Source of the DNA: a phage
Assembly: GCA_022520065.1 (NCBI GenBank)
Contig: GCA_022520065.1_3942.1
DNA: 64,000 nucleotides
Reading direction: 5' to 3' (one strand)
Positions 1 through 64,000 of this stretch are shown here, piece after piece; within the stretch, counting starts at the first letter, position 1; each line of letters starts with the position of its first letter. Below the pieces are notes generated by a model. The model worked only from the letters and a program-made list of their open reading frames with translations. It did no database searches and was not told the DNA's origin. The position numbers were made by a program, and so were the translations under genes.

Positions 1-5660: not shown

Positions 5661-7262
5661 ATGGACTTAAATGCTGTTAAGCAGAAGCGAGTGGAAGATG
5701 TTAGGAAAGTCCTAGCTGGAGAGTTGGGGCTTTCTGATGAAGTAAAAGAAATTATCAAATCATTCGGTAAAGACCCCTCTAAATTCCTTCCAACTCAAAT
5801 TCTGACTTTATTAAGATACACACCAGACCAAGTTCGCCTTATCTTTAAATTGATGACTGATAAGAACTATGTAGCCCCTCAACCGGGTTCTCAAGAGGTC
5901 TTTTTAAATACTAATGCTGACTTGGTTCTCTATGGTGGTGCTGCTGGTGCTGGTAAGACTGCCGCATTGTTAATGGACTCTTTAAGATTTATTGAAGACC
6001 CTAACTATAATGCTGTATATTTCCGTCGAAATACAACACAGTTACAAGGTGGTTTATGGCCTGCTGCAAAGAAACTATTTGGTAAGTTTGGTGGGATTCC
6101 TCACGAGCAGAAAATGACTATCACATTCCCTTCTGGGGCAACTATCAAGTTTACCTACCTAGAACTTGAAAAGCACGCTGAAGGTCATCAGGGTATTGAA
6201 TACTCAGCTATTTACTTTGACGAAGGTACACACTTCTCTGCTTCACAGATTTCATACCTACAAACCCGTCTACGTTCTGGTGCTGAAGGCGATTCATACA
6301 TGAAGATTTCCATGAACCCAGATAGAGACCACTTTATTTACGATTGGGTAGAACCATTCTTAGACGAAGAAGGTTATCCAGACCCTGAAAAGTGTGGTCG
6401 TATTCGTTGGTATGTAATGAATGATGGTGTGATGGTTTCTGATTGGGAGAGAGACAAGATTCTTGAAATGTTCCCTCTTGAGATTCCTCAAACATACACC
6501 TTCATCTCTGGTACGATTGATGATAACCCAATCCTTGACTTCTTAGAGCCTAAGTACCGTGGTAAGTTGGAAAACAACACTCCTGTAAACGTTGCAAGAC
6601 TTCGTTTCGGTAACTGGAAGGCTCGTGCAGAAGGTTCAAACTATTGGCAAAGACAATGGTGTGAAATTGTTGATTCACTCCCAGAAGATGTATTTGATGT
6701 TAGAGCATGGGACTTAGCAGCAACTTTACCATCTGAGATTAACCCTAATCCAGACTGGACAGCAGGTGTTAAGATGGGTAAATCTAAAAAAGACGGTTGC
6801 TATTATATCATTGATGTAGTAAGATTTAGAGATAGACCCTCTGGAGTCGAAACACAAATTAATTTGACTGCTGAAAGTGACGGTAAGCGAACTGGTATTT
6901 TTATCCCTCAAGACCCAGGCGCTGCTGGTAAATCCTACGCAACATCCCTCATCAGGAAACTTGCCGAGAAAGGTTATCGAGCAAGAGCCAAACCAACAAA
7001 TAAAGATAAAGTTACCCGCTTTGCGGGATTTTCTGCTGCTTCTGAAGCTGGACTTGTAAAAGTCTTGAGAGGTAGTTGGAATGAAGCTTACTTTCAAGAA
7101 CTTGAAGGCTTTTGTGGTGACGGTAAAACTAAAGATGACCAAGTGGATGCTACCAGTGATGCTTTCAACAGTCTTAACGAAGTTAAATTATTCAAGCCAC
7201 CATCAATGGGTGCTCACACAGATTTAGTGAGAGGAAACCCATATGAGGGGCTTAGACGTTGA
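5661..7262 (+). CDS. terminase large subunit
   Basis: Walker A-like LYGGAAGAGKT near N-terminus, about 534 aa, precedes portal; start set to ATG 5661 rather than track TTG 5646. Confidence 0.85.
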   Translation: MDLNAVKQKRVEDVRKVLAGELGLSDEVKEIIKSFGKDPSKFLPTQILTLLRYTPDQVRLIFKLMTDKNYVAPQPGSQEVFLNTNADLVLYGGAAGAGKTAALLMDSLRFIEDPNYNAVYFRRNTTQLQGGLWPAAKKLFGKFGGIPHEQKMTITFPSGATIKFTYLELEKHAEGHQGIEYSAIYFDEGTHFSASQISYLQTRLRSGAEGDSYMKISMNPDRDHFIYDWVEPFLDEEGYPDPEKCGRIRWYVMNDGVMVSDWERDKILEMFPLEIPQTYTFISGTIDDNPILDFLEPKYRGKLENNTPVNVARLRFGNWKARAEGSNYWQRQWCEIVDSLPEDVFDVRAWDLAATLPSEINPNPDWTAGVKMGKSKKDGCYYIIDVVRFRDRPSGVETQINLTAESDGKRTGIFIPQDPGAAGKSYATSLIRKLAEKGYRARAKPTNKDKVTRFAGFSAASEAGLVKVLRGSWNEAYFQELEGFCGDGKTKDDQVDATSDAFNSLNEVKLFKPPSMGAHTDLVRGNPYEGLRR

Positions 7263-7278
7263 TAGCTAGGTGAGAAGA

Positions 7279-8745
7279 ATGGCAGATATTACAGAAACAC
7301 AAGAAAGCTTACCACCATTTAGAATGGGTGAAGTAGGTTCTTTGGGTCTGAAGGTTAAGAATGGAAGAATCTATGAAGAACCTCGTCAGGCACTAAGGTT
7401 CCCTGAAAGTATTAAAACTTTCCAATTAATGATGCGTGACCCTGCTGTAGCAGCATCTGTAAATATTATTAAGATGTTTGTCAGAAAAGTCAACTGGAGA
7501 TTCGTACCTCCAAAGGGAAAAGAGCAAGACCCTAAAATGCTTGAAAGAGCAGACTTCTTTAATTCTTTAATGGATGACATGGAGCATGATTGGGCAGATT
7601 TTATTAATTCTGTAATGTCATTCTGCACTTATGGGTTCTGTGTTAACGAGAAAGTTTATAAGAAGCGACAGGGTAAAAAAGGAAAGTACCAGTCAAAATT
7701 TGATGATGGTCTGATTGGATGGGCTAAATTACCAATCAGAAACCAATCAACACTTGATAAGTGGTATTTTGACGAAGACTTTAGAAAAGTTACTGGTGTT
7801 AGACAGAATCTGAGAAATGTTTCACATATTGCTGGGGCAATTAATCTCGGAGAAAGGCCACTAACAAGAAAACTTCCACGAGCTAAATTCATGCTGTTTA
7901 AGTATGATGATGAATATGGAAACCCAGAAGGTCGTTCACCATTACTTAATGCCTATGTACCGTGGAAGTATAAAGTTCAGATTGAAGAGTACGAAGCCGT
8001 TGGTGTTTCAAGAGACTTGGTAGGTATGCCAAAGATTGGTTTACCACCAGATTATCTGGATGAAAATGCAGAACCTGAAAAGAAAGCTTTCGTACAATAC
8101 TGCAAAACTGTTGTTAACGATATGATTGCTAATGATAGAGCAGGTTTAATCTGGCCTAGATATATCGACCCAGATACTAAAGAGGATATTTTCGAGTTCT
8201 CATTAGTATCTAGACAGGGTGCTAAAGCATACGATACAGGTTCTATTATTGACAGATATTCCAAGCAGATTATGATGGCATTTATGTCAGATGTTCTTGC
8301 TATGGGTCAGTCAAAATATGGTTCATTCTCTCTTGCAGATTCTAAGACAAGCTTACTAGCAATGTCGGTGGATATTCTGCTGAAGCAAATTAAGAACGTA
8401 ATTAACCGTGATTTAGTTGCACAGACTTATGCTCTTAATATGTGGGATGATGAAGAACATGTACAAATCACATATGATGATATCGAAACTCCAGACCTTG
8501 AAGCAATCGGTTCTTATATCCAGAAGACTGTTGCAGTAGGTGCTTTGGAAGTTGACAAAGAGCTATCTAACAAGCTTAGAGAGCATATTGGTCTTCCTCC
8601 TGCTGATGAGTCTCAGCCAGTATCTGAAAAGCTTTCTCCAAATAGTCAAAGCCGTTCAGGAGATGGTTATAAGACCGCTGGAGAAGGTACTGCAAAGACA
8701 CCTTCAGCGAAAGACCCAAGCACAGCAAATAAGGCAAATAAATAA
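7279..8745 (+). CDS. portal protein (probable)
   Basis: 489-aa protein directly downstream of terminase; start set to ATG 7279 (track GTG 7270); acidic/Gly-rich C-terminus. Confidence 0.7.
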   Translation: MADITETQESLPPFRMGEVGSLGLKVKNGRIYEEPRQALRFPESIKTFQLMMRDPAVAASVNIIKMFVRKVNWRFVPPKGKEQDPKMLERADFFNSLMDDMEHDWADFINSVMSFCTYGFCVNEKVYKKRQGKKGKYQSKFDDGLIGWAKLPIRNQSTLDKWYFDEDFRKVTGVRQNLRNVSHIAGAINLGERPLTRKLPRAKFMLFKYDDEYGNPEGRSPLLNAYVPWKYKVQIEEYEAVGVSRDLVGMPKIGLPPDYLDENAEPEKKAFVQYCKTVVNDMIANDRAGLIWPRYIDPDTKEDIFEFSLVSRQGAKAYDTGSIIDRYSKQIMMAFMSDVLAMGQSKYGSFSLADSKTSLLAMSVDILLKQIKNVINRDLVAQTYALNMWDDEEHVQITYDDIETPDLEAIGSYIQKTVAVGALEVDKELSNKLREHIGLPPADESQPVSEKLSPNSQSRSGDGYKTAGEGTAKTPSAKDPSTANKANK

Positions 8746-9245
8746 TGGCTGAAGTTATCTCTATTTCAAATGCTACACGAGTGCATTCGTATAGAGGTGT
8801 TCTTATTATCACTGACAAATTATCTGTAGAGGCTGGCTCAAGGGTCAGCCTTTCAGGTTATGTAAGTGATGGTGGAACCTCTGACGTTTTCACTATTTGC
8901 AGGTTACTTGATGCACCAATGAGTGGAAAACCGTTTATTTTAGGAAATTGTAGTGAAATTGTTAAAATTCCATTTGACAGTTCATGCCTTTTGGGTGTAA
9001 AGTTATATAACTGCGAGAATAAACGTATCAATGTTAATAGCATTGAAGCCGCTTTCATTACCCTCGACACTGCATTTCAATCTCCAATGACAGTTAATAA
9101 AGAAACAAACAGACTTGAATACATTTTTTCACAAAATGATTACAAAGTACTTGTCAAAGGCAAAGTATATGATATGATTGTAAATGTGGTAGATGAATCT
9201 GGTAACCATTCAACAGTCCTTAAACAAAAAGTAAGGTTTAATTAA
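8745..9245 (+). CDS. hypothetical head-associated protein
   Basis: ORF between portal and protease. Confidence 0.45.
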   Translation: MAEVISISNATRVHSYRGVLIITDKLSVEAGSRVSLSGYVSDGGTSDVFTICRLLDAPMSGKPFILGNCSEIVKIPFDSSCLLGVKLYNCENKRINVNSIEAAFITLDTAFQSPMTVNKETNRLEYIFSQNDYKVLVKGKVYDMIVNVVDESGNHSTVLKQKVRFN

Positions 9246-9577
9246 TGGGAACATTAACTATTGATGGTAAGAATAAAATCCTCGCCACGCTAACCCCAAC
9301 GACTATTATTTTACACAATGTAGACCCAACGGCAGACCCTACAGCAAATAAGGTTACTCAGCCAGTGGCTATTTATTTTTCTGAACCGGATAATGGCTTA
9401 ATTGCCTCAGAAGACACAGTTAATATCACTGTTCCAGCTTCTGCAACGGTCTCACACTATAGCTTGTGGGATGCTAACGATAAATGCGTGGCAACTGGTG
9501 CTCTTAGCAAACCTCAATTCTTTGCTGAAGAAGGTATCTATGTTATCTCTTCAGTCTCTGTAGATTTAAACAAATAG
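9245..9577 (+). CDS. hypothetical protein
   Basis: ORF, ATGA overlap with the previous gene. Confidence 0.45.
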   Translation: MGTLTIDGKNKILATLTPTTIILHNVDPTADPTANKVTQPVAIYFSEPDNGLIASEDTVNITVPASATVSHYSLWDANDKCVATGALSKPQFFAEEGIYVISSVSVDLNK

Positions 9578-9588
9578 GGTGAGTAAAA

Positions 9589-10935
9589 ATGAGTTCGAAT
9601 ATCTTCAGACTTGCTGATAGATTATTCAACCAACCTTTACTAGCCACTGAATCATTAGCTCACTCAGCAGCAACTTATGTGAATAACAGATTGCTGGGTG
9701 ATGTCCAAGCAGCAGTAAACTTTGATAAACCCAAAGGTGAAGCAAGAAGTCTTTTAAAAGTGAAAGATGACATTGCTATTATCCCTATTATGGGTGGTTT
9801 AACCCATCGTATGACATTCATTGATGCAATGTGTACAGGTGGATTAAGTTCTTATGAAGGTTTGCGTAGAGGCTTTGACGAAGCTTTAGCAGATGAGTCA
9901 ATCAAGACTATTGTTCTGCACATCGATTCTGGTGGTGGTGAAGCTTCAGGTTGCTTTGAATTAGCACGTCACATTATGGCTTCAAGAGGCCAAAAGAAAA
10001 TTATTGCTTATGTAGATGAGTTCGCTTGTTCCGCTGCATACGCTCTTGCATCTTCTGCTGAAGAAATTATTGCATCACCAGATGCAGATGTTGGTTCTAT
10101 TGGTGTAATCATGGTTCATCAGGAATTAACTAAGGCATTTGAAAAGAATGGCGTAACAATTAACGTCATCAAAGCTGGTGAGTTTAAAGGTATGGGTTCA
10201 CCATTCCAAGCACTCTCAGAAGAAAGCAAAGAAAGACTTCAAAAGAGAATTAATGATACCTACGCAACCTTTACAGGTTTTGTAGCCGAATCTCGTAATC
10301 TCTCTGAAGAAGCTGTAAAGAATACTGAGGCGAATGTTTATTCTGCTCAGGAAGCTCTTGAACTTGGTTTAATTAACTCAATCATGTCTCAAGATGATTT
10401 CTTAAATTACTTACAAGGTTCTGAAGAGGCTCCTGTAAGTTTAAACGTTAACAATTCAGGTGAAGAAATGACTGAACAAGAAAAGCAAGAACTAGAAGCT
10501 TTGCGTCTTCAGGTTGCTCAAATGAAAGCTAAAGAACAGGAAGCTGCTTTGTCAGATTTGACTAATAAGATTTCTGCTTCTGCTGAAGCTTTTGGATTTG
10601 ATGCAAAAGAAGCTGCAACGACTATTTTAGGTGCTGGTCTTGATAACCCTCTGAGTGTTCTGTTTATGAATGCTATGGAAGGTGCTAACCAGAAACTTAA
10701 TGAAACTATCGCGTCCCATGCTTCTGCAATGGAAGAAAAAGAATCAGAAATTACCAAGCTGAAAGAAACTGCTGGTGCTGTTCTTGAACATTCCAACGCT
10801 ATGGAAGAAATGGGTAATGACGGCGAAGCTGATTTGGTTGAAGAAGAAAGAGAACCAGCTAAGAATGCTTCCGAAGACACCGCTGAACAACGCAAACTGG
10901 CTCTCCAGAATGCTCTAAAATCTCTTATCAAATAA
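9589..10935 (+). CDS. prohead protease (ClpP/S49-like) fused to scaffold-like coiled-coil domain
   Basis: S49/ClpP-like core (IVLHIDSGGGE ... EFACSAAYALASSAEEIIASPDADVGSIGVIM) followed by Glu/Ala/Lys-rich coiled-coil C-terminus. Confidence 0.75.
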   Translation: MSSNIFRLADRLFNQPLLATESLAHSAATYVNNRLLGDVQAAVNFDKPKGEARSLLKVKDDIAIIPIMGGLTHRMTFIDAMCTGGLSSYEGLRRGFDEALADESIKTIVLHIDSGGGEASGCFELARHIMASRGQKKIIAYVDEFACSAAYALASSAEEIIASPDADVGSIGVIMVHQELTKAFEKNGVTINVIKAGEFKGMGSPFQALSEESKERLQKRINDTYATFTGFVAESRNLSEEAVKNTEANVYSAQEALELGLINSIMSQDDFLNYLQGSEEAPVSLNVNNSGEEMTEQEKQELEALRLQVAQMKAKEQEAALSDLTNKISASAEAFGFDAKEAATTILGAGLDNPLSVLFMNAMEGANQKLNETIASHASAMEEKESEITKLKETAGAVLEHSNAMEEMGNDGEADLVEEEREPAKNASEDTAEQRKLALQNALKSLIK

Positions 10936-10946
10936 GGAACACAATA

Positions 10947-11324
10947 ATGGCATATCAAGGTTTTACTAAGTTAGGTAAAAGAGAACCTCTGAATGATATC
11001 ATTCTTTGGGAACAGGTTACCCCAACAGGCCACTCTCGTAAAGAGTACACTCCACAGGCATCTACAGAATATCGTGTAGGTGAAGTTCTGAAGGAAGACG
11101 GTACTAAAGTCGCAGCAGGGGAAGAAGCTCAGGCTGATTCTGTATGTATCGTTAACTTTTATTCAGACCTGCAACTGTCTTACCACGGTCAGTTGAAAGT
11201 TGTTGGTATTTACCGTGACGCAGAACTGAAAGACATGCTTACTCTTGAGTCTGGTGTTAATGCTGAGAACGTCAAGAAAGCTCTGGCTGCTAAAGGTATT
11301 GATTTCGTACCAACTGGCCTGTAA
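10947..11324 (+). CDS. hypothetical head protein (possible decoration protein)
   Basis: 125 aa, host-like high-expression codon usage, adjacent to capsid gene. Confidence 0.45.
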   Translation: MAYQGFTKLGKREPLNDIILWEQVTPTGHSRKEYTPQASTEYRVGEVLKEDGTKVAAGEEAQADSVCIVNFYSDLQLSYHGQLKVVGIYRDAELKDMLTLESGVNAENVKKALAAKGIDFVPTGL

Positions 11325-11357
11325 TAACAATAATAAGACATTCTGGAGAATTTTACA

Positions 11358-12461
11358 ATGTTGACTAATTCTGAAAAAAGCAGATTTTTCCTTGCTGACC
11401 TGACTGGTGAAGTCCAGTCTATCCCAAATACTTATGGGTATATTTCCAACTTAGGTCTGTTCCGTTCAGCACCAATCACCCAAACTACTTTCCTTATGGA
11501 CTTGACTGATTGGGATGTTAGCTTGCTTGATGCGGTAGACCGTGATAGCCGTAAAGCAGAGACTAGCGCACCTGAGCGTGTTCGTCAAATCAGCTTCCCA
11601 ATGATGTACTTCAAAGAAGTTGAAAGCATCACTCCTGATGAAATTCAGGGTGTACGTCAGCCAGGCACTGCAAACGAACTGACTACTGAAGCTGTAGTAC
11701 GTGCTAAGAAGCTGATGAAGATTCGTACCAAGTTCGATATTACTCGTGAGTTCCTGTTTATGCAAGCTCTGAAGGGTAAAGTTGTTGATGCTCGTGGCAC
11801 TCTGTATGCTGACCTGTACAAGCAGTTCGACGTTGAGAAGAAAACTGTTTACTTCGACCTTGACAACCCTAATGCTGACATCGACGCTTCTATTGAAGAA
11901 CTGCGTATGCACATGGAAGACGAAGCTAAGACTGGCACTGTAATCAACGGTGAAGAAATTCACGTAGTTGTTGACCGTGTATTCTTCAGCAAACTGGTTA
12001 AGCATCCTAAGATTCGTGACGCTTATCTTGCACAGCAGACTCCGCTGGCTTGGCAACAGATTACTGGTTCTCTGAGAACTGGTGGTACTGACGGCGTTCA
12101 GGCTCACATGAACACCTTCTACTACGGTGGTGTTAAGTTTGTCCAGTACAACGGTAAGTTCAAAGACAAGCGTGGTAAGGTTCATACTCTGGTGAGCATT
12201 GATGGTGCTGGTGCAGAGGTTGGTGTAGGACACGCTTTCCCTAACGTTTCTATGCTTGGTGAAGCAAACAACATCTTCGAAGTGGCTTATGGTCCATGTC
12301 CTAAGATGGGTTACGCAAATACACTTGGTCAGGAACTGTACGTATTCGAATATGAAAAAGACCGTGACGAAGGTATTGACTTCGAAGCTCACTCTTACAT
12401 GCTGCCATACTGTACTCGTCCTCAGTTGCTGGTAGATGTTCGTGCTGACGCTAAAGACTAA
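11358..12461 (+). CDS. major capsid protein (probable)
   Basis: 367 aa, directly after protease/scaffold; strongly biased codon usage (CTG, CGT, GGT, AAC) typical of very highly expressed genes. Confidence 0.7.
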   Translation: MLTNSEKSRFFLADLTGEVQSIPNTYGYISNLGLFRSAPITQTTFLMDLTDWDVSLLDAVDRDSRKAETSAPERVRQISFPMMYFKEVESITPDEIQGVRQPGTANELTTEAVVRAKKLMKIRTKFDITREFLFMQALKGKVVDARGTLYADLYKQFDVEKKTVYFDLDNPNADIDASIEELRMHMEDEAKTGTVINGEEIHVVVDRVFFSKLVKHPKIRDAYLAQQTPLAWQQITGSLRTGGTDGVQAHMNTFYYGGVKFVQYNGKFKDKRGKVHTLVSIDGAGAEVGVGHAFPNVSMLGEANNIFEVAYGPCPKMGYANTLGQELYVFEYEKDRDEGIDFEAHSYMLPYCTRPQLLVDVRADAKD

Positions 12462-12482
12462 TATTCTTAAGGAGGGTTATGA

Positions 12483-12932
12483 ATGTGTTATACAGGCGAC
12501 CCAGCCAATAACCCTCTTGATAGAGTAAGAATCCTCTGCACAGACACCAATAATGATGAAATTCTTATTGAACAGTCTGTGCTAGAGTGGTTCTATCTAG
12601 AATCTGGAAAGGATGAAAAGAAAGCAGCCATCAAAGCTCTTAAATATTTACTCTTTCAAGTAGCCAAGATGGGAGATGAGAAGGTTGGTGGTGTTTATTT
12701 ACGTAACTCTTCCAGATTCAAATCTCTGAAAGCTGTTTATGACGACCTTGTTAAAAGCTCTGTTTCAGGACTACCCTATGCAGGTGGTATTAATCAGTGT
12801 GACATTGATATGCGTCGTCAGAATCCTTGCTCTGTCAAGAAATACACAGAATATGGTGATGCTGCCAGATACGAAGGCAGAGATTACTGCAACCGTGTTA
12901 ATGGCGTATTTATTATCGAGCGAGATGAATAA
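12483..12932 (+). CDS. hypothetical head-tail joining protein
   Basis: ORF with AAGGAGG RBS; position between capsid and tail genes. Confidence 0.45.
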   Translation: MCYTGDPANNPLDRVRILCTDTNNDEILIEQSVLEWFYLESGKDEKKAAIKALKYLLFQVAKMGDEKVGGVYLRNSSRFKSLKAVYDDLVKSSVSGLPYAGGINQCDIDMRRQNPCSVKKYTEYGDAARYEGRDYCNRVNGVFIIERDE

Positions 12933-13414
12933 TGGTTAAAAGGGTTATTCACCCCGCTAGAGCAAAATTAGTCGGGGCTATGAAGAACTTGCAAACGGCT
13001 AATGCTCAAGTTGGGTATTTTCAAGAACAAGGTCAACATAGCTCTGGTTTTTCTTATCCTGCTTTAATGTATTTACAAGAAGTTATTGGGGTTCCTTCAG
13101 CTTCTGGTAAAGTATATCGTAGGTTGTTTGAAATCACTATGATGCTAAACAGACAGACCTTGTTAGAGCAGACTAAGAAGAATCTATATAAGCAACTTAG
13201 CAGTCTCAACGTAGACCCCTCAGATACCTTAGAAGCATTTGCAAAGAATGCTCAAAAGGCAATTAAAAGAGGTTTTGGTAATTCTGCTATCCTCCCTCCT
13301 AACGCACCTTCCACAGTCAAGAAAAAAGGCTTTAATGCACCTCTTGTTGAGACAGGTGACTTAAGGGATAACCTTGCTTATAAAATTTCTACTAAGAAGG
13401 GTATTAAAAAATGA
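12932..13414 (+). CDS. hypothetical head-tail joining protein
   Basis: ORF, overlapping start/stop with neighbours. Confidence 0.45.
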   Translation: MVKRVIHPARAKLVGAMKNLQTANAQVGYFQEQGQHSSGFSYPALMYLQEVIGVPSASGKVYRRLFEITMMLNRQTLLEQTKKNLYKQLSSLNVDPSDTLEAFAKNAQKAIKRGFGNSAILPPNAPSTVKKKGFNAPLVETGDLRDNLAYKISTKKGIKK

Positions 13415-13812
13415 GGCTCTTAAACAGACACAGCTTTGTAGTAAAGCGTAAAGTCTCTGAAGACGGTTATTATAATGACGATGGTGATTGGGTAGCTTCA
13501 CAAGATATTGTAGAGGTTAACTGTAAAGGTAATATCCAGCCATATATCAAAGGTTCTGTAAAGAACGGTACACAGATTGCTTTACCGGAAGGTATTAGAC
13601 TAACCGATACAAGAATCCTGTATACTACATATAAACTTAGAACTTCAGATGATGTAGAGTGGAATGAGTCTGATATTGTTATGATTGATGGTCATGAGTA
13701 TGAAGTATTTATGACTATGGATTGGTCACAGCAATTAGCCCATACATCCCATTATGAATATATCATTATTAGAAGGGATAAAATGAATGCAGTTAGAAAC
13801 AGCAGAACTTGA
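13411..13812 (+). CDS. hypothetical protein
   Basis: ORF in structural operon. Confidence 0.45.
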   Translation: MRLLNRHSFVVKRKVSEDGYYNDDGDWVASQDIVEVNCKGNIQPYIKGSVKNGTQIALPEGIRLTDTRILYTTYKLRTSDDVEWNESDIVMIDGHEYEVFMTMDWSQQLAHTSHYEYIIIRRDKMNAVRNSRT

Positions 13813-14386
13813 AAAAGGTCTAGTTAGAACCTTAGTGGATGTTATTGGTCACAGATTAGCTCGTGATAAAAATAATAGACCAAACGTAATTAGAGCTTAC
13901 CCTTCTGATAACTCAAATGACAAAGGTTTAAAACCTGACCAGCCATTTATTACCGTATATTGTCAAGATGCTGCAACACCTTATGGTTGGGTTCTTGATA
14001 AGTTTGTTGAAGATGATGTAGTTTGTTACAGAATCGCTTTTCAGATTCCTGTATTGATTACGGTAAATGGTAAAGGTGCTCACAGTATTATGCTTGAGCT
14101 TAAACAAAGATTAGAGATGAGTTCAGTCAGAGATTTAATCCTTGAAGAAACAGGAGCTACAGTATTAGACACTGGAGCAATCCCTAACGATTACACTTAT
14201 CTCAATACAGATTTCGAAAATTCTGCGCCTCTTGTTGTAACTCTTGTAAAAAACTCAGTCCTGAAAGATGAACGTGGAAGTATTATTGAGCGTGTCATTG
14301 TTGATGGTGAGTTGGTTTATGAAGAAGGGCAAGAGCCACCAGAATATACTATCCATCTAGATGTAGACTCCAAAGGGGTAAAATAA
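13787..14386 (+). CDS. hypothetical tail completion-like protein
   Basis: ORF in structural operon upstream of sheath. Confidence 0.45.
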   Translation: MQLETAELEKGLVRTLVDVIGHRLARDKNNRPNVIRAYPSDNSNDKGLKPDQPFITVYCQDAATPYGWVLDKFVEDDVVCYRIAFQIPVLITVNGKGAHSIMLELKQRLEMSSVRDLILEETGATVLDTGAIPNDYTYLNTDFENSAPLVVTLVKNSVLKDERGSIIERVIVDGELVYEEGQEPPEYTIHLDVDSKGVK

Positions 14387-15739
14387 ATGTGGAATCCAAT
14401 TGTTAATGTAGATATTACATTGAACACCGCAGGAACTACAAGAGAAGGTTTTGGTTTGCCACTATTCTTAGCTTCAACAGATAACTTTGAAGAAAGAGTG
14501 CGTGGTTATACTTCCTTAACTGAAGTTGCTGAAGATTTCGATGAGAATACTGCTGCATATAAGGCTGCTAAACAACTTTGGAGTCAGACTCCTAAAGTAA
14601 CTCAGCTTTATATTGGTAGACGCGCTATGCAGTACACTGTATCAATTCCTGATGAGGTTACTGAGAGCACGGACTACTCAATTACTGTAGCTGTCGGTGG
14701 GGGAATGTCACAACCATTCCAGTACACCTCACAAGGTAAAGATACTGCCGAGAATGTATTACAACAGTTTAAAACACAGATTGAAGCTGACCAATCAATT
14801 AAAGATAAAGTTTCAGTCAATGTTACTGGTAGCAACGGTTCTGCCACAATGGTCATCTCCAAAGCTGGTGACAATGATTTCGTGAAGGTAACCACTACAG
14901 CACAAACTGTGTCTATTGCAAGCACAACTGCTGATACAGCGTCAACTGCTCTGGCAGCTATTGAAGCTTATTCTACCGACTGGTATTTCATTGCAGCAGA
15001 AGACAGAACTCAACAGTTTGTCTTAGCAATGGCTTCTGAGATTCAGGCTCGTAAGAAAATCTTCTTCACAGCTAACTCTGATGTAGCAGCACTACAAGGT
15101 ACAGAATTAAACAGTGCAAATGATGTTCCAGCACAGCTTGCTAAGAGTATGTATACTCGCACAGTTTGCTTGTGGCATCACACAGCGGCAGAAGATTATC
15201 CAGAGATGGCATATATTGCTTATGGTGCTCCATACGATGCAGGGTCAATTGCTTGGGGTAATGCTCAGTTGACTGGTGTAGCTGCTTCTTTACAGCCAGC
15301 TAATAAGAGACCTCTGACAAGCATTCAGAAGTCAGCTTTAGATGTACGTCACTGTAACTTTATCGACCTTGATGGTGGTGTTCCAGTGGTTCGTAGAGGG
15401 ATTACTTCTGGTGGGGAATGGATTGATATCGTCCGTGGTGTTGACTGGTTAGAATCAGACCTGAAAACTTCTCTGAGAGACTTGCTAATTAACCAGAAGG
15501 GTGGTAAGATTACTTATGATGATACTGGTATTACCCGTATTCGTCAAGTCATTGAAACCTCTCTACAAAGAGCAGTCAACAGAAACTTCCTGTCATCTTA
15601 CACAGTTAATGTTCCTAAAGCCTCTCAAGTTGCTTTGGCAGACAAGAAAGCTCGTATCCTGAAAGATGTTACCTTCGCAGGTATCTTAGCAGGGGCTATC
15701 TTGGATGTTGACTTGAAAGGTACAGTGGCTTACGAATAA
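14387..15739 (+). CDS. tail sheath protein (probable)
   Basis: 450 aa, immediately precedes a 148-aa tube-like gene, chaperone pair and tape measure: canonical contractile-tail order. Confidence 0.6.
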   Translation: MWNPIVNVDITLNTAGTTREGFGLPLFLASTDNFEERVRGYTSLTEVAEDFDENTAAYKAAKQLWSQTPKVTQLYIGRRAMQYTVSIPDEVTESTDYSITVAVGGGMSQPFQYTSQGKDTAENVLQQFKTQIEADQSIKDKVSVNVTGSNGSATMVISKAGDNDFVKVTTTAQTVSIASTTADTASTALAAIEAYSTDWYFIAAEDRTQQFVLAMASEIQARKKIFFTANSDVAALQGTELNSANDVPAQLAKSMYTRTVCLWHHTAAEDYPEMAYIAYGAPYDAGSIAWGNAQLTGVAASLQPANKRPLTSIQKSALDVRHCNFIDLDGGVPVVRRGITSGGEWIDIVRGVDWLESDLKTSLRDLLINQKGGKITYDDTGITRIRQVIETSLQRAVNRNFLSSYTVNVPKASQVALADKKARILKDVTFAGILAGAILDVDLKGTVAYE

Positions 15740-15754
15740 TAGAGGTAAATTGGA

Positions 15755-16201
15755 ATGGCTATGTATCAGCAATATTCCCCTAAAGACGTTGTATGTAGCT
15801 GGAATGGTATTGCCATTGAAGGCTTTGCCCCAGACTCATTTTTACGTCTACAGAGAACATCACCACTTATCACACCAGTTGTAGGTGCAGGTGGTCAGGT
15901 TGCTCTGACAAGAAATGCAGACAAGACAGGTACTATTGAGATTGAGCTAATGCAGACTTCTCTCTCTAACCAGATGCTTTCTGCAATTCAAGCTAAACAA
16001 GACAACATGGAACTTGAAGAAGATATCTCTTCTAACTTCGTAATCTACGACCCATCAGGCTCTGTTCTGGCAACTGGTATTAATGCTTGGTTGCAGGAAT
16101 TACCACAGATTGAACTTGGGCGTGACCAGAACTCTAAAACTTGGATTTTTGGTTGTGAGAAGCTAGACTACACTTCTACAATTCCAGCGTCAAGTGTTTA
16201 A
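15755..16201 (+). CDS. tail tube protein (probable)
   Basis: 148 aa after sheath, followed by strong terminator. Confidence 0.6.
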   Translation: MAMYQQYSPKDVVCSWNGIAIEGFAPDSFLRLQRTSPLITPVVGAGGQVALTRNADKTGTIEIELMQTSLSNQMLSAIQAKQDNMELEEDISSNFVIYDPSGSVLATGINAWLQELPQIELGRDQNSKTWIFGCEKLDYTSTIPASSV

Positions 16202-16213
16202 TAAATCCTATAA

Positions 16214-16246
16214 GGGGGAGACTTTAAAAGGTCTTCCCCTTTTTTG
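16214..16246 (+). terminator. Rho-independent terminator after tail tube gene
   Basis: 9-bp stem gggggagac/gtcttcccc with 8-nt loop, followed by ttttttt. Confidence 0.65.
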
Positions 16247-16274
16247 TTTCTTTTAAAAGTATTAAGGAATCACA

Positions 16275-16673
16275 ATGAAAACAGAATCTAAAGTAATTAA
16301 TGGTAAGAAAGTAAATATCGTTCTGCTTGGGGCAAGAGATGGGATTAAGATGTCTATGAAGCTGGGTAAAATTGTTGTTCCAACATTTGCACAGATGCTA
16401 TCAAGTCTGACTGATAAAGATAAGAAAGAAGCTCCAATGGTTCCATTTAAAGACCTTGTTGAAGCTTGTTTTGACAGAATTGAAGAAATTAACCTTGAAG
16501 AAATGGCTACCCTGTTATTTCAAGGGGCAACTGTTGATGACTTCCCACTCAATATTGATACATACTTCCAAGCAAACTACGGTGAGTTTATTGATTACTT
16601 AGCATTTGCGCTGGAGGCAAACTTCGGAAGTTTTTTCGAAGCAAGCATTTTCAAAAGCCTAACTTCTCAGTAA
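16275..16673 (+). CDS. tail assembly chaperone (G-like)
   Basis: 132 aa before tape measure; slippery heptamer T TTT TTC at 16631-16637 near its 3' end. Confidence 0.6.
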   Translation: MKTESKVINGKKVNIVLLGARDGIKMSMKLGKIVVPTFAQMLSSLTDKDKKEAPMVPFKDLVEACFDRIEEINLEEMATLLFQGATVDDFPLNIDTYFQANYGEFIDYLAFALEANFGSFFEASIFKSLTSQ

Positions 16674-16675
16674 AC

Positions 16676-16914
16676 ATGGGTAATACTCTACAGACACCAC
16701 TAACTGATGCTGCTGTAGAGGCAACCTATGAAGAAGCAGACGAGATGAAATTTGTGCTTGCTATTTATGGTATGGAAGGGTGTAAAGAAACACTTGACCA
16801 ACTCTTTGCTATGACATTCTCTGATTTATTATCATTGAGACAATTTCTTGAAATTCAGAGGTCGTATAAAGAGGAAATTGCTTACAACGAACTTAGAAGA
16901 GCAGGAAAAATGTA

Positions 16915-16915
<1 letters not shown>
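16676..16915 (+). CDS. tail assembly chaperone frameshift extension (T-like)
   Basis: In -1 frame relative to 16275 ORF; that frame is open from the slippery site into this ORF. Confidence 0.5.
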
Positions 16916-24934
<8,019 letters not shown>

Positions 24935-24936
24935 TA

Positions 24937-26109
24937 ATGGCAGTAGGTGAAATTCAAATTAGTGCCTTGCCTCAAGCATCCTTACCAATTGACCTTAGTG
25001 ATATCTTCCATCTTAAGCAGGGTATTGAGGATAAGAGGTGTACTCTTGAGCAATTACTTGCTCCACACGCAAGCCTAAGAAATAACCCTCATGGTGTTAC
25101 TAAAACACAAATTGGTTTAGATAATGTTATTAATGCTCTTCAGTTAGTCGCTGCAAATAACTTATCAGATATTGTTAATGTAGCTGAGGCAAGAGCAAAT
25201 CTACAGATTATGTCTTCAGAAGAGGTTAATAACCTTGTCCAGCAACATATCAAGGACAAGAGTAACCCACACAATACAACTAAGGCACAGGTTGGTTTAA
25301 GTAATGTTCAGAACTGGACAACATCTAATCTGTATAACGAAGATGCAGATAAGTATGCTACAGCAAGAGCAGTAAATAACTTGTACAAGGCTGTTCAGGC
25401 TTCTTATCCAGTAGGTGCTATCCATCTTTCTATGAACTCTGCAAACCCTTCCACATACTTAATTTGTGGAGGTACTTGGGAGTTAGTTTCAAAAGGCAGG
25501 GCATTGGTTGGCTATGACTCTGATACAAGACCAGCAGGTTCTGTATTTGGCGCTTCAACTGTCACTTTGTCAGTTAATAACATGCCTCAGCACTCCCACT
25601 CTGTGTCTCTTAGCGGTGGTGGTCACACTCATAATGCAACTGTGTCAATTTCAGCTTTTGATTATGGGACTAAGACTACAAACTCTTTTGACTATGGGAC
25701 AAAAGCTACTAACACAACTGGTAACCATACACACAGTGTGTCAGGTAACACTAGCACCAATGGTACTCACAACCATGATGTGTATCCTAGAGAAAATGAT
25801 GGCACTGGTAATGCTGTGGCTGACTCTGATGGTGGTGGTGCAAGAAGGACATCAAGGACTTCTAGTGATGGTGCGCACTCACACAGCTTTAACGTCACAT
25901 CTGGTGCATCAGGTGACCACAGCCACACGGTTGGTATTGGTGCTCACAGTCATACAGTTGGTATTGGTTCACATACGCATAGTGGCACTGTAACAGTTTC
26001 TTCTTCTGAACATACACATAGTGGCAATACAAATAGTGTTGGTGGAGGTCAGGCAGTTAATATTGAACAGCCATCCTTCGTACTGTATGTATGGCAGAGA
26101 ACAGCTTAA
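24937..26109 (+). CDS. tail fiber protein with His-rich (HxH) C-terminal tip
   Basis: Repeated H-x-H motifs (GHTHNAT, GNHTHSVSG, GAHSHTVGIG) and FDYGTK repeats; C-terminus shared with next gene. Confidence 0.7.
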   Translation: MAVGEIQISALPQASLPIDLSDIFHLKQGIEDKRCTLEQLLAPHASLRNNPHGVTKTQIGLDNVINALQLVAANNLSDIVNVAEARANLQIMSSEEVNNLVQQHIKDKSNPHNTTKAQVGLSNVQNWTTSNLYNEDADKYATARAVNNLYKAVQASYPVGAIHLSMNSANPSTYLICGGTWELVSKGRALVGYDSDTRPAGSVFGASTVTLSVNNMPQHSHSVSLSGGGHTHNATVSISAFDYGTKTTNSFDYGTKATNTTGNHTHSVSGNTSTNGTHNHDVYPRENDGTGNAVADSDGGGARRTSRTSSDGAHSHSFNVTSGASGDHSHTVGIGAHSHTVGIGSHTHSGTVTVSSSEHTHSGNTNSVGGGQAVNIEQPSFVLYVWQRTA

Positions 26110-26119
26110 TTTCTTTACA

Positions 26120-26140
26120 GGGGCTTTATAGCCCCTTTTA
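26120..26140 (+). terminator. Rho-independent terminator after first tail fiber gene
   Basis: Hairpin ggggc-tttata-gcccc followed by tttt. Confidence 0.55.
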
Positions 26141-26155
26141 AGAGGAAAATTTATA

Positions 26156-28510
26156 ATGGCAGATTACAAATTGAGTGAGCTAAACTCAATCGACACAATC
26201 CGTTCAGATGACCTTCTTCATGTCAGAGTTAAAAAGAGACCTGAAATGCTGGGTGATGAAGACCGTCGAATGACCTATCAAGATTTCTTAGCATCTTTTA
26301 AGCTTGAAAGATTTGTTCAGATTGCTGGTAGCACTATGACGGGTGACTTAGGAATTGTTAAGCTACTTTACGGTGGCAAGGCTGTATTCGACCCCACAGG
26401 CTCTTCTGAGATTACTGTTGGTGATGTTTTAAAGACTTTTAAAATCAACGCAAACGGCCTTAAACTAACTATTGCAGACGCTTCAAGGTCGGCAACTGTT
26501 TATCATACTTTGAATAAGCCAAGCCCTAATGAACTTGGGATGAGAACTAATGAAGAGAATGACGCAAGGTATGCAAGACTAGCCGTGAATAATACCTTTA
26601 GAGGTACTCAAGCTATCCTCTCTGACAATGAAGCGCTCATTATTAAAAATATCACTCAAGGTGCTCCACTCTATCTTCGTGGTCAAGATGCAGATGGTAC
26701 TAACAGATGGTATCTAGGTAATGATAATAGGGGTACAAATAATCTTGTATTGAAGAATGTAAAGTCTGACGTTTCAATTGCTATTTTAGAGAATTTGGTG
26801 ACAGTCAACAGAACTCTTCAAATTGCTGGCCAAGTTCAGCCTTCAAGTTTTGCTAACTTAGATGCTAGGTATTTTACCCAGACAGCAGCTAATCAGAGAT
26901 TTGCGCAGTTAGCTGGCAATAATACATTTAGTGGTTCTAATATTTTCACTAATTTTGTTATTAAGAAGAATGCTAATGCTATTACTATTCAAAATGTAGA
27001 TACAACTGCGGCTTTGTATATCCAAGCAAGGAAATCAGATGGAGCTAATAAGTGGTACATTGGTAATGATGGTGATGAAAACATTGTAAACATCTATAAC
27101 TATTTAGCAAAAACACAAATCTCATTAGGTAACACCATTACCATGAGCAGAACAGTCCAAATTGGTGGTCAAGTACAACCTTCTGATTGGACTAACATTG
27201 ATTCTAGATATATTCCGGCAGCCACTTTGAGTAATCTCCCTAAACTTAATGTGTCTAATACTTTTACAAATGTGCAAACTATTGTATCTAACAACGAGGG
27301 TTTGGTATTAAGGAACTTGACACAGGGGCAGCCACTATATATCCGTGGTGTTGATACTGAGAATGTTTCTAGATGGTGGTTAGGTGTAGGTGGTCCAAAC
27401 TCTAATGTGGTAACACTTAACAACAACTATTCTGACACTAAAATCTCACTTGGTGGCTCATCAGTAATGACTAATAAGAGCTTAGCTATTACTGGTCAAG
27501 TACAACCTTCTGACTTCTCTAACTTAGATGCTAGATACTATACCCAAGCTGCCGCAAACGCAAGATATATGCTTGCAAGCATCACTGGTTCGGCTTCTGA
27601 AGCAGATGGTGGTGATGGTGTTGCATGGGATGCAAAAACAGGTCTTTATAAGGTTACTAACACCACTGGACAGTCTTCTTCACTTGTATATCACATGTTT
27701 TTAGGGACTAGTTCTACACCATCTGCACAATTAAAGTTTTCGTTTAAAAATGGTGGGATGTGGTATAGAACATCAAGAGATGCCTATGGCTTCGAAGTTA
27801 ATTGGTCTAAAGTTTACACGGAAGCACAAAAACCAACCCCTTCAGAGATTGGTGCATACACTAAAGCTGAAACTGACCAGAAAATTGCAACAGCAATTAG
27901 TGACTCTACAGACCTTAACAAAATCTATCCAGTTGGTATTGTAACGTGGTTTAACAGTAATGTTAACCCTAATACAGCACTCCCTGGTCTAACTTGGACG
28001 TACCTGAATAATGGTGTTGGTAGAACTATCAGAATCGCAGCAGCAAACGGTTCAGATGTTGCTACAACTGGTGGTTCAGATTCTGTGACATTAGCTGTTG
28101 GTAACTTACCATCACACACTCACAGTTTCTCTGCTACCACTTCATCTTTTGATTATGGTACGAAGAACACTAACAGTACTGGTGCACATACCCATTCAGT
28201 TAGTGGTACTGCTGCATCTGCTGGGCAACACGCACACAGAATTTCACAGGGTGACAACGCTAACGTTTCATCAGGTAGAGTCGCATCTTCAAACTCTGCT
28301 CAGACCCATGTTGGTTGGACTGAAAATGATGGTGTTCACACCCACTCAGTTAGTGGTACTGCTGCATCTGCTGGTGGACATGCTCACTCTGTAGGTATTG
28401 GTGCTCATAGCCACACAGTTAGTGGTAACACTGGTGGTACAGGTTCTGGTTCAGCATTTAGTGTTACTAACCAGTTCTACAAGTTAATGGCTTGGGTAAG
28501 AACTGCTTAA
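26156..28510 (+). CDS. long tail fiber protein with internal repeats and His-rich C-terminal tip
   Basis: 784 aa; three internal repeats containing GQVQPS...NLDARY; C-terminal FDYGTKNTNSTGAHTHSVSG module homologous to previous gene. Confidence 0.75.
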   Translation: MADYKLSELNSIDTIRSDDLLHVRVKKRPEMLGDEDRRMTYQDFLASFKLERFVQIAGSTMTGDLGIVKLLYGGKAVFDPTGSSEITVGDVLKTFKINANGLKLTIADASRSATVYHTLNKPSPNELGMRTNEENDARYARLAVNNTFRGTQAILSDNEALIIKNITQGAPLYLRGQDADGTNRWYLGNDNRGTNNLVLKNVKSDVSIAILENLVTVNRTLQIAGQVQPSSFANLDARYFTQTAANQRFAQLAGNNTFSGSNIFTNFVIKKNANAITIQNVDTTAALYIQARKSDGANKWYIGNDGDENIVNIYNYLAKTQISLGNTITMSRTVQIGGQVQPSDWTNIDSRYIPAATLSNLPKLNVSNTFTNVQTIVSNNEGLVLRNLTQGQPLYIRGVDTENVSRWWLGVGGPNSNVVTLNNNYSDTKISLGGSSVMTNKSLAITGQVQPSDFSNLDARYYTQAAANARYMLASITGSASEADGGDGVAWDAKTGLYKVTNTTGQSSSLVYHMFLGTSSTPSAQLKFSFKNGGMWYRTSRDAYGFEVNWSKVYTEAQKPTPSEIGAYTKAETDQKIATAISDSTDLNKIYPVGIVTWFNSNVNPNTALPGLTWTYLNNGVGRTIRIAAANGSDVATTGGSDSVTLAVGNLPSHTHSFSATTSSFDYGTKNTNSTGAHTHSVSGTAASAGQHAHRISQGDNANVSSGRVASSNSAQTHVGWTENDGVHTHSVSGTAASAGGHAHSVGIGAHSHTVSGNTGGTGSGSAFSVTNQFYKLMAWVRTA

Positions 28511-28517
28511 TCCCTTG

Positions 28518-28575
28518 TTGACTGATTGTTAAGATGGTGTTAATATTCTTTATGGGTATTCTCACCATCTTGGCT
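28518..28575 (+). promoter_or_regulatory. Promoter TTGACT-N17-TAATAT with flanking 9-bp inverted repeat (operator-like)
   Basis: -35 at 28518-28523, -10 at 28541-28546; aagatggtg (28531-28539) and caccatctt (28567-28575) are inverted repeats. Confidence 0.45.
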
Positions 28576-28589
28576 GATGAGGTGATTAA

Positions 28590-28787
28590 ATGCCTACAAT
28601 CCTAGCAATTCTTCTAAAAAATCTAGGTAGCTTCTTCTGGAAACTCATTTTATCCCTTCTAAGTGAATACATGATTGAGAAAGTGTTCTTTAAGCTTGCA
28701 AGATACCTTGCGAGTAAAACAGACACACCTATTGATGATGAGTTCGTAGATAACTTAGAAAAAGCTTTTAAGGGGGAGAATAAATGA
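28590..28787 (+). CDS. hypothetical small protein with hydrophobic N-terminus
   Basis: 65 aa, downstream of promoter 28518-28546. Confidence 0.4.
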   Translation: MPTILAILLKNLGSFFWKLILSLLSEYMIEKVFFKLARYLASKTDTPIDDEFVDNLEKAFKGENK

Positions 28788-29155
28788 AGTGGCTAGAGGA
28801 AGCTTTTAAAAATAATATTGGTGCAATTGTAGTTGGTATTTTTAGTGTTATTGGGATGTATACCACCATGCAAGTTTCGGATGGTAAGCAAGAAGTGTCT
28901 GTCACAACAAAGTTACAGCAGCTAGATAATTACAGCAAAGCTAATTACTCAGCTATTCGTGATTTACAGTCTGACATGAGACTGATTCAGCTAGGGATGG
29001 AGAACCAGAAAGTTCAGTTAGAGAATGTTAAGGGCGAGAACGCAAAACTTACTAAAACCCTTGATAAATTCTCTGACAGCGTGAACAATCTGGCTCAATC
29101 AGTATCAGCCTTGCAAGCTATTACTGAAAAGAACACAAAGAATACTGAAAAATAA
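28784..29155 (+). CDS. hypothetical membrane-anchored coiled-coil protein
   Basis: N-terminal TM helix IGAIVVGIFSVIGMYTT then coiled coil; spanin- or holin-like architecture is speculative. Confidence 0.45.
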   Translation: MKWLEEAFKNNIGAIVVGIFSVIGMYTTMQVSDGKQEVSVTTKLQQLDNYSKANYSAIRDLQSDMRLIQLGMENQKVQLENVKGENAKLTKTLDKFSDSVNNLAQSVSALQAITEKNTKNTEK

Positions 29156-29160
29156 AATTT

Positions 29161-29189
29161 AAGGCTCCTTTTTTACGGGAGCCTTTTTT
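29161..29189 (+). terminator. Terminator at the convergence of plus-strand structural genes and minus-strand thyA
   Basis: Hairpin aaggctcc...ggagcctt followed by tttttt; sits between convergent genes. Confidence 0.6.
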
Positions 29190-29193
29190 GTTT

Positions 29194-30093
29194 TTACTTG
29201 CCTACTGACAGAGGTGCTTCAATCTTTCCTGCATGTTGGTAGTTGTTAATGCCACCAATAAAATCACTTGCAGTAAGATGTTTCAGGTCACTTAAAGTAT
29301 TAAGTGGTAGACCAATCTCAAAAGTTGGTGCATGGAACTCTTCATTGTTCAGTAGTTCATAAACCTGTTTCATGTGGTTCTGATAAATCTGAGTATCTCC
29401 AAAGACACCTATCAAGTACCGTGGAGTGTGTCCAGTCATCTTACAAAGAACTTCCAGAATAAAACCATAAGATGCAATATTAAACGGGAGTCCTAAAAAG
29501 GTGTCTACTGAACGCTGATACCATTGTAAGTCAACTTCACCCTCGTTAGTGATATAAATCTGAAACAGAACATGACAAGGTGCTAAAGCCATTGAGTTTG
29601 CTGCAATATCTGCTGCATTCCAAGCATTAACAAGCATGTAACGGTCTGTGATATCACCCTTCATCTTCGTTACTAAGGTCTCTAGTTGGTCTACAACACA
29701 ACCATTATGACCTTCAAAGTTTCTCCACTGAACCCCATAAATCCTTCCACCTGCATCATCTAACCAATCTTGTTCAGAAGAATAATTAGAGCTTAACCAG
29801 CGTTTAAAATCATCTGACCAGATAGTCCAGCGTTCTCCGTCATTTTCACCCCAAGTACGGTAACGAAGTTCGCCCAACTTATTCTCGCCATTCAGGAACC
29901 ATAAAGCTTCCCCAATAACTTGCCGTGTAAACACCTGTTTAGATGTTAAGAGCGGGAAACCAGTTCGCATATCAAAACGAAACTGAGGTGGAGCAAATGC
30001 AGATATAACATCTCCAGTTCGTGTAGTACGCAGTTCACCAACGGATAAAACATGGTTCAGGATATTTTTGTAACTTGTATCTGCTTGTGACAT
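29194..30093 (-). CDS. thyA: thymidylate synthase
   Basis: ThyA signature motifs including active-site region ALAPCHVLFQIYI and RTGDVISAFAPPQFRFDM. Confidence 0.9.
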   Translation of the reverse strand: MSQADTSYKNILNHVLSVGELRTTRTGDVISAFAPPQFRFDMRTGFPLLTSKQVFTRQVIGEALWFLNGENKLGELRYRTWGENDGERWTIWSDDFKRWLSSNYSSEQDWLDDAGGRIYGVQWRNFEGHNGCVVDQLETLVTKMKGDITDRYMLVNAWNAADIAANSMALAPCHVLFQIYITNEGEVDLQWYQRSVDTFLGLPFNIASYGFILEVLCKMTGHTPRYLIGVFGDTQIYQNHMKQVYELLNNEEFHAPTFEIGLPLNTLSDLKHLTASDFIGGINNYQHAGKIEAPLSVGK

Positions 30094-30094
30094 A

Positions 30095-30640
30095 TCAAAA
30101 GTGTCCTTTCACTTGTGGAACATAAATTTCAAAAGTTGCTTTACCATCCTCTGATGGTTTTGACTGTACCTTTGTAAATACACGGTTATCATACAGCTTC
30201 TCAAAGAAGTTTTCAAAAGGTAAATGCACAGTGGCCTCTTCAGTAACTTTATGGAAAACTGTATGGAAAACTACACCAGCATATGGTAAAGCATTGACAA
30301 GGACACCTGCACCACCAATTACAAAGACATCTTCATCAATAGAGCTATCAAGATAGTTCAAAAATGCTCCAAAGGATTCTTTACTGGCCTTAGCATACAT
30401 TACCTCATCTTTGCCAAAATCTATACCTAAGTATGGTACAGAATTTGTTAAGATGAGGTTTGCACGTTCTGGTAAAGGTTTACTACCCAGAGTCTTGAAA
30501 GTCTCATTCCCCATCACTACTAAGTTGTTTTTAGTAAGTCTCTTAAACTCTTGCATATCCTGTTTATGTCGAGGCCACGGCATACCAGTTGGAGTACCAA
30601 ACTCACCATTTTCACCACTTGCAAAGATTAATTTAATCAT
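30095..30640 (-). CDS. folA: dihydrofolate reductase
   Basis: N-terminal DHFR motif MIKLIFASGENGEFGTPTGMPW; adjacent to thyA. Confidence 0.85.
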   Translation of the reverse strand: MIKLIFASGENGEFGTPTGMPWPRHKQDMQEFKRLTKNNLVVMGNETFKTLGSKPLPERANLILTNSVPYLGIDFGKDEVMYAKASKESFGAFLNYLDSSIDEDVFVIGGAGVLVNALPYAGVVFHTVFHKVTEEATVHLPFENFFEKLYDNRVFTKVQSKPSEDGKATFEIYVPQVKGHF

Positions 30641-30897
30641 TTTGTAAACCCTTTCTTAATGAACCAGTTGATAACATTTTTCACAGCTTTATTGCTATGG
30701 TAGATTAAGTGTGGTGCTGGTTGGTATGAACCATAAGCCCAGAAAGCAATAATTTCACTACACCCTGTACACCTTGTACTCTCTTCAGCAATATGACCGT
30801 TGACTATTTCACTTACCTCACCTTGTAAGTCTGTACACCCACAATGTGGACAACGGATAGGTGCTCCATCAGACTCATAGCAGTGTTCAATTTTCAT
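30637..30897 (-). CDS. hypothetical zinc-ribbon protein
   Basis: CPHCGC ... CTGC cysteine pairs. Confidence 0.45.
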   Translation of the reverse strand: MKIEHCYESDGAPIRCPHCGCTDLQGEVSEIVNGHIAEESTRCTGCSEIIAFWAYGSYQPAPHLIYHSNKAVKNVINWFIKKGFTK

Positions 30898-31413
30898 CTA
30901 TTTAACCTCAAAAACTGGCTCAAGAACCAATATAAAGTCTACACAGTCATCTTCTTCATCAAGAATACCATCAAAGTTCTTAGGAACGAAGTCGAAGAGA
31001 CTCATAGAGTAGCGGTTAGAAGTAATCCTGATAGTTCCTCCGATATTCTCTACAGTTAATATTGTACGGCTTTCTGTTACCTCACTAAGAAGATTACTCA
31101 CAAAGTCATCTAAGAAGTGCTTCATCAGTGACTTAAAACCTTTAGGGTAATCTGTACCAGAGTATGTTTCAATCTGAGGTACAAGCTTAACATTTATACT
31201 AGTCTTTGTTAAGAATGTGTTAGAGAACATACTATCAGGTAACTTGCAAACAGTCTTTCCAGTACCTTCATGCTCAATCTCAACAAAACCAGCTTCGTCG
31301 CCACATGTGACTATTTTAAAAGATGCTTCATTCTCATACTGTGAAGCCATAAACTTTTTAAGCATCTCTTTAAGGAAATCTGCATGAGCATCTTGTAAGT
31401 AGATATCAATCAT
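30898..31413 (-). CDS. hypothetical protein
   Basis: 171-aa ORF in minus-strand operon. Confidence 0.45.
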   Translation of the reverse strand: MIDIYLQDAHADFLKEMLKKFMASQYENEASFKIVTCGDEAGFVEIEHEGTGKTVCKLPDSMFSNTFLTKTSINVKLVPQIETYSGTDYPKGFKSLMKHFLDDFVSNLLSEVTESRTILTVENIGGTIRITSNRYSMSLFDFVPKNFDGILDEEDDCVDFILVLEPVFEVK

Positions 31414-31426
31414 AGTTAATCACCTA

Positions 31427-31786
31427 TTATGGGAACAAACACTTAATGTCGTCGTTTTTGAAAACGAAGCTTGTGTAGTTGTGACCGTCAACATCCAGCC
31501 AAACAGCCTGAACATCTACACCATCAAGATTGTGGTAAAGTTCTTTGATGAAGTGGTCTTTCACAATCTGGCTGCTAGTTGTCTCCAGCTTAATGTTTGA
31601 GATTGCTGAACCTACAGCCATATAACCCATGACACGTTTCTTCTCAGTGTGCTTAATCTTACCATCTTTGTAAGCCATAATGAGATTGGAAAGAATCTTC
31701 ACACCATAATACTTTTCAAGGTGAGTAGGTACACCATAAAAGCCTAATGCAAAGTTTTCAGAGTGGATAATGTTTTCACGTTTCAT
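31427..31786 (-). CDS. hypothetical protein
   Basis: 119-aa ORF. Confidence 0.45.
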   Translation of the reverse strand: MKRENIIHSENFALGFYGVPTHLEKYYGVKILSNLIMAYKDGKIKHTEKKRVMGYMAVGSAISNIKLETTSSQIVKDHFIKELYHNLDGVDVQAVWLDVDGHNYTSFVFKNDDIKCLFP

Positions 31787-31787
31787 A

Positions 31788-32087
31788 TTAATCTGCCAAC
31801 CTTAAATTAAAATTTACACCAAATTTTTCGCATACTTCCAACATATACTCAAGCGAGACATTACCAGTAAGGTGGATTATGTTGGACACACGAGCCTGAG
31901 AGATACCACAAATTTTAGCAACTTGCTCTTGAGAAAGACCTCTGGATTTAATCTCTCTCTTAAAACGATGTGCAACGAAGTCTCTCATTTCGTCTACATC
32001 CATTGGACAAATATAACTCTCCATTTCAGCCTCTCTGTCAGCCTCCCAATCATCTTGTGGAGCATAAGGGTCAAAAACCTCATTCAT
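31788..32087 (-). CDS. helix-turn-helix DNA-binding protein (XRE/Cro-like)
   Basis: HTH-like segment LSQEQVAKICGISQARVSNIIH; start moved to ATG 32087 to reduce overlap. Confidence 0.45.
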   Translation of the reverse strand: MNEVFDPYAPQDDWEADREAEMESYICPMDVDEMRDFVAHRFKREIKSRGLSQEQVAKICGISQARVSNIIHLTGNVSLEYMLEVCEKFGVNFNLRLAD

Positions 32088-32292
32088 CTTTCTTCTTCCG
32101 TTTGCGTGAAGTGTCAATCAATGAATCTATGTTTGTAGCCCTAACCTTTTCACGTTCATCGTTAAGATAATCATCAAGAGCCTTTTCAATCTGTGAATCA
32201 TCTTGACAGATAACTGTAAAGACTGTAAAGCCGTCTGTATCGTCAATTATCTTACCATAACCGCCTCTGGGATGTAACTTTTTAAGAGCCAT
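32080..32292 (-). CDS. hypothetical protein
   Basis: 70-aa ORF, Lys-rich C-terminus. Confidence 0.35.
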   Translation of the reverse strand: MALKKLHPRGGYGKIIDDTDGFTVFTVICQDDSQIEKALDDYLNDEREKVRATNIDSLIDTSRKRKKKDE

Positions 32293-32293
32293 A

Positions 32294-32677
32294 TCAAATA
32301 CCTGTGCAGCTTCTGTTTTCTAAGAAATATTCAACACCGTACATAGCTTTTTGCATCAAATCTTCTTTAAACTGGATACGGTGGTTGAGCATCGCCTGTA
32401 CATCAATATCGTCATGGTGTTTCTCTTTAATGTTTGCAGATTGCAGGAAATACTCTGCAAGAACACGATACTGGTAGTCAGTCACCTTATCAGTCATCTC
32501 TGTCAAAGACTCTTCAGAGATGGGTTTAAGTAACTCACCATTAGCTAGAGCAACACCTTTTACAATCTGGCAAGTGTCTACTGGAACACCTGATAAATCC
32601 ACATTTGGAAGTTCTGTTGCATTAACTGGTAAATTCATTGCCATAACCATTGCAGCAGCTAATAAAACCTTTTTCAT
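32294..32677 (-). CDS. secreted/periplasmic protein with signal peptide
   Basis: N-terminal MKKVLLAAAMVMAMNLPVNA signal-peptide-like sequence. Confidence 0.5.
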   Translation of the reverse strand: MKKVLLAAAMVMAMNLPVNATELPNVDLSGVPVDTCQIVKGVALANGELLKPISEESLTEMTDKVTDYQYRVLAEYFLQSANIKEKHHDDIDVQAMLNHRIQFKEDLMQKAMYGVEYFLENRSCTGI

Positions 32678-32721
32678 AATGACCTCAAAGTTATATTAAA
32701 TTTTGTATTACATTGAGTATA

Positions 32722-32768
32722 AAAATAAGCTATAACACCTGACTTGTCAACAGATTTTATAGCTTATT
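32722..32768. promoter_or_regulatory. 13-bp perfect inverted repeat flanking a TTGACA-like hexamer (operator- or origin-like)
   Basis: aaataagctataa (32722-32734) and ttatagcttattt (32756-32768) separated by 21 nt. Confidence 0.4.
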
Positions 32769-32796
32769 TGGCAGATTTTTTATAAGGCTACTGCCA

Positions 32797-32865
32797 TCCT
32801 TCCATACCCTACCTTACCACACCCAACCATACCTAACCAAACTACACCATACAATACCTTATTAA
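32797..32865. repeat. Degenerate pentamer repeat array (CCNWA)n, G-rich on the minus strand
   Basis: About 12 tandem units ccata/cccta/cctta/ccaca/cccaa ...; second less regular C/A-rich block near 32923-32999. Confidence 0.5.
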
Positions 32866-33246
32866 AAGACCCTCTTAAAGACCTTTTAAAAAGGTAAGTC
32901 TCATTTTAATGTAGCTGAGACTAACTACCCATACATTACCGCACCATATTATACCCTACCCCACCATACTTCACTGCACCGAGCCACGCATTACATCACT
33001 TAAAAACCCTTTTCAAAGACTCTTAAGTGATGCTGGTGAGTACCCGTTGGTTTATGATGCTCAGTATACTCACCAAATTTTCTATGTCAACAACTTTTAT
33101 AAAAAAGTTCTGATAGCTATATGCGTCACGAAACAAAAGATTGTAAACAAGACACCCATTGCAAAAGATGTGTCCAAAAGCTTACTTGCAACGTATGACA
33201 ATACAAAGACAACCAGTATAAATAGAATGACTGTACTGAACATAGT

Positions 33247-34350
33247 TTACTCATAATCCCTAATAACTAGCCCTACAGGAAACTGTAAAGAACCTTTACG
33301 AGTCATCTTCTGGAACTGAACAGTTAAAGGTTTCCCGATAAACTCTTCAGGATGTTCAGCAAGATACTGTTTCTTCTCGTGTGTAGTTTTCCATGAAACA
33401 TCTACAAAGACGTTAGGAAGAGTCTCTACAACGAACTTACCATGACCACGCTTATCGGTCTTTACACCAGTCACTTTAAACTCTTCAGTGTGCATCTTCT
33501 TGTGCTTAATCAAGAAGTATGAACGGTGACAACACTCATAGAAGGAGTCTTCAGAGATTGAACGGTACATTGCACCTTCAAACTTAGCTTCAACCCACTT
33601 ATCATGAGCTTCATCAAACTCTTCCCAAGAATTTACACGACGAGATTTAACAGGAACAACTTTACAGCCGTCTCTAAAGTCATTCAATGGTGAAGTCTCA
33701 ATAATATCTCTACGCTCAGGCCACGTTTTAGTACTGTCACAGATATCATACCAGTAGAACTTAAGTGAGTGTCTGTCAGGATTGTCTTCATTTTTAATCA
33801 TAGAGACAATATCTTCTAAGTCCCACCCATGAGCATAAATCTCACCATCAAATTCATCAACATCTTTATGGAGCCTCAACATTGCCATAATGTCAGGTAT
33901 TAGCTCAGTAGGAATTTTATAAATAGTGTTCTCACGAGAATATGCTGTAAATACACTGCCAATACTCAAGTGTCTTGAAATTCTACAACGGACACCATCA
34001 AGTTTTGGTTGAGCATCAGCAGGGAACTTCAGATACTTTGCATGGCTAACCTTTGCAGCATCATGAGCAAGCTGTACACCTACCTTCTCAGTGTTCTGTG
34101 CAGACTCTTTTGTGTAAGCATAACCTTTGCGGTCTACTTGCTTTTTATACTTAGCAGCAACTTCAAAGAGAGCTTGCTGTTCAGCATTACGCTCATTCTT
34201 TTTACCGATGTTCTTAGGCTCTGCTGTGTACTCTTCAAACATCATCTTGCCATTTTCTTTACCGTAGGTTGTAATAACTTTGTCACCTACAGCAACGCAT
34301 GACCAGACGTTGAAGGAACCGTCTTTATTTTGTTTGTACAGAATTGTCAT
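33247..34350 (-). CDS. ATP-dependent DNA ligase
   Basis: Adenylation motif KLDGVRC (KxDG); start set to ATG 34350 with AGAGG RBS (track start 34386 also possible). Confidence 0.85.
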   Translation of the reverse strand: MTILYKQNKDGSFNVWSCVAVGDKVITTYGKENGKMMFEEYTAEPKNIGKKNERNAEQQALFEVAAKYKKQVDRKGYAYTKESAQNTEKVGVQLAHDAAKVSHAKYLKFPADAQPKLDGVRCRISRHLSIGSVFTAYSRENTIYKIPTELIPDIMAMLRLHKDVDEFDGEIYAHGWDLEDIVSMIKNEDNPDRHSLKFYWYDICDSTKTWPERRDIIETSPLNDFRDGCKVVPVKSRRVNSWEEFDEAHDKWVEAKFEGAMYRSISEDSFYECCHRSYFLIKHKKMHTEEFKVTGVKTDKRGHGKFVVETLPNVFVDVSWKTTHEKKQYLAEHPEEFIGKPLTVQFQKMTRKGSLQFPVGLVIRDYE

Positions 34351-34555
34351 TTTTAACCTCTGAGTGATACCAAGTGTCACAAGCATTACATGCGTAAAGC
34401 TCTAAGTCGTTTTTATCTGGTTTATGGAAACAGTTTGACCCACAACGACACCGGAATAACTTACCATCAACACGAAGAATGAATGTTTCAAGCTCACCCT
34501 CTTCTGTAAGGACGGCGTTATTATATTTGTTATCTTTATCCATTTGTACTCTCAC
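34325..34555 (-). CDS. hypothetical zinc-binding protein
   Basis: CRCGSNC ... CNAC cysteine clusters; overlaps ligase start. Confidence 0.4.
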   Translation of the reverse strand: MRVQMDKDNKYNNAVLTEEGELETFILRVDGKLFRCRCGSNCFHKPDKNDLELYACNACDTWYHSEVKNDNSVQTK

Positions 34556-34699
34556 CTGTGTCAGATTTCATATAAGACCTGTCGCTAAACCTTTTAATGA
34601 AATGTACAACGCATTTCGGTGTATCTTTTGCATCTTTGATGTGCGACCTTTCGAAACTGCGCACTGTGAAGGTTGCATCTGTCATTGTTTGCTTAGATT

Positions 34700-34906
34700 T
34701 CATTTTCTCTTACCACCAATTTCTACGTCAATAACTTGAACATCACCAGCAACATCAAACTTATGAATGATGCTTTCCACAGTGTAAGTCCAACCATCAA
34801 TGCGAACCAACTCACCTTCTCGTGGGACGATTGGGTTACGTTGAGCTACCGTTGTAGTAGAGTGAACAACATCATAACAATAGATATAGTTTACTAGGAC
34901 TTCCAT
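34700..34906 (-). CDS. hypothetical protein
   Basis: Start set to internal ATG 34906 with GAGGG RBS to avoid overlap with lipoprotein gene. Confidence 0.4.
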   Translation of the reverse strand: MEVLVNYIYCYDVVHSTTTVAQRNPIVPREGELVRIDGWTYTVESIIHKFDVAGDVQVIDVEIGGKRK

Positions 34907-34916
34907 CGTGAAACCC

Positions 34917-35186
34917 TCACTCAATAACCGTAGTGTGTGATTGACCATTTTTGCCATAGCTATAAGATGTTGTTGTTTGGGAGTTTGGACATCTGACAAC
35001 AACAATATCTCTGCTTATAGCATCACCATGTAACTTGTATACTCTGCAATCTTGCATCTCTGGTGGGAGACTGTAAGAAGCATTTTTATCTTCATAAGAA
35101 GGGTTGCAGCCAGATAGAAAAACAACACCAAGCGCAATTACTGCTTTCCACATAATACTTCCCCAGAGACTGTACATTTTCTTCAT
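34917..35186 (-). CDS. putative lipoprotein
   Basis: Signal peptide ending in lipobox LSGC (VVFLSGCNPS). Confidence 0.5.
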   Translation of the reverse strand: MKKMYSLWGSIMWKAVIALGVVFLSGCNPSYEDKNASYSLPPEMQDCRVYKLHGDAISRDIVVVRCPNSQTTTSYSYGKNGQSHTTVIE

Positions 35187-35416
35187 AGCAACTCCAGAAT
35201 ATCAATACGTTCACCTTTGAGTACTCCAGTACGGTCTTTTGCAATCTTACCGTCAACGATAAGGATGTGTGTAGACCTTAAAGCGTCGTTGTTAAAGGTT
35301 TTTACGAACTTGCTAGGCATGACTACAATGCACATCTCCTGAATCAGCTCTGGAGTGTAGCAGTTATCATGAAGTTGCTGAATAACGTCTGCAAGTGTCA
35401 TTTTTGATGTCTCCAA
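35183..35416 (-). CDS. hypothetical protein
   Basis: 77-aa ORF. Confidence 0.4.
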   Translation of the reverse strand: METSKMTLADVIQQLHDNCYTPELIQEMCIVVMPSKFVKTFNNDALRSTHILIVDGKIAKDRTGVLKGERIDILELL

Positions 35417-35613
35417 TATTCAATGTCTATAAGTTCTTGTGCAATGCTTTTAAGGTTACTTTTAAGGAAAACTTTCTCACCACCAGACAGGGAGGTATTA
35501 TCAATGAGTCTGTTCATTCTCTCAAACAACTTCTGTTTACGATTCTTGATGGTTTCCTTTGAAGCACCTTTCATCATTGCTGCATGGGTTCTTCCACGGT
35601 GGCTCATAATCAC
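35398..35613 (-). CDS. hypothetical protein
   Basis: 71-aa basic ORF. Confidence 0.4.
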   Translation of the reverse strand: MIMSHRGRTHAAMMKGASKETIKNRKQKLFERMNRLIDNTSLSGGEKVFLKSNLKSIAQELIDIEYWRHQK

Positions 35614-35668
35614 TCCTATATAAGATACAGTATAAGGTACTCTTCCATGAGCACCTTGTCAATACTAA

Positions 35669-38368
35669 TTAGTGAACCTCAAGCCAGCTTTTACCAACCT
35701 TACCAGTACCTGTAACAAGTGTTTCTTTCTTAAGACCTAAGTTCTTAGAAGCTTGCCCGTAATACCAATCAGTAACTGCTTTTACTTCTGCCGTCATACT
35801 CTCTGGACATTCCCAGCTTGTCTCATCGTGATATGCGCACAATAAGCGAGCACCTATAGCTGGTTTACGCCCATTTAGTTTCATCAACCCTTCGTCAATC
35901 ATGCGACGACAAGCAAGGTTAATTGCCTCATTTTGAATCTGGGCCTCTGAACCCATCAAAAGGTAGTTCAACAGTTTGTGTGGAGATTTACACCACAACC
36001 AAGCTCCAGCAACCTTTACAAAACCCCCTTTAGAAATTGCAGCAGTCTTACCAAACACCTCTTCAAGTACCTTTTTAGTTGCTTTGTAGTCAGCTTCCAA
36101 GTCATCTAACAGCTTCTTAATTTTAGGCAAACGTATAAAGTAAGTTTGTTTAGTCAGTGCACCTTCCTGAGTAGTTGCAGCTTTAATCGTCTTAGCAAAC
36201 TTCTCATCCCCTGCACCGAACAGCAGTGCATAGATACCATTCTTAGCTTTCTTACGACCCTTACTAATCTCATGGAGAAGATTCTCATCCTGAGTAGCTC
36301 GACAAGTCAAGATATCCTGCTCATCATTCAAGCTAAAGTAGATACTGTTCAGTGTATGTGCATCAGTCCCTGAATAGACAACGTACAGGTCATTCTCAGA
36401 GTCATAACGAAGGTACTTATCAATCTCTGGGTTTAGGTACTCATCAAAATGTTTGCAGTAATAGCGTCCATCTTCTTGACGAATAAACTCAATCTCTTCT
36501 TTACCTTGCGTTACCGCTTTGGTGAACTCTTTATCACCCATAAAGTTACAAAGAAGAACTAGCTGGGCTGAGTTCATATCTACAGAGACAACGTTAGTAC
36601 CTTCCTCACAAATCCACACTGCCCTCATTGGTTCCCCATAGACAGCAGCACCAGACGGTACGTTTACAATACCATATTGTGTCATACGTCCAGTTGAAGT
36701 ACCAAACACCATTGCGCCAGCACTAAGGCGACCATCAGGACGAATCTGGTTCAACCAACCTTTTTCATCATCCTTTGAGTTCTCAATAGTTCTGCGTCTG
36801 TGCATCAAAGTATAGTACTTAGCAATCTTCTGTCCAAGCTCACCTTCAATCGTATCATAAGATGATTCCGTAAGTTTTGGTGAAGTACGGATTAAGCAAG
36901 GTTCAAGCAAATCTGTGTACTTCTTCACAGACCAGTTATGCTCGATGTACTGGACGCCTTCATGCTCGACATAACTCAAACCACACCGTTCAACCATCTC
37001 CTGCCACTTAGGATGCTTTGTAATCATCTTTTTGTTGTCTTTGAAACGACAAACTTTGACAGGGCGACCATCTGAGTCTTTCTTGTAGTTCCAGTCATCT
37101 GGAATCCAACCAACTGATTTCAAGTAGTCTTTAACAACTGCTACCTGAGTCATACGAGAAACTTCAAACTCAATTGGTGTATATGGTGCATCAATCAATC
37201 CTGTGTAGCGACTTGAATCCAGTTCAAAGTGGTTAACAACATGGCTGTTATAGTACTTCACAGTCTTAACTGTCTTCACTGGCTTCCAGTCTTTGCATTT
37301 CTTACCAATCTTTGCATTCAACTCGTTGCAAATTGCACGAGCATCCTTCATTGCTACAAAACCTTCCTTGTACTCTTCACCAGTTACAGAGTTGGTTGGT
37401 GTATAGCAATTTCTCTTTTCAATGTTAAAAATCTTTGTAGTTGGCTTACCAAATGGCTTGATTTCATATGTCTGCATCTCACCGTTACGTACCTGCTGAC
37501 GGTACTTCGTCTTAGGGTACTTGGTAATTCTCTTCAGTCCATCTGCATGACCGAACGCTTCAACATACTCATTCCAAGCTTTTGCAAACTCTTCTCCAGT
37601 AACTTTACCTTTAGTCTTAATAGTTGGAGGAAGATGTGGTTCAACTTCTGAAGCAAGCTCATTAGTCAACTTGTCAAGTTCCTTCACATGGAACTCCATA
37701 AGCTCTTTATCAGCTTTCCAACCATTGATAGCTTGTTGACTCATCCAGAAAGATGTTTCTTTAGCTCGCATATAGGTTTCATAAGTGTCTATACCACACT
37801 TCTTTAACTTCAGGTATTCATTATCCAGTGCACATTTAGTTTTGGCGTTAATACGGATATCTTCTACAACACGAGTGAAGATTTCTGCATTCCATACACC
37901 CCAATGTTCAATCTCTGGTTTACGTACACCAACACGAGCACCCCATGCTGCCAAGCCATGAGCACCTTTATAGCCTTTTGGAGTTGGTCTATCCATCCAC
38001 TGAACACGAGATTGGATAAGAGAATCCTGAAAGAAATTACTCCACGGCTTACACTTTGGATTATCAAAGTTCCATAAATCAGGTGCAATGTGATTGAAAA
38101 CCCACCAGTCATAACCCAGACCATTATGGATGCAAAGTCGTTTCGCCTTTAATGCAAACTCAATACCTTCACGCAAACCACCCTTAATGTACTTGGTGTA
38201 CTTGTGACCGAGGATAGGCTCATCTGTAAAAACCCATACAGGTGGCTCTTCATCATCAGATTTATAGTCTGCGAAAGCCATTACGTGCACTTTAGTGAAC
38301 TCAAGGAGTAAACCATCAGTTTCTGTATCACCAACTAAATGTAAGTTTTTAAAATCTACGTTTTCCAT
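35669..38368 (-). CDS. DNA polymerase, family A, with 3'-5' exonuclease domain
   Basis: Exo motif VGDTETDGL, polymerase motifs (VSVDMNSAQLVLL, KNGIYALLFGAG, CAYHDE); start set to ATG 38368 with AGAGGGA RBS. Confidence 0.85.
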   Translation of the reverse strand: MENVDFKNLHLVGDTETDGLLLEFTKVHVMAFADYKSDDEEPPVWVFTDEPILGHKYTKYIKGGLREGIEFALKAKRLCIHNGLGYDWWVFNHIAPDLWNFDNPKCKPWSNFFQDSLIQSRVQWMDRPTPKGYKGAHGLAAWGARVGVRKPEIEHWGVWNAEIFTRVVEDIRINAKTKCALDNEYLKLKKCGIDTYETYMRAKETSFWMSQQAINGWKADKELMEFHVKELDKLTNELASEVEPHLPPTIKTKGKVTGEEFAKAWNEYVEAFGHADGLKRITKYPKTKYRQQVRNGEMQTYEIKPFGKPTTKIFNIEKRNCYTPTNSVTGEEYKEGFVAMKDARAICNELNAKIGKKCKDWKPVKTVKTVKYYNSHVVNHFELDSSRYTGLIDAPYTPIEFEVSRMTQVAVVKDYLKSVGWIPDDWNYKKDSDGRPVKVCRFKDNKKMITKHPKWQEMVERCGLSYVEHEGVQYIEHNWSVKKYTDLLEPCLIRTSPKLTESSYDTIEGELGQKIAKYYTLMHRRRTIENSKDDEKGWLNQIRPDGRLSAGAMVFGTSTGRMTQYGIVNVPSGAAVYGEPMRAVWICEEGTNVVSVDMNSAQLVLLCNFMGDKEFTKAVTQGKEEIEFIRQEDGRYYCKHFDEYLNPEIDKYLRYDSENDLYVVYSGTDAHTLNSIYFSLNDEQDILTCRATQDENLLHEISKGRKKAKNGIYALLFGAGDEKFAKTIKAATTQEGALTKQTYFIRLPKIKKLLDDLEADYKATKKVLEEVFGKTAAISKGGFVKVAGAWLWCKSPHKLLNYLLMGSEAQIQNEAINLACRRMIDEGLMKLNGRKPAIGARLLCAYHDETSWECPESMTAEVKAVTDWYYGQASKNLGLKKETLVTGTGKVGKSWLEVH

Positions 38369-38625
38369 TTTTACTCCCTCTAAAATCATTAACCTCATAC
38401 ATTACTGCAAAAAATTATAAAAAGCAAGTTGACAATGTACTTGACAAGGTGTTAATCTTTGCGAAGTGGGTTTTTACTTAAAAGGTTACTTAACAGTTTA
38501 ACTATACAGATACTTTAAAACTCTTAAAAGATTATTTAATAGCTTTTAAAAAGCTTTAAAGTATAACGTATAGAATACGTTAAGATAAAAGATTAAAACT
38601 TAATAGTTACTTAAAAGAGGCTTAC

Positions 38626-39048
38626 ATGCAGAAAATGTTTGTTCACCCAGACATAGCTGACTTTGTTAGAGCTTTGCAGAAGTTGGAAGAACTTGACATT
38701 GCTGCTCAACGGGAATATGCTCACCATCACAGGAGAATGGTTGATATACAACATGAAATAGAGTTGTCTGAAAACTATGAAGATGACTTAAAATGCTCTG
38801 TATTTGAGCATATGAAAGATGTTGCTACAGCTAGACGTAAAGCTAAAGACACAGTTGCTTTACTAGATTCTCTTAAAAAGAGGTTGCAAAGTGGTACAGA
38901 CCTGTGTAATCTAGCGTCACTGATTAATGATGTTGAAACTTCTTGGGATAGACATTACTATCCACGTTCTGAAAAGACACTTGACTTTTCTTCATCCGAA
39001 AACTTAAAATGTTCTAGAAAGAAACTTAACCAACTGAGAGAGAAATAA
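38626..39048 (+). CDS. hypothetical early protein
   Basis: First ORF of the plus-strand early block, AAAAGAGG RBS. Confidence 0.5.
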   Translation: MQKMFVHPDIADFVRALQKLEELDIAAQREYAHHHRRMVDIQHEIELSENYEDDLKCSVFEHMKDVATARRKAKDTVALLDSLKKRLQSGTDLCNLASLINDVETSWDRHYYPRSEKTLDFSSSENLKCSRKKLNQLREK

Positions 39049-39049
39049 T

Positions 39050-39862
39050 ATGAATATCAATGTAGAACAAATGCTTGAAGAAAAAGGTATTGACGAAGCA
39101 TTCTTAATCAATGCCGTAGAAAGCATGGCTATGATTCTTCGTGGAAACAACTATACAGAACAGTTTATGCCTGCAAGCTATAACCTGCCTAAAGACAAGT
39201 CTGATAACGGTGCTTTTGCAGAACAGGTTAATATGATGCTGTGTGACAAAACACTTGCTTTAGCATCTATTGTTGTAGGTGTTGATGCTCTTGCAGAGTT
39301 CATTTTTTATGAGATGCAGAAAAATGACTATATTGCCATGACCTCTGAAGAAAAAGACTCGCTACTGCTCTTAGGTTATGATGAGCTAGTTAACCTATTA
39401 ATTTCGTCAACGAGTGCTGTTATGGCTGCTCTTGAGAAGCGCATGGAAGAGAAGCTGTCACGATATGAAAAACTTGATTGGGGTGTAGAGGAATTAAACC
39501 CACGAATCAAAGAGATTATCCAGCAAACCAAAGATTCTTTGGAAGAAGCTGTAAAAAATGATTCTGTAGCTGACATAGAGCCACTTCAGGTGAAAGTTGC
39601 ATTGATGATTCCAGCCATCTCCACGATGATGAATATCGTTGCACTAATCCAGCTTTCACAGATGATGGGCACAAGCATTGAGTTCATTGAGAGTATGACT
39701 GGTGGTGTGAGTATGCAAGCAATCAATGATGTTCTGGTGAGCATTGGTGCTTCAATCATTGAAGAGAAGCTGCGCATTAACTTTGGTGATGATTTTGTGA
39801 AGCAAATCTCAGCTATGGCTGAAAAAGAGTATTCACAGACTAATACTGACCAACTGCACTAA
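39050..39862 (+). CDS. hypothetical early protein
   Basis: 270-aa ORF followed by terminator. Confidence 0.5.
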   Translation: MNINVEQMLEEKGIDEAFLINAVESMAMILRGNNYTEQFMPASYNLPKDKSDNGAFAEQVNMMLCDKTLALASIVVGVDALAEFIFYEMQKNDYIAMTSEEKDSLLLLGYDELVNLLISSTSAVMAALEKRMEEKLSRYEKLDWGVEELNPRIKEIIQQTKDSLEEAVKNDSVADIEPLQVKVALMIPAISTMMNIVALIQLSQMMGTSIEFIESMTGGVSMQAINDVLVSIGASIIEEKLRINFGDDFVKQISAMAEKEYSQTNTDQLH

Positions 39863-39880
39863 GTCTTTATAAACCTTACA

Positions 39881-39904
39881 AGCCTCCTTAGTTGGGGGCT
39901 TTTT
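39881..39904 (+). terminator. Rho-independent terminator
   Basis: Hairpin agcctcc-ttagtt-gggggct followed by tttt. Confidence 0.5.
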
Positions 39905-39923
39905 AGTAATTAAGGGAGATAGA

Positions 39924-40667
39924 ATGAGTAATATTATCGCATTTACTGGAAAGGCACGTTCTGGAAAAGACACCTCATGTTCTATTGTTAAGAATATCCT
40001 AGAAGATGAGTATGGCTACAATGTTGCAGTAATGGCCTATGCAGACAACCTTAAACTCTCTGCATCAAGGATATTTGACTTGACTTGGAATGACCTGTAC
40101 GGTGAAACTAAAGAGACTCCACAGGTTTTTGATTTATCATACTCTGAACTGATGTTCAAGGTCACAGAAGCTATGGAGTTTACCTTCAGAGGCGAACGTT
40201 ATCATACGGACTTCAAACTCATGTCAGAGTTAACCGGACGATTAATTATGGAACTAAAGAAGGTTGCTAAACCGACTCTATTAACACGTCTGGGATTTAG
40301 TAAAAAGTATAAATTTTCATCAAGACAGATTCAACAGATTTGGGGTACTGAAGTTATCCGTAAAGTTATGGGTGACAAATTCTGGGCTAAAGACCTCGAA
40401 AAACGAATGGTAAATTTCTTTGACGTTTGCTCACTTAAGAATCAGGACGGTGTTGTTTTAATCAGTGACTTAAGGTTTGACTCTGAAGCTGAGTGGCTGA
40501 GCAGATTTGCACACCAAACTATTGAAGTAAAAAGAGACAATGTGGATAAGGTTTCGTCACATGTTTCAGAAAATGGGATTTCTACCAAATATGCGCGTGA
40601 CATTATTCATAATAATGGTACTCTTGCAGACCTTGAAAGCAAGTTAAGAGCTATCCTGAAAATTTAA
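39924..40667 (+). CDS. deoxynucleoside monophosphate kinase-like P-loop protein
   Basis: N-terminal P-loop IIAFTGKARSGKDT resembling T4 gp1-type dNMP kinase. Confidence 0.55.
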   Translation: MSNIIAFTGKARSGKDTSCSIVKNILEDEYGYNVAVMAYADNLKLSASRIFDLTWNDLYGETKETPQVFDLSYSELMFKVTEAMEFTFRGERYHTDFKLMSELTGRLIMELKKVAKPTLLTRLGFSKKYKFSSRQIQQIWGTEVIRKVMGDKFWAKDLEKRMVNFFDVCSLKNQDGVVLISDLRFDSEAEWLSRFAHQTIEVKRDNVDKVSSHVSENGISTKYARDIIHNNGTLADLESKLRAILKI

Positions 40668-40675
40668 AAGAGAGA

Positions 40676-40876
40676 ATGAAGATGAGAGTAAAAGATAATT
40701 TTAAAGTTATTGACCATCGTTTAGTGGAACTCTCATCTCTTTCCAATGAGGTAATGATTGAACGTCTTAAGAGAGTTGAATCACGAAGGAAAGAGATTGC
40801 AGATGAGATTCATGAACTGGACAAGATTGAAAATGGATTGAAGGCAGAACTACAACGAAGAGGTGCTAATGTCTAA
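40676..40876 (+). CDS. hypothetical coiled-coil protein
   Basis: 66-aa ORF. Confidence 0.4.
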   Translation: MKMRVKDNFKVIDHRLVELSSLSNEVMIERLKRVESRRKEIADEIHELDKIENGLKAELQRRGANV

Positions 40877-42854
40877 AGGTCGTAAATTGAAAGAGGCTGG
40901 TCAGTTTGTTGGTCATTGTGCATGTCCACGTTGTGGTTCATCAGATGCTGGTTCAATCTACCATCACGACGATGATTCTTATTCAATGACTTGCTTTAGT
41001 TGTAATAAAGGTTTCCCAGAGTGGGATTTTGATAAAGGACAAATTGTGAGCACTTATTCTACTGGTTCAGATAATAAAAACCGTACTTTCCGTGGAATGG
41101 ATTTAGACGATGTAAAAGAAAACCTTGAAGCAATGGACTTGAAAGACAGGAAGATTCCTGCAAAAGTTCTTGAACGCTTAGGTATCAAGGTTGACATTGA
41201 CAGTGATGGTGAAATTGATGCACATTTCTATCCGACTTACAAACGTAATGAAGATGGCAAACTAGAACATGTTGGCTACCGTGTTCGTCACCGTTACCCA
41301 GAGGACCATCCAAAAGAACACCTACGTGGTAAGCTAAAAGACTTTTCAGGTGGTGTTGGAGACATTAAAGGTGAACTGGCAATGTTCGGTTCATGGATTG
41401 CTCCAGAAGGTGGCAACCGTCTATTCATCTGGGAAGGTGAGATGGAATGTGCTACGGCAATCTACATGACTTCTCTGGCAATTAAAGATAAGTCTCGTCG
41501 TAAGAACTACTGTCACGTATCTGTTCCATCTGGTGCAAACATTAAGTCTATCAAAGACAACTATCAGTACATCACATCATTTGATGAGATTTACTTGTGC
41601 TTTGATAACGATGAAGCAGGTGCTAAAGCTACCAAAGAGGCTGCTGGTATCCTTCCGATTGAGAAGGTTCGTTTATTCCAGTATCCAGAAGGTGTAAAAG
41701 ACCTTAATGAATGGTGGACAAAGTTCTATAAAGAGAAAGACACAGTTCTGGAAGGATTTAAGCAGCGTATCTACAATGCACCTCGTTACTGTCCTGCTGG
41801 TATCAAGAACTTTGCAGACGGTTTTGAGGCAATGAAGAATCGTGGTCAGATTCCATTGATTCCTTTCCCAGAATCTTTCGGGGATTTGAACAGATTGACT
41901 TATGGTGGTTACGGTTTAGGTGAGATTACGACTATTGCAGCCCCATCTTCGGTAGGTAAGTCAGCTTACACTCGTGAGATGATTTATTCAGCTTGGAAAG
42001 AAACTGATTATAATATCGGTGTAATTCCTGTAGAAGATACCTATGAAGAGTTGATGGAGATGCTCTGTGCAATCCACCTAAGCAAGCAGATTTCTGAGAT
42101 TCCTTATGATGAACGAGATTGGGATGAATTAAAGGGAGCACACGCCGAGCTTTCAAAAGGTCGTCGCATTCATATCGTTGACCATCAAGGGGCAATTGAC
42201 CAAGATAACCTGCTGGAGTTTGTTGACTATCTTGTTAATAGTTTAGACTGTAAGATTATCATTCTTGACCCTATTACGTTGGCTCTGTCACGTTCAGATA
42301 CGGATGAAGAGGAAGTTTTGTCTGAGCTATTACGTCGTTGCAAACGCTACCAGTATGCACAGGTAAACGTCTGCCACGTTCGTAAGAGTGCAGGTGGTCA
42401 GAAAGCCAACTCTGAAGGTGGAGATATCTCTGAAGAGGATATTAAGGGTTCTGGTGCGTATTTCCAGATTTCCATGAACAACATTCTGTTAATGCGTAAC
42501 AAGGTTGACCCAGACCCTGTTAAGAAAAACTTGACAAAAATCAAGTTAACTAAGTGTCGTCGTCATGGTAAGTCAACAGGTATTGCTGGTCATACTTGGT
42601 ACAATCCAGACACAGGACGTCTTATCAAAGCTTCTGGATGTGGTGTTGACATTGATGGTGCAGCAGAAAATATTCGTCAACAGTTTGGTATTGGTGAAGC
42701 TGAAGACCATTATGACGACTCTTTACCTCATTATGAAGATGAAGTGTTTGACCGTGAGACTGGTGAAGTCTATACTGAAGAACAGCGTCAAAGCTCAACG
42801 ATTCCACCTGTATTAAGTGAGGATGCAGATGACTGCCCGTTTGAAACTGAGTGA
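40869..42854 (+). CDS. bifunctional DNA primase / DnaB-like helicase (T7 gp4-like)
   Basis: N-terminal zinc ribbon CPRCGS...CFSCNKG, central TOPRIM-like region, C-terminal helicase with Walker A SSVGKSAYT; start set to ATG 40869. Confidence 0.8.
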   Translation: MSKGRKLKEAGQFVGHCACPRCGSSDAGSIYHHDDDSYSMTCFSCNKGFPEWDFDKGQIVSTYSTGSDNKNRTFRGMDLDDVKENLEAMDLKDRKIPAKVLERLGIKVDIDSDGEIDAHFYPTYKRNEDGKLEHVGYRVRHRYPEDHPKEHLRGKLKDFSGGVGDIKGELAMFGSWIAPEGGNRLFIWEGEMECATAIYMTSLAIKDKSRRKNYCHVSVPSGANIKSIKDNYQYITSFDEIYLCFDNDEAGAKATKEAAGILPIEKVRLFQYPEGVKDLNEWWTKFYKEKDTVLEGFKQRIYNAPRYCPAGIKNFADGFEAMKNRGQIPLIPFPESFGDLNRLTYGGYGLGEITTIAAPSSVGKSAYTREMIYSAWKETDYNIGVIPVEDTYEELMEMLCAIHLSKQISEIPYDERDWDELKGAHAELSKGRRIHIVDHQGAIDQDNLLEFVDYLVNSLDCKIIILDPITLALSRSDTDEEEVLSELLRRCKRYQYAQVNVCHVRKSAGGQKANSEGGDISEEDIKGSGAYFQISMNNILLMRNKVDPDPVKKNLTKIKLTKCRRHGKSTGIAGHTWYNPDTGRLIKASGCGVDIDGAAENIRQQFGIGEAEDHYDDSLPHYEDEVFDRETGEVYTEEQRQSSTIPPVLSEDADDCPFETE

Positions 42855-43110
42855 TAGTTATAAAAGAGAGGGGTTCATACCCTTCTTTGAAGAAAAAAGT
42901 TTAAATGAATTTCAGGAAGAGTGTTTGACAAAGGTTGATAGGTTCTATAGAATGCTCTACATGAAATGTGATGGAGGCGTTGAGGTAGAAGAAAAGTTCC
43001 ATCACAGTATGATAACAGTCACTATTACTATACCTCGACATAATATTGGTTGGCTGTTTATAATTAAAGAAAATGTGTTTGAATATCAAGTATATCGGAG
43101 AATATCATGA
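42829..43110 (+). CDS. hypothetical protein
   Basis: ORF overlapping primase-helicase 3' end; start uncertain. Confidence 0.3.
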   Translation: MTARLKLSDSYKREGFIPFFEEKSLNEFQEECLTKVDRFYRMLYMKCDGGVEVEEKFHHSMITVTITIPRHNIGWLFIIKENVFEYQVYRRIS

Positions 43111-43256
43111 AACACTCTAAAGCATTTGAACAAGTTTTTGGGGATTCCTTAAAAGCCACTGCTGGTAAACCAGCAAAATACTATGAAGAGAAGCGTGTAA
43201 GAACTGGAAAAACTGCACGTAAAACAGCTTCTAAAGATAAGCACAACTTCCAGTAA
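43107..43256 (+). CDS. hypothetical small basic protein (49 aa)
   Basis: Short ORF below the track cutoff, read manually; ATGA-coupled to upstream ORF. Confidence 0.25.
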   Translation: MKHSKAFEQVFGDSLKATAGKPAKYYEEKRVRTGKTARKTASKDKHNFQ

Positions 43257-43263
43257 TTAATGT

Positions 43264-43292
43264 TTGACAATAGAGTATCAACAAATTAGAAT
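43264..43292 (+). promoter_or_regulatory. sigma70-like promoter TTGACA-N17-TAGAAT upstream of the SSB-like gene
   Basis: Exact -35 at 43264-43269, 17-nt spacer, -10 TAGAAT at 43287-43292. Confidence 0.55.
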
Positions 43293-43328
43293 TGGTACTC
43301 TTCATAAATTGAGATAGAGGTTTAAATA

Positions 43329-44186
43329 ATGTCTAAAGTTGTTAAAATGAAAGCTCCGGTAGAGAAGTACAATGGTACTGAACGTCAAACTCTGCGTTAC
43401 CTTCTGAAAGATGTTTGGTTTTATTACCTGAACACTTCACCACGTCCGGGAAAAGGTAAATCTATTGATAAGAAATTCCCAGGCAAAGATTGTAACTACA
43501 GTGTTTCAATTCTGGCAGAAGATGGTAACAAGCTGTTTAAAGAGTTTACTAAGTCTAAGAAAAACCCAGAAGGTTGGGATAAAGTTACTACTGAAGCAGT
43601 TGATGCAGATGACTTCGAAGAGAAGTTTGGTTGCAAACCACCATTTGAAGCAGACACTTACTACATCTTGAAAGTAAGTCGTGCAGCAGCTTATAAAGAT
43701 GGTGCTGTGTGGACAGCTAAACAGTCATTCCCTGTAATGCTGATTGAAGAAGTAAATGGTAAGCGTGTAGCTGTTAAACAGCCGATGAAGAAAATCAAAG
43801 CTCAAGCATCCGATAAACATGAAGATGACAAGAACTATGATGTAATTCATCCAGATATTGCAGTTGGTAACGGTTCTTTTGGTAGTGTGATTCTTTCTAC
43901 TCACTTCTACACTTTTGAGAACAATGTTCTGACAAAACCTATTCAGGAACAGTTTATCATTGACACCCTTGTACCTTACACTGGTGGTAACGGTGCTAAC
44001 GGTGAACCTGAACTGGATGAAGACGAACTGGCTATGCTTGGTCTTGACGGTGTTGAAGATAACGGTGAAATCACTGAAGAAGACGCAAAAGACCACAAAC
44101 CTTCGAACAATTCTGATGATGGTGACGATGAAGACTTGCCAGACCCAGATGACGAAGAAGATGAAGACTTCGATACAGAAGACTAA
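43329..44186 (+). CDS. single-stranded DNA-binding protein (T7 gp2.5-like, probable)
   Basis: Extremely acidic C-terminal tail ending DEEDEDFDTED; between primase-helicase and exonuclease; strong promoter upstream. Confidence 0.55.
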   Translation: MSKVVKMKAPVEKYNGTERQTLRYLLKDVWFYYLNTSPRPGKGKSIDKKFPGKDCNYSVSILAEDGNKLFKEFTKSKKNPEGWDKVTTEAVDADDFEEKFGCKPPFEADTYYILKVSRAAAYKDGAVWTAKQSFPVMLIEEVNGKRVAVKQPMKKIKAQASDKHEDDKNYDVIHPDIAVGNGSFGSVILSTHFYTFENNVLTKPIQEQFIIDTLVPYTGGNGANGEPELDEDELAMLGLDGVEDNGEITEEDAKDHKPSNNSDDGDDEDLPDPDDEEDEDFDTED

Positions 44187-44205
44187 TCTCTAAAAGTTAC
44201 TTTAA

Positions 44206-44232
44206 AGCCCTGTACTTAGTATGGGGCTTTTT
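44206..44232 (+). terminator. Rho-independent terminator after SSB-like gene
   Basis: Short stem gccc/gggc with 13-nt loop followed by ttttt; weaker than the others. Confidence 0.4.
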
Positions 44233-44248
44233 CATATGGAGAGTCACA

Positions 44249-45295
44249 ATGGAGAAGTACACATTAAAAAAACTTCCCGATTCAGTTACACATGTCTTTA
44301 TTGACTCTGACAGTATTGCCTATAAAGGTGCTTGTGTAGTTGAGAAAGCAAAATATAAATATGTCAATAAACTCACAGCAGAAGAATCTGAATCATTTGA
44401 TAATGCAAAAGATGCTGCAAGATGGTTAGCAGACCAGAGAATCCTTGTAGAAGAGCTTGGCCTAGCATTTGATGAAGATGAATGGGAAAGACAGACTTGG
44501 AAAGAAGCTAAGAGTGAAAAAGAAGCTATCATGGCTACTCAGCAGGTTCTTCAGGAATGGCTTAAGGTTGTTGGTAAAGAAAGAACTTGGGTAGGTTATT
44601 TAACAGAGAAGGGTGTACATAAACATAAAGACATTAAAGGTCTTGAGCACCAATATCAAGGTAACCGTAAAGAGGCTGTCACACCAACACACTTAGTTGC
44701 TTGTCGTGAATATCTTTTATCCAGACCAGAGTTCAAGCTTTTAAAGGGTGGCTTCGAAGCTGATTCAATTGTAATTGCTAAAGCTGAAAAGATGGGTAAG
44801 AAAGCTGCTCTTATGAGTATTGACAAAGACCTTCGACAAGCTGAAGGAACTTATTGTATTGATATGACTTATGAAAAATCACCACTAATTTTTATTGCTG
44901 ATAATAATGTTGGTGATATCTGGGATTGTCCTATCAAATCAAAACCAAAAGCTGCAAAAACAGTTGGTGTAGGTTTTAAATTCTTGTGTTATCAGGCTGT
45001 TGCTGGAGATAATGCAGACAACTACTTCGGCCTAAAAGGTGCTGGTAAAGTAGCTGTGATGAATGCTTTAGAGGGTAAAGAGACCTATAAAGAGTGTCTT
45101 GATGCTATCTATGAACTCTATGCTAAAAAAGAGTCTTACACCTATGTGTCATGGGATGGACAGACTGTTACAAAGACACCGTTAGAGTTAATGGAACAGC
45201 ATTTCTTCCTAGCTTATCAAGAGCGAAATAAATCAGATATTTTTTCATTTGAAAAGTATGGTTGGACTCCAAATGTTGACTCAGCAGATACTTAA
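44249..45295 (+). CDS. 5'-3' exonuclease (T7 gp6-like, probable)
   Basis: Resemblance to T7 gene 6 exonuclease regions (SIDKD, AVAGDNADNYFGLKGAG). Confidence 0.55.
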   Translation: MEKYTLKKLPDSVTHVFIDSDSIAYKGACVVEKAKYKYVNKLTAEESESFDNAKDAARWLADQRILVEELGLAFDEDEWERQTWKEAKSEKEAIMATQQVLQEWLKVVGKERTWVGYLTEKGVHKHKDIKGLEHQYQGNRKEAVTPTHLVACREYLLSRPEFKLLKGGFEADSIVIAKAEKMGKKAALMSIDKDLRQAEGTYCIDMTYEKSPLIFIADNNVGDIWDCPIKSKPKAAKTVGVGFKFLCYQAVAGDNADNYFGLKGAGKVAVMNALEGKETYKECLDAIYELYAKKESYTYVSWDGQTVTKTPLELMEQHFFLAYQERNKSDIFSFEKYGWTPNVDSADT

Positions 45296-45773
45296 AGAAT
45301 ATCTACACTATGACCCCGAAACAGGGGTCTTTACGTGGATAAAGAAATCAGCTAACAGAACAGTTATAGGTTCCATTGCAGGTACACCACATAAGCGAGG
45401 TTATATTAGGATAAAAATTAAAAGAAAACCCTATATGGCTCATGATTTAGCAATCCTGTACACAGATGGTTTCCTACCTAACAGAGTAGACCATCGCAAC
45501 GGCATTACTAATGATAATCGGAGATTAAATCTAAGGGTTTGCACACAAGCTGAAAACTCTTGGAATAGAAGAACACACTCCAACAACACATCTGGAGTTA
45601 AGGGTGTATCTTTCTATAAGGCTAACCAAAAATGGAAGGCCAGAGTTATGACACACGGAGTATCTCACTTTCTGGGGTATTTTGACAGTATTGAAGATGC
45701 CAAAGATGCAGTCACAAAGAAAAGAGAAGAACTACATAAAGAGTTTTCAAATCACGGAGAAGCTTATGAATGA
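45273..45773 (+). CDS. HNH homing endonuclease with AP2-like DNA-binding domain
   Basis: HNH core VDHRNGITNDNRRLNLRVCTQAENSWN and YKANQKWKAR AP2-like segment; start uncertain (45258 or 45273). Confidence 0.65.
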   Translation: MLTQQILKEYLHYDPETGVFTWIKKSANRTVIGSIAGTPHKRGYIRIKIKRKPYMAHDLAILYTDGFLPNRVDHRNGITNDNRRLNLRVCTQAENSWNRRTHSNNTSGVKGVSFYKANQKWKARVMTHGVSHFLGYFDSIEDAKDAVTKKREELHKEFSNHGEAYE

Positions 45774-46267
45774 AGATTAAAGGATTTGGCAATTGCCCCA
45801 CCTATGGTCATTGGGTATCTTTATGTGGGGAAGTTGACCCCACTAAACATTTTGGCTTTGTCTATTTAGTACACTGTAAGAAGACTGGACAATATTATAT
45901 AGGAAAGAAACAGCTTAACAGTGTGACCAAAAGAAAAGTTGCTGGGAAGACTCGGAAGAAGGTAGTCACTAAGGAAAGTGATTGGATGACTTACGAAACC
46001 TCTTCTGAGTATATTAAAAAAGATATTGAGAGCTTTGGAAAAGAATTTTTTGACTTTTACATTATCCAAACCTACTACACAAAAGGTGGCCTAGTCTATG
46101 GTGAAGCAAACCTTCAACATAAATTCGATGTAATGACAAAAAGGATTGACTCGAAGCTCAGACTCTTCTACAATGCCAATATTGCAGCAATTAAGTTTAT
46201 TACTAAAGAAACTTATGAAGATGCTGAAAAAAGAATCCATAAGGTAATGAAAGCAAATTGTGCTTGA
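45770..46267 (+). CDS. GIY-YIG-like endonuclease (putative)
   Basis: GFVYLV ... GQYYIGKK resembles GIY-YIG motifs. Confidence 0.45.
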   Translation: MKIKGFGNCPTYGHWVSLCGEVDPTKHFGFVYLVHCKKTGQYYIGKKQLNSVTKRKVAGKTRKKVVTKESDWMTYETSSEYIKKDIESFGKEFFDFYIIQTYYTKGGLVYGEANLQHKFDVMTKRIDSKLRLFYNANIAAIKFITKETYEDAEKRIHKVMKANCA

Positions 46268-46288
46268 TAACTATTGAGAGAGAATAAA

Positions 46289-46519
46289 ATGTTTAACAAA
46301 AGCAAAGCTGTGAGTCATGTAGCAAAAGTTGACAGTAAGATTGAAGAACTTGAGCGCATTCTTGCAAATGCTAGAGAGTCAATAATTAAAGAAGTTGAAG
46401 CTGTTGAATCACAAATGCAGCATCTAATACTTAAACGCCAAGAGCTACGTGAGCATCTGGAATATATTGAAACACGAGAGCTAAAGGTTAACAGATTTTT
46501 AAGGAGTCCAAATGTTTAA
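46289..46519 (+). CDS. hypothetical coiled-coil protein
   Basis: Start set to ATG 46289 (track TTG 46274). Confidence 0.4.
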   Translation: MFNKSKAVSHVAKVDSKIEELERILANARESIIKEVEAVESQMQHLILKRQELREHLEYIETRELKVNRFLRSPNV

Positions 46520-47267
46520 CTCAAGAGAAGCAGTAAAAAACTGGAATCTTCGTTGTGGAAACACTCAAAAGCAACCTTACAGTGATGAGTATTGGGAATC
46601 TTTAAAATCCCAGTCTCTGTGTATGCTGGAAGAAGCAAAAGAGCTTGTAAAAGCAATTGAAGAGAAAGACCCCATTGAGACACTGGATGCTCAGGCAGAT
46701 TTGCAATATGTTCTTGACGGTTTGATTTACCTGTCACAACATGACCATAACGGTGCTATGAAAGCTGTTTGCCGTAATAATGACCTGAAGTACACAGATG
46801 ACTATGAAGAAGCTTTAAAACGTCTTGCAGATATTGAGAAGCGTACTGGTCAAGAGTGTATTATCAGAATGTCAGTAGTTGATGGTAAAGAGTGGTATGC
46901 CATTGTTCGTGCAGCAGATGGGAAGATTATGAAGCAATCGAATCTCCCTAAAGTACAGCTTGGTGAATACATTGTAGAACTTGAAAGCCAAGAACTTTTT
47001 GTGGTAGTATCTGAGACATGCGTTATCTGCAAAGGTATTGTAGATAGTTTAAAGGATTTGGGTGTAGATGGTTTTGTAGAAGTTAATCCAATTACCTCTA
47101 AAGCAGATAAAGACTTCTGTAAAGAGAATGGACTATGGATTGCAGACATTATCTACTATGATGGTGAGCAGTTCCATGTAACCTCATACCCGAAACTGAA
47201 TTATGATGCTAATAACCTGAAGTGCTGGTTAAAAGGGGTTGGTTATAATGGATTCACAGAACATTAA
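46512..47267 (+). CDS. hypothetical protein (possibly MazG-like nucleotide pyrophosphohydrolase)
   Basis: Strong AAGGAG RBS; EEAKELVKAIEE ... DAQADLQYVLDGL loosely resembles MazG EExxE/DxxD motifs. Confidence 0.35.
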   Translation: MFNSREAVKNWNLRCGNTQKQPYSDEYWESLKSQSLCMLEEAKELVKAIEEKDPIETLDAQADLQYVLDGLIYLSQHDHNGAMKAVCRNNDLKYTDDYEEALKRLADIEKRTGQECIIRMSVVDGKEWYAIVRAADGKIMKQSNLPKVQLGEYIVELESQELFVVVSETCVICKGIVDSLKDLGVDGFVEVNPITSKADKDFCKENGLWIADIIYYDGEQFHVTSYPKLNYDANNLKCWLKGVGYNGFTEH

Positions 47268-47571
47268 TAAAGAGGGTGTGGCTCAGAAGAGCCACTTCTC
47301 AAACTACAATATTTCTATGACGGTGTTTATGAATGACCCGTTACTAGAAAAATATGGTGAGACTCCAGATACACTTCTGGACAATGAACAAGTTTTAAAA
47401 GCAGTCCTGTACAAATACGGGATTGATATTGAGAAAGAATATTCCTTTGAAATCTGCCAACACAGGAATACTTTCGGTAAAGTTGTGATGGCTCCACTCT
47501 TTATGGGTGTAGAAAGGACTGACTATGGTTGGTTGTATCTAAAAAGAAACTTGGAGAAATACCGTGTCTAA
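47247..47571 (+). CDS. hypothetical protein
   Basis: ORF, start set to ATG 47247. Confidence 0.4.
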
Positions 47572-47902
47572 AGCAAAAAAGCTATCTTATGATGATATTG
47601 TCTCAGGTGCTAAGTTAGGCGTTGACAGCCTCGGACAAGATGTTAAGCACGGGGACACAGTTATGTACTGTGATGACCGAAGAGGTAGAAGTGCAATCTT
47701 GTTTGGAAGAATTGTTTGCAAGATGCGAGGCAATTACGTTGTTGCAGACATGGATGTGAACGTTACACAAAAACTTGAAACACTTATGGATGATAATACA
47801 TCATCATGGTTCTCCCTGAATTGTATGCACACTTCTTCAGTCACAAAAGTAAGTGATAAGTTTTACGATATGTGGCAGAATGAGCAAATTTTCAAGATTT
47901 AA
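47564..47902 (+). CDS. hypothetical protein
   Basis: ORF with putative GTG start and GGAG RBS; followed by terminator. Confidence 0.4.
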   Translation: MSKAKKLSYDDIVSGAKLGVDSLGQDVKHGDTVMYCDDRRGRSAILFGRIVCKMRGNYVVADMDVNVTQKLETLMDDNTSSWFSLNCMHTSSVTKVSDKFYDMWQNEQIFKI

Positions 47903-47908
47903 ACTAGG

Positions 47909-47930
47909 GAGCCTCTTCGGAGGCTCTTTT
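47909..47930 (+). terminator. Rho-independent terminator
   Basis: Hairpin gagcctc-ttcg-gaggctc followed by tttt. Confidence 0.65.
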
Positions 47931-47948
47931 CATCTGTAGGATTCAAAA

Positions 47949-50183
47949 ATGATTAAGACAATTAAAAAATCAAACGGTACAGTAGTAAGCTTTGACCCAG
48001 AAAGACTGAATAAGTGGGCATCATGGGCAGATAAACGTGGAATTATCTGGTCAGAAGTCACTATGGAAGCTATGAAACGTGTCTATGAGGGTTGCACTAC
48101 AAAAGAGATGCACCAAGCCATGATTGATGTTTGTGTTGATAAACAAACTCAAGAGTACTCAGATATGGCTGGACGACTGCTTTTGGGTATTATCTACAAA
48201 GAAGCCTTTGGAGGCTTTACTAAGGTTCCTACGCTGGTTACCTTCGTTAAAAATATGGAGAGAGCAGGACTTTGGGAGAAGATGGACTACTCACAGGAAG
48301 AGCTTGAATACCTGCAAGGTTACATTGTGCACTCAAAAGATATCTCTTACGGTTATGCAGTCTTGAAACAGTTCAGAGACAAGTATGGTATCCGTGATAT
48401 TAAAACGGGAAGACTTTTTGAGTCACCACAATTTATGTTTATGGGTATGGCTATGAAAGCCTTTGAGAAGCAACCAAAGCACCGTAGATTACAAGATGTT
48501 ATCAAGCTGTACACTTACCTATCTGACCTGAAGATTAACGCTCCTACACCTTATTTAAACGGTTTAAGAGCCACCAAGTCAGGTTATGCGTCATGTTGTT
48601 TGATTAAGGCGAACGATACTGCTGAGTCTCTAGGTATTGCTGCAAAGGTTGCTTATGACATGACTACAAAGCAAGCTGGCATTGGTATGCTGATGGAGAC
48701 TCGCACTATTGGTGATGGTATCCGTCAAAACACGATTGAGCACATGGGTAAGCTGCCTTATTATAAGCTTGTACGTTCATCTGTAGAGGCAAACAAACAG
48801 AAGAGTCGTGGTGGTTCAGCTAATAACTTCTACACTGCTCTAGACCCGCAGATTGAAGATTTACTGCGTTTGAAGCACCCTACAACGGTTCCTTCTAAAC
48901 GTATTAACGAGATGGACTACTCATTCGGTACAAATGATTATTTCTGGCAGTGTGTTCAGTATGATACAGATTGGTTGCTATTCTCTTACAAAGATGCACC
49001 AAAACTCTATGACATGTTCTACACAGCATCTGCTGACGAGTTTGCTATGGCAGTTGGCCATGCAGTACATTCAGGTGTTAAGCACAGACGGGTAAAGGCT
49101 CGTGAAATTGCTAAGCTGTTTATTCAACAGCGTTATGCTACAGGTCGTGTGTATCCATTCTTCACTAACAATGCAAACACACATACACCATTTAAAGAAC
49201 CATTGAAGATGTCAAATCTTTGTATGGAAATTGTATTGCCAGTGTATGGTTTTGAGAAAGAGACAGACCTTTACAGAGACGATGCTGTGAAAGAGGATGG
49301 TGAGGTGGCTCTTTGCTTCCTAGCTAGTTTGGTTGCAGGGAGAATTTCAGAAGATGAATACGCTGACGTTGCTTATTATGCTCTTGCAATGGTTGACTCC
49401 GTTATTGACCTTATGGATTATCCGTATCCGTCGATGCGTAACCATGTTCAGAAGCGTCGTTCTGTTGGGATTGGCCTTACAAATGTGGCTCATTACCTTG
49501 CGAAGAACTACGTGAACTACTCTTCACGAGCAGGTAAAACGAAGCTTCATGAGCTTGCTGAAATGCACTCTTACTATCTGCATGAAGCCTCTCTGAGACT
49601 TGCTAAAGAGCGTGGTGTTCCAGAATACATGAAGTTCACTAAGTATCCTGAAGGCTGGGTTCCTCCAAAGACAGCTAACAAGAAGATTGATGAAAAGCAT
49701 GATGCAAAACTACGATATGATTGGGATGACTTAGCACAACGTATCAAAGAAAATGGTGGAATCCGAAACTCTGTATTAGAAGCTTACATGCCTAATGAGA
49801 GTTCTTCACTAGCAACTAATACGACAAATGGCTTGTACCCAATTCGTGACTTTATTTTAACTAAAAAGTCTGCAACTGGTAACGTACTGTTTATTGTTCC
49901 AGATTATGAAGAGTTGAAGTATGTATATGAAATTGCTTGGGGTATTGACACCTTTGACCTGATTGATTGTTATGCAATTGTTCAAAAGTTCACTGGTCAG
50001 GCTATCTCTTCAGACTTCTATGTTGACTATGCAAAGTCTAAGAAGGTATCATTGGCTCAAGCTCTGAAGTACATGATTTATGCCAACTCGGTAGGTATGA
50101 AAACCATGTACTACCTTAACAGTCGCATTGGTGTAGGTAAATCTGCACTGCAAGATGCTTATTGCGAGGGTTGTGGTGTTTAG
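47949..50183 (+). CDS. nrdA: ribonucleotide reductase class I large subunit
   Basis: N-terminal ATP-cone-like region, catalytic NLCMEIVLP motif, C-terminal cysteine pair CEGCGV. Confidence 0.9.
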   Translation: MIKTIKKSNGTVVSFDPERLNKWASWADKRGIIWSEVTMEAMKRVYEGCTTKEMHQAMIDVCVDKQTQEYSDMAGRLLLGIIYKEAFGGFTKVPTLVTFVKNMERAGLWEKMDYSQEELEYLQGYIVHSKDISYGYAVLKQFRDKYGIRDIKTGRLFESPQFMFMGMAMKAFEKQPKHRRLQDVIKLYTYLSDLKINAPTPYLNGLRATKSGYASCCLIKANDTAESLGIAAKVAYDMTTKQAGIGMLMETRTIGDGIRQNTIEHMGKLPYYKLVRSSVEANKQKSRGGSANNFYTALDPQIEDLLRLKHPTTVPSKRINEMDYSFGTNDYFWQCVQYDTDWLLFSYKDAPKLYDMFYTASADEFAMAVGHAVHSGVKHRRVKAREIAKLFIQQRYATGRVYPFFTNNANTHTPFKEPLKMSNLCMEIVLPVYGFEKETDLYRDDAVKEDGEVALCFLASLVAGRISEDEYADVAYYALAMVDSVIDLMDYPYPSMRNHVQKRRSVGIGLTNVAHYLAKNYVNYSSRAGKTKLHELAEMHSYYLHEASLRLAKERGVPEYMKFTKYPEGWVPPKTANKKIDEKHDAKLRYDWDDLAQRIKENGGIRNSVLEAYMPNESSSLATNTTNGLYPIRDFILTKKSATGNVLFIVPDYEELKYVYEIAWGIDTFDLIDCYAIVQKFTGQAISSDFYVDYAKSKKVSLAQALKYMIYANSVGMKTMYYLNSRIGVGKSALQDAYCEGCGV

Positions 50184-50238
50184 TTTTAACAACTATGAGG
50201 GTCGTAAAAGACCCTCTAAAATTAACTTTGGAGAGACT

Positions 50239-50496
50239 ATGAAAGACTTAATAGCAAATCACGAGTGGCCTATATACTTGCTCCACAAACCTCGAAAAAC
50301 GCTGTACTATGTGAGTAGCACAGATATGATGATAAAACAAAAGGATGACTCATGGGTTGCTGGTATCTCTTACATCTCTACAGCAGATGGTAAAATCTAC
50401 GCAAGACCTTATGAGATGTTCAACAAAGAAAATTGGGAAGTTTTAGACAGAAAACAAGCCTTAGAAATGATAAAGAAAGGAGAAATCACGCTATGA
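50239..50496 (+). CDS. hypothetical protein
   Basis: ORF between nrdA and nrdB; ATG 50239 with GGAGAG RBS (upstream ATG 50155 also possible). Confidence 0.4.
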   Translation: MKDLIANHEWPIYLLHKPRKTLYYVSSTDMMIKQKDDSWVAGISYISTADGKIYARPYEMFNKENWEVLDRKQALEMIKKGEITL

Positions 50497-51566
50497 TTAA
50501 CCAGCACCCAATCTTTTTAGGTGGTGAGAGAAAAACTTTTGACTCACTTAATAAACACTACCCAAAAATCTTTGAACTTTATAAACAACAAAAAGCACAA
50601 GACTGGTCAGAAGATGAGTTTCCTTTTGAACAATCACGTCTTGATTTTGAGAGTGTTCCAGCATCAATGTCAGGTGTAATGCTTGAGATTCTTAAGTGGC
50701 AATGGGAAGCAGACACTCAAGTTGCTAAGAGCTTGGCATTTGCCTTTGCACCTTTTATCTCTGATGACATTTATGCAACTGCAATTATGAAGCAGTCTGA
50801 GATTGAAAACCTACATGCCCTTACTTACTCAGAGATTGTAAGGCAATGTATTAAAAACCCTGAAACAATCTTAGATGAGATTAACCAGAATGTTGCTGTG
50901 CAAGACCGATTAAAAACTGTGAATCGTGTTCTTGAAGAATTACTGGATGAAGGTATAAACTATCGTCTGAGTTATGTGCGTGATTCACTTCTGGACAAAG
51001 ACCCTTTACACTTCCATAAAGTGATTCTGAAAGGGCTGTTTGCAGTGACTGCACTTGAAGGTATATCTTTTATGGCATCCTTTGCATGTACTTTTGCACT
51101 TGATGCTCAAGATAAATTTCAGGGTATTGCTCAAGCTGTGCAGAAGATTATGCTTGATGAAATCCTTCACACTAAAATTGATATTGAAGTTTTAAAAGAA
51201 ACTTTAAGAGATGATGAGTGGCAGAAAGCTTTTCAACAAATTCTTCCAGAGATTAAAGTAATCTTAGATGAAGTAGTTGAAAGTGAAGAGAAATGGTCGT
51301 ATTATATCTTCTCCGAAGGACGTGCTGTAGTTGGCCTAAATACAAAGCTTCTTCATGAGTGGGTTTACTATAATGCTGCCCCACTGTATGATATGTTTGG
51401 CATTCCCAGAGATTTTGTAGCTCCTAAAGAACCACCTTTGAAGTATATGATTAAGAAGATGGAAATTGATAAAGAGCAGAATGCTAATCAGGAGCAACAG
51501 AACGGTGCGTACTTATTGAATACTGTTGTAGATGATTTGAATAGTGGATTTTTAGAGGTTCCTTAA
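50493..51566 (+). CDS. nrdB: ribonucleotide reductase class I small subunit
   Basis: Di-iron/tyrosyl radical region LEGISFMASFACTFAL and EILHTKIDIE; start set to ATG 50493. Confidence 0.85.
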   Translation: MINQHPIFLGGERKTFDSLNKHYPKIFELYKQQKAQDWSEDEFPFEQSRLDFESVPASMSGVMLEILKWQWEADTQVAKSLAFAFAPFISDDIYATAIMKQSEIENLHALTYSEIVRQCIKNPETILDEINQNVAVQDRLKTVNRVLEELLDEGINYRLSYVRDSLLDKDPLHFHKVILKGLFAVTALEGISFMASFACTFALDAQDKFQGIAQAVQKIMLDEILHTKIDIEVLKETLRDDEWQKAFQQILPEIKVILDEVVESEEKWSYYIFSEGRAVVGLNTKLLHEWVYYNAAPLYDMFGIPRDFVAPKEPPLKYMIKKMEIDKEQNANQEQQNGAYLLNTVVDDLNSGFLEVP

Positions 51567-51808
51567 TGACTTATGTAATTTACTCCAAAACTGGATGCCC
51601 TCAGTGTGAGACTGCAAAGAATTTTGCAAAAGCTCGTGGTATTGACCATGTTGTGAGAATGTTAGGGCAGGATTATGAACTGTCAGACCTGATGGATATT
51701 GCACAGATGCCAGTTCGTCAGATGCCATTCATCATGAAGACTGATGGTCAAAATCTAAAACCTGTTGGGACGCTACAGAATTTTATGGCAGAGGTGAATA
51801 ATGCTTAA
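51566..51808 (+). CDS. glutaredoxin-like protein (NrdH-like)
   Basis: CPQC redox motif in SKTGCPQCETAK; ATGA-coupled to nrdB. Confidence 0.75.
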   Translation: MTYVIYSKTGCPQCETAKNFAKARGIDHVVRMLGQDYELSDLMDIAQMPVRQMPFIMKTDGQNLKPVGTLQNFMAEVNNA

Positions 51809-52007
51809 ACGCCTTTGGGAAGGTTTGGTTGTTGATGCACCAGCCATTGTGATTGGTATGCTTGTTGTTAACCTATTTACTGATTTTGAACAAGGTTCAT
51901 TGTTTGGAGCCATGCTATTATGGGTTATCTTTGAAATATTAGAGATACAGCTAGGCATCACTGAAAAACTAAGAAAACTCGTTTCAAAGTTTTCTAAAAA
52001 GATTTAA
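51801..52007 (+). CDS. hypothetical small membrane protein
   Basis: 68 aa with two hydrophobic segments. Confidence 0.4.
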   Translation: MLKRLWEGLVVDAPAIVIGMLVVNLFTDFEQGSLFGAMLLWVIFEILEIQLGITEKLRKLVSKFSKKI

Positions 52008-52013
52008 AATGAA

Positions 52014-52036
52014 AGGGTCTCTTCGGAGACCTTTTT
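52014..52036 (+). terminator. Rho-independent terminator before nrdD
   Basis: Hairpin gggtctc-ttcg-gagacct followed by ttttt. Confidence 0.6.
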
Positions 52037-52055
52037 AGCATGTAAAGGGGCAATA

Positions 52056-54200
52056 ATGAACAAAGTACAGATTATTAAAAAGAATGGCTCACTTGAAGAA
52101 CCTGATATCAAAAAAGTTTTAGCAGCAGTAACTAAGTCAGCTAACAGAGTTGGTTATAAAGAGCTTCCACCAGATGTTACTCAAGCTCTTGAGTCAGCAT
52201 TTATGAGGATTCTGGTAAAGTCCACTAAACAGAATAATTTGCTAATTTCTGTAAATGATATTCACAGTATTGTTGAGGGTGCTTTGGCAGAAGTCAATCA
52301 CGAGATTTATGAGTCTTACTCAACATATAGAAATTACCGTAAAGAAGTTGCTCAAAATTGGGATGAGCTTTACCAGAAGACCAAAGATACACTCTTCTTA
52401 GGTGACCGAGAAAACGCTAATTTTGACAGCAGTTTAATTTCTACAAAAGGTTCAATTATTCGTGGTTATCTGACTAAAGAAATCTTTAAACAGTACCACT
52501 TAACACCAGAGGAACTTGAAGCCATTGAAAAAGGGTTTATCTATATCCATGATTTAAGAGACCTAATTTTTGGTGGTATCAACTGTTGCCTGTTTGACAT
52601 TGGTAAAGTCCTGAAAGGTGGCTTTGAAATGTCTGGCATCGAATATTGTGAACCGAAGTCTGTACTGTCAGCCTTACAGGTTATTGGTGATGTAGTTCTT
52701 TCAGCAACTGCACAGCAATTTGGTGGCTTTACTTTAGCAGAGATTGATAAGGTACTCATACCGTATGCTAAGAAGTCTCTACGCTATCATGCTGAGAAAG
52801 CAGCATCTTATGGTATTCCTAAAGAACATTACCACAATTATGTCATGGAGCAGCTACAGATTGAACTGACTCAAGGTTTCCAGTCACTTGAAATGAAACT
52901 AAACACTGTACCTTGTAGTCGTGGGGATTTTGCATTTACAACTTTAACATTTGGGTTGCTCGACTCAGATATGTCTAATGAAGACAACCGACTACAATAC
53001 ATGATTGCAAGTACTCTCCTAGATGTTCGTATGAATGGACAAGGTAAGAGCAAGAAGCCTGTTGTATTCCCTAAACTGGTTTATATTTATGACCAGAAGA
53101 GACACGATGAGAATATCTGTCAAGGACACCTGTACAGTAAAGCTATAGAGTGTTGCTCTAAAGCGATGTATCCAGATTTCTTAAGTGTATCTGGTCATGG
53201 TGCTGTAGCAGAAGCTTTTGAGCGTTCTGGCAAGGTTATTTCGCCGATGGGTTGCCGAGCGTTCTTATCTCCGTATCTTAACGAGAATGGGGAAGAGTTC
53301 TACGTTGGTCGTGCTAACATTGGTGCTGTATCTTTGAACTTACCAATGATTTACCAGTATTCTAAAGAGAACGGTTTAGATTTCTGGAAAGAGCTTGATA
53401 AGTACCTAGAAATGATTCGCAGCTTCCACAAGAAACGTTACGAAATGATTGCTAATATGCCAGCAAGTTCTAACCCTCTTGCATTTACACAAGGTGGTCT
53501 GTATAAAGGAACTAAGAAGCCTACTGACAGGGTTGGCTGGGATATTGTGAAGTCCTTCACAGCTTCTTTTGGGGTTACTGCGCTTGATGAGTTATCTGTT
53601 CTTGCTGAAGGTAAACGACTTCATGAAGTTGGAAGCTATAGTTTTGCATACGATGTTCTGGCGTACATCAACATGAAAACTGAAGAGTTTAAAAATGAAG
53701 ATGGTTTCTTATATGCAGTCTATGGCACTCCAGCAGAATCACTATGTGGGACTCAGCTAAAACAGTTCAGAGATATGTTTGGGGTTATCAAAGGTGTTTC
53801 CGATAAGGAATACTTTACAAACAGTTTCCATATGAATGTTGTAGCAGACATCTCACCATTTGAGAAGCAGGACTTAGAAGAGCCATTCTTCCATATCTGT
53901 AGAGGCGGTAGAATCCAGTATGTAAGAGTAGCTAACCCAGAAAACTTATCAGCACTTAAAAGTTGTATTACTAGAGGGATGTTGAAGGGTTTTTATCAGG
54001 GACTTAACTTTGACTTAGCAATCTGTGAGCATTGTGGTAACAGACCAAAGGCTGATGTTGAAGAATGTGAGGTTTGCCATTCACATGACATCTCTGTGAT
54101 TAACAGGGTGTGTGGTTATCTTGGATGGACTAAGATTAAAGGTGAATCACGAATGAATGATGCAAAAATCGCTGAGATTCGTGACAGAGTTTCTATGTAA
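52056..54200 (+). CDS. nrdD: anaerobic ribonucleotide reductase (class III)
   Basis: C-terminal glycyl-radical motif RVCGYLG and zinc ribbon CEHCG ... CEVCH. Confidence 0.9.
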   Translation: MNKVQIIKKNGSLEEPDIKKVLAAVTKSANRVGYKELPPDVTQALESAFMRILVKSTKQNNLLISVNDIHSIVEGALAEVNHEIYESYSTYRNYRKEVAQNWDELYQKTKDTLFLGDRENANFDSSLISTKGSIIRGYLTKEIFKQYHLTPEELEAIEKGFIYIHDLRDLIFGGINCCLFDIGKVLKGGFEMSGIEYCEPKSVLSALQVIGDVVLSATAQQFGGFTLAEIDKVLIPYAKKSLRYHAEKAASYGIPKEHYHNYVMEQLQIELTQGFQSLEMKLNTVPCSRGDFAFTTLTFGLLDSDMSNEDNRLQYMIASTLLDVRMNGQGKSKKPVVFPKLVYIYDQKRHDENICQGHLYSKAIECCSKAMYPDFLSVSGHGAVAEAFERSGKVISPMGCRAFLSPYLNENGEEFYVGRANIGAVSLNLPMIYQYSKENGLDFWKELDKYLEMIRSFHKKRYEMIANMPASSNPLAFTQGGLYKGTKKPTDRVGWDIVKSFTASFGVTALDELSVLAEGKRLHEVGSYSFAYDVLAYINMKTEEFKNEDGFLYAVYGTPAESLCGTQLKQFRDMFGVIKGVSDKEYFTNSFHMNVVADISPFEKQDLEEPFFHICRGGRIQYVRVANPENLSALKSCITRGMLKGFYQGLNFDLAICEHCGNRPKADVEECEVCHSHDISVINRVCGYLGWTKIKGESRMNDAKIAEIRDRVSM

Positions 54201-54353
54201 AACTTGACATGGTGGTGTGAGTCTTGATAGGCTTACATCACCTTTTTATTGGATGTTAGATATGGCAGAGAATATTATTGGGTTGTTCATAGGTTCTGTC
54301 TTACTAGGGTTCTTTTTAGGACTCTCTTATTGTGAATTAAGGGGCAAGTTAAA

Positions 54354-54554
54354 ATGTTTAAAATATCAAAAGCGTTGATATACATACTCCATATTCTAGT
54401 CTTCTTCTTTGGGGTTAGTGTTATGGTATGGGGTTTTTCAGACCCACAATGGGGTTTCTCATATCATGGTCAGATGGATTTATGGTCATGCTTCAAACCA
54501 TTTTTAGGGTTAGTCATAGCATTCAGTGCATTACCAACTAAGGTGAAATTATGA
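54354..54554 (+). CDS. hypothetical small membrane protein
   Basis: 66 aa, hydrophobic. Confidence 0.4.
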   Translation: MFKISKALIYILHILVFFFGVSVMVWGFSDPQWGFSYHGQMDLWSCFKPFLGLVIAFSALPTKVKL

Positions 54555-54946
54555 TTAAGTTGAGCCAAAAACAGTTAGAGTGGATTAAAGATTATGCCTT
54601 AGAGTGTGGCTCTTGTGAAAAGAATCACGTAAGATACTCAACATTCCACACGGTCTTCACATTGTATATCGGCGACAATGTTCTAAGTGATTCTGTAGAA
54701 GATGGTGTAGCATTGCCTAATGAATTGCTTGACAAATTAGCTGTAGTCACTGGAACTTGGTCTGAAGAAGATGGTCACGAACTATCTGATGATGTTGTCT
54801 TCTACAGTCTTGAAAACATCATGAATCCAGAGTACATTATGCTAATGACTTGCGCACAAGATTGTGTACCATTACAAAACTTCATTAAAGAGCACTGTGA
54901 AGAATTTATTACTAAACAGGTTCCTTGTCAGGTGGTGTTTGAATGA
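54551..54946 (+). CDS. hypothetical protein
   Basis: 131-aa ORF, translationally coupled. Confidence 0.4.
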   Translation: MIKLSQKQLEWIKDYALECGSCEKNHVRYSTFHTVFTLYIGDNVLSDSVEDGVALPNELLDKLAVVTGTWSEEDGHELSDDVVFYSLENIMNPEYIMLMTCAQDCVPLQNFIKEHCEEFITKQVPCQVVFE

Positions 54947-55242
54947 GTAAAACAATTCGAAGAAAAGGTTTAAAGAACGTTCATGGACTTTATGAGTGGA
55001 GAAATGAGGTACGTAACAGAGAAAATGCTTCAGATGTCTACTTCCATTCTGATATGATGTCCAGAAAAGGTGGCTCTTATGACTTTACAAGTCAGCCTTG
55101 TAGAGAGATTAAGAAGGCTACTAAACGTCTTACAAGAACACAAATAAGGCAGCTTTCTAAGACATCCTTCTTAGATGAAGACTTTGACATTGACAGTAAG
55201 TCTCCGAAGAAAGCTGCTAAGAACACTTATATGTATTGGTGA
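54943..55242 (+). CDS. hypothetical protein
   Basis: 99-aa ORF. Confidence 0.4.
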   Translation: MSKTIRRKGLKNVHGLYEWRNEVRNRENASDVYFHSDMMSRKGGSYDFTSQPCREIKKATKRLTRTQIRQLSKTSFLDEDFDIDSKSPKKAAKNTYMYW

Positions 55243-55251
55243 GGTAACTAG

Positions 55252-55737
55252 ATGAATTACATGGAGATTCGACCATTTGACACAGCTAATGGTGAAGGGG
55301 TTCGTGTAAGCCTCTTCGTAGCTGGTTGTAAGCATCACTGTGAAGGCTGCTTTAATAAGGAATCTTGGAAGTTTAATGCTGGTAAAGAGTTCACTTATGC
55401 AAACCTTTATGGCATCATTAAGTTAATGGATGATAATGCCATCAGTGGGCTGTCAATACTTGGTGGAGAACCTCTAGATGATAGAAATATTCAAGAGGTT
55501 ACCAACATATGCAAACGTATTAAAACCGTTTACCCAGAAAAATCTATCTGGCTCTGGACAGGTTTTCAGTTACATGAAAAAATTCACCTTGATGTGATGA
55601 AATATGTTGACGTGGTGATTGATGGTAAGTATGATTCATCTAAACCAACAGTTAAACCGTATCGTGGTTCAGATAACCAAAACCTCTGGAGAAAAGAGTA
55701 CGGATGGCAAGGTGATTGTCAGTGGAGAGCAGAGTGA
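55252..55737 (+). CDS. nrdG: anaerobic ribonucleotide reductase activating protein (radical SAM)
   Basis: Radical-SAM cysteine motif CKHHCEGC. Confidence 0.85.
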   Translation: MNYMEIRPFDTANGEGVRVSLFVAGCKHHCEGCFNKESWKFNAGKEFTYANLYGIIKLMDDNAISGLSILGGEPLDDRNIQEVTNICKRIKTVYPEKSIWLWTGFQLHEKIHLDVMKYVDVVIDGKYDSSKPTVKPYRGSDNQNLWRKEYGWQGDCQWRAE

Positions 55738-55833
55738 TTATTCTGGCAAATGGACTAAGGTATAACTCCAATTGGTATCACTGAAGAAGAACTTCATAAG
55801 TCCTGTATTAAACTTTAATGAGAGAGACTAAAA

Positions 55834-56100
55834 ATGGGAATTTTAGGTAATATGAAAGTTGGATTCTTGAAGGCACTGGAAAAAGCAGCAGCAATTGTTT
55901 CTATGACTGGAAAGCAGGTCGGTGTAGATGCTTCAGCGGTTGCACAGGTTCTTGCAAGCCAAATTGAACAGCAGCCTTACATCTACGTAGGACGTGGTAA
56001 AGGTGGTAAGAAACAAGCCCACCGCCAATCTGGTGCAGCAGCTATTAAACGAGCAGCTAAGAAAGCTCGTAACCGTAAACGTAACAAGAAGGTTAAATAA
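55834..56100 (+). CDS. hypothetical small basic protein
   Basis: 88 aa, C-terminus KRAAKKARNRKRNKKVK. Confidence 0.4.
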   Translation: MGILGNMKVGFLKALEKAAAIVSMTGKQVGVDASAVAQVLASQIEQQPYIYVGRGKGGKKQAHRQSGAAAIKRAAKKARNRKRNKKVK

Positions 56101-56102
56101 CC

Positions 56103-56423
56103 ATGAGCAAAGTTTATAACACTCGTAAATTACAGATTTTCGTACTGTGCCAGTTTATGGCTAAAGAATACAACTTCTACTATTGTGGTACAGGTTTTAT
56201 TAGCGATGATGATGGCTCATACCTCCCATTCAAAGAGGCTGTAAAACTCTTCAATGAAGAGAAAAGTTCTAAGAAAGATATTGAAAAGGTTAAGCTAACC
56301 TACAGCAAGAAAGATAAGAAGATTATCTGCCTAGATAACTTTGTGAAAGTTACTGGAGAAGCAAAAGAGTTTATGGATGAGAGTGAGATTTCATTCACAA
56401 GCATCTTGAAAGTAGCTCAGTAA
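56103..56423 (+). CDS. hypothetical protein
   Basis: 106-aa ORF followed by terminator. Confidence 0.4.
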   Translation: MSKVYNTRKLQIFVLCQFMAKEYNFYYCGTGFISDDDGSYLPFKEAVKLFNEEKSSKKDIEKVKLTYSKKDKKIICLDNFVKVTGEAKEFMDESEISFTSILKVAQ

Positions 56424-56474
56424 ACAGATACTATAAGGGGACTGTAAAGGTTCCCTTTTTATTTTGGAGGTAAA

Positions 56475-56990
56475 ATGTATCTGTCAAACCTGAAACGTTC
56501 GGTTGCAATGTCAGTTCTAAGACTCAGCTTTGATGAGCGTCAAGAGTTTATAGACTCCCACAAATATGACCCTTCAAATTCTAATCACATGGTTCTTTGG
56601 AATCGTGATAACTTCCGTGAAAGAGCACTTGTCCGTTATTACCCACACTACACAATAGATAACCTGTATGAATGGTGTGTTGTGAAGAACACCATTGCAA
56701 CACTGAACAATCTTTGCAGGTATACGGGTAAGCAAACATTTACATTAGGTCATCACAAACCTGTTACAAAAGGTGGTGAACATCACTGTGCAAACTGGTT
56801 TATCCAAACTAAAGCTGATAACCAGAAGCAAGGAGATAGCCTCCTAAGTATCCCTAAGATGACCTATGAAGAGCAAGAGAAATATATCAAAAATAATATG
56901 CCAGATGTGCTTGACAACAACTATACAGATTTGGCAATATCTCTCCTGTTGAAGTTCGAGACAGTTTATAGGGCAACTTATAATGGCTAA
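56475..56990 (+). CDS. HNH endonuclease-like protein (putative)
   Basis: GHHKPVTKGGEHHCANWFIQTKADNQKQG resembles an HNH motif. Confidence 0.45.
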   Translation: MYLSNLKRSVAMSVLRLSFDERQEFIDSHKYDPSNSNHMVLWNRDNFRERALVRYYPHYTIDNLYEWCVVKNTIATLNNLCRYTGKQTFTLGHHKPVTKGGEHHCANWFIQTKADNQKQGDSLLSIPKMTYEEQEKYIKNNMPDVLDNNYTDLAISLLLKFETVYRATYNG

Positions 56991-57261
56991 AGAAAAGTGG
57001 GAGATTTTACCATTAGTCAGTGAAGGAGGTAATGGTTGTGAAATGTACATGATACGTGGTCATGTTCCAGAGCCAATTGCACTTGAGATGGTAAACAACT
57101 TTACAGATGGTTCTTACAAAGACTTAGGCGAACCAACTGTCAAGCAACAATGGGTTAAACCTGTACCAGACAGCACAGGTAACTGTAGTGTACTTTATCA
57201 CGTTGTAGACCCTGCAAAATGCAAATCTGCAATGGCAGTAACAAACGTAACTTTTGATTGA
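56983..57261 (+). CDS. hypothetical protein
   Basis: 92-aa ORF. Confidence 0.4.
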   Translation: MAKEKWEILPLVSEGGNGCEMYMIRGHVPEPIALEMVNNFTDGSYKDLGEPTVKQQWVKPVPDSTGNCSVLYHVVDPAKCKSAMAVTNVTFD

Positions 57262-57272
57262 GAGAGAAAACT

Positions 57273-58154
57273 ATGAAAACATCTATCCGTGTTACAGTTC
57301 ATTCACCAACTAAAGGAACTCATGAAGAAGAGTTTAACATCATCCAATTTCCTTCTGGTGAGATTGGTGGACACTTTTCGCCAGAGTTTGTTGATTTCAC
57401 TGCTTATGCAGCATCATCCATCAACAATGTGATTATGATTGTAAAAGGTTATGATAAGGACACTTTGTTTGCTGTGGCACTTGCTAAAGAAGCAATTGAT
57501 GATTTAATTCCTCATGATTATGCTTTAAAGACTGTCATCTTTTACTACTTACCAAATGCACGTTATGACCGTCACATGTTTAAAGGCGACGCAGCAGCTT
57601 TAAAGGTTTTTGCTAAACAGATTAATGCAATGGGATTTGGCGCAGTCTGTGCAGTTGACCCTCACAGCTATGTACCAGATAACCTGTTTAACTGCTTCCA
57701 GAGTATTCCTCAAAAGGAAATTGCAGTCCACTATGCAAATGACCCACTGATTGATTACTTAGTAGCCCCAGATGCAGGTGCTGCTAAGAAGATTGCAGAG
57801 ACTGCTAAAGAGGTGGATAAACCATACATCACAATGTCTAAAGTGCGTAACCTTAAGACTGGTGAAATTACTGGTATGCGAATCCTTGATGATGTTGATT
57901 TGACAGATAAAACCGTCATGATTCTGGATGACATCTGTGATGGTGGTCGAACCTTCATAGAAGCAGCTAAGCATCTTCGTGAAGCAGGTGCAAAACGTGT
58001 GGAACTCTATGTAACACATGGTATCTTCTCTAAAGATGTTGAAAACCTTCTTGACAATGGCATTGACCACATCTACACTACAAACTCTTTAGGGGAAGCT
58101 AAAGACCGTGGCTTAACACATTATAGCCAAGTTACTGTAGCAAACCTTGATTAA
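57273..58154 (+). CDS. ribose-phosphate pyrophosphokinase (PRPP synthetase)-like protein; candidate ADP-ribose pyrophosphokinase (Adps)
   Basis: Phosphoribosyltransferase PRPP-binding motif VMILDDICDGGRT; about 294 aa; directly upstream of NAMPT-like gene; start set to ATG 57273. Confidence 0.7.
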   Translation: MKTSIRVTVHSPTKGTHEEEFNIIQFPSGEIGGHFSPEFVDFTAYAASSINNVIMIVKGYDKDTLFAVALAKEAIDDLIPHDYALKTVIFYYLPNARYDRHMFKGDAAALKVFAKQINAMGFGAVCAVDPHSYVPDNLFNCFQSIPQKEIAVHYANDPLIDYLVAPDAGAAKKIAETAKEVDKPYITMSKVRNLKTGEITGMRILDDVDLTDKTVMILDDICDGGRTFIEAAKHLREAGAKRVELYVTHGIFSKDVENLLDNGIDHIYTTNSLGEAKDRGLTHYSQVTVANLD

Positions 58155-58163
58155 AACTTTATA

Positions 58164-58184
58164 GGGGCTTAAAAGCCCCATTTT
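58164..58184 (+). terminator. Rho-independent terminator between the Prs-like and NAMPT-like genes
   Basis: Hairpin ggggc-ttaaaa-gcccc followed by a-tttt. Confidence 0.5.
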
Positions 58185-58199
58185 GAGAGAGATTAAAAG

Positions 58200-59981
58200 A
58201 TGACTAAATCACTTTATGCAGTACCAGCAGGTTTAAATGCAGATGCTTACAAATCTGGTCATGTTTACCAGTATCCTAGTGCAACAGAATATTTGATGTT
58301 CAACCTGACACCACGTAGCGACAAATGGTTTAACAGTCCATTAGCAATTGATGGTGTAGTCGCTTTTGGTATTCAACGTTTTGTTAAAGATTACTTGATA
58401 GACCACTGGAATGCTACGTTCTTTGAACGTGACAAAAAAGAAGCAATTGACGAAATCTTAGAAGTCATGAATGGTGTTCTGGGCAAAGATGCTATCGGTC
58501 GAGAGCATTGGGAAGCACTTCACGACTTAGGTTATCTACCAGTTGAAGTATACGCTGTAGAAGAAGGCACAGTTGTCCCTATGCGTGTTCCGATGATTGT
58601 TTTCCAGAACACTGTTTCAGGTTTCCATTGGGTAGCAGGTTATCTGGAAGATGCTTTCTCTGCTGAGATTTGGAAGGCTTGTACCATTGCAACTATTGCA
58701 TTGCACTACAAACGTATCTGTAAGAAGTGGGCTGACCTTACTTGTGACAACGACTTGCATTTGCCTTATCAGTGCCATGACTTTGCTATGCGTGGTATGT
58801 CCGGCTTTACTGATGACGCATTTAACGCTGTAGGCCACTTAACCAGCTTTAAAGGAACTGATAGCTTCCCTGCTGTGTATACGGCTAAACGAATCTATGG
58901 ACAGTCCTACCCAATCTCTGATATTGGTAGCTCTGTACCAGCCACTGAGCACTCTGTAATGTGTGCAAACATTGCTTGGGAAGGTGGTAATGAGTTGATT
59001 GAAGAAGAAAGACGCTTTAAAGGTGAGTTACAAACCTTCCGTCGTTTCTTAACAGAAACTTACCCAACTGGTATTGCAAGTATTGTTTCAGATACTTATA
59101 ACTTCTGGAGAACTGTGTCAGAAATCTTACCAGCACTCCGTAAAGAAATTATGGAACGTGACGGTAAACTGGTAATTCGTCCTGACTCTGGAGACCCTGT
59201 ACATATTGTCACAGGGTACAAAGCAATCCATTTAGAGTGTGCTAAAAAGTCTTATTACGAACACTTAAGCAAGCTTGAAGCCAGCGACACAATGTTGAAT
59301 GCTGTTCTGAACATGAAGCTTGAAAACATCAATTATGGTATTGCTGGATGGCTACTGTCAGAAGGCTACGAAATGGTTGTTGACAGAGAAGACTTTGAAG
59401 TTGCTGATACAGTGCTGTTGAAAAACGCATATATGGTTGGTTCTGCAAACGTTGTAACACGTCCTGTAGCAGAGATTGATGGAGCTATTAAGACCTTGTA
59501 TAACATCTTTGGAGGAACTATCAACTCTAAAGGTTTTAAGGTACTGGATGAACATATCGGCCTTATCTATGGTGACTCTATCACGTTGGAACGTGCAAAC
59601 GAAATCCTGAAGCGTCTGTATGAAATGGGGTTTGCAAGCTCTAACGTGGTGTTTGGTGTAGGCTCTTACACTTACCAGTACATGACTCGTGACACCTTTG
59701 CATTTGCTGTCAAAGCAACTCTTGCAAGCATTGGTGGCAAAGAGATTATGCTTGCAAAAGACCCTAAAACAGATAGTGGTGTTAAGAAATCTGCCTTTGG
59801 TGGTGTAGCGCCTATGTGGGATGGTGATAAGTTGAAAGCTGTAGATGGCTACGGATTCCAGAGTTTTGCAGATGTACTTGACCACCCAGCTTGTGCTTTA
59901 CGTTTAGTCTTTAGTGACTCTGAGCAGTTTGGTTACACAACTCTTGGTGATATTCGAAATAATATTGACAAGCAGCTTTAA
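58200..59981 (+). CDS. nadV: nicotinamide phosphoribosyltransferase-like protein (NadV/NAMPT family; candidate Namat)
   Basis: 593 aa; N-terminus NADAYKSGHVYQYP matches the NAMPT DSYK(V/S)xHxxQYP region. Confidence 0.75.
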   Translation: MTKSLYAVPAGLNADAYKSGHVYQYPSATEYLMFNLTPRSDKWFNSPLAIDGVVAFGIQRFVKDYLIDHWNATFFERDKKEAIDEILEVMNGVLGKDAIGREHWEALHDLGYLPVEVYAVEEGTVVPMRVPMIVFQNTVSGFHWVAGYLEDAFSAEIWKACTIATIALHYKRICKKWADLTCDNDLHLPYQCHDFAMRGMSGFTDDAFNAVGHLTSFKGTDSFPAVYTAKRIYGQSYPISDIGSSVPATEHSVMCANIAWEGGNELIEEERRFKGELQTFRRFLTETYPTGIASIVSDTYNFWRTVSEILPALRKEIMERDGKLVIRPDSGDPVHIVTGYKAIHLECAKKSYYEHLSKLEASDTMLNAVLNMKLENINYGIAGWLLSEGYEMVVDREDFEVADTVLLKNAYMVGSANVVTRPVAEIDGAIKTLYNIFGGTINSKGFKVLDEHIGLIYGDSITLERANEILKRLYEMGFASSNVVFGVGSYTYQYMTRDTFAFAVKATLASIGGKEIMLAKDPKTDSGVKKSAFGGVAPMWDGDKLKAVDGYGFQSFADVLDHPACALRLVFSDSEQFGYTTLGDIRNNIDKQL

Positions 59982-59995
59982 AAGTATATGATAAG

Positions 59996-60018
59996 AGGCT
60001 CCTACGGGAGCCTTTTTA
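59996..60018 (+). terminator. Rho-independent terminator after NAMPT-like gene
   Basis: Hairpin aggctcc-tacg-ggagcct followed by ttttt. Confidence 0.65.
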
Positions 60019-60034
60019 ATTTCTGGAGAAAACT

Positions 60035-60370
60035 ATGAAAATCAAAGAGATGAACATCAACATTGTCTTAGAAGAACGTTGGGAGAACATCAATAAGCCT
60101 GAAGATGGCCATAAGTTTCTTAACAAAATTTTAGTAGCAGCTAAAGAAGAACTGACTGGCAAGGTCGCAGCAGCAATTACAATAAAGGTCTGCGTAAAAG
60201 GTCTTCCAGACAATCACCAATTTGCGCTTGACGAGTTTAAAAAAAGCTTCTACAATCCAAACAAACAGATACTTGAAAGTAACTTTGCAGTATCTACAAG
60301 TATCGTCCATGACAGAAGCTTTATCCTTTACAAGAATATGAGAGGTGAGTCATGCAAGCATATTGGATAG
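60035..60370 (+). CDS. hypothetical protein
   Basis: 111-aa ORF. Confidence 0.4.
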   Translation: MKIKEMNINIVLEERWENINKPEDGHKFLNKILVAAKEELTGKVAAAITIKVCVKGLPDNHQFALDEFKKSFYNPNKQILESNFAVSTSIVHDRSFILYKNMRGESCKHIG

Positions 60371-60528
60371 AAATTTTACTGTCACTTGGTAGTGTAGCAG
60401 TATTTGTTTACCTCCTTTGTAAGTACTTTGCAGAGCACAAAAAATGTGACTACTGTAATGGAGAGGGGTACATAAGGGCAGGATGTTGCCCTATGTGTGG
60501 TGGTTCTGGTAAAATGTTTAACAAGTAA
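60352..60528 (+). CDS. hypothetical small membrane-anchored zinc-ribbon protein (58 aa)
   Basis: Short ORF read manually: hydrophobic N-terminus then CDYCNGEG ... CPMCGGSG. Confidence 0.35.
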   Translation: MQAYWIEILLSLGSVAVFVYLLCKYFAEHKKCDYCNGEGYIRAGCCPMCGGSGKMFNK

Positions 60529-60556
60529 TTTAACAGTAAACTAAGAGGAAAGTATT

Positions 60557-62923
60557 ATGCGCATGGTAAACGACCACGCAGAAGTGATTAAGAGTTCAAC
60601 TTCTTTAGAGACGTCTCAAGCACAGATTACAATGACACCTGAAATGTTCAGCCTTTTGAGTTCTGGTGTATATACCTTTAAAGAAAGGGCAGTGATTCGT
60701 GAACTGTCATGTAACGCAGTAGATGCTCAGAAAGAGGCTGGAAAAGAGAACATCCCGTTCCATGTGCATTTACCTACTCGTTTTGAGCCTTACTTTGAAG
60801 TTCGTGATTTTGGAACTGGATTGACTCATGATAAAGTTATGAGTTTGTACCTAAACTATGGGGCTTCTACGAAGAATGACTCTAATGACTACATTGGTGC
60901 AATGGGTATCGGCTCAAAATCACCATTTGCAATTGCTCAGTCATTCACAGTGTCTAGCTATGTTGACGGTGTTGTTAATAAGTACTCTGTTTATCTTGAG
61001 AATGGTATCCCTCAAGTAACTAAGCTGACCACTAACCCAACAAAAGAACCTAATGGTTTAGCTGTACGTGTGGCAGTTGCTGACCACCGTATTTCAAAGT
61101 TCTTTGAAGAGGCTGGTAATGTATACTCATACTTTGCTGTAAAACCAGAGAGTAATGTGGAGTATAATGATATATTAGCAGATATGGATGTGATTGCTCG
61201 TGAAGAAGGTGTCTATGATGCCATGACTCATAAGCATAGCTGGCGTTCAAGCAGCAATAGAACAGAGTTTAACGTGGTTATGGGTAATATTGCCTACCCA
61301 GTTAATATGGAGGCATTACTTGGTGATGATTTCTTCAAAGTATTACCAGAATTTTTCCGCAGGAGCATAGACCTTGTAAACATCTACATGCCTATTGGTT
61401 CAGTTGCTATTGCAGCTTCTCGTGAAGCATTGCAGATGAATGACACGACAAAAAATGTTATCATCGAGGCTACTAAAAAGATAACTGAAGCAATTACAAA
61501 GGATGTTATCAAGAAAGTTAATAGTCAACCTACACTCATGGATGCTGCACAGGCTTATGCTGAGTTACGCTTGAACTCACGAGAGATGTTTAATGTTGTG
61601 TGTCCAAAGCTAGAGTGGGGAGGTGTTAAGCTTGATTCTCTGGAAGAAGAATTACTAAACATTCGTCGTGGAATTATCTACGCAGAAGACGGCTCAGTCA
61701 TTTACGAACGTGACGGTAAAGGTAATATTAAGGTTGATAGGAACGGGAACAATATCCCTAAAGTAGATTATCTTTATGACCCAGTTGCTTATGTCAAGTT
61801 CAACTCTTTAGAGAGTAAGATTCGTGCAACATCGCTTTCCTACACTCAAGAGGCAAGTATGTTCAATATCTTTGGCGCAATGCGTAAAAGCCAAATTGAA
61901 CAGTTTTTGTTTGTTATAAATGACCGTCGCAATAAAAACGGTACTGAGAAGACTGTAGGACGCAATCAAATCTTGCGTGGTGCATGTCGAGACTATGCCA
62001 GTGAGTCGAACCTGTTTCACAGATACAATGGTATTGTCTTTGTATTCTCGACTGAAAAAGAGCTAGATGACTTAATCAATCTACACAAACTTGATAAAAG
62101 CTTGTTAAAGATTGTGAAGATGTCTGATAAGGAACACCATTATCAGCGTAAAGAAGCTGTAAGAGGTGTTGTAAAACTCTGGAAAGCTGTTCCAGCAGAA
62201 GGTGTAGCTTCCTATAAAGAGGTTTCAGAGGACTTTGATACAATTGAAGAGCCTCAACTTTATATCAAGGCAGTAGGCGACACTGTTGATGGCGAATGTT
62301 TTTGCTCATCTCCAGAAGATGTAGCTAAGTCAGTTGCCAATGTCATTGGGAAGACAGTCTATGTTTTCCGAAAAGCAAATTGGAAAAAGATACCAGAAGA
62401 CTGGATTGAAGTAGATGAGAAACTCTTGAACGACAGTTTAACTGATGTTCATTGGATTAATCATAACAGGTATATGACACGTATCTATATGAATGGTGTC
62501 CTTGACCTTACAAGCAGTTGGATTATTGCCAGAAACTTTACGTTCAATAACAGGAAGATTTCTCGTGGCTATTGTTATTCACGGGATACAAACAAAACTA
62601 TCTTCTTAGAAGGTAATGAAGATGCTGTAGAGGCAATGTTTGGTAAAATCCAATACGTTGCTGCACCGTTTGCATATACTTACACTATTAGTAGGTTGCA
62701 AACTTTGAAAGACTGCCTTGACAATGATACAAAGCTGTACAAGAAAATTAAGAAAGCTGGTGACCGCATGGTCATTAAGGTGACAAACTACCTTTCAAAA
62801 AGAAAACAAGAAAACTTCTTGCTTTCTCATTTAGATTGGAATAAAGTGTCACCCATCGAAGTGAGTAAGTTCTTAGGCTTTGATGTGAAGTGTGTTCCAG
62901 AAGGGACTACAATTTACGATTAA
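60557..62923 (+). CDS. rIIA: rIIA-like protein with N-terminal GHKL-type ATPase domain
   Basis: Bergerat-fold motifs RELSCNAVDA, VRDFGTGL, GAMGIGSKSPFA; 788 aa; assignment to rIIA is from memory of T4 rIIA. Confidence 0.55.
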   Translation: MRMVNDHAEVIKSSTSLETSQAQITMTPEMFSLLSSGVYTFKERAVIRELSCNAVDAQKEAGKENIPFHVHLPTRFEPYFEVRDFGTGLTHDKVMSLYLNYGASTKNDSNDYIGAMGIGSKSPFAIAQSFTVSSYVDGVVNKYSVYLENGIPQVTKLTTNPTKEPNGLAVRVAVADHRISKFFEEAGNVYSYFAVKPESNVEYNDILADMDVIAREEGVYDAMTHKHSWRSSSNRTEFNVVMGNIAYPVNMEALLGDDFFKVLPEFFRRSIDLVNIYMPIGSVAIAASREALQMNDTTKNVIIEATKKITEAITKDVIKKVNSQPTLMDAAQAYAELRLNSREMFNVVCPKLEWGGVKLDSLEEELLNIRRGIIYAEDGSVIYERDGKGNIKVDRNGNNIPKVDYLYDPVAYVKFNSLESKIRATSLSYTQEASMFNIFGAMRKSQIEQFLFVINDRRNKNGTEKTVGRNQILRGACRDYASESNLFHRYNGIVFVFSTEKELDDLINLHKLDKSLLKIVKMSDKEHHYQRKEAVRGVVKLWKAVPAEGVASYKEVSEDFDTIEEPQLYIKAVGDTVDGECFCSSPEDVAKSVANVIGKTVYVFRKANWKKIPEDWIEVDEKLLNDSLTDVHWINHNRYMTRIYMNGVLDLTSSWIIARNFTFNNRKISRGYCYSRDTNKTIFLEGNEDAVEAMFGKIQYVAAPFAYTYTISRLQTLKDCLDNDTKLYKKIKKAGDRMVIKVTNYLSKRKQENFLLSHLDWNKVSPIEVSKFLGFDVKCVPEGTTIYD

Positions 62924-62928
62924 AGTGT

Positions 62929-62958
62929 TTGACAAGGGGCTTTGAAGCCCCTTAGAAT
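62929..62958 (+). promoter_or_regulatory. Promoter TTGACA-N18-TAGAAT with GC hairpin in spacer, downstream of the rIIA-like gene
   Basis: -35 at 62929-62934, hairpin ggggc-tttgaa-gcccc at 62936-62951, -10 TAGAAT at 62953-62958. Confidence 0.4.
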
Positions 62959-63003
62959 AGCCTTACAAAATGATTTATTAACTAACAAGAGAGAGTAATA
63001 AGA

Positions 63004-64000
63004 TGACTACTAAAACTAAAGCACAGATTGACGCAGAAATTTACGAACTGGTTAAAGAAGGTAAGCTGACTAAAACAGCTATTGCACAGAAGTTCAATAC
63101 CTCAACCCGTTCAGTTGGTCGTGCTGTAGAGCGTCATGAAGCAACCTTAAAAGGGAATAAGAAGGCAACTGCTGCACCAGCTACGAAGACTTTGAAACAA
63201 GTTGCTAAGACTTTTAAAAAGAAAGCTGGCAAACCAGTTGAAAAGGTTGTTAAAGATGCTGTACAGAAAGCTCCAGTAAATAAACTGCATGAAGCTATGC
63301 AGAAAGATGACAAGATTGAGTACATGATTACTGGCGACTCTGTAATTATGACTTACGGTTCAGAGTCTGAAATTGTTGAATCTACTCATCCGAACTATCA
63401 AGAGATTGTAGTTCATGTTGTGAAAGGTGAGTTTAAGAAAGCCTTTGAACTGATGAACATTCGTAAGTCTATCGAAAACTTCACTCAGGGTGCTATCACA
63501 ATCAAAGGTGACAAACTATTCTACGGTGCTGTTGAGATGCGTTCTACTCTGGTTGACCGTATTCTTCACATGATGAAGACTGGAGATAAAGGTTTTGAAC
63601 GCCTTGTAATGTTCTTTGAAAAACTGATGGAAAACCCATCTAAAGATTCTGTAGAACAACTTTGGGGCTTCGTATCTCACCTTGATGTTGAAATTGATGA
63701 AGAAGGTTACATCATCGGTTGGAAGAAAGTCTCTACTCGTGAAGGCAAGCTGGTTGACTCTCACACCTACAAAGTACCTAATGATTTGGGTAACATTGTA
63801 GAAATGCCACGTTGGATGGTTGATAATAACCGTAACGTAACTTGCTCTCAAGGTCTTCATGTTGGTGCTTGGGATTACGTTCGTTGCTTCTCAGGTGATA
63901 CAATCCTGAAGGTTCGTGTCCATCCACGAGATGTTGTATCTGTTCCAACTGATTACAACGATATGAAGATGCGCTCATCCCGTTATGAAGTTGCAGCAAT
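63004..64000 (+). CDS. rIIB: rIIB-like protein (partial, 3' end beyond window)
   Basis: Open frame from ATG 63004 to window end; follows rIIA-like gene; N-terminal HTH-like segment; identity by synteny only. Confidence 0.35.

What the first reader, a model, noticed from the sequence alone, without database searches (positions are those of the whole stretch)
16631..16637. Programmed -1 frameshift site joining the two tail assembly chaperone ORFs
The heptamer T TTT TTC lies in X XXY YYZ register near the 3' end of the 16275-16673 ORF. After a -1 slip the reading frame is open through the zero-frame stop (16671-16673) and continues in frame into ORF 16676-16915, which ends with a TAATG overlap onto the tape measure gene. 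This matches the conserved G/GT chaperone frameshift seen upstream of tape measure genes in most long-tailed phages, so it is expected biology, but the track lists two separate ORFs.
Basis: partly seen in the sequence, partly recalled or inferred. Interest (0 to 1): 0.4.

Follow-up and report, generated by a model that had tools for sequence, protein, structure and literature searches.

The report
Tail chaperone -1 frameshift site
This is the usual "slippery" site at which some ribosomes slip back one base to make a longer tail-assembly chaperone in a Felix O1-like phage; it is real and strongly conserved, but it is expected biology that is already annotated in sister phages.

Summary
T TTT TTC (16631-16637) lies in X_XXY_YYZ register in the tail assembly chaperone gene 16275-16673. 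The -1 frame is open from 16595 to 16915 and ends in TAATG on the tape measure gene.

The window is Escherichia phage VpaE1_ev035 (Felixounavirus). In 61 related loci:
- T_TTT_TT[C/T] is in register in 60, down to about 25-30% protein identity and up to 65% local GC.
- The -1 frame always runs to a long tape-measure-like ORF.
- Several lineages have no start codon for the downstream part.

Other evidence points the same way:
- Synonymous-site diversity in the chaperone frame drops from 0.228 to 0.018 exactly at the heptamer.
- The nominal ATG at 16676 has no Shine-Dalgarno sequence.
- A fusion protein built from a slip at this heptamer in Citrobacter phage Mordin is identical to GenBank ALA06885.1. 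Genome announcements for the Felix O1-like phages Moogle and Mijalis report a frameshift in this chaperone.

The finding is therefore correct but already known. Only the annotation of this record, and of the Felixounavirus records checked, lacks it.

The window has no downstream stimulatory structure. An SD-like GGAGG 14 nt upstream is a possible stimulator. No experimental proof was found for this group.

The parts
16275..16673 (+). Zero-frame tail assembly chaperone gene ('G'-like), 132 aa
   Evidence: ORF and translation. Pfam PF21822 Phage_TAC_15 at 71.6 bits (cut-off 22) and phrog_1613/3840 'tail assembly chaperone'. SD duplex -6.1 kcal/mol, typical for this genome.
16613..16617 (+). [quoted passage not shown]
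   Evidence: It meets the criterion of Sharma et al. 2014 (GAGG/GGAG 6-17 nt upstream). It is present in 34 of 39 distinct related contexts against an 11% background. This is confounded by Leu-Glu-Ala coding and shared ancestry, and the element is absent in Kolesnikvirus, P778, L038 and L051.
16631..16637 (+). Slippery heptamer T_TTT_TTC (P-site UUU, A-site UUC slipping to UUU, UUU)
   Evidence: In register. Conserved in 60 of 61 related loci, including relatives at 57-65% GC. It is invariant in an 18-lineage alignment (columns 25-30). U_UU.U_UU.C belongs to the class of most efficient E. coli -1 motifs (H_HH.U_UU.Y) and is used by IS elements.
16631..16673 (+). Dual-coding overlap (zero-frame tail of G plus the start of the -1 frame extension)
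   Evidence: Third-position diversity in the G frame is 0.018 here against 0.228 upstream, across 28 distinct Felixounavirus, Mooglevirus and Suspvirus sequences. Only one variable column (16640) lies between 16623 and 16670.
16637..16915 (+). -1 frame 'T' segment (92 codons plus the stop at 16913-16915), read after the slip. The predicted GT fusion is residues 1-121 of G plus these 92 aa, 213 aa in all.
   Evidence: Translation. Diversity by codon position in the T frame is 0.054/0.025/0.145, the pattern of purifying selection. phrog_4963 at E = 2.8e-55. The T profile is homologous to the -1 frame peptides of the L041/48/51/58 lineage (hhalign E = 1.9e-5).
16676..16678 (+). Nominal ATG of the separately annotated 79-aa ORF; probably not a real independent start
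   Evidence: The SD/anti-SD duplex is +0.7 kcal/mol against a median of -6.0 for 61 ORFs; only 3% are as weak. The start codon is not conserved: ATA in L021, none in Kolesnikvirus or Wc4-1, displaced in Mooglevirus, TTG chosen by the annotators in P778.
16915..19143 (+). Tape measure protein gene, overlapping the T stop by one base (TAATG)
   Evidence: ORF. phrog_4036 at E = 0 and Pfam PF20155 TMP_3.

Best explanation
A programmed -1 ribosomal frameshift of the lambda G/GT (P2 E/E+E') type.

Most ribosomes translate 16275-16673 and release the 132-aa chaperone. A minority behave differently. With tRNA-Phe(GAA) on UUU (16632-34) in the P site and on UUC (16635-37) in the A site, both tRNAs slip back one base onto UUU-UUU (16631-36). 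Decoding then continues with CGA (16637-39) in the -1 frame, through the zero-frame stop, to the TAA at 16913-15. The product is a 213-aa fusion (...ANFGSFF-RSKHFQKPNFSVNMGNTLQ...).

By analogy with lambda gpG/gpGT, the common N-terminal domain binds the tape measure protein and the -1 encoded C-terminal domain recruits the tube protein. A fixed low GT:G ratio would be set by the slip frequency.

Shown here: the register, the open frame, deep conservation of the heptamer and of the -1 ORF, dual-coding constraint beginning at the heptamer, and the lack of an independent start.

Inferred: that slippage occurs on the ribosome, its frequency, any help from the upstream GGAGG pairing with 16S rRNA, and the assembly role of GT.
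For: (1) Anatomy: the heptamer is in register and the -1 frame is open from 16595 to 16915, ending in TAATG on the tape measure gene. The +1 frame is closed.

(2) Outlier status: 94 open -1 codons against a median of 6.5 and a next best of 34 for the 62 in-register heptamers in the window.

(3) Conservation: 8 of 8 distinct annotated Ounavirinae-like records have T_TTT_TTC (Mordin, BPS15Q2, CHB7, Pistou, SPARTY, SE5, P778, Wc4-1). So do 52 of 53 IMG/VR loci, counting T_TTT_TTT as well, including loci at 25-30% identity and 57-65% GC. There the codon-usage expectation for T_TTT given xFF is 0.02-0.11.

(4) Localising the slip: in P778 a -1 frame TAA lies 3 nt upstream of the heptamer and the G stop 30 nt downstream of it. 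This confines the slip to about 40 nt containing the heptamer.

(5) Product lengths: GT length is constant (210-239 aa) while G varies from 126 to 192 aa. The -1 stop abuts a long tape-measure-like ORF in all 18 representative lineages.

(6) Synonymous-site diversity collapses from 0.228 to 0.018 at the heptamer.

(7) There is no SD for the ATG at 16676, and the start codon is absent or displaced in other lineages.

(8) The Mordin fusion built from this slip site is identical to GenBank ALA06885.1, AKU44019.1 and YP_009177317.1. The joined CDS is in KT363872.2, and Felix O1-like genome announcements report the chaperone frameshift.

(9) U_UU.U_UU.C is a proven efficient -1 motif in E. coli. 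P2 E/E+E' uses TTTTTTG and has no hairpin.

(10) The phage itself encodes tRNA-Phe(GAA).
Against: I found no experimental detection of the fusion protein for any Felix O1-like phage.

There is no stimulatory structure downstream in the window: the 60 nt after the heptamer fold at -3.4 kcal/mol, z = +1.12. Efficiency may therefore be low and cannot be estimated here.

The FF dipeptide is itself conserved at the protein level, so part of the T-run conservation is amino-acid constraint.

In Felixounavirus an ATG lies 2 nt after the G stop, so some free T made by termination-reinitiation cannot be excluded.

Ribosomal and transcriptional slippage give the same protein and cannot be separated from sequence alone.

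Homology of the -1 peptides of the high-GC group to the Ounavirinae T domain is not significant (hhalign E = 0.13).
Confidence: 0.88

Rival explanations
1. There is no recoding. The 79-aa ORF 16676-16915 is translated on its own, by termination-reinitiation from the ATG 2 nt after the G stop, giving separate G and T proteins as the database records annotate.
For: An ATG at 16676 follows the TAA at 16671-73 by 2 nt, a geometry compatible with translational coupling. phrog_4963 matches the 79-aa ORF end to end, and the Felixounavirus and Suspvirus records checked annotate it as a separate CDS.
Against: The ATG has no SD: +0.7 against a median of -6.0 kcal/mol. The start codon is not conserved: ATA in L021, none in Kolesnikvirus or Wc4-1, displaced in Mooglevirus. 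The -1 ORF and the heptamer are kept throughout. The -1 frame upstream of the ATG (16631-16675) is under dual-coding constraint, which independent initiation would not require. The match to the separate ORF reflects annotation habit, not evidence.
Confidence: 0.06
2. The same GT protein is made, but by transcriptional slippage. RNA polymerase adds an extra U at the T6 run, giving a subpopulation of mRNAs with U7 that are read in what corresponds to the -1 frame.
For: The site is a homopolymeric T6 run, and T7 in five lineages. A weak hairpin (16611-16627) followed by the T run was flagged as terminator-like. From my own knowledge, not checked here, stem-loop-stimulated slippage has been described for some IS elements.
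Against: From my own knowledge, efficient slippage by bacterial RNA polymerase generally needs runs of about 8-9 or more. Here the run is 6, and in 13 of the 18 representative lineages it is held at exactly 6. The run is always in the ribosomal X_XXY_YYZ register (xxT TTT TTY), never the equally long TTT TTT flanked by non-T, although both encode FF. The upstream hairpin has no covariation support: 75.9% of cells paired against 76.6% in shuffles, and sliding the partners by +1 does as well.
Confidence: 0.05
3. The heptamer is a chance by-product of a conserved Ser-Phe-Phe motif, and the downstream ORF is a non-functional remnant.
For: SFF is conserved at the protein level. Phe has only two codons, so T-rich sequence is partly forced.
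Against: The wobble choices needed (NNT, then TTT) have an expected joint frequency of 0.02-0.30 per lineage, yet occur in all 18 representative lineages. The T frame shows the pattern of purifying selection (0.054/0.025/0.145 by codon position). T-domain profiles are homologous between lineages (E = 1.9e-5).
Confidence: 0.01

Closest known systems
Tape-measure chaperone frameshift annotated in Mooglevirus (Citrobacter phages Moogle, Michonne, Mordin, Mijalis; Ounavirinae)
   Same: These are orthologous genes (G is 75% identical). The AGTTTTTTCGA site is the same, at the same codon position, and the gene order is the same. The fusion predicted from this heptamer equals the deposited proteins ALA06885.1 and YP_009177317.1. 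The frameshift is stated in the genome announcements PMC4319497 and PMC5543628.
   Different: In the window's genus (Felixounavirus) the zero-frame tail is 3 codons shorter and an ATG follows the stop, so annotators call two separate genes. The window's 213-aa fusion is absent from the 15-billion-protein collection. The Mooglevirus annotation is itself by analogy, not by experiment.
Phage P2 E / E+E' (-1 frameshift at TTTTTTG; Christie et al. 2002, cited in PMC3091744)
   Same: It is a contractile-tailed phage with its chaperone pair next to the tape measure gene. The slippery site is a T6-run heptamer, there is no downstream hairpin, and the fusion shares the N terminus.
   Different: The last base is G rather than C. 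The proteins are smaller (91 and 142 aa against 132 and 213 aa). No sequence-family link was detected: Pfam gives only PF21822 for G and nothing for T.
Phage lambda gpG / gpGT (Levin et al. 1993; Xu, Hendrix & Duda 2004, 2013, 2014)
   Same: It is the founding case of the class. A -1 slip near the 3' end of G extends it into T, the product ratio is crucial for tail assembly, and neither product is in virions (review PMC5009743). The genes lie between the major tail gene and the tape measure gene.
   Different: From my own knowledge, lambda uses G_GGA_AAG and is a siphovirus. Here the heptamer is U_UUU_UUC in a myovirus with a sheath gene. Function in this phage is inferred only.
E. coli dnaX and IS911/IS3-type -1 frameshift signals with an upstream SD-like stimulator
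   Same: There is an SD-like GGAGG within the experimentally stimulatory 6-17 nt interval upstream of a homopolymeric heptamer. U_UU.U_UU.C is among the heptamers used by IS1 and IS3 family elements.
   Different: dnaX and IS911/IS3 also have a downstream stem-loop or pseudoknot (for IS911/IS3; for dnaX, from my own knowledge). None is predicted here. The SD-like element is not universal in the family and its effect is untested.

Membership tests
G/GT-type tail assembly chaperone with programmed -1 frameshift (Xu, Hendrix & Duda 2004 class) | The gene pair lies between the major tail (tube) gene and the tape measure gene, on the same strand | tested here: met
   The order is tube 15755-16201, G 16275-16673, T 16676-16915, TMP 16915-19143.
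G/GT-type tail assembly chaperone with programmed -1 frameshift (Xu, Hendrix & Duda 2004 class) | The downstream ORF is in the -1 frame relative to the upstream ORF, and its open frame overlaps the 3' end of the upstream ORF | tested here: met
   The -1 frame is open from 16595 to 16915, a 79-nt overlap with G. The +1 frame is closed.
G/GT-type tail assembly chaperone with programmed -1 frameshift (Xu, Hendrix & Duda 2004 class) | A slippery heptamer X_XXY_YYZ lies in the zero-frame register inside the overlap | tested here: met
   T_TTT_TTC at 16631-16637, with codons starting at 16632 and 16635. It is a motif of proven efficiency in E. coli.
G/GT-type tail assembly chaperone with programmed -1 frameshift (Xu, Hendrix & Duda 2004 class) | The slip site and the -1 ORF are conserved in relatives, beyond what the amino-acid sequence requires | tested here: met
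   60 of 61 loci keep the heptamer and all keep the -1 ORF. The per-lineage expectation is 0.02-0.30. Synonymous diversity falls from 0.228 to 0.018 at the heptamer.
G/GT-type tail assembly chaperone with programmed -1 frameshift (Xu, Hendrix & Duda 2004 class) | The upstream product belongs to a tail assembly chaperone protein family | tested here: met
   Pfam PF21822 Phage_TAC_15 at 71.6 bits (cut-off 22), and phrog_1613 at E = 7.5e-49. No solved structure is detectable by sequence. The fold was not modelled.
G/GT-type tail assembly chaperone with programmed -1 frameshift (Xu, Hendrix & Duda 2004 class) | Two products (short, and long sharing the N terminus) are made in a fixed ratio; both are needed for tail assembly and both are absent from virions | not testable with these tools
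   This needs proteomics, reporter assays and genetics. No such data were found for Felix O1-like phages.
SD-stimulated -1 frameshift signal (dnaX / IS911 type) | An SD-like sequence 6-17 nt upstream of the motif | tested here: met
   [quoted passage not shown] It is present in 34 of 39 contexts against an 11% background, though confounded by coding constraint.
SD-stimulated -1 frameshift signal (dnaX / IS911 type) | A downstream stem-loop or pseudoknot 5-9 nt after the motif | tested here: not met
   The 60 nt downstream fold at -3.4 kcal/mol, z = +1.12, and 184 of 200 shuffles fold at least as well. The nearest hairpin starts 48 nt downstream.
Transcriptional slippage site | A long homopolymer run (about 8-9 or more), independent of register, optionally with an upstream stem-loop | tested here: not met
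   The run is T6 and is always in ribosomal register. The upstream hairpin shows no covariation. The threshold length is from my own knowledge.
P2 GpE / E+E' protein family | Sequence membership in the P2 E family | tested here: not met
   The Pfam scan of G returned only PF21822. The T peptides returned no family at E <= 1, apart from two insignificant hits.

The most novel reading that the evidence does not exclude
The whole Phage_TAC_15 chaperone family, from Felix O1-like coliphages to uncultivated phages of 65% GC at about 25% identity, may share one unusually rigid recoding cassette. It consists of an SD-like GAGG/GGAG 12-15 nt upstream, then U_UUU_UUY embedded in the conserved NFxSFF motif that ends the G domain, with no conserved downstream structure.

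If so, frameshift efficiency would be set by rRNA-mRNA pairing, and perhaps by the nascent FF peptide, rather than by an RNA fold. That contrasts with the usual picture, in which G/GT slip sites vary freely between phages.
Probability: 0.3. Interest if true: 0.3.

Novelty: already known. Interest (0 to 1): 0.15.

Why it matters
The main value is for annotation. This record (LR699048.1), and every Felixounavirus, Suspvirus and Kolesnikvirus record I inspected, list two separate ORFs or only the first one. They omit the roughly 213-aa fusion, which is very probably the essential product. In LR699048.1 the whole tail module is also mislabelled.

For phage engineering, as in therapy and biocontrol uses of Felix O1-like phages, synonymous recoding or insertions around 16613-16675 would be expected to damage tail assembly.

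The deep conservation of one heptamer across a whole chaperone family gives a clean natural test set for studying U_UUU_UUY slippage with and without an upstream SD-like element. This refines a well-known phenomenon. It does not add a new one.

Tried and rejected
Downstream stimulatory structure:
- Folding 16638-16720 and 16638-16697 gave nothing above shuffles (z = -0.72 and +1.12).
- Hairpins starting 1-4 nt after the heptamer in some relatives (L041, L048, L052) are not significant and not conserved.

Upstream terminator-like hairpin at 16611-16627: rejected, because there is no covariation in 18 lineages.

Pfam family for the T domain: none found, even at E <= 1.

Solved structure by sequence for GT: none.

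Homology of the -1 peptides of the high-GC group to the Ounavirinae T domain: not significant (hhalign E = 0.13).

Literature search for experimental evidence in Felix O1-like phages: only genome-announcement statements were found.

Exact look-up of the window's fusion protein: not in the collection.

Not attempted:
- Structure prediction of GT.
- The heavy protein-database searches, which I judged unnecessary.

One literature search failed on a term that was too short.

Full report
**What is there**

The window is 100% identical over the queried stretch to Escherichia phage VpaE1_ev035 (LR699048.1; Felixounavirus, Ounavirinae). The region is a contractile-tail module:
- sheath, 14387-15739 (phrog_205);
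- tube, 15755-16201 (phrog_280);
- a strong intrinsic terminator, 16212-16241;
- a 132-aa tail assembly chaperone, 16275-16673 (Pfam PF21822 Phage_TAC_15 at 71.6 bits against a cut-off of 22; phrog_1613);
- a 79-aa ORF, 16676-16915 (phrog_4963 'tail assembly chaperone');
- a 742-aa tape measure protein, 16915-19143 (phrog_4036, PF20155).

**Check of the observation**

The sequence reads GGA AGT TTT TTC GAA, with zero-frame codons starting at 16632 and 16635. T(16631) TTT TTC is therefore exactly X_XXY_YYZ.

The -1 frame is open from 16595 to 16915. It runs through the zero-frame TAA (16671-73), takes in ORF 16676-16915 in frame, and ends TAATG on the tape measure start. The +1 frame closes after 10 nt.

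The site is an outlier within the window. Among 62 in-register X_XXY_YYZ heptamers in ORFs of at least 100 aa, the open -1 stretch after the heptamer has a median of 6.5 codons and a next-best value of 34. This site has 94. It is the only one whose -1 frame extends substantially past the zero-frame stop. TTTTTTC is also depleted in the window: 10 copies against 26.7 +/- 5.0 expected.

**Comparative evidence**

I retrieved annotated relatives from six Ounavirinae-like lineages:
- Mooglevirus: Mordin;
- Felixounavirus: BPS15Q2;
- Suspvirus: CHB7;
- Kolesnikvirus: Pistou, SPARTY, SE5;
- Yersinia phage P778;
- Pectobacterium phage Wc4-1.

I also retrieved 53 IMG/VR loci found with a profile of the chaperone. 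The two peptide patterns used for that scan lie upstream of the heptamer and do not include it.

All eight annotated relatives carry AGTTTTTTCGA in register, with the -1 frame open to the tape measure gene. Of the 53 IMG/VR loci, 52 carry T_TTT_TTC or T_TTT_TTT in register. Their -1 frame is open 116-275 nt beyond the G stop. The one exception (L059) has C_CTT_TTT_A, a T5 run with a U_UUU tetramer, at the homologous NFGDLF position.

Conservation extends to relatives with only 25-30% identity in G and 57-65% local GC. In those, the codon-usage expectation of T_TTT given x-Phe-Phe is 0.02-0.11. Across the 18 representative lineages it ranges from 0.02 to 0.30.

The conserved G-domain motif (A/E)F(A/S)L(E/R)xNFxSFF ends at the heptamer. 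The zero-frame tails diverge completely after it.

G length varies from 126 to 192 aa, but the predicted fusion stays at 210-239 aa. The -1 stop abuts a long tape-measure-like ORF in every lineage.

**Where the slip must occur**

In P778 a -1 frame TAA lies 3 nt upstream of the heptamer, and the G stop is 30 nt downstream of it. In CHB7 the -1 frame opens 9 nt upstream. The only conserved slippery motif in the shared interval is this heptamer.

In an alignment of 28 distinct Felixounavirus, Mooglevirus and Suspvirus sequences, third-position diversity in the G frame is 0.228 upstream of the heptamer and 0.018 from 16631 to 16670. Variable columns occur up to 16622, and then only one (16640) before the stop. 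That is the signature of dual coding starting at the heptamer. Downstream, diversity by codon position in the T frame (0.054/0.025/0.145) shows purifying selection.

**Independent initiation is unlikely**

The ATG at 16676 has no Shine-Dalgarno complementarity. Its duplex energy is +0.7 kcal/mol against a median of -6.0 for 61 ORFs, and only 3% are as weak.

The start codon is not conserved:
- One Felixounavirus-like contig has ATA (L021).
- Mooglevirus has the ATG displaced.
- Annotators of P778 chose a TTG.
- Kolesnikvirus and Wc4-1 have no start codon at all for the conserved part. Their records annotate either nothing or a 37-aa fragment there.

Yet the -1 peptides are conserved in length (85-105 aa) and share a motif such as (I/V)Yxxxx(C/N)KE(T/S)LxxL. 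The Ounavirinae-like T profile matches that of the L041/48/51/58 lineage at hhalign E = 1.9e-5. The match to the high-GC group is not significant (E = 0.13).

**Mechanism**

U_UU.U_UU.C belongs to the class of heptamers that shift most efficiently in E. coli (H_HH.U_UU.Y). It shifts at more than 0.1% even without stimulators, is under-represented in E. coli genes, and is used by IS1 and IS3 family elements (Sharma et al. 2014, PMC4066793).

tRNA-Phe(GAA) is the relevant decoder. From my own knowledge it is the only Phe decoder in E. coli, and the phage also encodes a copy at 4216-4291. It can re-pair perfectly from UUU-UUC to UUU-UUU.

No downstream stimulator is predicted in the window. The 60 nt after the heptamer fold at -3.4 kcal/mol, z = +1.12, and the nearest hairpin begins 48 nt downstream.

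[quoted passage not shown] That is inside the 6-17 nt interval defined as stimulatory by Sharma et al.. Such a motif is present in 34 of 39 distinct related contexts against 11% of background positions. It includes lineages where the amino acids differ (AAGGAG and GGGAG in L041, L048 and L058). It is absent in Kolesnikvirus, P778, L038 and L051, and the count is confounded by Leu-Glu-Ala coding and shared descent. I treat it as a candidate stimulator only.

A weak terminator-like hairpin just 5' of the T run has no covariation support. Transcriptional slippage would give the same protein and cannot be excluded from sequence. It is disfavoured for two reasons. The run is short (T6). And it is always in the ribosomal register xxT TTT TTY rather than the equally long TTT TTT flanked by non-T.

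**Comparison with what is known**

This is the conserved G/GT-type chaperone frameshift: lambda G/GT in the review PMC5009743, and P2 E/E+E' at TTTTTTG without a hairpin in PMC3091744.

It is already recognised in this very gene family. Citrobacter phage Mordin (Mooglevirus; G is 75% identical) carries a joined CDS. The fusion I built from a slip at T_TTT_TTC is residue-for-residue identical to ALA06885.1, AKU44019.1 and YP_009177317.1. Moogle has an equivalent 212-aa entry. The Moogle and Mijalis genome announcements state that the tape measure chaperone has a translational frameshift.

All the Felixounavirus, Suspvirus and Kolesnikvirus records I inspected annotate two separate CDS or only the first. 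The window's own 213-aa fusion is absent from the protein collection.

I found no experimental demonstration for any Felix O1-like phage.

**Verdict**

The biology is ordinary and already known for orthologues. The practical outcome is an annotation correction.

A modest extra is the unusually deep conservation of one heptamer, with a frequent upstream SD-like element, across the whole Phage_TAC_15 family.

Confidence that a -1 ribosomal frameshift at 16631-16637 produces a 213-aa GT fusion is about 0.88. Interest is 0.15.

Noticed in passing
window 14387-19143 (LR699048.1 40620-45376): The public record's product names for this tail module are wrong. The sheath is called 'Ad1 adapter protein', the tube 'Ne1 neck protein', the chaperone 'Hc1 head closure protein', and the tape measure 'Tail sheath protein'.
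   Followed up: partly
window 16212-16251: A strong intrinsic terminator (13-bp stem with 6 GC pairs, then TTTTTGTTTCT) lies between the tube gene and the chaperone gene. It is annotated as a terminator in wV8 and Mordin. It would lower transcription of the chaperone and tape measure genes relative to sheath and tube.
   Followed up: partly
window 69-5216: There is a cluster of 26 tRNA genes. It includes tRNA-Phe(GAA) at 4216-4291, tRNA-Ser(GCU) at 5044-5136 and tRNA-Arg(ACG) at 2966-3041. These decode the codons at and around the slip site: AGU, UUU/UUC, and the first -1 codon CGA.
   Followed up: no
L021 1899-1910 (IMGVR_UViG_3300045988_004167): A Felixounavirus-like contig has ATA where the window has the ATG of the separately annotated 79-aa ORF. 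The heptamer and the -1 ORF are intact.
   Followed up: partly
L059 1539-1568 (IMGVR_UViG_3300035050_000006, 61% GC): This is the only relative without T_TTT_TTY. At the homologous NFGDLF position it reads GAC CTT TTT ACC, a T5 run with a U_UUU tetramer in the A-site register, and the -1 frame is still open to the tape-measure-like ORF. A C_CCT_TTC heptamer lies 70 nt upstream, but a slip there would truncate the conserved G domain.
   Followed up: partly
L052 1903-1939; L041 1859-1880; L048 1862-1890: Some distant relatives have a hairpin starting 1-4 nt after the heptamer. L052 has a 15-bp GC-rich stem (MFE of the whole 60-nt fold -32 kcal/mol); L041 and L048 have 8-9 bp stems. None is significant against shuffles and none is shared across the family.
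   Followed up: partly
window 16686-16720: An 8-bp perfect stem (CUCUACAG...CUGUAGAG) lies inside the T segment, 48 nt downstream of the slip site. That is too far for a classical stimulator, and its relevance is unknown.
   Followed up: no
window 19143-21261: The genes downstream of the tape measure encode a Dit-like protein (PF21821), a homologue of the Pam3 gp18 baseplate plug (PF22479) and a baseplate hub (phrog_196). The baseplate therefore resembles the simple cyanophage Pam3 type.
   Followed up: no

Follow-up and report, generated by a model that had tools for sequence, protein, structure and literature searches.

Tail fibre genes and their locus

The stretch of phage DNA analysed here (64,000 nucleotides, referred to as the window) belongs to a member of the genus Felixounavirus and shares 99.9% DNA identity with phages ULIM8 and ULIM3. 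It carries a short tail fibre (STF) gene at positions 24937-26109 (390 aa) and a long tail fibre (LTF) gene at 26156-28510 (784 aa), both on the plus strand, as are all other features listed below. The STF is orthologous to Bas63 gp26, Felix O1 ORF76, and VpaE1 gp74, and the LTF to Bas63 gp27, Felix O1 ORF77, and VpaE1 gp75. The STF protein matched phrog_2097 (tail fiber; E = 7e-138) and is 76% identical to Bas63 gp26 and 77% identical to the STF of Felix O1. The LTF protein matched phrog_4277 over its full length (E = 0) and shares 68% identity, equal length, and equal Pfam architecture with Bas63 gp27. Over 200 Felixounavirus records list these genes as tail fibres, and both are syntenic with those for Bas63 gp26 and gp27, which are visible by cryo-EM. 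The original assignment of the two ORFs to tail fibres, made from the sequence alone, is thus supported, and both ORFs are genuine genes at these coordinates.

Synteny was examined by setting the ORFs of the window against the corresponding annotated regions in Bas63, Felix O1, warpig, SUSP1, Mordin, and others. Upstream of the STF lie the genes for baseplate wedge 2 (Baseplate_J; 22303-23772), baseplate wedge 1 (23769-24632), and a 100-aa LTF-platform protein (24632-24934). The two wedge genes were recognized by Pfam and PHROG matches; they take the roles of Bas63 gp23 and gp24, the sites of fibre attachment (PMC12609058). The platform protein is the orthologue of Bas63 gp25 (position matching bas63_0025; phrog_4141, a family with no assigned function, E = 1e-61), for which a T4 gp9-like role is known from cryo-EM (PMC12609058). 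The order wedge 2, wedge 1, platform, STF, LTF is kept in Bas63, Felix O1, Suspvirus, and Mooglevirus. On the 3' side of the LTF, two small genes are followed by convergent thyA/frd, as is proper to the STF/LTF locus of felixounaviruses. Among the genes neighbouring the fibres, none is homologous to the T4 gp38 or lambda Tfa chaperones; with no chaperone gene of this type adjacent, folding must differ from that in T4. The two genes very probably encode an unexceptional STF/LTF pair of a Felix O1-like myovirus infecting E. coli, both fibres bearing T4 gp37-type tips.

Domain organization of the two fibres

The N-terminal part of the STF (aa 1-143; 24937-25365) comprises a baseplate-binding domain, the role of which is known from the cryo-EM structure of Bas63 (PMC12609058), and a helix-and-turn region. 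This part is 95% identical to that of Bas63, shows conservation of 0.87-0.99 across 14 phages, and contains two NPHxxTKxQxGLxNVxN motifs (aa 50-66 and 110-126). It is followed by a collar domain (aa 144-215; 25366-25581), whose best match is the T4 gp10/gp11/gp12-type fold. The descending needle strand (aa 216-280; 25582-25776) includes a duplicated FDYGTK unit and HxH motifs at 219, 230, 264, and 278; it aligns with HxH 883, 915, and 929 of T4 gp37, motif 230 being extra. The head segment, the presumed receptor contact (aa 281-313; 25777-25875), is located between HxH 929 and 966 in the same alignment. The ascending needle strand together with the C-terminal strand (aa 314-390; 25876-26109) has HxH motifs at 314, 328, 337, 346, and 359, aligns with T4 sites 966, 980, 989, and 998 (motif 359 being extra), and ends in VWQRTA. 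Repeated needle codons give rise to spurious overlapping ORFs in other frames, such as those at 25508-25993 and 28098-28394.

The LTF begins with a baseplate-binding region and a first beta domain (aa 1-140; 26156-26575), which show conservation of 0.85-0.96 and 96% identity to Bas63. A threefold internal repeat had been noted in this protein, and this observation was confirmed. Namely, an HMM built from the repeats detected exactly three copies: repeat 1 (aa 142-249; 26579-26902; E = 1e-43), repeat 2 (aa 258-361; 26927-27238; E = 7e-38), and repeat 3 (aa 364-472; 27245-27571; E = 2e-45). Neither a fourth or fifth copy nor any copy within aa 1-140 was found with this HMM. The motif GQVQPS occurs at aa 225, 338, and 447, and N[LI]D[AS]RY at aa 234, 347, and 456. 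These units of about 110 aa share pairwise identities of 37-47% (z = 22-40 against shuffled sequences), and Pfam family PF20744 (gp37_trimer) matched the LTF in three stretches, that of repeat 1 included, with an E-value of 2.5e-62, above the curated threshold. For Bas63, five beta domains were counted in the LTF structure (PMC12609058).

In a comparison with the PDB, the repeat profile matched the pyramid domain of T7 gp17 (4A0T, 7BOZ; E = 7e-8); the corresponding part of the T7 protein is residues 368-436 (4A0T/4A0U). Mu gp49 (5YVQ) also matched the repeat (E = 4e-3). Unlike in the T7, Mu, and P1 fibres, the pyramid-type unit is present here as a tandem triplicate in the shaft and does not form the distal receptor-binding end. 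Scanning T4 gp34, gp35, and gp37 with the repeat HMM revealed nothing significant (best domain E = 0.28), and the Gp34 Pfam domain was absent from the LTF in the Pfam search. A resemblance of the Bas63 LTF to the rod-type beta-helix of T4 gp34 was proposed on structural grounds (PMC12609058).

The repeats are followed by a gp37_C-type domain (aa 486-585; 27611-27910; PF12604, E = 8e-20), which is common to Mu/P1/P2-type fibres. Aa 480-581 matched PDB 8JU3 (E = 4e-21), and the fibres of P1, P2, and L-413C match this stretch. The collar domain (aa 586-650; 27911-28105) aligns with that of the STF and is 98% identical to Bas63; its Pfam Gp10_C score of 26.0 bits is slightly below the 27-bit cut-off. 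Next come the descending needle strand (aa 651-694; 28106-28237; HxH 654, 678, and 692, aligned with T4 sites 883, 915, and 929), the head segment (aa 695-727; 28238-28336), and the ascending needle strand with the C-terminus (aa 728-784; 28337-28510). The last of these has HxH motifs at 728, 742, and 751, aligned with T4 sites 966, 980, and 989 (site 998 is deleted), shares 92% identity with Bas63, and ends in AWVRTA.

The tip module, its heads and its putative metal sites

The two fibres have a C-terminal module of about 190 aa in common (BLASTP of STF aa 157-341 against LTF aa 591-755: 38% identity, E = 7e-28); a tblastn search within the window did not reveal a third copy. The FDYGTK-type motif reads FDYGTKATNTTGNHTHSVSG in the STF and FDYGTKNTNSTGAHTHSVSG in the LTF. 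The sequence-only reading had described this shared histidine-rich module, its motifs, and the endings VWQRTA and AWVRTA, all of which are present. HxH motifs are strongly overrepresented, with nine in the STF (1.4 expected) and six in the LTF (0.3 expected), counts that were reached in none of 20000 residue shuffles.

The same reading drew an analogy to the T4 gp37 tip, which proved to be real homology. Both tips match the T4 gp37 structure 2XGF: STF aa 145-362 correspond to chain positions 17-228 (E = 1e-29), and LTF aa 648-763 to positions 93-218 (E = 4e-14). As in T4 gp37-type tips, a collar domain of the gp10/gp11/gp12 fold lies N-terminal to the needle. The alignment is site for site with the iron ligands. 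All seven T4 HxH motifs (883/915/929/966/980/989/998) have a counterpart in the STF (219/264/278/314/328/337/346), and the first six have one in the LTF (654/678/692/728/742/751). On sequence evidence, both tips are homologous to the T4 gp37 receptor-binding tip, with which they share the collar, both needle strands, the position of the head, the C-terminal strand, and the FDYGTK-TN-TG-HTH motif. They differ in that tip identity is only 37-45%, in the number of HxH sites (seven in T4), and in that T4 gp37 ends a long fibre made of four proteins, while the tips studied here each sit on a fibre made of one protein (390 aa in the STF, 784 aa in the LTF). An AF2 model whose input alignment comprised just these two tips had a pLDDT of 33, too low for use.

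The architecture, the homology to T4, and the variability of the tips are already known for this genus from VpaE1 (2015), Sf14, and Bas63 (both 2025). Homology of the C-termini of VpaE1 gp74 and gp75 to T4 gp37 was reported in 2015 (PMC4690856). A cryo-EM study of Bas63 (Escherichia phage JohannRWettstein) resolved a collar, an HxH needle, and a head tip in both fibres (PMC12609058). Bas63 resembles the phage examined here in genus, gene order, LTF length (784 aa), Pfam architecture, and T4 gp37-like tips. It differs in having seven HxH motifs in the STF instead of nine (sites 264 and 278 are missing), in its head segments (only 21-30% identical), and in an HHxH motif of the LTF, noted by the Bas63 authors, where the LTF of this phage has QHAH. 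ORF76 of Felix O1, annotated as 'putative tail fiber protein GP37', has nine HxH motifs, as does the STF here.

The head is the least conserved segment of the STF (conservation 0.24-0.36, with a minimum spanning aa 281-320; 21% identity to Bas63). In the LTF, the minimum of 0.21 is also in the head (aa 701-720; 30% identity to Bas63). DNA identity falls into troughs at both heads, with conserved sequence on either side. Bas63 and this phage share one pattern of variability, which is concentrated in the heads and in the bodies of the LTF repeats. Head types segregate by host genus, and the STF head type of this phage was found in E. coli phages only. Its STF and LTF heads are unrelated to each other. 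Felixounaviruses target LPS (PMC8594841); LPS is the only receptor known, and use of an OmpC-type receptor, as in T4, is unreported for relatives (PMC8594841, PMC4690856). The hypervariable heads between the HxH runs most likely make the receptor contact, presumably with a structure of the LPS core. Since the two heads differ, the two fibres probably recognize different structures.

It could be argued that the STF serves chiefly as a brace or trigger bound to the sheath, in a role like that of T4 gp12, and that the LTF alone sets the host range. In the Bas63 virion, the STF runs alongside the sheath and places its head between domains of the latter (PMC12609058), the BASEL study described what short fibres do in this genus as unexplored (PMC8594841), and the gp10/gp11/gp12-type collar of the STF fits such a role. 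We regard this as rather unlikely. No other part of the STF varies as much as its head, and the head type follows the host genus, which is what diversifying selection on a receptor contact should produce. Even if the STF acted at a second step, as gp12 does, it would still be a receptor-binding protein.

Each HxH layer in the T4 gp37 tip holds one Fe (restated in PMC12609058 and PMC11705849). Conservation of the motifs in homologous fibres, on which the sequence-only reading had made its case depend, was evident: among 68 diverse homologues, the HxH histidines were the most conserved columns, the core histidines exceeding 90%. The tips are probably iron-binding. A structural histidine zipper with another metal (e.g. 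Zn or Ni), or with none, appears clearly unlikely. T4 gp12 uses a related histidine site for Zn, which is a precedent for another metal, and not every site seems essential, STF motif 230/232 being conserved in about half and 278/280 in about 70% of the homologues. These points are outweighed by the one-to-one alignment with the iron ligands of T4 within a full-length match to 2XGF and by the conservation of the core histidines. The Bas63 authors likewise read these motifs as iron-binding (PMC12609058).

Origin of the tips and probable mode of action

Duplication or exchange of a receptor-binding tip had been proposed for the two genes. This proposal is right in kind, but a recent event in this phage is not borne out. 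Recent duplication or gene conversion, with both fibres binding one receptor, would account for tips of 38-43% protein identity with identical short motifs, and such an exchange is clear in the Felix O1 lineage, whose STF and LTF genes are 75-81% identical over about 270 nt of distal needle and head sequence. In the window, however, the longest DNA match between the two genes is 39 nt at 82%, and the heads are unrelated. In a tree across four genera, the tips group by fibre type and not by genus. The C-termini are also type-specific: in the 14-phage panel, all STFs terminate in VWQRTA or a close variant of it, and all LTFs in MAWVRTA. The STF tip is as near to T4 gp37 (45% identity) as to the LTF of its own phage (41%). 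Recent duplication is thus highly improbable. With no shared DNA longer than 39 nt and type-specific clades across genera, the sequences identify the two tips as old paralogues, not as recent copies. That their similarity is a compositional artefact of low-complexity sequence rich in Gly, Ser, Thr, and His has a negligible chance of being true. The collar, both needle strands, and the C-terminal strand align collinearly with a composition-adjusted E-value of 7e-28, Pfam and PDB profiles match independently, and the HxH counts are beyond those of any shuffle, despite the biased needle composition with its repeated codons and spurious frames.

In Felix O1, STF and LTF have almost the same head. 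This suggests a scenario that we offer tentatively and for which no description was found in the literature consulted. In the E. coli clade, unrelated heads on paralogous needles would give the virion two LPS specificities, while in the Salmonella Felix O1 clade the head segment copied between STF and LTF would give one. Head copying might then act as a switch between dual- and single-receptor recognition.

A probable mode of action can be outlined from the homology, domain order, motif conservation, and variability revealed in this analysis, combined with literature on the orthologues, from which the trimeric state, the anchoring sites, and the hairpin are taken. Each fibre would be a homotrimer. 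The conserved N-termini would anchor the STF on wedge protein 2 and the LTF on the 100-aa platform protein encoded directly upstream. The LTF shaft would consist of beta domains, three of them T7 gp17 pyramid-type repeats followed by the Mu/P1/P2-type gp37_C domain. In the tip, each chain would leave the collar, run down the needle, form the small head, and return to the collar. HxH motifs from three chains would provide six histidines, most likely around one Fe(II) on the fibre axis, and nine such sites in the STF and six in the LTF would stiffen the needle. The head between both HxH runs would contact the receptor, most likely an LPS core structure.

The HxH arrays bear on the idea of phage fibres as a bound-iron pool. 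If every HxH were occupied, a virion with six trimers of each fibre would hold about 90 metal ions along the fibre axes (6 x 9 + 6 x 6), compared with 42 in the long fibres of T4, a roughly twofold difference. Felix O1-type phages serve in diagnostics and biocontrol of Salmonella and E. coli. Specificity would reside in two head cassettes of about 33 aa each, between conserved collar and HxH sequences, which makes these cassettes targets for host-range re-engineering.

Fibre genes and their surroundings

The examined region is 99.9% identical to the Escherichia phages vB_EcoM_ULIM8 and ULIM3, and nearly all of the 241 records that match it belong to Felixounavirus. Felixounavirus fibre sequences also occur in GU169904.1, MG065664.1, and MG065668.1, which are named Staphylococcus phage SA1 and Campylobacter phages A132 and A126; these records are probably mislabelled or mixed assemblies. 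Two fibre genes are present, as the sequence-only reading had stated, both on the plus strand: ORF A (24937-26109; 390 aa), encoding the short tail fibre (STF), and ORF B (26156-28510; 784 aa), encoding the long one (LTF). They follow the genes for wedge 2 (22303-23772; Baseplate_J), wedge 1 (23769-24632), and a 100-aa protein (24632-24934). This order, which extends downstream of ORF B to two small genes and convergent thyA and frd, is common to Escherichia phage Bas63, Felix O1, Suspvirus, and Mooglevirus. In the cryo-EM study of Bas63, gp23, gp24, gp26, and gp27 were assigned as wedge 2, wedge 1, STF, and LTF, respectively, and gp25 as a T4 gp9-like LTF platform (PMC12609058). Identity to these Bas63 fibres is 76% for ORF A (gp26) and 68% for ORF B (gp27); ORF B and gp27 also agree in length and Pfam architecture.

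ORF B is followed by two small genes of 65 and 123 aa (28590-29155 region), a strong terminator-like hairpin (29161-29185), and the convergent genes thyA and frd. A homologue of the 123-aa ORF is labelled holin in some relatives; comparison with PHROGs gave no function for either small ORF. The same comparison revealed no fibre chaperone homologue among the genes next to the fibre pair, and Mu-type chaperone genes were reported absent for Sf14 (2025). The window also carries 26 tRNA genes in one plus-strand block (69-5216). Phage VpaE1 possesses 22, and a large tRNA set was called a feature of the group (PMC4690856).

Tip modules and histidine motifs

The C-terminal modules of the two fibres are homologous (STF aa 157-341 and LTF aa 591-755; 38% identity, E 7e-28), and no third copy was found elsewhere in the window by translated search. 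The motifs reported earlier, such as FDYGTK-x-TN-x-TG-x-HTHSVSG, and the C-termini VWQRTA and AWVRTA were recovered in the two proteins, as was the richness in HxH: nine motifs in ORF A and six in ORF B versus 1.4 and 0.3 expected, counts that none of 20000 shuffles reached. Long ORFs in other frames overlap the fibre genes at 25508-25993 (+), 28098-28394 (+), and 27925-28119 (-). These are most likely by-products of repetitive His/Gly/Thr codon runs and show no sign of being genes.

The proposed likeness to T4 gp37 was borne out by sequence, with the crystallised T4 tip (PDB 2XGF) being matched by STF aa 145-362 (E 1e-29) and LTF aa 648-763 (E 4e-14). In a joint alignment, T4 HxH motifs 883, 915, 929, 966, 980, 989, and 998 correspond to STF motifs 219, 264, 278, 314, 328, 337, and 346, and the first six of them to LTF motifs 654, 678, 692, 728, 742, and 751. 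In comparison with T4 gp37, the STF has two additional motifs, one in the descending strand (230) and one in the ascending strand (359); this pairing suggests that the needle may be lengthened at its collar end. The LTF, in contrast, has no counterpart of T4 motif 998, which fits the shorter LTF needle noted for Bas63 (PMC12609058).

Searching 5.8 billion proteins with the STF tip yielded 782 homologues. As expected from the earlier claim, HxH histidines make up most of the invariant or nearly invariant columns when 68 diverse homologues are aligned. The 120 homologues that were listed have between 5 and 11 HxH motifs, with modes of 7 and 9, so that nine motifs are not unusual; the Felix O1 STF likewise has nine. 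The LTFs of phages ESh22 and SPJ41 contain just four each. In the T4 tip (2XGF) each HxH layer holds a single Fe(II), as PMC12609058 and PMC11705849 also state, and by homology the STF and LTF tips are putative metal-binding structures. A monomer model of the tip had a pLDDT of 70, its head being of low confidence; fold searches, made with monomers only, returned no convincing match to 2XGF.

Long-fibre shaft and the N-terminal part of the short fibre

The triplicated repeat noted earlier in ORF B is a unit of about 110 aa at aa 142-249, 258-361, and 364-472, the copies being 37-47% identical to one another (z 22-40; HMM E 1e-38 to 1e-45). The repeat HMM detected no additional copy in the ORF B sequence. 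The repeats correspond to Pfam family PF20744 (three stretches, E 2.5e-62), and their profile matches the pyramid domain of T7 gp17 (4A0T, 4A0U, 7BOZ; E about 1e-7) and Mu gp49 (5YVQ; E 4e-3). They were not detectable in T4 gp34, gp35, and gp37 by repeat HMM search; the gp34-like description of the Bas63 LTF shaft refers to structural resemblance (PMC12609058). LTF aa 480-581 form a gp37_C domain common to the fibres of Mu, P1, and P2 (8JU3; E 4e-21).

In some members of the genus (Sl26, KEP1, and SPJ41) the LTF is longer (812-848 aa), and its collar lies about 58 aa further along, implying an extra segment ahead of the tip. Phage TH10 is 98-100% identical to the window upstream and across the N-terminal part of the STF. 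Its identity declines to 90-95% within the STF tip and to 56-74% over the repeat region of the LTF (26600-27700), and is again 98-100% beyond the LTF. This profile points to recombination breakpoints within the LTF shaft.

In the N-terminal part of the STF, the motif NPHxxTKxQxGLxNVxN occurs twice, at 25084-25134 (aa 50-66) and 25264-25314 (aa 110-126). The two copies are probably equivalent to the triple helix-and-turn elements that the Bas63 study reports in its STF (PMC12609058).

Tip paralogy and head copying

Duplication or exchange of a receptor-binding tip had been proposed to explain the shared module. Tips from 14 Ounavirinae fibre loci split into an STF clade and an LTF clade that differ in their C-terminal signatures, and T4 gp37 is nearer to the former. 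The STF tip shares 41% identity with that of its own LTF and 45% with that of T4, and the longest STF/LTF tip DNA match in the window phage is 39 nt. Because of these type-specific clades, identities, and the short maximum match, the paralogy of the two tips is old: the type of event proposed holds, but it did not take place recently in the window phage.

Conservation is lowest in the heads (0.24-0.36 at STF aa 281-320 and 0.21 at LTF aa 701-720). Variability extends to the bodies of the LTF repeats, in contrast to the conserved collars, linkers, and HxH strands. DNA identity to relatives falls sharply in the head and repeat-body cassettes and returns to 90-100% on either side, the same pattern as reported for Bas63 (PMC12609058).

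In each of Felix O1, Sl26, and JH2, a distal needle and head segment of about 270 nt is common to the STF and LTF genes of the one phage (75-81% DNA identity, E 1e-50 to 1e-72; 4322-4591 and 6781-7050 in the Felix O1 locus), and the two head peptides are nearly identical. This points to head transfer between STF and LTF genes in the Felix O1 lineage. Such a shared segment is absent from the window phage, as judged by DNA comparison of its two fibre genes. The Felix O1-type head was found in 71 records, essentially all of Salmonella phages and usually in at least two places per record; the window STF head (25684-25953 region) was found in 26, all of E. coli phages and in one place each. Head type thus tracks host genus. 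On this sequence evidence, head copying between fibres is best placed in the Salmonella lineage and not in that of the window phage.

Overall, the earlier observation was confirmed, its interpretation is supported, and the architecture of the fibre pair was already known. For VpaE1 (2015), both fibre proteins were reported to have conserved N-termini and variable C-termini, the latter homologous to the T4 gp37 adhesin (PMC4690856), and cryo-EM of Sf14 (2025) and Bas63 (2025; PMC12609058) revealed two fibres with T4-like, hypervariable tips carrying HxH motifs. The known receptor of Felixounaviruses is LPS, not proteins (PMC8594841). Slightly beyond the papers cited here are the site-by-site HxH map for the window phage (nine STF and six LTF motifs), the spread of HxH counts across the family, the relationship of the LTF repeat to the T7 gp17 pyramid, and the presence of unrelated heads in the window phage versus one head common to both fibres in the Felix O1 lineage.

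Follow-up and report, generated by a model that had tools for sequence, protein, structure and literature searches.

A probable membrane-side lysis cassette and its conserved leader RNA downstream of the tail-fibre genes of a Felix O1-like phage

Abstract

Two small overlapping genes that follow the tail-fibre genes of this Felix O1-like myovirus probably constitute the membrane-side lysis cassette with which its late structural unit closes. Under this explanation, which we favour as a whole while holding it open to revision, the product of the second gene, ORF-B, would accumulate in the inner membrane and open holes in it at a set time. These holes would admit a soluble, distantly encoded lysozyme to the cell wall, and the product of the first gene, ORF-A, together with a separately encoded two-component spanin, would help to destroy the outer membrane. 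A conserved sigma-70 promoter with an extended -10 element, situated in the 79-nt leader, would permit transcription independent of the tail genes. RNA that reads through from the tail-fibre gene is predicted to fold into a long hairpin, the outer helix of which pairs the stop codon region with the ribosome-binding site of ORF-A; this helix might keep translation of two potentially lethal proteins low, or tie it to the ribosomes that are finishing the tail-fibre gene. ORF-B would be translationally coupled to ORF-A via an ATGA overlap, and a bidirectional terminator would end the unit.

Genomic setting

The window, by which we mean the whole 64,000-nucleotide stretch that was analysed, belongs to Felixounavirus. 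In the region of the two genes the identity to VpaE1-type Felixounavirus DNA is 96.6%, with matches in 255 phage records, and proteins 100% identical to ORF-A and to ORF-B are present in the public databases. The features of the region are:

26156..28510, plus strand: distal tail-fibre gene, 784 aa (phrog_4277 tail fiber, E = 0; Pfam gp37_trimer and gp37_C)
28505..28593, plus strand: predicted three-tier RNA hairpin (minimum free energy -33.2 kcal/mol, z = -5.7)
28518..28546, plus strand: predicted sigma-70-type promoter (-35 TTGACT at 28518-28523, 17-nt spacer, TG at 28538-28539, -10 TAATAT at 28541-28546)
28590..28787, plus strand: ORF-A, 65 aa, Felix O1 gp78 (PF26925, phrog_402; GAGG Shine-Dalgarno at 28579-28582, 7 nt upstream)
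28784..29155, plus strand: ORF-B, 123 aa, Felix O1 gp79, candidate holin (phrog_4038)
29161..29195, both strands: bidirectional intrinsic terminator, a hairpin with a T-run, common to the cassette and the convergent thyA
29194-30093, minus strand: thyA, convergent, sharing its terminator with the ORF-A/ORF-B cassette

The structural genes upstream of the cassette end with the tail-fibre gene, whose stop codon (28508-28510) falls within the outer RNA helix. Both open reading frames and the terminator are present in the sequence just where a preliminary description of the region had placed them, and the start of ORF-B overlaps the stop of ORF-A by ATGA. The terminator behind ORF-B corresponds to t79 and t80 in the Felix O1 listing and is annotated on both strands in the ASO1A record.

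This gene order, namely the last tail gene, ORF-A, ORF-B, the terminator, and convergent thyA and frd, is kept across the Ounavirinae, including Mooglevirus, Suspvirus, Kolesnikvirus (phiEa21-4) and Hafnia phages. In the distant members the identity of the ORF-A and ORF-B proteins drops to 26-49%, with the stop/start overlap retained. As a separate observation on the upstream genes, both tail-fibre proteins (24937-28510) possess C-terminal His-rich repeats of the GxHxHxV type, with matches to Pfam Phage_fiber, gp37_trimer and Gp10_C; these repeats resemble the metal-binding repeats of T4 gp37 and gp12.

ORF-A, a homolog of the PM2 lysis factor P18

The homology of ORF-A to P18 (gp l) of phage PM2 is established by profile comparison. 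In a single-target test the profile of the ORF-A family (26 members) matches PM2 gp l (P18, 51 aa) over the conserved core with 32 bits and E = 4e-12, and PF26925 (Phage_PM2_Gpl) is precomputed on proteins 98% identical to ORF-A. This identity was already known, because a P18 homolog of Felix O1 was reported in 2007, along with those of RB49, PaP3 and several cyanophages (PMC1950889). [quoted passage not shown] The PHROGs family that contains ORF-A, phrog_402, has no assigned function, and no match was obtained in NCBIfam or in a local Pfam set that lacked the PF26925 model.

An exhaustive HMMER search yielded 19 representative clusters of the family at 50% identity, all of 58-78 aa and with no fusions among them; tblastn with two metagenomic members uncovered no further cultured lineages. 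The family is characterized by a conserved core, FFxLAxxxAxxTxTxxDD, and D49 and D50 are invariant, with E26, F34 and T44 nearly so. The AlphaFold model of ORF-A has three predicted helices. The hydrophobic N-terminus noted earlier for this protein is borne out by a Kyte-Doolittle 19-residue mean of 1.56, though the first helix is amphipathic and contains two lysines; two basic positions in it are conserved. Foldseek comparison of the AlphaFold models of ORF-A and ORF-B with BFVD gave no match at E <= 0.001, and searches of PDB sequences with both proteins returned generic coiled coils or noise only. An MscS-like reading of the TxTxxDD motif was dropped, as nothing was found in its support.

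Gene context in the P18 family agrees with a lysis role, with the exception of Lahexavirus and Grimontviridae, in which the P18-like gene has tail genes, and no lysis gene, as neighbours. In four lineages P18-like genes are found directly behind endolysin genes; the upstream neighbour is a GH108 endolysin in L018, a Phage_lysozyme in L019 and L021 (a Shewanella prophage and a phage contig of 43 kb), and a VanY-type peptidase in a Vibrio phage. In the RB49-like phage JSE the P18-like gene directly precedes a true T holin gene (PF11031, E = 1.6e-60), in PM2 gene l directly follows the holin gene k, and throughout the Ounavirinae the P18-like gene directly precedes ORF-B.

ORF-B, a candidate holin

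By analogy with these arrangements ORF-B is most likely the holin, and it is a natural candidate for this role because a P18-like gene adjoins a proven holin type both in PM2 (k) and in RB49-type phages (t). It has the shape of a holin, being small, with at least one transmembrane domain (TMD), a charged C-terminus and a gene of a lysis family (P18-like) directly upstream. A short N-terminus leads into a single TMD at approximately residues 11-29 (Kyte-Doolittle mean 1.62), which is rich in Gly, Ala and Ser (41% G/A/S/T), and residues 40-122 form an 83-residue coiled coil of unbroken heptads. The hydrophobic fraction is 0.71 at the a/d positions versus 0.35 overall, a value reached by 2 of 5000 shuffles, and the AlphaFold model consists of a helix at 2-31, a floppy linker and a single helix at 40-122. 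The single transmembrane helix and coiled coil of the preliminary description are thus upheld, with the qualification that the TMD is marginal. The bias of the charges flanking the TMD only mildly favours N-in, and ORF-B is probably a single-pass inner-membrane protein with an N-in/C-out topology.

In the Felix O1 genome paper (Whichard 2010) gp79, which is ORF-B and whose terminator t79 lies directly behind ORF190, is one of five holin candidates, and the ORF-B type has been described as a 'class III holin, 1 TMD, N-in C-out' (PMC4392139). Curated Felix O1-like genomes, such as that of Mordin, the curators of which have expertise in lysis, label it as a (putative) holin; the designation has been carried over into many later records, and many other records have "hypothetical". 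Our literature search found no experimental test of ORF-A or ORF-B for any Felix O1-like phage. Neither gp78 nor gp79 was found in the Felix O1 virion proteome, so that a role as virion components, which the preliminary description had set against its own reading, is not borne out.

Several findings count against a holin: the marginal TMD, the coiled coil of about 12 nm, which is not a known holin feature, and the odd maximum of ORF 79 transcription at 5 min. ORF-B displays no similarity to any holin family, to PM2 P17 or to the i-spanin of the phage group, and it has no match to the gpt family PF11031 at E <= 0.1 in a search in which the control, the T protein of JSE, is recovered with the E-value given above. 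Its PHROGs family has no assigned function, and NCBIfam provides only sub-threshold coiled-coil matches. A weak match to DivIC, at 19.7 bits, is below the cut-off of 28.9.

We also considered ORF-B as an i-spanin, the layout of which it fits, and rejected this candidate. It fails the defining test of an i-spanin, because it has no conserved partner lipoprotein ORF: an LLGC segment in an alternative frame occurs only in the window and in Felix O1, being absent in Mordin, SflM004, PC79-13 and SarahDanielle, and the spanin pair of the group is encoded elsewhere. The preliminary description, which had been reminded of holin/spanin-type lysis proteins, was right in kind, ORF-A being a P18 homolog and ORF-B an annotated holin, but the roles that it suggested, with the small protein as holin and the transmembrane and coiled-coil protein as spanin, are probably reversed. 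In phiEa21-4 (gp74; L010, 3210-3545) and PMBT37 (L009, 2995-3330) the ORF-B homologs have a basic N-terminus and a lipobox-like IVGC at residues 15-18, and to judge from these residues they might be lipoproteins, unlike the Felixounavirus protein.

Remaining lysis genes and other small membrane proteins

It had been pointed out that no endolysin is adjacent to the pair, and indeed no lysozyme or spanin homolog is present within the 64 kb. The dispersal of lysis genes over the genomes of Felix O1-like phages accounts for this, and the endolysin and spanin genes are expected beyond the window. In Mordin the lysozyme is found at 23.2 kb, the spanins at 5.4-5.9 kb and the ORF-B homolog at 56.6 kb, which places the lysozyme and the spanins approximately 33 kb and 51 kb, respectively, from the latter. 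The overlapped spanin pair of the phage group (JH2 family) is elsewhere in the genome, and a phage that has such a pair would not obviously require a P18-like factor, a point against the favoured explanation. At its right end (60557-63998) the window contains rIIA (60557-62920) and the first part of rIIB, and in relatives the spanin pair comes within about the next 3 kb, just beyond the window.

The window also encodes other small membrane proteins, which come closer than ORF-B to a classical holin. A 68-aa protein at 51801-52007 on the plus strand (phrog_4532), with two strong TMDs and a charged C-terminus, has the classical shape of a class II holin. Further small membrane proteins are encoded on the plus strand at 54217-54378, 54354-54554 and 60352-60528; two of the small membrane proteins belong to 'membrane protein' PHROGs, and another, of 58 aa, combines a TMD with a zinc-ribbon tail of the form CxxC...CxxC. 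The whole set probably corresponds to the remaining holin candidates of Felix O1, and these proteins are located among nucleotide-metabolism genes, away from lysis genes.

Comparison with known lysis systems

One of the closest parallels is with genes k and l of PM2 (Corticoviridae), which encode P17 and P18 (Krupovic, Daugelavicius and Bamford 2007), with l homologous to ORF-A. In both phages two small overlapping genes end a late structural operon, and in P17, as in ORF-B, a charged helix comes after the N-terminal TMD. In contrast, the order in PM2 is k then l, whereas here the l-like gene precedes ORF-B; ORF-B is 70 residues longer than P17 and lacks sequence similarity to it; and ORF-A is 14 residues longer than P18, with the profile match suggesting that the extra part is mostly N-terminal. 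PM2 has no spanin and was described as lacking a recognisable endolysin and relying on host enzymes, although a subsequent study identifies P5 as a predicted endolysin, whereas the Felix O1-like phage possesses a lysozyme and a spanin pair.

RB49 and JSE have the succession gp37, a P18-like gene and t, and so agree with this locus in position: the last tail-fibre gene, a P18-like gene, and the gene of a single-pass membrane protein whose bulk lies past the TMD. T4-type phages resemble the present one in their scattered lysis genes and the presence of rIIA and rIIB. ORF-B differs from T4 gpt in having no PF11031 match, in its length (123 aa versus 218 aa) and in its continuous coiled coil in place of a globular C-terminal domain. 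In phiKZ, gp142 (a class IIIb holin) is likewise a non-gpt single-TMD holin encoded beside a small lysis modulator, gp143; however, the large domain of gp142 is cytoplasmic, gp143 is a soluble, two-domain protein (PMC12894885), neither is homologous to ORF-A or ORF-B, and the phiKZ cassette is a compact one that includes endolysin and spanins. The N-terminal TMD and probably periplasmic coiled coil of ORF-B reproduce the i-spanin layout of the lambda Rz/Rz1-type spanins, but without a conserved embedded or adjacent lipoprotein partner.

A bolder proposal has several parts: that ORF-B represents a third kind of single-TMD holin, distinct from gpt and phiKZ gp142 and with a periplasmic coiled coil of about 12 nm; that the P18-like protein is a portable partner exchanged, along with whichever holin is resident, between corticoviruses, RB49-like T-evens and Felix O1-like phages; and that an RNA clamp ties the amount of the lysis proteins to the completion of tail-fibre translation. 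We advance this combination tentatively and consider it unlikely.

The promoter and the leader RNA

The TTGACT-N17-TAATAT promoter noted in the preliminary description is present at 28518-28546, and a TG before the TAATAT adds an extended -10 element (TGn); transcription is predicted to start near 28553-28555. The evidence for this promoter is its conservation, since the hexamers alone are not above chance level: a scan of 24000-33000 gave 21 promoter-like sites versus 26 expected, and for the stricter pattern TTGACW-N16-18-TAWWWT there are 3 occurrences in the 64 kb where 1.24 would be expected, a count equalled or exceeded in 10 of 100 shuffles. The -35 element, the TGn-10 element and both arms of the inverted repeat are invariant in eight phages, while the bases between them vary. 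These phages comprise four lineages, namely Felixounavirus, Mooglevirus, Suspvirus and the genus-unassigned vB_SflM_004. The GACT of the -35 element and the first T of the -10 element are unpaired in the RNA fold and yet invariant across all four, which argues that the promoter is conserved in its own right.

Expression data for Felix O1 bear on the same issue. By RT-PCR, the transcripts of ORFs 78 and 79 precede those of tail genes 76 and 77, a timing compatible with a separate promoter, noisy as the data are. ORF 79 is maximal at 5 min; the table is unreliable, because the major capsid gene 58 is also placed at 5 min. Our literature search for this phage group brought up neither transcriptomes nor mapped start sites. 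On our reading the promoter looks real, and it lies within an RNA element by which translation would be damped or coupled.

The arms AAGATGGTG (28531-28539) and CACCATCTT (28563-28571) form a perfect 9-bp inverted repeat that flanks the -10 hexamer and the expected start, with 23 bp between them. The repeat, reported earlier as bracketing the -10 region, is thus real, and it is larger than first noted: a middle stem of 12 bp (28528-28539 with 28563-28574) contains the 9-bp repeat and encloses an inner stem of 7 bp (28542-28548 with 28554-28560), and in a longer RNA there is a third, outer helix, in which 28505-28520, the stop codon region, pairs with 28575-28593, the Shine-Dalgarno and AUG region of ORF-A. 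The full three-tier hairpin is possible only in read-through transcripts from the tail-fibre gene; the middle and inner stems without the outer helix have a centroid energy of -23.7 kcal/mol (z = -4.2). The Mordin equivalent of the three-tier fold is predicted at -36.2 kcal/mol (z = -5.4), and that of PC79-13 is weaker.

Across the alignment the 19 pairs of the inner and middle stems are paired in 99% of cells, versus 35-57% in slid controls. One compensatory change is seen, at the pair that closes the inner stem: Felixounavirus has C-G here, and the remaining three lineages have U-A. Changes in the outer helix are one-sided with pairing kept. The observed covariation score was reached by 26 of 500 shuffles, so that support from covariation is modest. 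At a level of at least 95% identity the 79-nt leader is conserved in 212 of 258 records (82%), compared with 140 of 257 (54%) for the last 79 nt of the tail-fibre gene and 214 of 241 (89%) for the first 79 nt of ORF-A.

Three distant relatives, phiEa21-4, PMBT37 and SarahDanielle, have unrelated leader hairpins that are canonical, carry a T-run and are true terminators, and in all three the layout is alike in that an anti-Shine-Dalgarno stretch upstream of the hairpin pairs with the ribosome-binding region of ORF-A. We also observed that a TTGACA-N17-TACCTT promoter-like site is situated upstream of the terminator hairpin in phiEa21-4 (L010, 2897-2925) and PMBT37 (L009, 2682-2710); its '-10' is the anti-Shine-Dalgarno stretch itself, so that promoter, terminator and occlusion of the Shine-Dalgarno would overlap in one leader. 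No description of this conserved leader RNA was found in the literature search.

Alternative explanations

Two other readings of the leader have to be weighed against a promoter embedded in an RNA element. The preliminary description regarded the inverted repeat as an operator, and a dimeric repressor bound to both 9-bp arms might, in the course of infection, turn the promoter off or on. In favour of this, the arms show perfect symmetry and invariance, their midpoint falls on the predicted start, and their centres are separated by about three helical turns; a Cro/C1-type helix-turn-helix (HTH) protein is encoded at 31788-32117, and a second promoter-like site, at 32722-32769, also lies within a long inverted repeat. 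However, the 23-bp gap is unusual and no regulator has been linked to the repeat. An operator is moreover unlikely because the inverted pair of 9-mers is found nowhere else in the 64 kb, other exact copies of the 9-mer being single, on the plus strand and unpaired. It would also leave unexplained the pairing beyond the arms, i.e. the 12-bp stem, the 7-bp inner stem with its compensatory change of C-G to T-A and the outer helix, as well as the unrelated hairpin with the same layout in distant relatives. The operator, which we consider decidedly improbable, is hence the least supported option for the leader, and the repeat is, on the pattern of pairing, more likely the core of a conserved RNA hairpin. 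Alternatively, the promoter might be unused, with the hairpin serving as a weak terminator or as a stabiliser of the 3' end of the tail-fibre mRNA, and ORF-A and ORF-B being expressed by late read-through only. The ASO1A record annotates the hairpin as a terminator; phiEa21-4, PMBT37 and SarahDanielle have a hairpin with a T-run at this place, the last without a promoter-like site; and the hexamer match on its own is no better than chance. In the window, however, no T-run follows the hairpin (28528-28574) and a terminator scan makes no call, so that it lacks what defines an intrinsic terminator. The invariance of the unpaired GACT and first T of the -10 element in four lineages, while their neighbours vary, and the RT-PCR timing of 78/79, which differs from that of 76/77, also speak against an unused promoter, and we judge this reading unlikely.

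As to the proteins, the cassette could be lysis-related without ORF-B being its holin, another small membrane protein, such as that at 51801-52007, performing this role. ORF-B would then be an accessory, either an antiholin-like timer (a SAR-type one was considered) or an anchor or partner for the P18-like protein. There are several candidates of classical holin shape, as reflected in the five named in the Felix O1 paper, and ORF-B has a weak TMD with many Gly, Ala and Ser residues, as well as a long coiled coil unlike known holins. Furthermore, the established class III holins are all gpt homologs except phiKZ gp142 (PMC12894885), and ORF-B is not one. Against this, the P18-like gene stands beside a proven holin type in PM2 and RB49-type phages, and the rival candidates sit among nucleotide-metabolism genes without lysis neighbours; we regard the alternative as unlikely. 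Far less probable, in our estimation, is a pair unrelated to lysis with an early membrane function, e.g. superinfection exclusion or interference with the envelope or division. Such a function would accord with the FtsB/DivIC-like layout of ORF-B and its weak DivIC match, and with the 5-min maximum of ORF 79 and the sigma-70-type promoter. Yet the same RT-PCR table puts the capsid gene at 5 min, PADLOC gave no meaningful match to a defence system, and ORF-A is homologous to a proven lysis factor of a family that repeatedly adjoins endolysin and holin genes.

Implications for annotation and minor observations

Both genes were already known, the P18 link having been published in 2007 and since become a Pfam family, and ORF-B being widely annotated as a holin. 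They are nearly unchanged in about 260 sequenced phages and have little value as a discovery. The practical value of the analysis lies in annotation, since ORF-A is mostly called "hypothetical", and at times is shortened or misnamed. Many GenBank records start it at an internal ATG, giving a product of 37 or 38 aa (L001, 2169-2285; L002, 2172-2285; L003, 2088-2282), and one names the homolog a 'putative L-fuculose phosphate aldolase'; the full 65-aa frame and its Shine-Dalgarno are conserved from Felix O1 to phiEa21-4. Felix O1-like phages are a much-used therapeutic and typing group, of which ORF-B is the candidate holin, and they illustrate that phages with spanins nonetheless keep a P18-like factor.

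A region further downstream may be of interest from a regulatory standpoint. The second promoter-like site, with TTGACA, at 32722-32769 on the minus strand is contained in an inverted repeat with 19-nt arms, AAATAAGCTATAAAATCTG and CAGGTGTTATAGCTTATTT, and lies upstream of a minus-strand ORF (ATG at 32676) with a signal-peptide-like start. It adjoins a long G/T-rich stretch (32790-32990) of repeated motifs resembling GGTATGG and GGTAGGG, and the whole (32722-32990), which is near the HTH gene, could be a regulatory or replication-origin region.

What the first reader, a model, noticed from the sequence alone, without database searches (positions are those of the whole stretch)
32294..35186. 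Secreted protein and lipoprotein genes in the DNA-metabolism operon
One ORF has a classical signal peptide (MKKVLLAAAMVMAMNLPVNA), another a lipobox (LSGC) followed by a Cys-containing mature domain. Envelope-targeted proteins encoded among replication genes of a virulent phage are candidates for superinfection exclusion or receptor masking (by analogy with T5 Llp, which blocks its own receptor). This is inference from architecture only.
Basis: inference. Interest (0 to 1): 0.45.

Follow-up and report, generated by a model that had tools for sequence, protein, structure and literature searches.

The report
Two exported accessory proteins, Felix O1-like phage

Summary
The window comes from a Felixounavirus, a virulent Felix O1-like myovirus.

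**Secreted protein.** Gene 32294-32677(-) is the orthologue of Felix O1 ORF87. It encodes a 127-aa precursor with a classical cleavable signal peptide and an invariant pair of cysteines. It occurs only in Ounavirinae.

**Lipoprotein.** Gene 34917-35186(-), with a conserved start at 35153, is the orthologue of Felix O1 ORF91.
- It encodes a prolipoprotein with an invariant lipobox (L-x-G-C) and Asn at +2.
- The mature domain is 62 aa, predicted as a beta-sheet, with a conserved cysteine pair.
- It belongs to DUF4884 / phrog_902. This family has at least 659 clusters, spread over unrelated lytic phages of Gram-negative bacteria and almost absent from bacterial genomes.

Both genes are under purifying selection (dN/dS about 0.08), and neither product is in the published Felix O1 virion proteome. 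Published Felix O1 RT-PCR data show ORF87 transcribed together with the replication genes. ORF91 is not listed in that table.

**Interpretation.** It is only partly supported.
- Export is well supported.
- Kinship with T5 Llp fails on sequence, profile, fold and gene position.
- This genus uses LPS, not a protein receptor.
- The lipoprotein family occurs in very different phage groups, which argues against receptor-specific masking.

A broader envelope-protecting or superinfection-exclusion role is the best guess, at about 0.4, and it is pure inference. Interest is modest.

The parts
32294..32677 (-). Gene for a 127-aa secreted (periplasmic) protein, orthologue of Felix O1 ORF87 (phrog_4332). 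The mature part is about 107 aa, has net charge -8, and carries an invariant Cys36/Cys124 pair.
   Evidence: ORF. phrog_4332 E = 9.5e-67. Present in 259 Ounavirinae records and nowhere else. Conserved signal peptide and Cys pair at 33% identity. dN/dS 0.078. Equals ORF87. RT-PCR transcript, maximal at 25 min (PMC3185647).
32618..32677 (-). Signal-peptide coding part of the secreted protein (residues 1-20, MKKVLLAAAMVMAMNLPVNA; predicted SPase I cut after VNA).
   Evidence: Read directly from the sequence. The n/h/c regions and Ala at -1 are invariant in divergent orthologues.
34917..35186 (-). Gene for a small prolipoprotein (89 aa from ATG 35186; 78 aa from the conserved ATG 35153), orthologue of Felix O1 ORF91. 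Member of DUF4884 (PF16225) / phrog_902. The mature lipoprotein is 63 aa counting the lipidated Cys.
   Evidence: ORF. phrog_902 E = 7e-17. Homologues carry precomputed PF16225 = DUF4884. 659 cluster representatives at E <= 1e-3. dN/dS 0.055-0.075. AF2 model pLDDT 78.6, five beta-strands. Equals ORF91.
35106..35117 (-). Lipobox codons L-S-G-C (residues 24-27 of the 89-aa form). Cys27 would be the lipidated N-terminus of the mature protein. The next residue is Asn.
   Evidence: Invariant L, G and C in 14 homologues. Lipobox in 141 of 156 family members. It is the only strict lipobox ORF in the window.
32678..33096 (-). 419-nt non-coding spacer immediately upstream of the secreted-protein gene. 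It holds the two best sigma-70-like promoter matches of the block (33063-33090, 11/12; 32722-32750, 10/12), a duplicated 17-nt TTGACA box, and degenerate GT-rich repeats.
   Evidence: Promoter scan. Repeats. Sequence. These are consensus matches only, and the total number of promoter-like sites is not above the shuffle expectation.
33097..33243 (-). Gene for a 48-aa protein with two hydrophobic segments (probable membrane hairpin), phrog_22006. A third envelope-directed product of the same block; any link to the other two is unproven.
   Evidence: ORF and sequence. phrog_22006 E = 5.5e-33. Annotated in JohannRWettstein as bas63_0038. 42% identical orthologue in Moogle.
29194..38398 (-). Context: the leftward transcription block (Felix O1 'transcripton 96-80'), with DNA polymerase, small ORFs, the lipoprotein, ligase, the secreted protein, a Cro/CI-type regulator, DHFR and thymidylate synthase. 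It is closed by a bidirectional terminator at 29161-29185.
   Evidence: ORFs and Pfam. Terminator. Synteny with JohannRWettstein, LMP34, Moogle and Felix O1. PMC3185647.

Best explanation
Two non-structural accessory genes of a virulent Felix O1-like phage encode proteins that leave the cytoplasm during the replication phase of infection.

1. The ORF87 orthologue is exported by Sec and cut by signal peptidase I after VNA. It is released into the periplasm as an acidic protein of about 107 aa, probably mainly helical, whose two invariant cysteines most likely form a disulfide.

2. The ORF91 orthologue is a DUF4884 prolipoprotein. It would be lipidated on Cys by Lgt, cleaved by LspA, and acylated by Lnt. 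Because residue +2 is Asn, the Lol system would carry it to the inner leaflet of the outer membrane. Its 62-aa disulfide-braced beta-sheet domain would then face the periplasm.

Most likely function (inferred): both act on the envelope of the already infected cell to protect the infection. That means superinfection exclusion or envelope protection at a generic post-adsorption step, such as wall penetration or DNA transit through the periplasm, or resistance to lysis from without. It would not be masking of a specific receptor as T5 Llp does. The lipoprotein would bind a conserved envelope component, not a variable receptor.

Shown:
- the genes are real and conserved
- the export signals are present and conserved
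- family membership, phage distribution and genomic context are established
- neither product is in the published Felix O1 virion proteome, and the ORF87 orthologue is transcribed alongside the replication genes.

Inferred:
- processing, localisation and the disulfides
- the entire function.
For: Export signals:
- They are conserved where the rest of the sequence is not.
- This is the only strict lipobox ORF in 64 kb.
- Selection is purifying.

Expression and location:
- Felix O1 ORF87 is transcribed, with its maximum at 25 min together with ORFs 88, 89, 90, 93 and 96.
- Neither ORF87 nor ORF91 is in the virion proteome (PMC3185647).

The DUF4884 family:
- 659 50%-identity clusters at E <= 1e-3.
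- 586 phage records of unrelated groups (BFVD hits; Henu8).
- Always a solitary gene. No neighbour family is shared among 28 diverse loci.
- In the three annotated phages inspected it sits among small genes of unknown function, in the Vibrio phage next to replication genes, and not next to tail-fibre or lysis genes.
- The strict motif VVRCPNSxT[ST] is found at 35 IMG/VR loci but only once in 185,579 species genomes. The family therefore belongs to lytic phages, not prophages, and must act during lytic growth.
- That single bacterial copy lies in an island next to a candidate defence system, PDC-M68/ABC-3C.
- The gene is detectable in only 197 of about 260 Ounavirinae records, and frameshifted copies exist. 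That fits a dispensable competitive function.

The secreted protein:
- It is the most diverged of 86 orthologue pairs between this phage and Moogle (33% against a median of 74%; tail fibre 40%). This pattern is typical of conflict-related accessory genes.

Established precedent (my own knowledge): T4 Imm/Sp and T5 Llp are envelope proteins of virulent phages that are made early and exclude secondary infection.
Against: - No experiment bears on function.
- Neither protein shows sequence, profile or fold similarity to any known exclusion protein.
- Expression peaks in mid-infection, not immediately, in the one published data set, and ORF91 was not in that table.
- The secreted protein is at least 95% identical in 210 of 259 Ounavirinae records while tail fibres mostly differ by 20-40%, so it is not tuned to adsorption specificity.
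- The breadth of DUF4884 fits equally well with a housekeeping role in infection, such as envelope homeostasis, lysis timing or counter-defence.
- The +2 residue varies across the family (Asp in 18 of 141), so outer-membrane location is not universal.
Confidence: 0.4

Rival explanations
1. T5 Llp / Cor-type receptor masking. The lipoprotein, or the secreted protein, binds the phage's own receptor in the outer membrane, so that further virions, or progeny released at lysis, cannot adsorb.
For: Superficially the layout is that of Llp: a small lipoprotein of about 60 aa with a cysteine pair, encoded by a virulent phage. T5 Llp is the textbook precedent.
Against: - There is no similarity to Llp once signal peptides are removed. 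The apparent 86% hhalign probability is driven by the signal peptide.
- Llp is absent from the fold-search hits.
- The gene is not next to the receptor-binding protein gene.
- Felixounavirus receptors are LPS, which a periplasm-facing lipoprotein cannot cover (PMC8594841).
- The same family is present in phage groups as different as T5-like Vibrio phages, Vequintavirinae and ICP1-like phages.
- The lipoprotein is 79% conserved between phages whose tail fibres are 40% identical.
Confidence: 0.07
2. Lysis control. Either the lipoprotein is an outer-membrane spanin component, or the secreted protein is an RI-like periplasmic antiholin that binds the periplasmic domain of the holin.
For: - The lipoprotein has the signal expected of an o-spanin.
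- The protein annotated as holin in relatives (window 28784-29155) has one N-terminal membrane segment and a C-terminal domain of about 95 aa. That is the topology of the T4 T holin, which is regulated by periplasmic RI.
- Lysis genes are scattered in this phage group (PMC4319497), and the phage carries rIIA.
Against: - No i-spanin-like neighbour (N-terminal membrane segment plus coiled coil) is consistently adjacent in 24 diverse loci or here.
- The Moogle authors report separate spanin genes, and none is annotated in the first 50 kb of the Moogle record, where the lipoprotein orthologue gp40 is called hypothetical.
- The mature domain is a folded beta-sheet with an intramolecular Cys pair, not a short proline-rich peptide.
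- The secreted protein shows no similarity to T4 RI (probability 0.2%).
- The 'holin' is 92% identical between this phage and Moogle, while the secreted protein is 33% identical, so the two do not co-vary.
- It has a standard A-x-A cleavage site, not an uncleaved SAR-type anchor.
Confidence: 0.12
3. Host take-over or counter-defence in the envelope. The proteins inhibit or re-route a conserved host envelope machine or an envelope-based defence for the benefit of the current infection. Examples are lipoprotein, LPS or outer-membrane-protein biogenesis, Tol-Pal, peptidoglycan turnover, vesiculation and stress sensing. Exclusion of other phages would play no part.
For: - The core motifs (LPxELxDCKxY, VVRCPNSxTTT, GK) are conserved across phages of Vibrio, Enterobacterales, Acinetobacter and Aeromonas. 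That implies a target conserved among Gram-negative bacteria.
- The family is restricted to lytic phages.
- Expression coincides with replication genes.
Against: - No target is indicated by any search.
- The lipoprotein is missing or frameshifted in part of the genus, so it is not needed for basic growth.
- The only bacterial copy lies beside defence genes, not housekeeping genes.
Confidence: 0.2
4. Not a real feature: chance ORFs, or hydrophobic N-termini that do not function as export signals.
For: No direct protein-level evidence exists. SignalP and LipoP could not be run.
Against: Purifying selection. Hundreds of homologues with conserved signals. PHROG families. RT-PCR transcript for ORF87.
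Confidence: 0.02

Closest known systems
DUF4884 (Pfam PF16225) / PHROG phrog_902: small phage lipoproteins of unknown function
   Same: The lipoprotein is a typical member. It has a full-length profile match, the lipobox, the conserved motifs and Cys pair, a size of 75-100 aa, and occurs as a solitary gene.
   Different: Nothing distinguishes it from the rest of the family. In this phage it has an optional 11-aa N-terminal extension. No member of the family has a known function.
Phage T5 Llp (lytic conversion lipoprotein; PDB 8a60 chain B), and by extension Cor of T1/phi80
   Same: A small lipoprotein of a virulent phage with a cysteine pair in a mature domain of about 60 aa. It could work in the same general way, with a periplasm-facing lipoprotein changing what happens at the outer membrane.
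   Different: - No sequence, profile or fold relationship.
- Not linked to the receptor-binding protein gene.
- The cognate phage uses LPS, not FhuA.
- The family is spread over very different phage groups.
Phage T4 Spackle (Sp) and Imm: periplasmic and inner-membrane superinfection-exclusion proteins
   Same: The secreted protein resembles Sp in outline. It is a small periplasmic protein of a virulent myovirus with a cleavable signal peptide and a cysteine pair, and it is made before late genes. The adjacent 48-aa two-segment membrane protein recalls Imm.
   Different: There is no sequence or profile similarity to Sp, only the signal peptide (probability 11%; PDB search). The fold was not tested. 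A target (tail lysozyme) was not examined. It is restricted to Ounavirinae.
Rz1-type outer-membrane spanin subunits
   Same: Type II signal peptide, with Asn at +2 predicting outer-membrane sorting.
   Different: No i-spanin partner gene. Replication-gene context. A folded beta domain with an intramolecular Cys pair. The Moogle authors report spanin genes that are not in this part of the genome.
Phage T4 RI antiholin
   Same: A small periplasmic protein with a cysteine pair. The candidate holin has a sizeable non-cytoplasmic domain.
   Different: No similarity. A cleavable signal, not a SAR anchor. No co-variation with the holin.

Membership tests
DUF4884 / phrog_902 (lipoprotein gene) | Significant full-length match to the family profile | tested here: met
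   phrog_902 E = 7e-17 over residues 11-87. All homologues carry precomputed PF16225, which is named DUF4884. The local Pfam copy does not return the model, so the Pfam score itself was not reproduced.
DUF4884 / phrog_902 (lipoprotein gene) | N-terminal type II signal peptide with lipobox | tested here: met
   LSGC at residues 24-27. The lipobox is invariant in close homologues and present in 141 of 156 members.
DUF4884 / phrog_902 (lipoprotein gene) | Conserved core: LPxE[LM]xDCKxY ... VVRCPNSxT[ST]T ... GK, with two Cys besides the lipid Cys | tested here: met
   The window protein has LPPEMQDCRVY, VVRCPNSQTTT and GK. C36 is invariant and C55 is at least 90% conserved across 129 sequences; both are invariant in the 113-sequence alignment.
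T5 Llp family | Sequence or profile similarity of the mature domain | tested here: not met
   hhalign of the mature-domain profile against mature Llp: probability 0.6%, score 12.3, reached by 18 of 200 shuffles. The PDB HMM search hits 8a60_B only in the signal peptide, E = 5.9.
T5 Llp family | Same fold as Llp | tested here: not met
T5 Llp family | Gene placed beside the receptor-binding protein gene (in T5, llp lies next to oad/pb5; my own knowledge) | tested here: not met
   The tail-fibre gene is at 26156-28510, 6.4 kb away across more than ten genes and on the other strand. The gene is not near tail genes in CB7, Vibrio phage 70E34-1b or 4MG.
T5 Llp family | Binds and inactivates the phage's protein receptor (FhuA) | not testable with these tools
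   Indirect only: Felixounavirus depends on LPS core, not on protein receptors (PMC8594841).
Rz1-type o-spanin | Outer-membrane lipoprotein signal | tested here: met
   Lipobox with Asn at +2. Sorting is inferred from the E. coli +2 rule.
Rz1-type o-spanin | Cognate i-spanin gene embedded, overlapping or adjacent | tested here: not met
   Flanking ORFs here have no membrane segment. No consistent N-terminal-TMD neighbour was found in 24 loci. The Moogle authors report spanin genes and none is annotated in this region.
T4 Spackle (secreted protein) | Sequence or profile similarity | tested here: not met
   hhalign of A6 against T4 Sp aligns only the 19-aa signal peptide, probability 11%. There are no PDB hits to Spackle entries at E <= 10.
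T4 Spackle (secreted protein) | Helical fold that binds the tail lysozyme | not tested
The only evidence is a weak helical periodicity signal (hydrophobic moment peak at 95 degrees).
T4 RI antiholin (secreted protein) | Sequence similarity, and co-evolution with the holin's periplasmic domain | tested here: not met
   hhalign probability 0.2%. The holin candidate is 92% identical between this phage and Moogle, against 33% for the secreted protein.
phrog_4332 (secreted protein) | Full-length profile match | tested here: met
   E = 9.5e-67, residues 1-127 against profile positions 1-126 of 126.

The most novel reading that the evidence does not exclude
DUF4884 would be a previously unrecognised, receptor-independent class of envelope effector specific to lytic phages. 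It would be a periplasm-tethered, disulfide-braced mini-lipoprotein that binds one conserved component of the Gram-negative envelope. That binding would block a generic post-adsorption step of secondary infection, or disarm an envelope-based defence. Unrelated lytic phage lineages would have acquired it repeatedly. The fast-diverging Ounavirinae-specific periplasmic protein (the ORF87 orthologue) would be a second, lineage-specific exclusion factor.
Probability: 0.25. Interest if true: 0.65.

Novelty: new member of a known kind. Interest (0 to 1): 0.33.

Why it matters
If the inferred role is right, DUF4884 would be a widespread envelope effector shared by many therapeutic-type lytic phages: Felixounavirus, Vequintavirinae, jumbo phages, and T5-like and ICP1-like Vibrio phages. 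That would bear on phage-cocktail design, because one phage could exclude another. It could also point to a conserved, druggable envelope target.

At present it is simply a well-defined, cheap-to-test pair of candidates. The main value of this check is threefold:
- it removes the misleading Llp analogy
- it shows that the lipoprotein belongs to a large family restricted to lytic phages
- it shows that the secreted protein is the fastest-diverging gene of the genome segment.

Tried and rejected
1. Pfam, NCBIfam and PADLOC scans of both proteins and their neighbours gave nothing significant. PF16225 is not in the local Pfam copy.
2. PDB sequence searches with profiles of both families gave no significant hit.
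3. The first AF2 run, with 9 close sequences, gave pLDDT 56 and was discarded. The second, with 113 sequences, gave 78.6.
4. Fold searches against PDB gave only generic beta-sheet matches. BFVD returned only other uncharacterised phage lipoproteins. afdb50 was unavailable.
5. Guilt by association found no neighbour family shared among 28 diverse loci and no consistent membrane-protein partner.
6. I asked whether the secreted protein co-varies with the tail fibre. This was rejected: it is at least 95% identical in 210 of 259 records while fibres differ by 20-40%.
7. Rfam on the region gave nothing.
8. The motif TGTTGACA, tested as a phage-specific promoter signature, is not enriched.
9. Literature searches for Felixounavirus with lipoprotein, spanin or superinfection exclusion, for DUF4884 and PF16225, and for phage lipoproteins found no functional study of either gene.
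10. I suspected that adrianh and OPT-SAL01 lack the lipoprotein gene. That was wrong: the gene is present but unannotated, because annotators called the overlapping longer ORF. The estimate that about a quarter of records lack it therefore rests on blast counts only.
A narrower alignment worked.


Full report
**What the window is.** The region is 90-95% identical at the DNA level to about 260 phage genomes of the genus Felixounavirus, which are Felix O1-like virulent myoviruses of E. coli, Salmonella and Shigella. Gene order matches JohannRWettstein/Bas63, LMP34, Moogle and Felix O1 itself. The finding lies in a 9.2-kb block transcribed leftward:
- DNA polymerase (35669-38398)
- five small ORFs that include the lipoprotein gene
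- ATP-dependent DNA ligase
- a 48-aa membrane protein
- a 419-nt spacer
- the secreted-protein gene
- a 70-aa ORF
- a Cro/CI-type regulator
- three further ORFs
- DHFR
- thymidylate synthase (29194-30093)
- a bidirectional terminator.

This block is the 'transcripton 96-80' of the Felix O1 genome paper (PMC3185647).

**The observation.** Both ORFs are at the stated coordinates.

*Secreted protein, 32294-32677(-).*
- The product starts MKKVLLAAAMVMAMNLPVNA|TE: a basic n-region, a hydrophobic core, and V-x-A before the predicted cut.
- Orthologues from the sister genera Mooglevirus and Suspvirus are only 30-34% identical. They still keep MKK, the hydrophobic core, small residues at -3/-1, and both cysteines, C36 and C124.
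- Conservation of the signal when two thirds of the residues have changed is strong evidence for export. It also suggests a periplasmic disulfide.

*Lipoprotein, 34917-35186(-).*
- The product carries VVFLSGC|NPSY. The L, G and C of the lipobox are invariant in close homologues.
- 141 of 156 family members examined have a lipobox.
- Two starts are possible. ATG 35186 overlaps the upstream stop and has a GGAG 5 nt upstream. ATG 35153 is the start conserved in relatives. Both give a valid type II signal.

*Chance and coding constraint.*
- A strict scan of every ORF and alternative start in the 64-kb window found no other lipobox candidate (relaxed scan).
- dN/dS against Bas63 is about 0.08 for both genes.
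- The ORF downstream of the lipoprotein gene starts at 34906, not 35005, so the two do not overlap.

**The lipoprotein belongs to a large family confined to lytic phages.**

*Family membership.*
- It matches phrog_902 (E = 7e-17).
- All homologues carry the precomputed Pfam accession PF16225, named DUF4884. The local Pfam copy lacks that model.
- An exhaustive HMMER search found 659 cluster representatives at E <= 1e-3.
- The family signature is: lipid Cys, about 10 residues, Y-x-LP-x-E-[LM]-x-DCK-x-Y, then VVRCPNS-x-T-[ST]-T, then GK. Most members have two conserved cysteines besides the lipidated one.

*Distribution.*
- tblastn finds it in 586 phage records. These include 114-kb Vibrio phages (T5-like in gene content), Vequintavirinae (4MG, CB7, Klebsiella phages), jumbo coliphages (phAPEC6, G17) and Acinetobacter phages.
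- Structure search adds T4-like Aeromonas phages, a Yersinia phage and the ICP1-like Vibrio phage JSF10.
- The literature adds a 50-kb coliphage, Henu8.

*Genomic setting.*
- In the three annotated phages inspected (CB7, Vibrio phage 70E34-1b, 4MG) it is a solitary gene among small genes of unknown function, in the Vibrio phage next to replication genes. It is not next to tail-fibre or lysis genes.
- No neighbouring protein family is shared among 28 diverse loci.
- No consistent membrane-protein partner is adjacent.

*Phage versus bacterial genomes.*
- The strict motif VVRCPNSxT[ST] occurs at 35 IMG/VR loci but only once in one genome each of 185,579 bacterial and archaeal species. The family is thus essentially absent from prophages.
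- The single bacterial copy, in Hylemonella gracilis, lies in an island behind a truncated comM. Its neighbours are another lipoprotein, a secreted protein and a PDC-M68/ABC-3C candidate defence system.

*Structure.*
- With 113 sequences AlphaFold gives a five-stranded antiparallel sheet (pLDDT 78.6).

**The secreted protein is lineage-specific and diverges fast.**
- It is phrog_4332 and is found only in Ounavirinae.
- It is at least 95% identical in 210 of 259 Ounavirinae records, mostly Felixounavirus. It drops to about 33% in Mooglevirus and Suspvirus.
- Among 86 reciprocal best hits between this phage and Moogle it is the most diverged. The median is 74%, the tail fibre 39.9%, the ligase 87% and the lipoprotein 79.5%.
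- It does not follow tail-fibre variation within the genus. It also does not follow the 'holin', which is 92% conserved.
- Its gene is the first one after the 419-nt spacer. That spacer holds the two best sigma-70-like sites of the block, but promoter-like sites as a whole are not above shuffle expectation, so this is only suggestive.
- Profile searches against Pfam, NCBIfam, PADLOC and PDB find nothing.
- Hydrophobic periodicity peaks at 95 degrees, a weak hint of a helical protein.

**Expression.** By RT-PCR in Felix O1-infected S. Typhi, ORF87, the secreted protein (mapping confirmed), is maximal at 25 min. ORFs 88, 89, 90, 93 and 96 (ligase to polymerase) peak at the same time. ORF91, the lipoprotein, is not listed. 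Neither protein is among the virion proteins (PMC3185647).

**Comparison with known systems.**

*T5 Llp.* I recalled the Llp sequence from memory and confirmed it at 100% identity by tblastn.
- It aligns with the DUF4884 profile only through the signal peptide.
- With signal peptides removed, the hhalign probability is 0.6% and 18 of 200 shuffles score as well.
- Llp is absent from the fold-search hits.
- Felixounaviruses depend on LPS, not on a protein receptor (PMC8594841).
- The family is shared by very different phage groups.
- Llp-type receptor masking is therefore unlikely, and membership of the Llp family is rejected.

*T4 Spackle and T4 RI.* Both sequences were recalled from memory; the Spackle sequence was confirmed at 100% by tblastn, and the RI sequence was not checked against a database.
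- Neither shows similarity to the secreted protein beyond the signal peptide.

*o-spanin.*
- This role is rejected because no i-spanin partner is adjacent.
- The domain is a folded one with a Cys pair.
- The Moogle authors report separate spanin genes, and none is annotated in the first 50 kb of the Moogle record, where the orthologue gp40 is 'hypothetical'.

**Best explanation and its limits.**
- *Shown:* there are two real, conserved, non-structural genes whose products carry conserved Sec/SPase I and lipoprotein signals, and the ORF87 orthologue is transcribed alongside the replication genes.
- *Inferred from established rules:* periplasmic release of the 107-aa protein; lipidation of the lipoprotein and Lol-dependent sorting to the outer membrane (Asn at +2); disulfide formation in both.
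- *Inferred function (confidence about 0.4):* accessory envelope effectors that protect the infected cell. This would be exclusion or envelope protection at a generic, post-adsorption step, not receptor masking.
- *In favour:* the family is restricted to lytic phages and is independent of phage type. The gene is dispensable, being detectable in 197 of about 260 Ounavirinae records with frameshifted copies. Two apparent absences turned out to be annotation gaps. The bacterial homologue has a defence-island neighbour. The secreted protein diverges very fast.
- *Against:* there is no functional evidence, no homology to any exclusion protein, and the fold is generic. A role in envelope take-over or counter-defence (0.2) or in lysis control (0.12) fits much of the same evidence.

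**Verdict.** The lipoprotein is an ordinary member of an already catalogued family of unknown function, and the secreted protein is an uncharacterised genus-level accessory protein. Interest is modest at 0.33. The candidates are cheap to test, and a positive result for DUF4884 would apply to many lytic phages.

Noticed in passing
window 32678-33096: A 419-nt non-coding spacer between the 48-aa membrane-protein gene and the secreted-protein gene. It has a duplicated 17-nt TTGACA-containing box (32745-32761 and 33085-33101), the two best sigma-70-like sites of the block, and degenerate GT-rich 15-20-nt repeats (32806-32970). In LMP34, adrianh and Moogle the same spacer carries two extra ORFs (about 440 and 590 nt), so it is an insertion hot spot. 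Some relatives annotate a 'repeat_region' here.
   Followed up: partly
window 33097-33243 (-): A 48-aa ORF with two hydrophobic segments (probable membrane hairpin), phrog_22006, conserved in Bas63 and in Moogle (42%). Together with the secreted protein it loosely recalls the T4 Imm/Sp pair.
   Followed up: partly
window 28784-29155 (+): The protein annotated 'holin' in many relatives (Felix O1 ORF79) has a single N-terminal membrane segment followed by a coiled-coil-like domain of about 95 aa. That is the topology of the T4 T holin, but equally of an i-spanin. It is 92% identical to the Moogle protein. Its true role seems unsettled.
   Followed up: partly
L057 (Hylemonella gracilis NZ_AEGR01000062.1), 3300-11300: The only DUF4884 gene found in 185,579 species genomes. 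It lies in an island behind a truncated comM/Mg-chelatase gene. The island also holds an XRE regulator, a 257-aa lipoprotein, a 488-aa secreted protein and a PDC-M68/ABC-3C candidate anti-phage system.
   Followed up: partly
L007 (JGI 3300047323, Ga0495683_0000001, 2.23-Mb contig), gene at 8001-8255: A DUF4884 lipoprotein gene sits on a 2.23-Mb metagenomic contig. Most of its neighbours have no Pfam hit; those that do include ankyrin-repeat proteins, a Cys-tRNA synthetase and a dUTPase. The gene content looks more like a giant virus or an odd symbiont than an ordinary bacterium. A 160-kb Logan contig (L008) carries the same genes.
   Followed up: no
L058 4725-4952 (adrianh) and L059 2940-3179 (OPT-SAL01): In several deposited Felixounavirus genomes the lipoprotein gene is present but unannotated. 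Annotators called a longer overlapping ORF in another frame instead, the equivalent of window 34700-35005. Frameshifted 64-aa versions also exist (P0012, P0013).
   Followed up: yes
window 39050-39862 (+), 30898-31413 (-), 35183-35416 (-): Apart from the tail fibre and the secreted protein, a few other genes are unusually diverged between this phage and Moogle, at about 40% against a median of 74%. They include the orthologue of Felix O1 ORF98 ('minor tail protein'), which lies in the early region next to the polymerase.
   Followed up: no
window 34325-34555 (-) and 30637-30897 (-): Two small ORFs with four-cysteine zinc-ribbon-like motifs (CRCG...CNAC and CPHCGC...CTGC) lie in the same block. 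Their function is unknown.
   Followed up: no

Follow-up and report, generated by a model that had tools for sequence, protein, structure and literature searches.

A putative host sigma-70-dependent divergent promoter region with two Ounavirinae-specific proteins as a candidate control hub of phage replication

The primary origin of phage T7 is formed by the tandem promoters phi1.1A/1.1B together with an AT-rich region and lies upstream of the small genes 1.1 and 1.2. In T4, oriF and oriG join a promoter to a DNA-unwinding element, and the lambda origin combines iterons of 18-19 bp with an AT-rich region and depends on transcription. Control of replication genes may also be exerted on the message, as the mRNAs of T4 genes 32 and 43 have translational operators. 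Felix O1-type phages, which serve Salmonella typing, food safety and therapy, share part of these layouts at the locus considered here. Both their transcriptional timing and the start of their replication have been stated to be unknown (PMC3185647, PMC4690856), and the phage does not encode an RNA polymerase (PMC4690856).

The stretch of DNA analysed (the window, 64,000 nucleotides) is a Felixounavirus genome with 100% identity to Escherichia phage VpaE1_ev035. Within it, the DNA polymerase gene diverges from the genes for two proteins, gp140 and gp270, and the region in between is read here as the control hub of the Ounavirinae replication regulon, dependent on host sigma-70 and operating with gp140 and gp270 as replication-module proteins; we regard the case for and against this reading as evenly balanced. 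The locus is the best candidate for the main control point and origin of that regulon. It includes the gene for gp270, among the family's few that are sensitive to knock-down, and this protein is filed as a tail protein both in databases and in a functional-genomics paper. Relabelling gp270 would provide a defined cis element to test and a new essential non-virion protein family.

Layout and predicted promoters of the divergent locus

The gene order is polymerase, a spacer of about 250 bp, gp140, gp270, dNMP kinase and primase-helicase. From polymerase to primase-helicase it is retained in Felixounavirus, Suspvirus, Mooglevirus and one Pectobacterium phage, and likewise in Kolesnikvirus save for one inserted gene per side. 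Annotated replication genes comprise a family-A polymerase, a primase/helicase and an exonuclease; the phage also encodes an acidic-tailed, possibly SSB-like protein. The intergenic length of 227 bp given in an earlier note on this DNA is wrong: the region measures 257 bp (38369-38625), the polymerase starting at ATG 38368. The in-frame extension upstream of this ATG on which the earlier figure relied is interrupted by a stop codon in Sf16, and in the records of SUSP1, Sf16 and Moogle the polymerase gene begins at the counterpart of ATG 38368. The two reading frames that the earlier note had listed were confirmed at 38626-39048 (140 aa) and 39050-39862 (270 aa), gp270 starting 1 nt downstream of the gp140 stop codon. 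The control elements are as follows.

38368->38366, minus strand: DNA polymerase start codon, ATG, invariant in the alignment
38380->38374, minus strand: DNA polymerase ribosome-binding site, GAGGGAG, invariant in the alignment
38399..38427, minus strand: candidate polymerase promoter, TTGCTT (38427->38422), N17, TAATGT (38404->38399)
38429..38458, plus strand: P97, candidate sigma-70 promoter with extended -10, TTGACA-N18-TGtTAATCT
38461..38470, plus strand: the sole G+C-rich island, GCGAAGTGGG, at the predicted transcript start
38471..38620, plus strand: AT-rich leader, predicted to be transcribed, GC 20.7%
38535..38560, plus strand: hairpin or dyad 1, around AGCTTTTAAAAAGCT, 11 pairs, 98% of cells paired
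38564..38582, plus strand: hairpin or dyad 2, TAACGTAT-AGA-ATACGTTA, 7 pairs, all 100% paired
38340..38760, no strand assigned: ultra-conserved block in the 20-genome comparison, covering the polymerase 5' end, the intergenic region and the first ~45 gp140 codons
38981..39010, plus strand: P98, internal candidate promoter in the gp140 3' end, TTGACT-N18-TAAAAT
39880..39906, plus strand: rho-independent terminator or attenuator, stem AAGCCUCC/GGGGGCUU and U run

Two TTGACA hexamers, at 38429-38434 and 38441-38446, are found as previously described; given that the word occurs at chance frequency in the 64-kb window (70 against 68.7 expected), the tandem is uninformative by count. The first hexamer would serve as the -35 of P97, with the extended -10 TGtTAATCT at 38450-38458 and a predicted transcript start at about A38464/65. 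This arrangement carries what is looked for in a sigma-70 promoter, namely a -35 hexamer and TGn plus T-12/A-11/T-7 at a spacing of 17+/-1 bp, and in our own weight-matrix scan of ~640,000 ranked positions it scores 12.7 (rank 17); another promoter scan misses P97 because it demands at least 4 of 6 matches in the -10. The 18-bp spacer contains the second TTGACA, a conserved word with no accompanying -10. Both TTGACAA words and TGnTAnTCT are invariant across Felixounavirus, Suspvirus and Mooglevirus (TGnTAGTCT in the last), and the -35 TTGACA does not vary in any Enterobacteriaceae-infecting genus or in Erwinia phages, where the equivalent site reads TTGACA-N17-TACATT. The same promoter is annotated in phage AYO145A. 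Divergent promoters had been assumed here by the Felix O1 genome paper (PMC3185647), whose authors described 'no obviously homologous' promoters at the locus (PMC3185647).

Towards the polymerase gene, no minus-strand site in the region scores higher than a candidate promoter (7.2, rank 501 of ~640,000) that is weak and differs between genera. Its -10, TAnnnT, is retained as TAGGGT in Sf16 and Moogle; an alternative -10, TATAAT at 38419->38414, is confined to Felixounavirus and not conserved beyond the genus. The -35 elements of this candidate and of P97 lie 1 bp apart, and the locus would thus present back-to-back sigma-70 promoters, P97 strong and the polymerase promoter weak. The earlier idea of a divergent control region heading the plus-strand replication block is borne out by the conserved, high-scoring sigma-70 promoter and by exceptional sequence constraint.

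That the tandem hexamers simply drive both genes is not borne out: a conserved candidate promoter does include the first TTGACA, but gp270 probably has its own promoter within gp140. This is P98, which scores 13.3 (rank 11 in the window) and whose -10 ends 39 nt upstream of the gp270 ATG; the -10 is retained as TAAAGT in Suspvirus and TAAGAT in Mooglevirus, and Pectobacterium phage Arno162 has TTGACT-N18-TAGTAT, a conservation that is partly coding-driven because the -35 also encodes an invariant L-D-F. The terminator placed after gp270 is likewise present, as a G+C-rich hairpin with a run of U behind it (-13.9 kcal/mol). Its 8-bp stem (39880-39887/39894-39901) lies 3' of the stop codon and has the features of a rho-independent terminator, which is also annotated in AYO145A and Moogle. 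The dNMP kinase ATG follows after only ~20 nt, so the downstream replication genes would need read-through or upstream promoters.

Composition and constraint of the leader

The AT-richness remarked on earlier is real and extreme: no other 150 bp in the 64-kb window is as poor in G+C as 38471-38620. The next-lowest 150 bp has 27.3% GC, and the window mean is 39.3%. The repeated word CTTAAAAG was confirmed at 38477, 38523 and 38610 and is enriched in the window (16 against 4.8 expected; none of 100 shuffles reaches 16), and a looser form, [CT]T[TA]AANAG, has its unique peak here, with 8 per 200 bp as against at most 4 elsewhere. Three pairs of the 8-nt [CT]TTAAnAG are found in the leader at a spacing of 11-12 bp (38477/38489, 38523/38535, 38599/38610), and the first of them, CTnAAnAG-N4-CTTnAnAG, shows no change even as far out as the Erwinia and Pectobacterium phages. 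Its relative CTTAAnAG-N4-CTTnAnAG is enriched in the window (20 against 2 expected). A genome-wide regulon motif was nevertheless rejected: the other such sites are heterogeneous coding and terminator sequences, and both palindromes are unique to the locus. The segment CGAAGTGGGTTTT is invariant in a five-phage alignment spanning three genera, with substitutions in two IMG/VR variants, and the G+C-rich island may play a role in promoter escape or RNA-DNA hybrid formation.

The palindrome AGCTTTTAAAAAGCT was likewise confirmed at 38541-38555, with 7-bp arms about one central base, and it occurs once in the window, as does the sequence of hairpin 2. Hairpin 1 shows a single U-A to U-G change, seen in two genera. 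Hairpin 2 shows two compensatory exchanges, UA<->AU (7 against 4 sequences) and CG<->UA (8 against 3), which on the alignment would suit an RNA hairpin and a DNA dyad equally.

Among 20 Felixounavirus genomes, variable sites number 3-5 per 100 bp in the block at 38340..38760 and 10-55 in its flanks, and the top-conserved 200-bp windows within 28000-49500 are 38526-38725 (99.85%) and 38310-38509 (99.15%). Nucleotide diversity is 0.0099 in the intergenic region against 0.03-0.10 in neighbouring genes. The leader is constrained at nearly each base; in the first ~45 gp140 codons synonymous sites are nearly fixed (3 rare variable sites in ~135 nt), and gene-wide dS is 0.05-0.09 for gp140 against 0.25-0.32 for gp270. 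A 47-aa antisense reading frame (38611-38754, minus strand) was considered as the cause of the synonymous constraint and rejected, stops interrupting it in other genera. Also discarded was the broader statement that the locus is more conserved than everything, which holds in Felixounavirus only: against the more distant Mooglevirus Sf16 the spacer is merely genome-average (81% against 80%), so exceptional constraint holds within the genus and partly between genera. The intergenic region is functional.

What this constraint preserves can be read in more than one way. An extension of the control-hub reading, and one compatible with it, is that the AT-rich block is the primary replication origin, activated by transcription from P97. 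The G-rich transcript start would form an RNA-DNA hybrid, the 150-bp AT-rich stretch would melt, the word pairs and dyads would be assembly sites, and gp140 and/or gp270 would be a new initiator/helicase-loading pair for the T7-gp4-like primase-helicase. A predicted promoter next to conserved DNA of exceptional AT content, inside the replication module, is indeed what is found. The block, as the most AT-rich 150 bp in 64 kb, lies beside the strong P97, with the polymerase gene on one side and the primase-helicase block on the other. Gene orientation switches exactly there, and cumulative GC skew has a local minimum, although that minimum is confounded with gene orientation. Its conservation is the highest within 21.5 kb and covers both non-coding DNA and synonymous sites. 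The word pairs, spaced by about one helical turn, survive in distant genera, yet they consist of short words, and coding DNA elsewhere has comparable pairs. No periodicity was found when A-tract phasing and curvature were looked for in the block. As regards the proteins, infection by SUSP1 requires its gp270 homologue, but gp270 is acidic, the SUSP1 homologue of gp140 scored as dispensable, and neither protein matches a known initiator family. The layout is partly common to the T7, T4 oriF/oriG and lambda origins; all of this evidence is circumstantial, however, and in the literature found no origin has been reported for Felix O1-type phages. We therefore treat the origin as a tentative extension, more probably false than true by a clear measure. 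Its fullest form, in which 38440-38740 is a transcription-activated, iteron-bearing origin with a cis-encoded gp140/gp270 initiator/helicase-loading pair that has no relatives outside Ounavirinae, is doubtful.

Alternatively, the constraint may act at the RNA level, the AU-rich leader, its hairpins and the gp140 start forming a translational operator or stability element bound by gp140 itself, by a single-strand-binding protein or by the polymerase, on the model of the T4 gene 32 and 43 mRNAs. Conservation does run from the predicted transcript start through the leader into the first ~45 codons, synonymous sites included; the hairpins show compensatory changes, with U-A to U-G tolerated on the plus strand only; and gp140 carries 12 invariant basic residues on its helical hairpin. 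The leader, however, folds only marginally more strongly than shuffled sequences (z = -1.96), and the covariance models of Rfam 15 gave no match in 38200-40000 up to E = 1. The covariation amounts to just two independent events, and a DNA dyad explains the compensatory changes in the palindrome equally well. Conservation also spans the untranscribed side of the promoter. An RNA operator is an unlikely account of the constraint.

The proteins gp140 and gp270

38626..39048, plus strand: gp140, 16.5 kDa; Felix O1 p180 / ORF97, SUSP1 agp047, phrog_4039
39050..39862, plus strand: gp270, 30 kDa, pI 4.3; Felix O1 p181 / ORF98, SUSP1 agp048, phrog_4251
39339..39398, plus strand: hypervariable two-allele segment of gp270, residues ~97-116, diversity 0.315

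The description of both proteins as having no recognisable motifs stands: sequence searches of Pfam, NCBIfam, PADLOC and PDB were empty, and PHROGs returned family names only. The gp140 family is confined to Ounavirinae, and gp140 is a full-length member (E 3e-83) of phrog_4039, which carries no function name. Its AlphaFold model (pLDDT 71) has helices 8-50 and 53-88 forming an antiparallel hairpin, and the fold search which the earlier note had proposed alongside structure prediction matched generic coiled coils only; gp140 is thus a predicted helical-hairpin protein. A secondary-channel factor of the Gre/DksA type, considered on account of the acidic hairpin tip, was set aside, as the fold matches did not include a Gre/DksA coiled coil with its globular domain. 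Within the genus, dN is ~0 (20 genomes), indicating extreme purifying selection. The SUSP1 homologue agp047 was scored 'Not Fit' and is not among the 19 knock-down-sensitive genes (PMC11879866); the label 'dispensable' is weak, since CRISPRi-ART yields many false negatives, the primase-helicase too having been scored Not Fit (PMC11879866). An accessory or regulatory role for gp140 is possible.

The acidic, all-alpha gp270 gave an AlphaFold2 model (pLDDT 46) too poor for a fold search. Its family is likewise confined to Ounavirinae, with 10 representatives among 1.84 billion proteins in a profile search; 13 diverse members showed no common match in Pfam at E up to 5, a PDB profile search gave zero matches, and in sequence and profile searches neither gp270 nor gp140 matched any initiator family. 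Outside the hypervariable segment nucleotide diversity in gp270 is 0.05-0.10, and the allele classes have ~75% and >90% identity to the window. The alleles are independent of the variable polymerase segment (r = 0.06), and co-variation thus offers no hint of a gp270-polymerase partnership. The SUSP1 homologue agp048 was scored 'Fit', with a modest effect (1.575, p 0.029), and is one of only 19 SUSP1 genes whose knock-down harms infection of the laboratory strain; the polymerase and exonuclease are Fit alongside it (PMC11879866). Given its acidity, gp270 is unlikely to be a DNA binder.

The earlier note had suggested that the first genes of the block act in host takeover or anti-defence. For gp270 this could mean, for example, that it inhibits a host protein or serves as its adaptor and is essential in that role. 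Several properties are in keeping with this: both proteins are family-restricted orphans heading an operon, gp270 is acidic and has a two-allele hypervariable segment that recombines freely, as expected of an arms-race interface, and the gp140 homologue is dispensable in the laboratory host. Both genes are, however, subfamily-universal and syntenic across the whole of Ounavirinae, within the replication module, and their expression peaks with that of the replication genes, RT-PCR in Felix O1 having shown ORFs 96-99 and 101 to peak together at 25 min and not at 5 min (PMC3185647). For gp270 the suggestion is not borne out, its homologue being Fit, and required even on a defence-poor laboratory strain. 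For gp140 the outcome is divided, as the Not Fit score agrees with such a role but the gene is universal and nearly invariant (dN ~0 in 20 genomes), unlike arms-race proteins. The earlier note had itself held that a conserved housekeeping component would speak against its idea, and gp270 comes close to being one. Takeover or anti-defence is, on the whole, quite improbable for either protein.

The tail label of gp270 is widespread, being carried by most GenBank records and by PHROG 4251, 'minor tail protein', of which gp270 is a full-length member (E 1e-142). It can be traced to no experiment. The gp270 homologue gp98 is absent from the list of 17 Felix O1 virion proteins (PMC3185647), and the authors of VpaE1, with virion mass spectrometry at hand, kept the homologue ORF97 as 'hypothetical'. 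In the Bas63 virion atlas the sole structural gene beyond the structural module encodes an Ig-like decoration protein (PMC12609058), and a literature check found no gp270 homologue among the modelled Bas63 or Sf14 proteins. In the AYO145A record the tail label stands beside notes of similarity to homologues in wV8 and in Felix O1, the latter hypothetical; the words 'minor tail protein' do not occur in the wV8 paper. The gene lies in the replication module, between those for polymerase and dNMP kinase and not in the morphogenesis module, and in Felix O1 ORF98 peaks with the polymerase at 25 min, whereas tail genes 72-77 peak at 60 min (PMC3185647). With no proteomic, cryo-EM, gene-position or timing support, the label is probably wrong. 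That gp270 is a genuine virion protein, such as the unassigned trimeric two-helix density at the tip of the Bas63 puncture apparatus, would fit its all-alpha character and a Fit score shared with many structural genes, but the Bas63 authors assign that density to the baseplate module (PMC12609058), and we consider the idea highly improbable. Should the locus prove to be an origin with gp140 and gp270 as its initiator pair, the widely copied name would mask an essential replication-initiation factor.

The proposed control hub compared with known systems

In the control-hub reading, P97 would fire rightwards through host sigma-70 RNA polymerase and the weaker promoter leftwards into the DNA polymerase gene. 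The P97 mRNA would begin with a leader of ~160 nt, 79% A+U, with iteron-like word pairs and two small hairpins, and this leader may be a dense element for regulation in cis, at the DNA and/or RNA level, that sets how much gp140 and gp270 is made and when. Read-through of the attenuator (39880-39906) would extend leader control to the dNMP kinase and primase-helicase genes. gp140 and gp270 would belong to the replication module as proteins found only in Ounavirinae and absent from the virion, their synthesis coinciding with that of the polymerase in mid-infection; gp270, with a putative promoter of its own in gp140, would be required for productive infection. We infer that gp270 has an accessory part in DNA replication or its initiation and is not a tail protein; gp140 may be a regulator or adaptor, dispensable in the laboratory, that possibly binds nucleic acid. 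The literature on Ounavirinae was searched for transcriptomes, mapped start sites, origins and gp140/gp270 escape mutants, and none was found.

Compared with divergent sigma-70 regions of enterobacterial and early phage genes, the locus has in common a perfect -35, an 18-bp spacer, TGnTAnnnT and an opposite-strand -35 1 bp away. It departs from them in its unusually long leader of ~160 nt, which is ultra-conserved, 79% A+T and repeat-rich, and in the extra conserved TTGACAA inside the spacer. The T4 gene 32 and 43 operators resemble it in having a long A+U-rich leader with small structured elements upstream of replication-module genes, although the thermodynamic signal at the present locus is weak.

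As in T7 and T4, a promoter, here a predicted one, stands directly before the most AT-rich DNA of the region, within a replication cluster, and as in T7 small genes without known function follow just downstream. Unlike in T7, transcription would depend on the host sigma-70 polymerase and not on a phage polymerase; the T7 AT-rich stretch is also shorter and lacks iteron-like words and dyads. Likeness to the lambda origin lies in words about one helical turn apart that adjoin an AT-rich stretch and infection-required genes, and in a constraint that runs on into adjacent coding sequence; the words, however, are of 8 nt as against iterons of 18-19 bp, and gp140 and gp270 have no similarity to O and P.

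Locus identity and gene order

The best-supported reading of the AT-rich spacer between the minus-strand DNA polymerase gene and the plus-strand replication block is that it lies in a control hub of the replication regulon. Such a hub would combine back-to-back host-type promoters and a long, extremely constrained AU-rich leader/DNA block with gp140 and gp270, subfamily-specific non-virion proteins that would be made alongside the replication enzymes.

Features of the locus, with weight-matrix scores and ranks among ~640,000 positions
38427 leftward, minus strand: candidate polymerase promoter, TTGCTT(38427->)-N17-TAATGT, score 7.2, rank 501, best minus-strand candidate
38429-38458, plus strand: P97, predicted sigma-70 promoter, TTGACA(38429)-N18-TGt-TAATCT, score 12.7, rank 17
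38471-38620: AT-rich leader downstream of P97
38626-39048, plus strand: gp140, 140-aa ORF
38981-39010, plus strand: P98, predicted promoter in the gp140 3' end, TTGACT(38981)-N18-TAAAAT, score 13.3, rank 11
39050-39862, plus strand: gp270, 270-aa ORF

In a database sequence search, the stretch 38300-39950 matches Escherichia phage VpaE1_ev035 at 100% identity and more than 200 Felixounavirus genomes at 92-99%. 'Staphylococcus phage SA1' (UNVERIFIED_ORG) and two 'Campylobacter' phage records also contain Felixounavirus sequence and are probably mislabelled or contaminated deposits. The local order (DNA polymerase on the minus strand, spacer, 140-aa ORF, 270-aa ORF, terminator, dNMP kinase, 66-aa ORF, primase-helicase) recurs in Suspvirus (SUSP1), Mooglevirus (Sf16, Moogle) and Pectobacterium phage Arno162 and, with an extra gene inserted on either side, in the Erwinia Kolesnikviruses. 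The Kolesnikvirus extra genes (L006, 2787-3263 and 3841-4515; L008 likewise) number two at this locus; an HNH endonuclease gene sits between polymerase gene and control region, and a gene of 204-224 aa separates the gp140 and gp270 homologues. Position and record notes equate the 140-aa ORF with Felix O1 p180/ORF97 and the 270-aa ORF with p181/ORF98; the SUSP1 counterparts are agp047 and agp048, respectively.

The tandem TTGACA hexamers, repeated words and palindrome described in the earlier note all lie where it placed them, and its terminator after gp270 is confirmed as a structure. Its 227-bp region is in fact a 257-bp spacer, given the conserved polymerase start ATG 38368, which is preceded by GAGGGAG; the longer frame is stopped in Sf16.

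Predicted promoters and constraint in the spacer

The built-in scan reported no promoters in the spacer because it demands 4/6 matches in each hexamer; those listed come from our own weight-matrix scan, which credits an extended -10. Comparative support for P97 and P98 as predicted promoters is good. The three Enterobacteriaceae-infecting genera share TGnTAnTCT and both TTGACAA words without variation, the Erwinia phages carry TTGACA-N17-TACATT at the P97 position, and the AYO145A depositors also annotated the P97 plus-strand promoter in their record; P98, whose -10 ends 39 nt upstream of the gp270 start, is retained in Suspvirus, Mooglevirus and Arno162. The second TTGACA lies within the P97 spacer and has no -10, and a perfect minus-strand TATAAT (38419->38414) is restricted to Felixounavirus. 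Other promoter-like sites occur within the ultra-conserved 5' part of gp140 (38693-38721, plus strand, TTGACA-N17-TATGCT, 10/12 matches) and, in Kolesnikvirus, immediately upstream of the gp140 homologue (TTGACT-N18-TATGAT).

Downstream of the primase-helicase, three near-consensus sigma-70 sites within 400 bp (42925-42953, 43035-43064 and 43264-43292, plus strand) suggest strong internal promoters of the replication block. The last of these (TTGACA-N17-TAGAAT) ranks among the window's top two sigma-70 sites and precedes a gene (43329-44186, plus strand) for a 285-aa acidic protein (pI 4.5) that has no Pfam or NCBIfam match and whose C-terminal end, DDEEDEDFDTED, resembles the acidic tail of T7 gp2.5-type single-strand-binding proteins. 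Its syntenic SUSP1 gene, agp054, is annotated 'hypothetical' and scored Fit.

No other 150 bp in the 64-kb window is as AT-rich as the leader, whose GC content of 20.7% compares with 27.3% for the next lowest and a mean of 39.3%, and the cumulative GC skew has a local minimum at the spacer that coincides with the switch in gene orientation. Nucleotide diversity, measured over 21 distinct Felixounavirus loci, is 0.0099 in the spacer and 0.0165 in gp140, compared with 0.03-0.08 in the 5' part of the polymerase gene, 0.069 in the dNMP kinase and 0.105 in gp270. Likewise, the two most conserved 200-bp segments of 21.5 kb in 20 genomes are 38526-38725 (99.85%) and 38310-38509 (99.15%), with 3-5 variable sites per 100 bp at 38400-38700 versus 10-55 outside; the third (40718-40917, 98.85%) runs from the 3' portion of the 66-aa ORF into the start of the primase-helicase gene. 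Synonymous sites are constrained too (gp140, dS 0.05-0.09, dN ~0; gp270, dS 0.25-0.32, dN ~0.035), and an antisense ORF was ruled out as the cause in gp140. Against Mooglevirus Sf16 the spacer shows 81% identity, the genome average (80%); exceptional constraint therefore holds within the genus, and between genera for individual elements only.

Two more specific readings of this block are each compatible with a control hub. That it is an origin of replication is possible but doubtful: composition, conservation, repeats, position and promoter all fit, and A-tract phasing, looked for in the AT-rich block, was not found. TTGACA occurs in the window about as often as expected (70 versus 68.7); CTTAAAAG is enriched (16 versus 4.8 expected), and the spacer holds the window's single dense cluster of [CT]T[TA]AANAG. 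The words are paired at 11-12 bp spacing, as are the two TTGACAA words (12 bp), and further occurrences of the pair in the window are heterogeneous. An exact second copy (CTTAAAAGTAACCTTAAAAG) lies at 35447-35466 (minus strand), inside a small ORF that directly follows the polymerase gene, and is only 65% conserved in Sf16.

That the constraint reflects an RNA operator is unlikely. Its extent is transcript-shaped, and RNAalifold retains a hairpin around the palindrome (38535-38560) and another (38564-38582) whose 7-bp stem is paired throughout, with compensatory changes in two pairs; these events are few in number, and the identical pattern would be expected from a DNA dyad. As a whole, the leader is only marginally more stable than shuffles (z = -1.96), and Rfam has no match for the region. 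Both palindromes are single-copy in the window. A candidate for binding the dyads is a 109-aa Cro/C1-type helix-turn-helix protein of the polymerase-side operon (31788-32117, minus strand; Pfam HTH_3, E 6e-10), matched by Sf16 gp69, an annotated transcriptional regulator.

The two proteins of the proposed hub

Within the proposed control hub, gp140, a strongly conserved protein modelled as a helical hairpin, probably binds nucleic acid, and its role may be that of a regulator or adaptor. Pfam, NCBIfam, PADLOC and PDB searches gave no match for it, and its PHROG (4039) is listed as of 'unknown function'. The family is found in Ounavirinae only, with 62-75% identity between genera, and more than 200 genomes encode an identical protein. 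In the model (pLDDT 71), helices 8-50 and 53-88 pair into a long antiparallel hairpin, accompanied by two short helices; invariant residues, 12 of them basic, concentrate near the hairpin tip (HRRMVD.QHEIELSE.Y), and fold searches returned generic coiled coils and nothing else.

gp270 is acidic (pI 4.3), ~30 kDa and predicted all-alpha, with an unusable structure model (pLDDT 46). A membrane location is unlikely because homologues carry charged residues in its two hydrophobic helices. A search of 1.84 billion proteins gave a family of 10 representatives; scans against Pfam and PDB sequences produced no consistent hit, even a weak one. No gene of the neighbourhood evolves faster than gp270 (37-43% identity between genera), and its hypervariable segment 39339-39398 falls into two allele classes (~75% and >90% identity to the window). 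These assort independently of polymerase alleles and neighbouring variable segments, a pattern that indicates mosaic recombination at gp270. Part of the polymerase gene itself (36125-36640, minus strand) is very highly variable among Felixounavirus genomes (diversity 0.14-0.40), in two allele classes of ~77-81% and 95-97% identity.

In Felix O1, RT-PCR showed ORFs 96, 97, 98, 99 and 101 to be maximal at 25 min and tail genes at 60 min, and Gp98 is absent from the list of 17 virion proteins (PMC3185647). In the SUSP1 CRISPRi-ART screen, agp048 was among 19 Fit genes (1.575, p 0.029), as was the DNA polymerase, and agp047 was Not Fit (PMC11879866). The primase-helicase was likewise Not Fit (PMC11879866); false negatives are therefore common in that screen. 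gp270 has its own predicted promoter and, judging from its SUSP1 homologue, appears to be needed for infection; that it acts in replication or its initiation is inferred tentatively. The earlier note's suggestion of host-takeover factors is weak for gp270 and a possibility for gp140.

A genuine tail protein is highly improbable for gp270, and the name is very probably an artefact of annotation. The screen's authors listed agp048 as an ambiguous 'tail protein' solely via its PHROG name (PMC11879866), and the VpaE1 authors, who identified 22 proteins by virion mass spectrometry, kept the homologue 'hypothetical' despite a best BLAST hit named 'minor tail protein'. In the Bas63 whole-virion cryo-EM atlas of at least 23 gene products, one alone, an Ig-like decoration protein, comes from outside the structural module; the atlas also points out several 'tail' misannotations within the genus, and a small helical density at the tip of the spike has no assigned protein (PMC12609058).

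Relation to published work

Earlier papers or database records already contain the divergent control region, a promoter annotation and the knock-down phenotype; for Felix O1, divergent promoters were assumed between genes 96 and 97 and no obvious ones were found (PMC3185647). New here are the proposed assignment of P97, extended -10 included, and the putative internal gp270 promoter, the measurement of the spacer as AT minimum and conservation maximum of its neighbourhood, the conserved word pairs and covarying dyad, and the argument for an essential Ounavirinae gene mislabelled as a tail protein.
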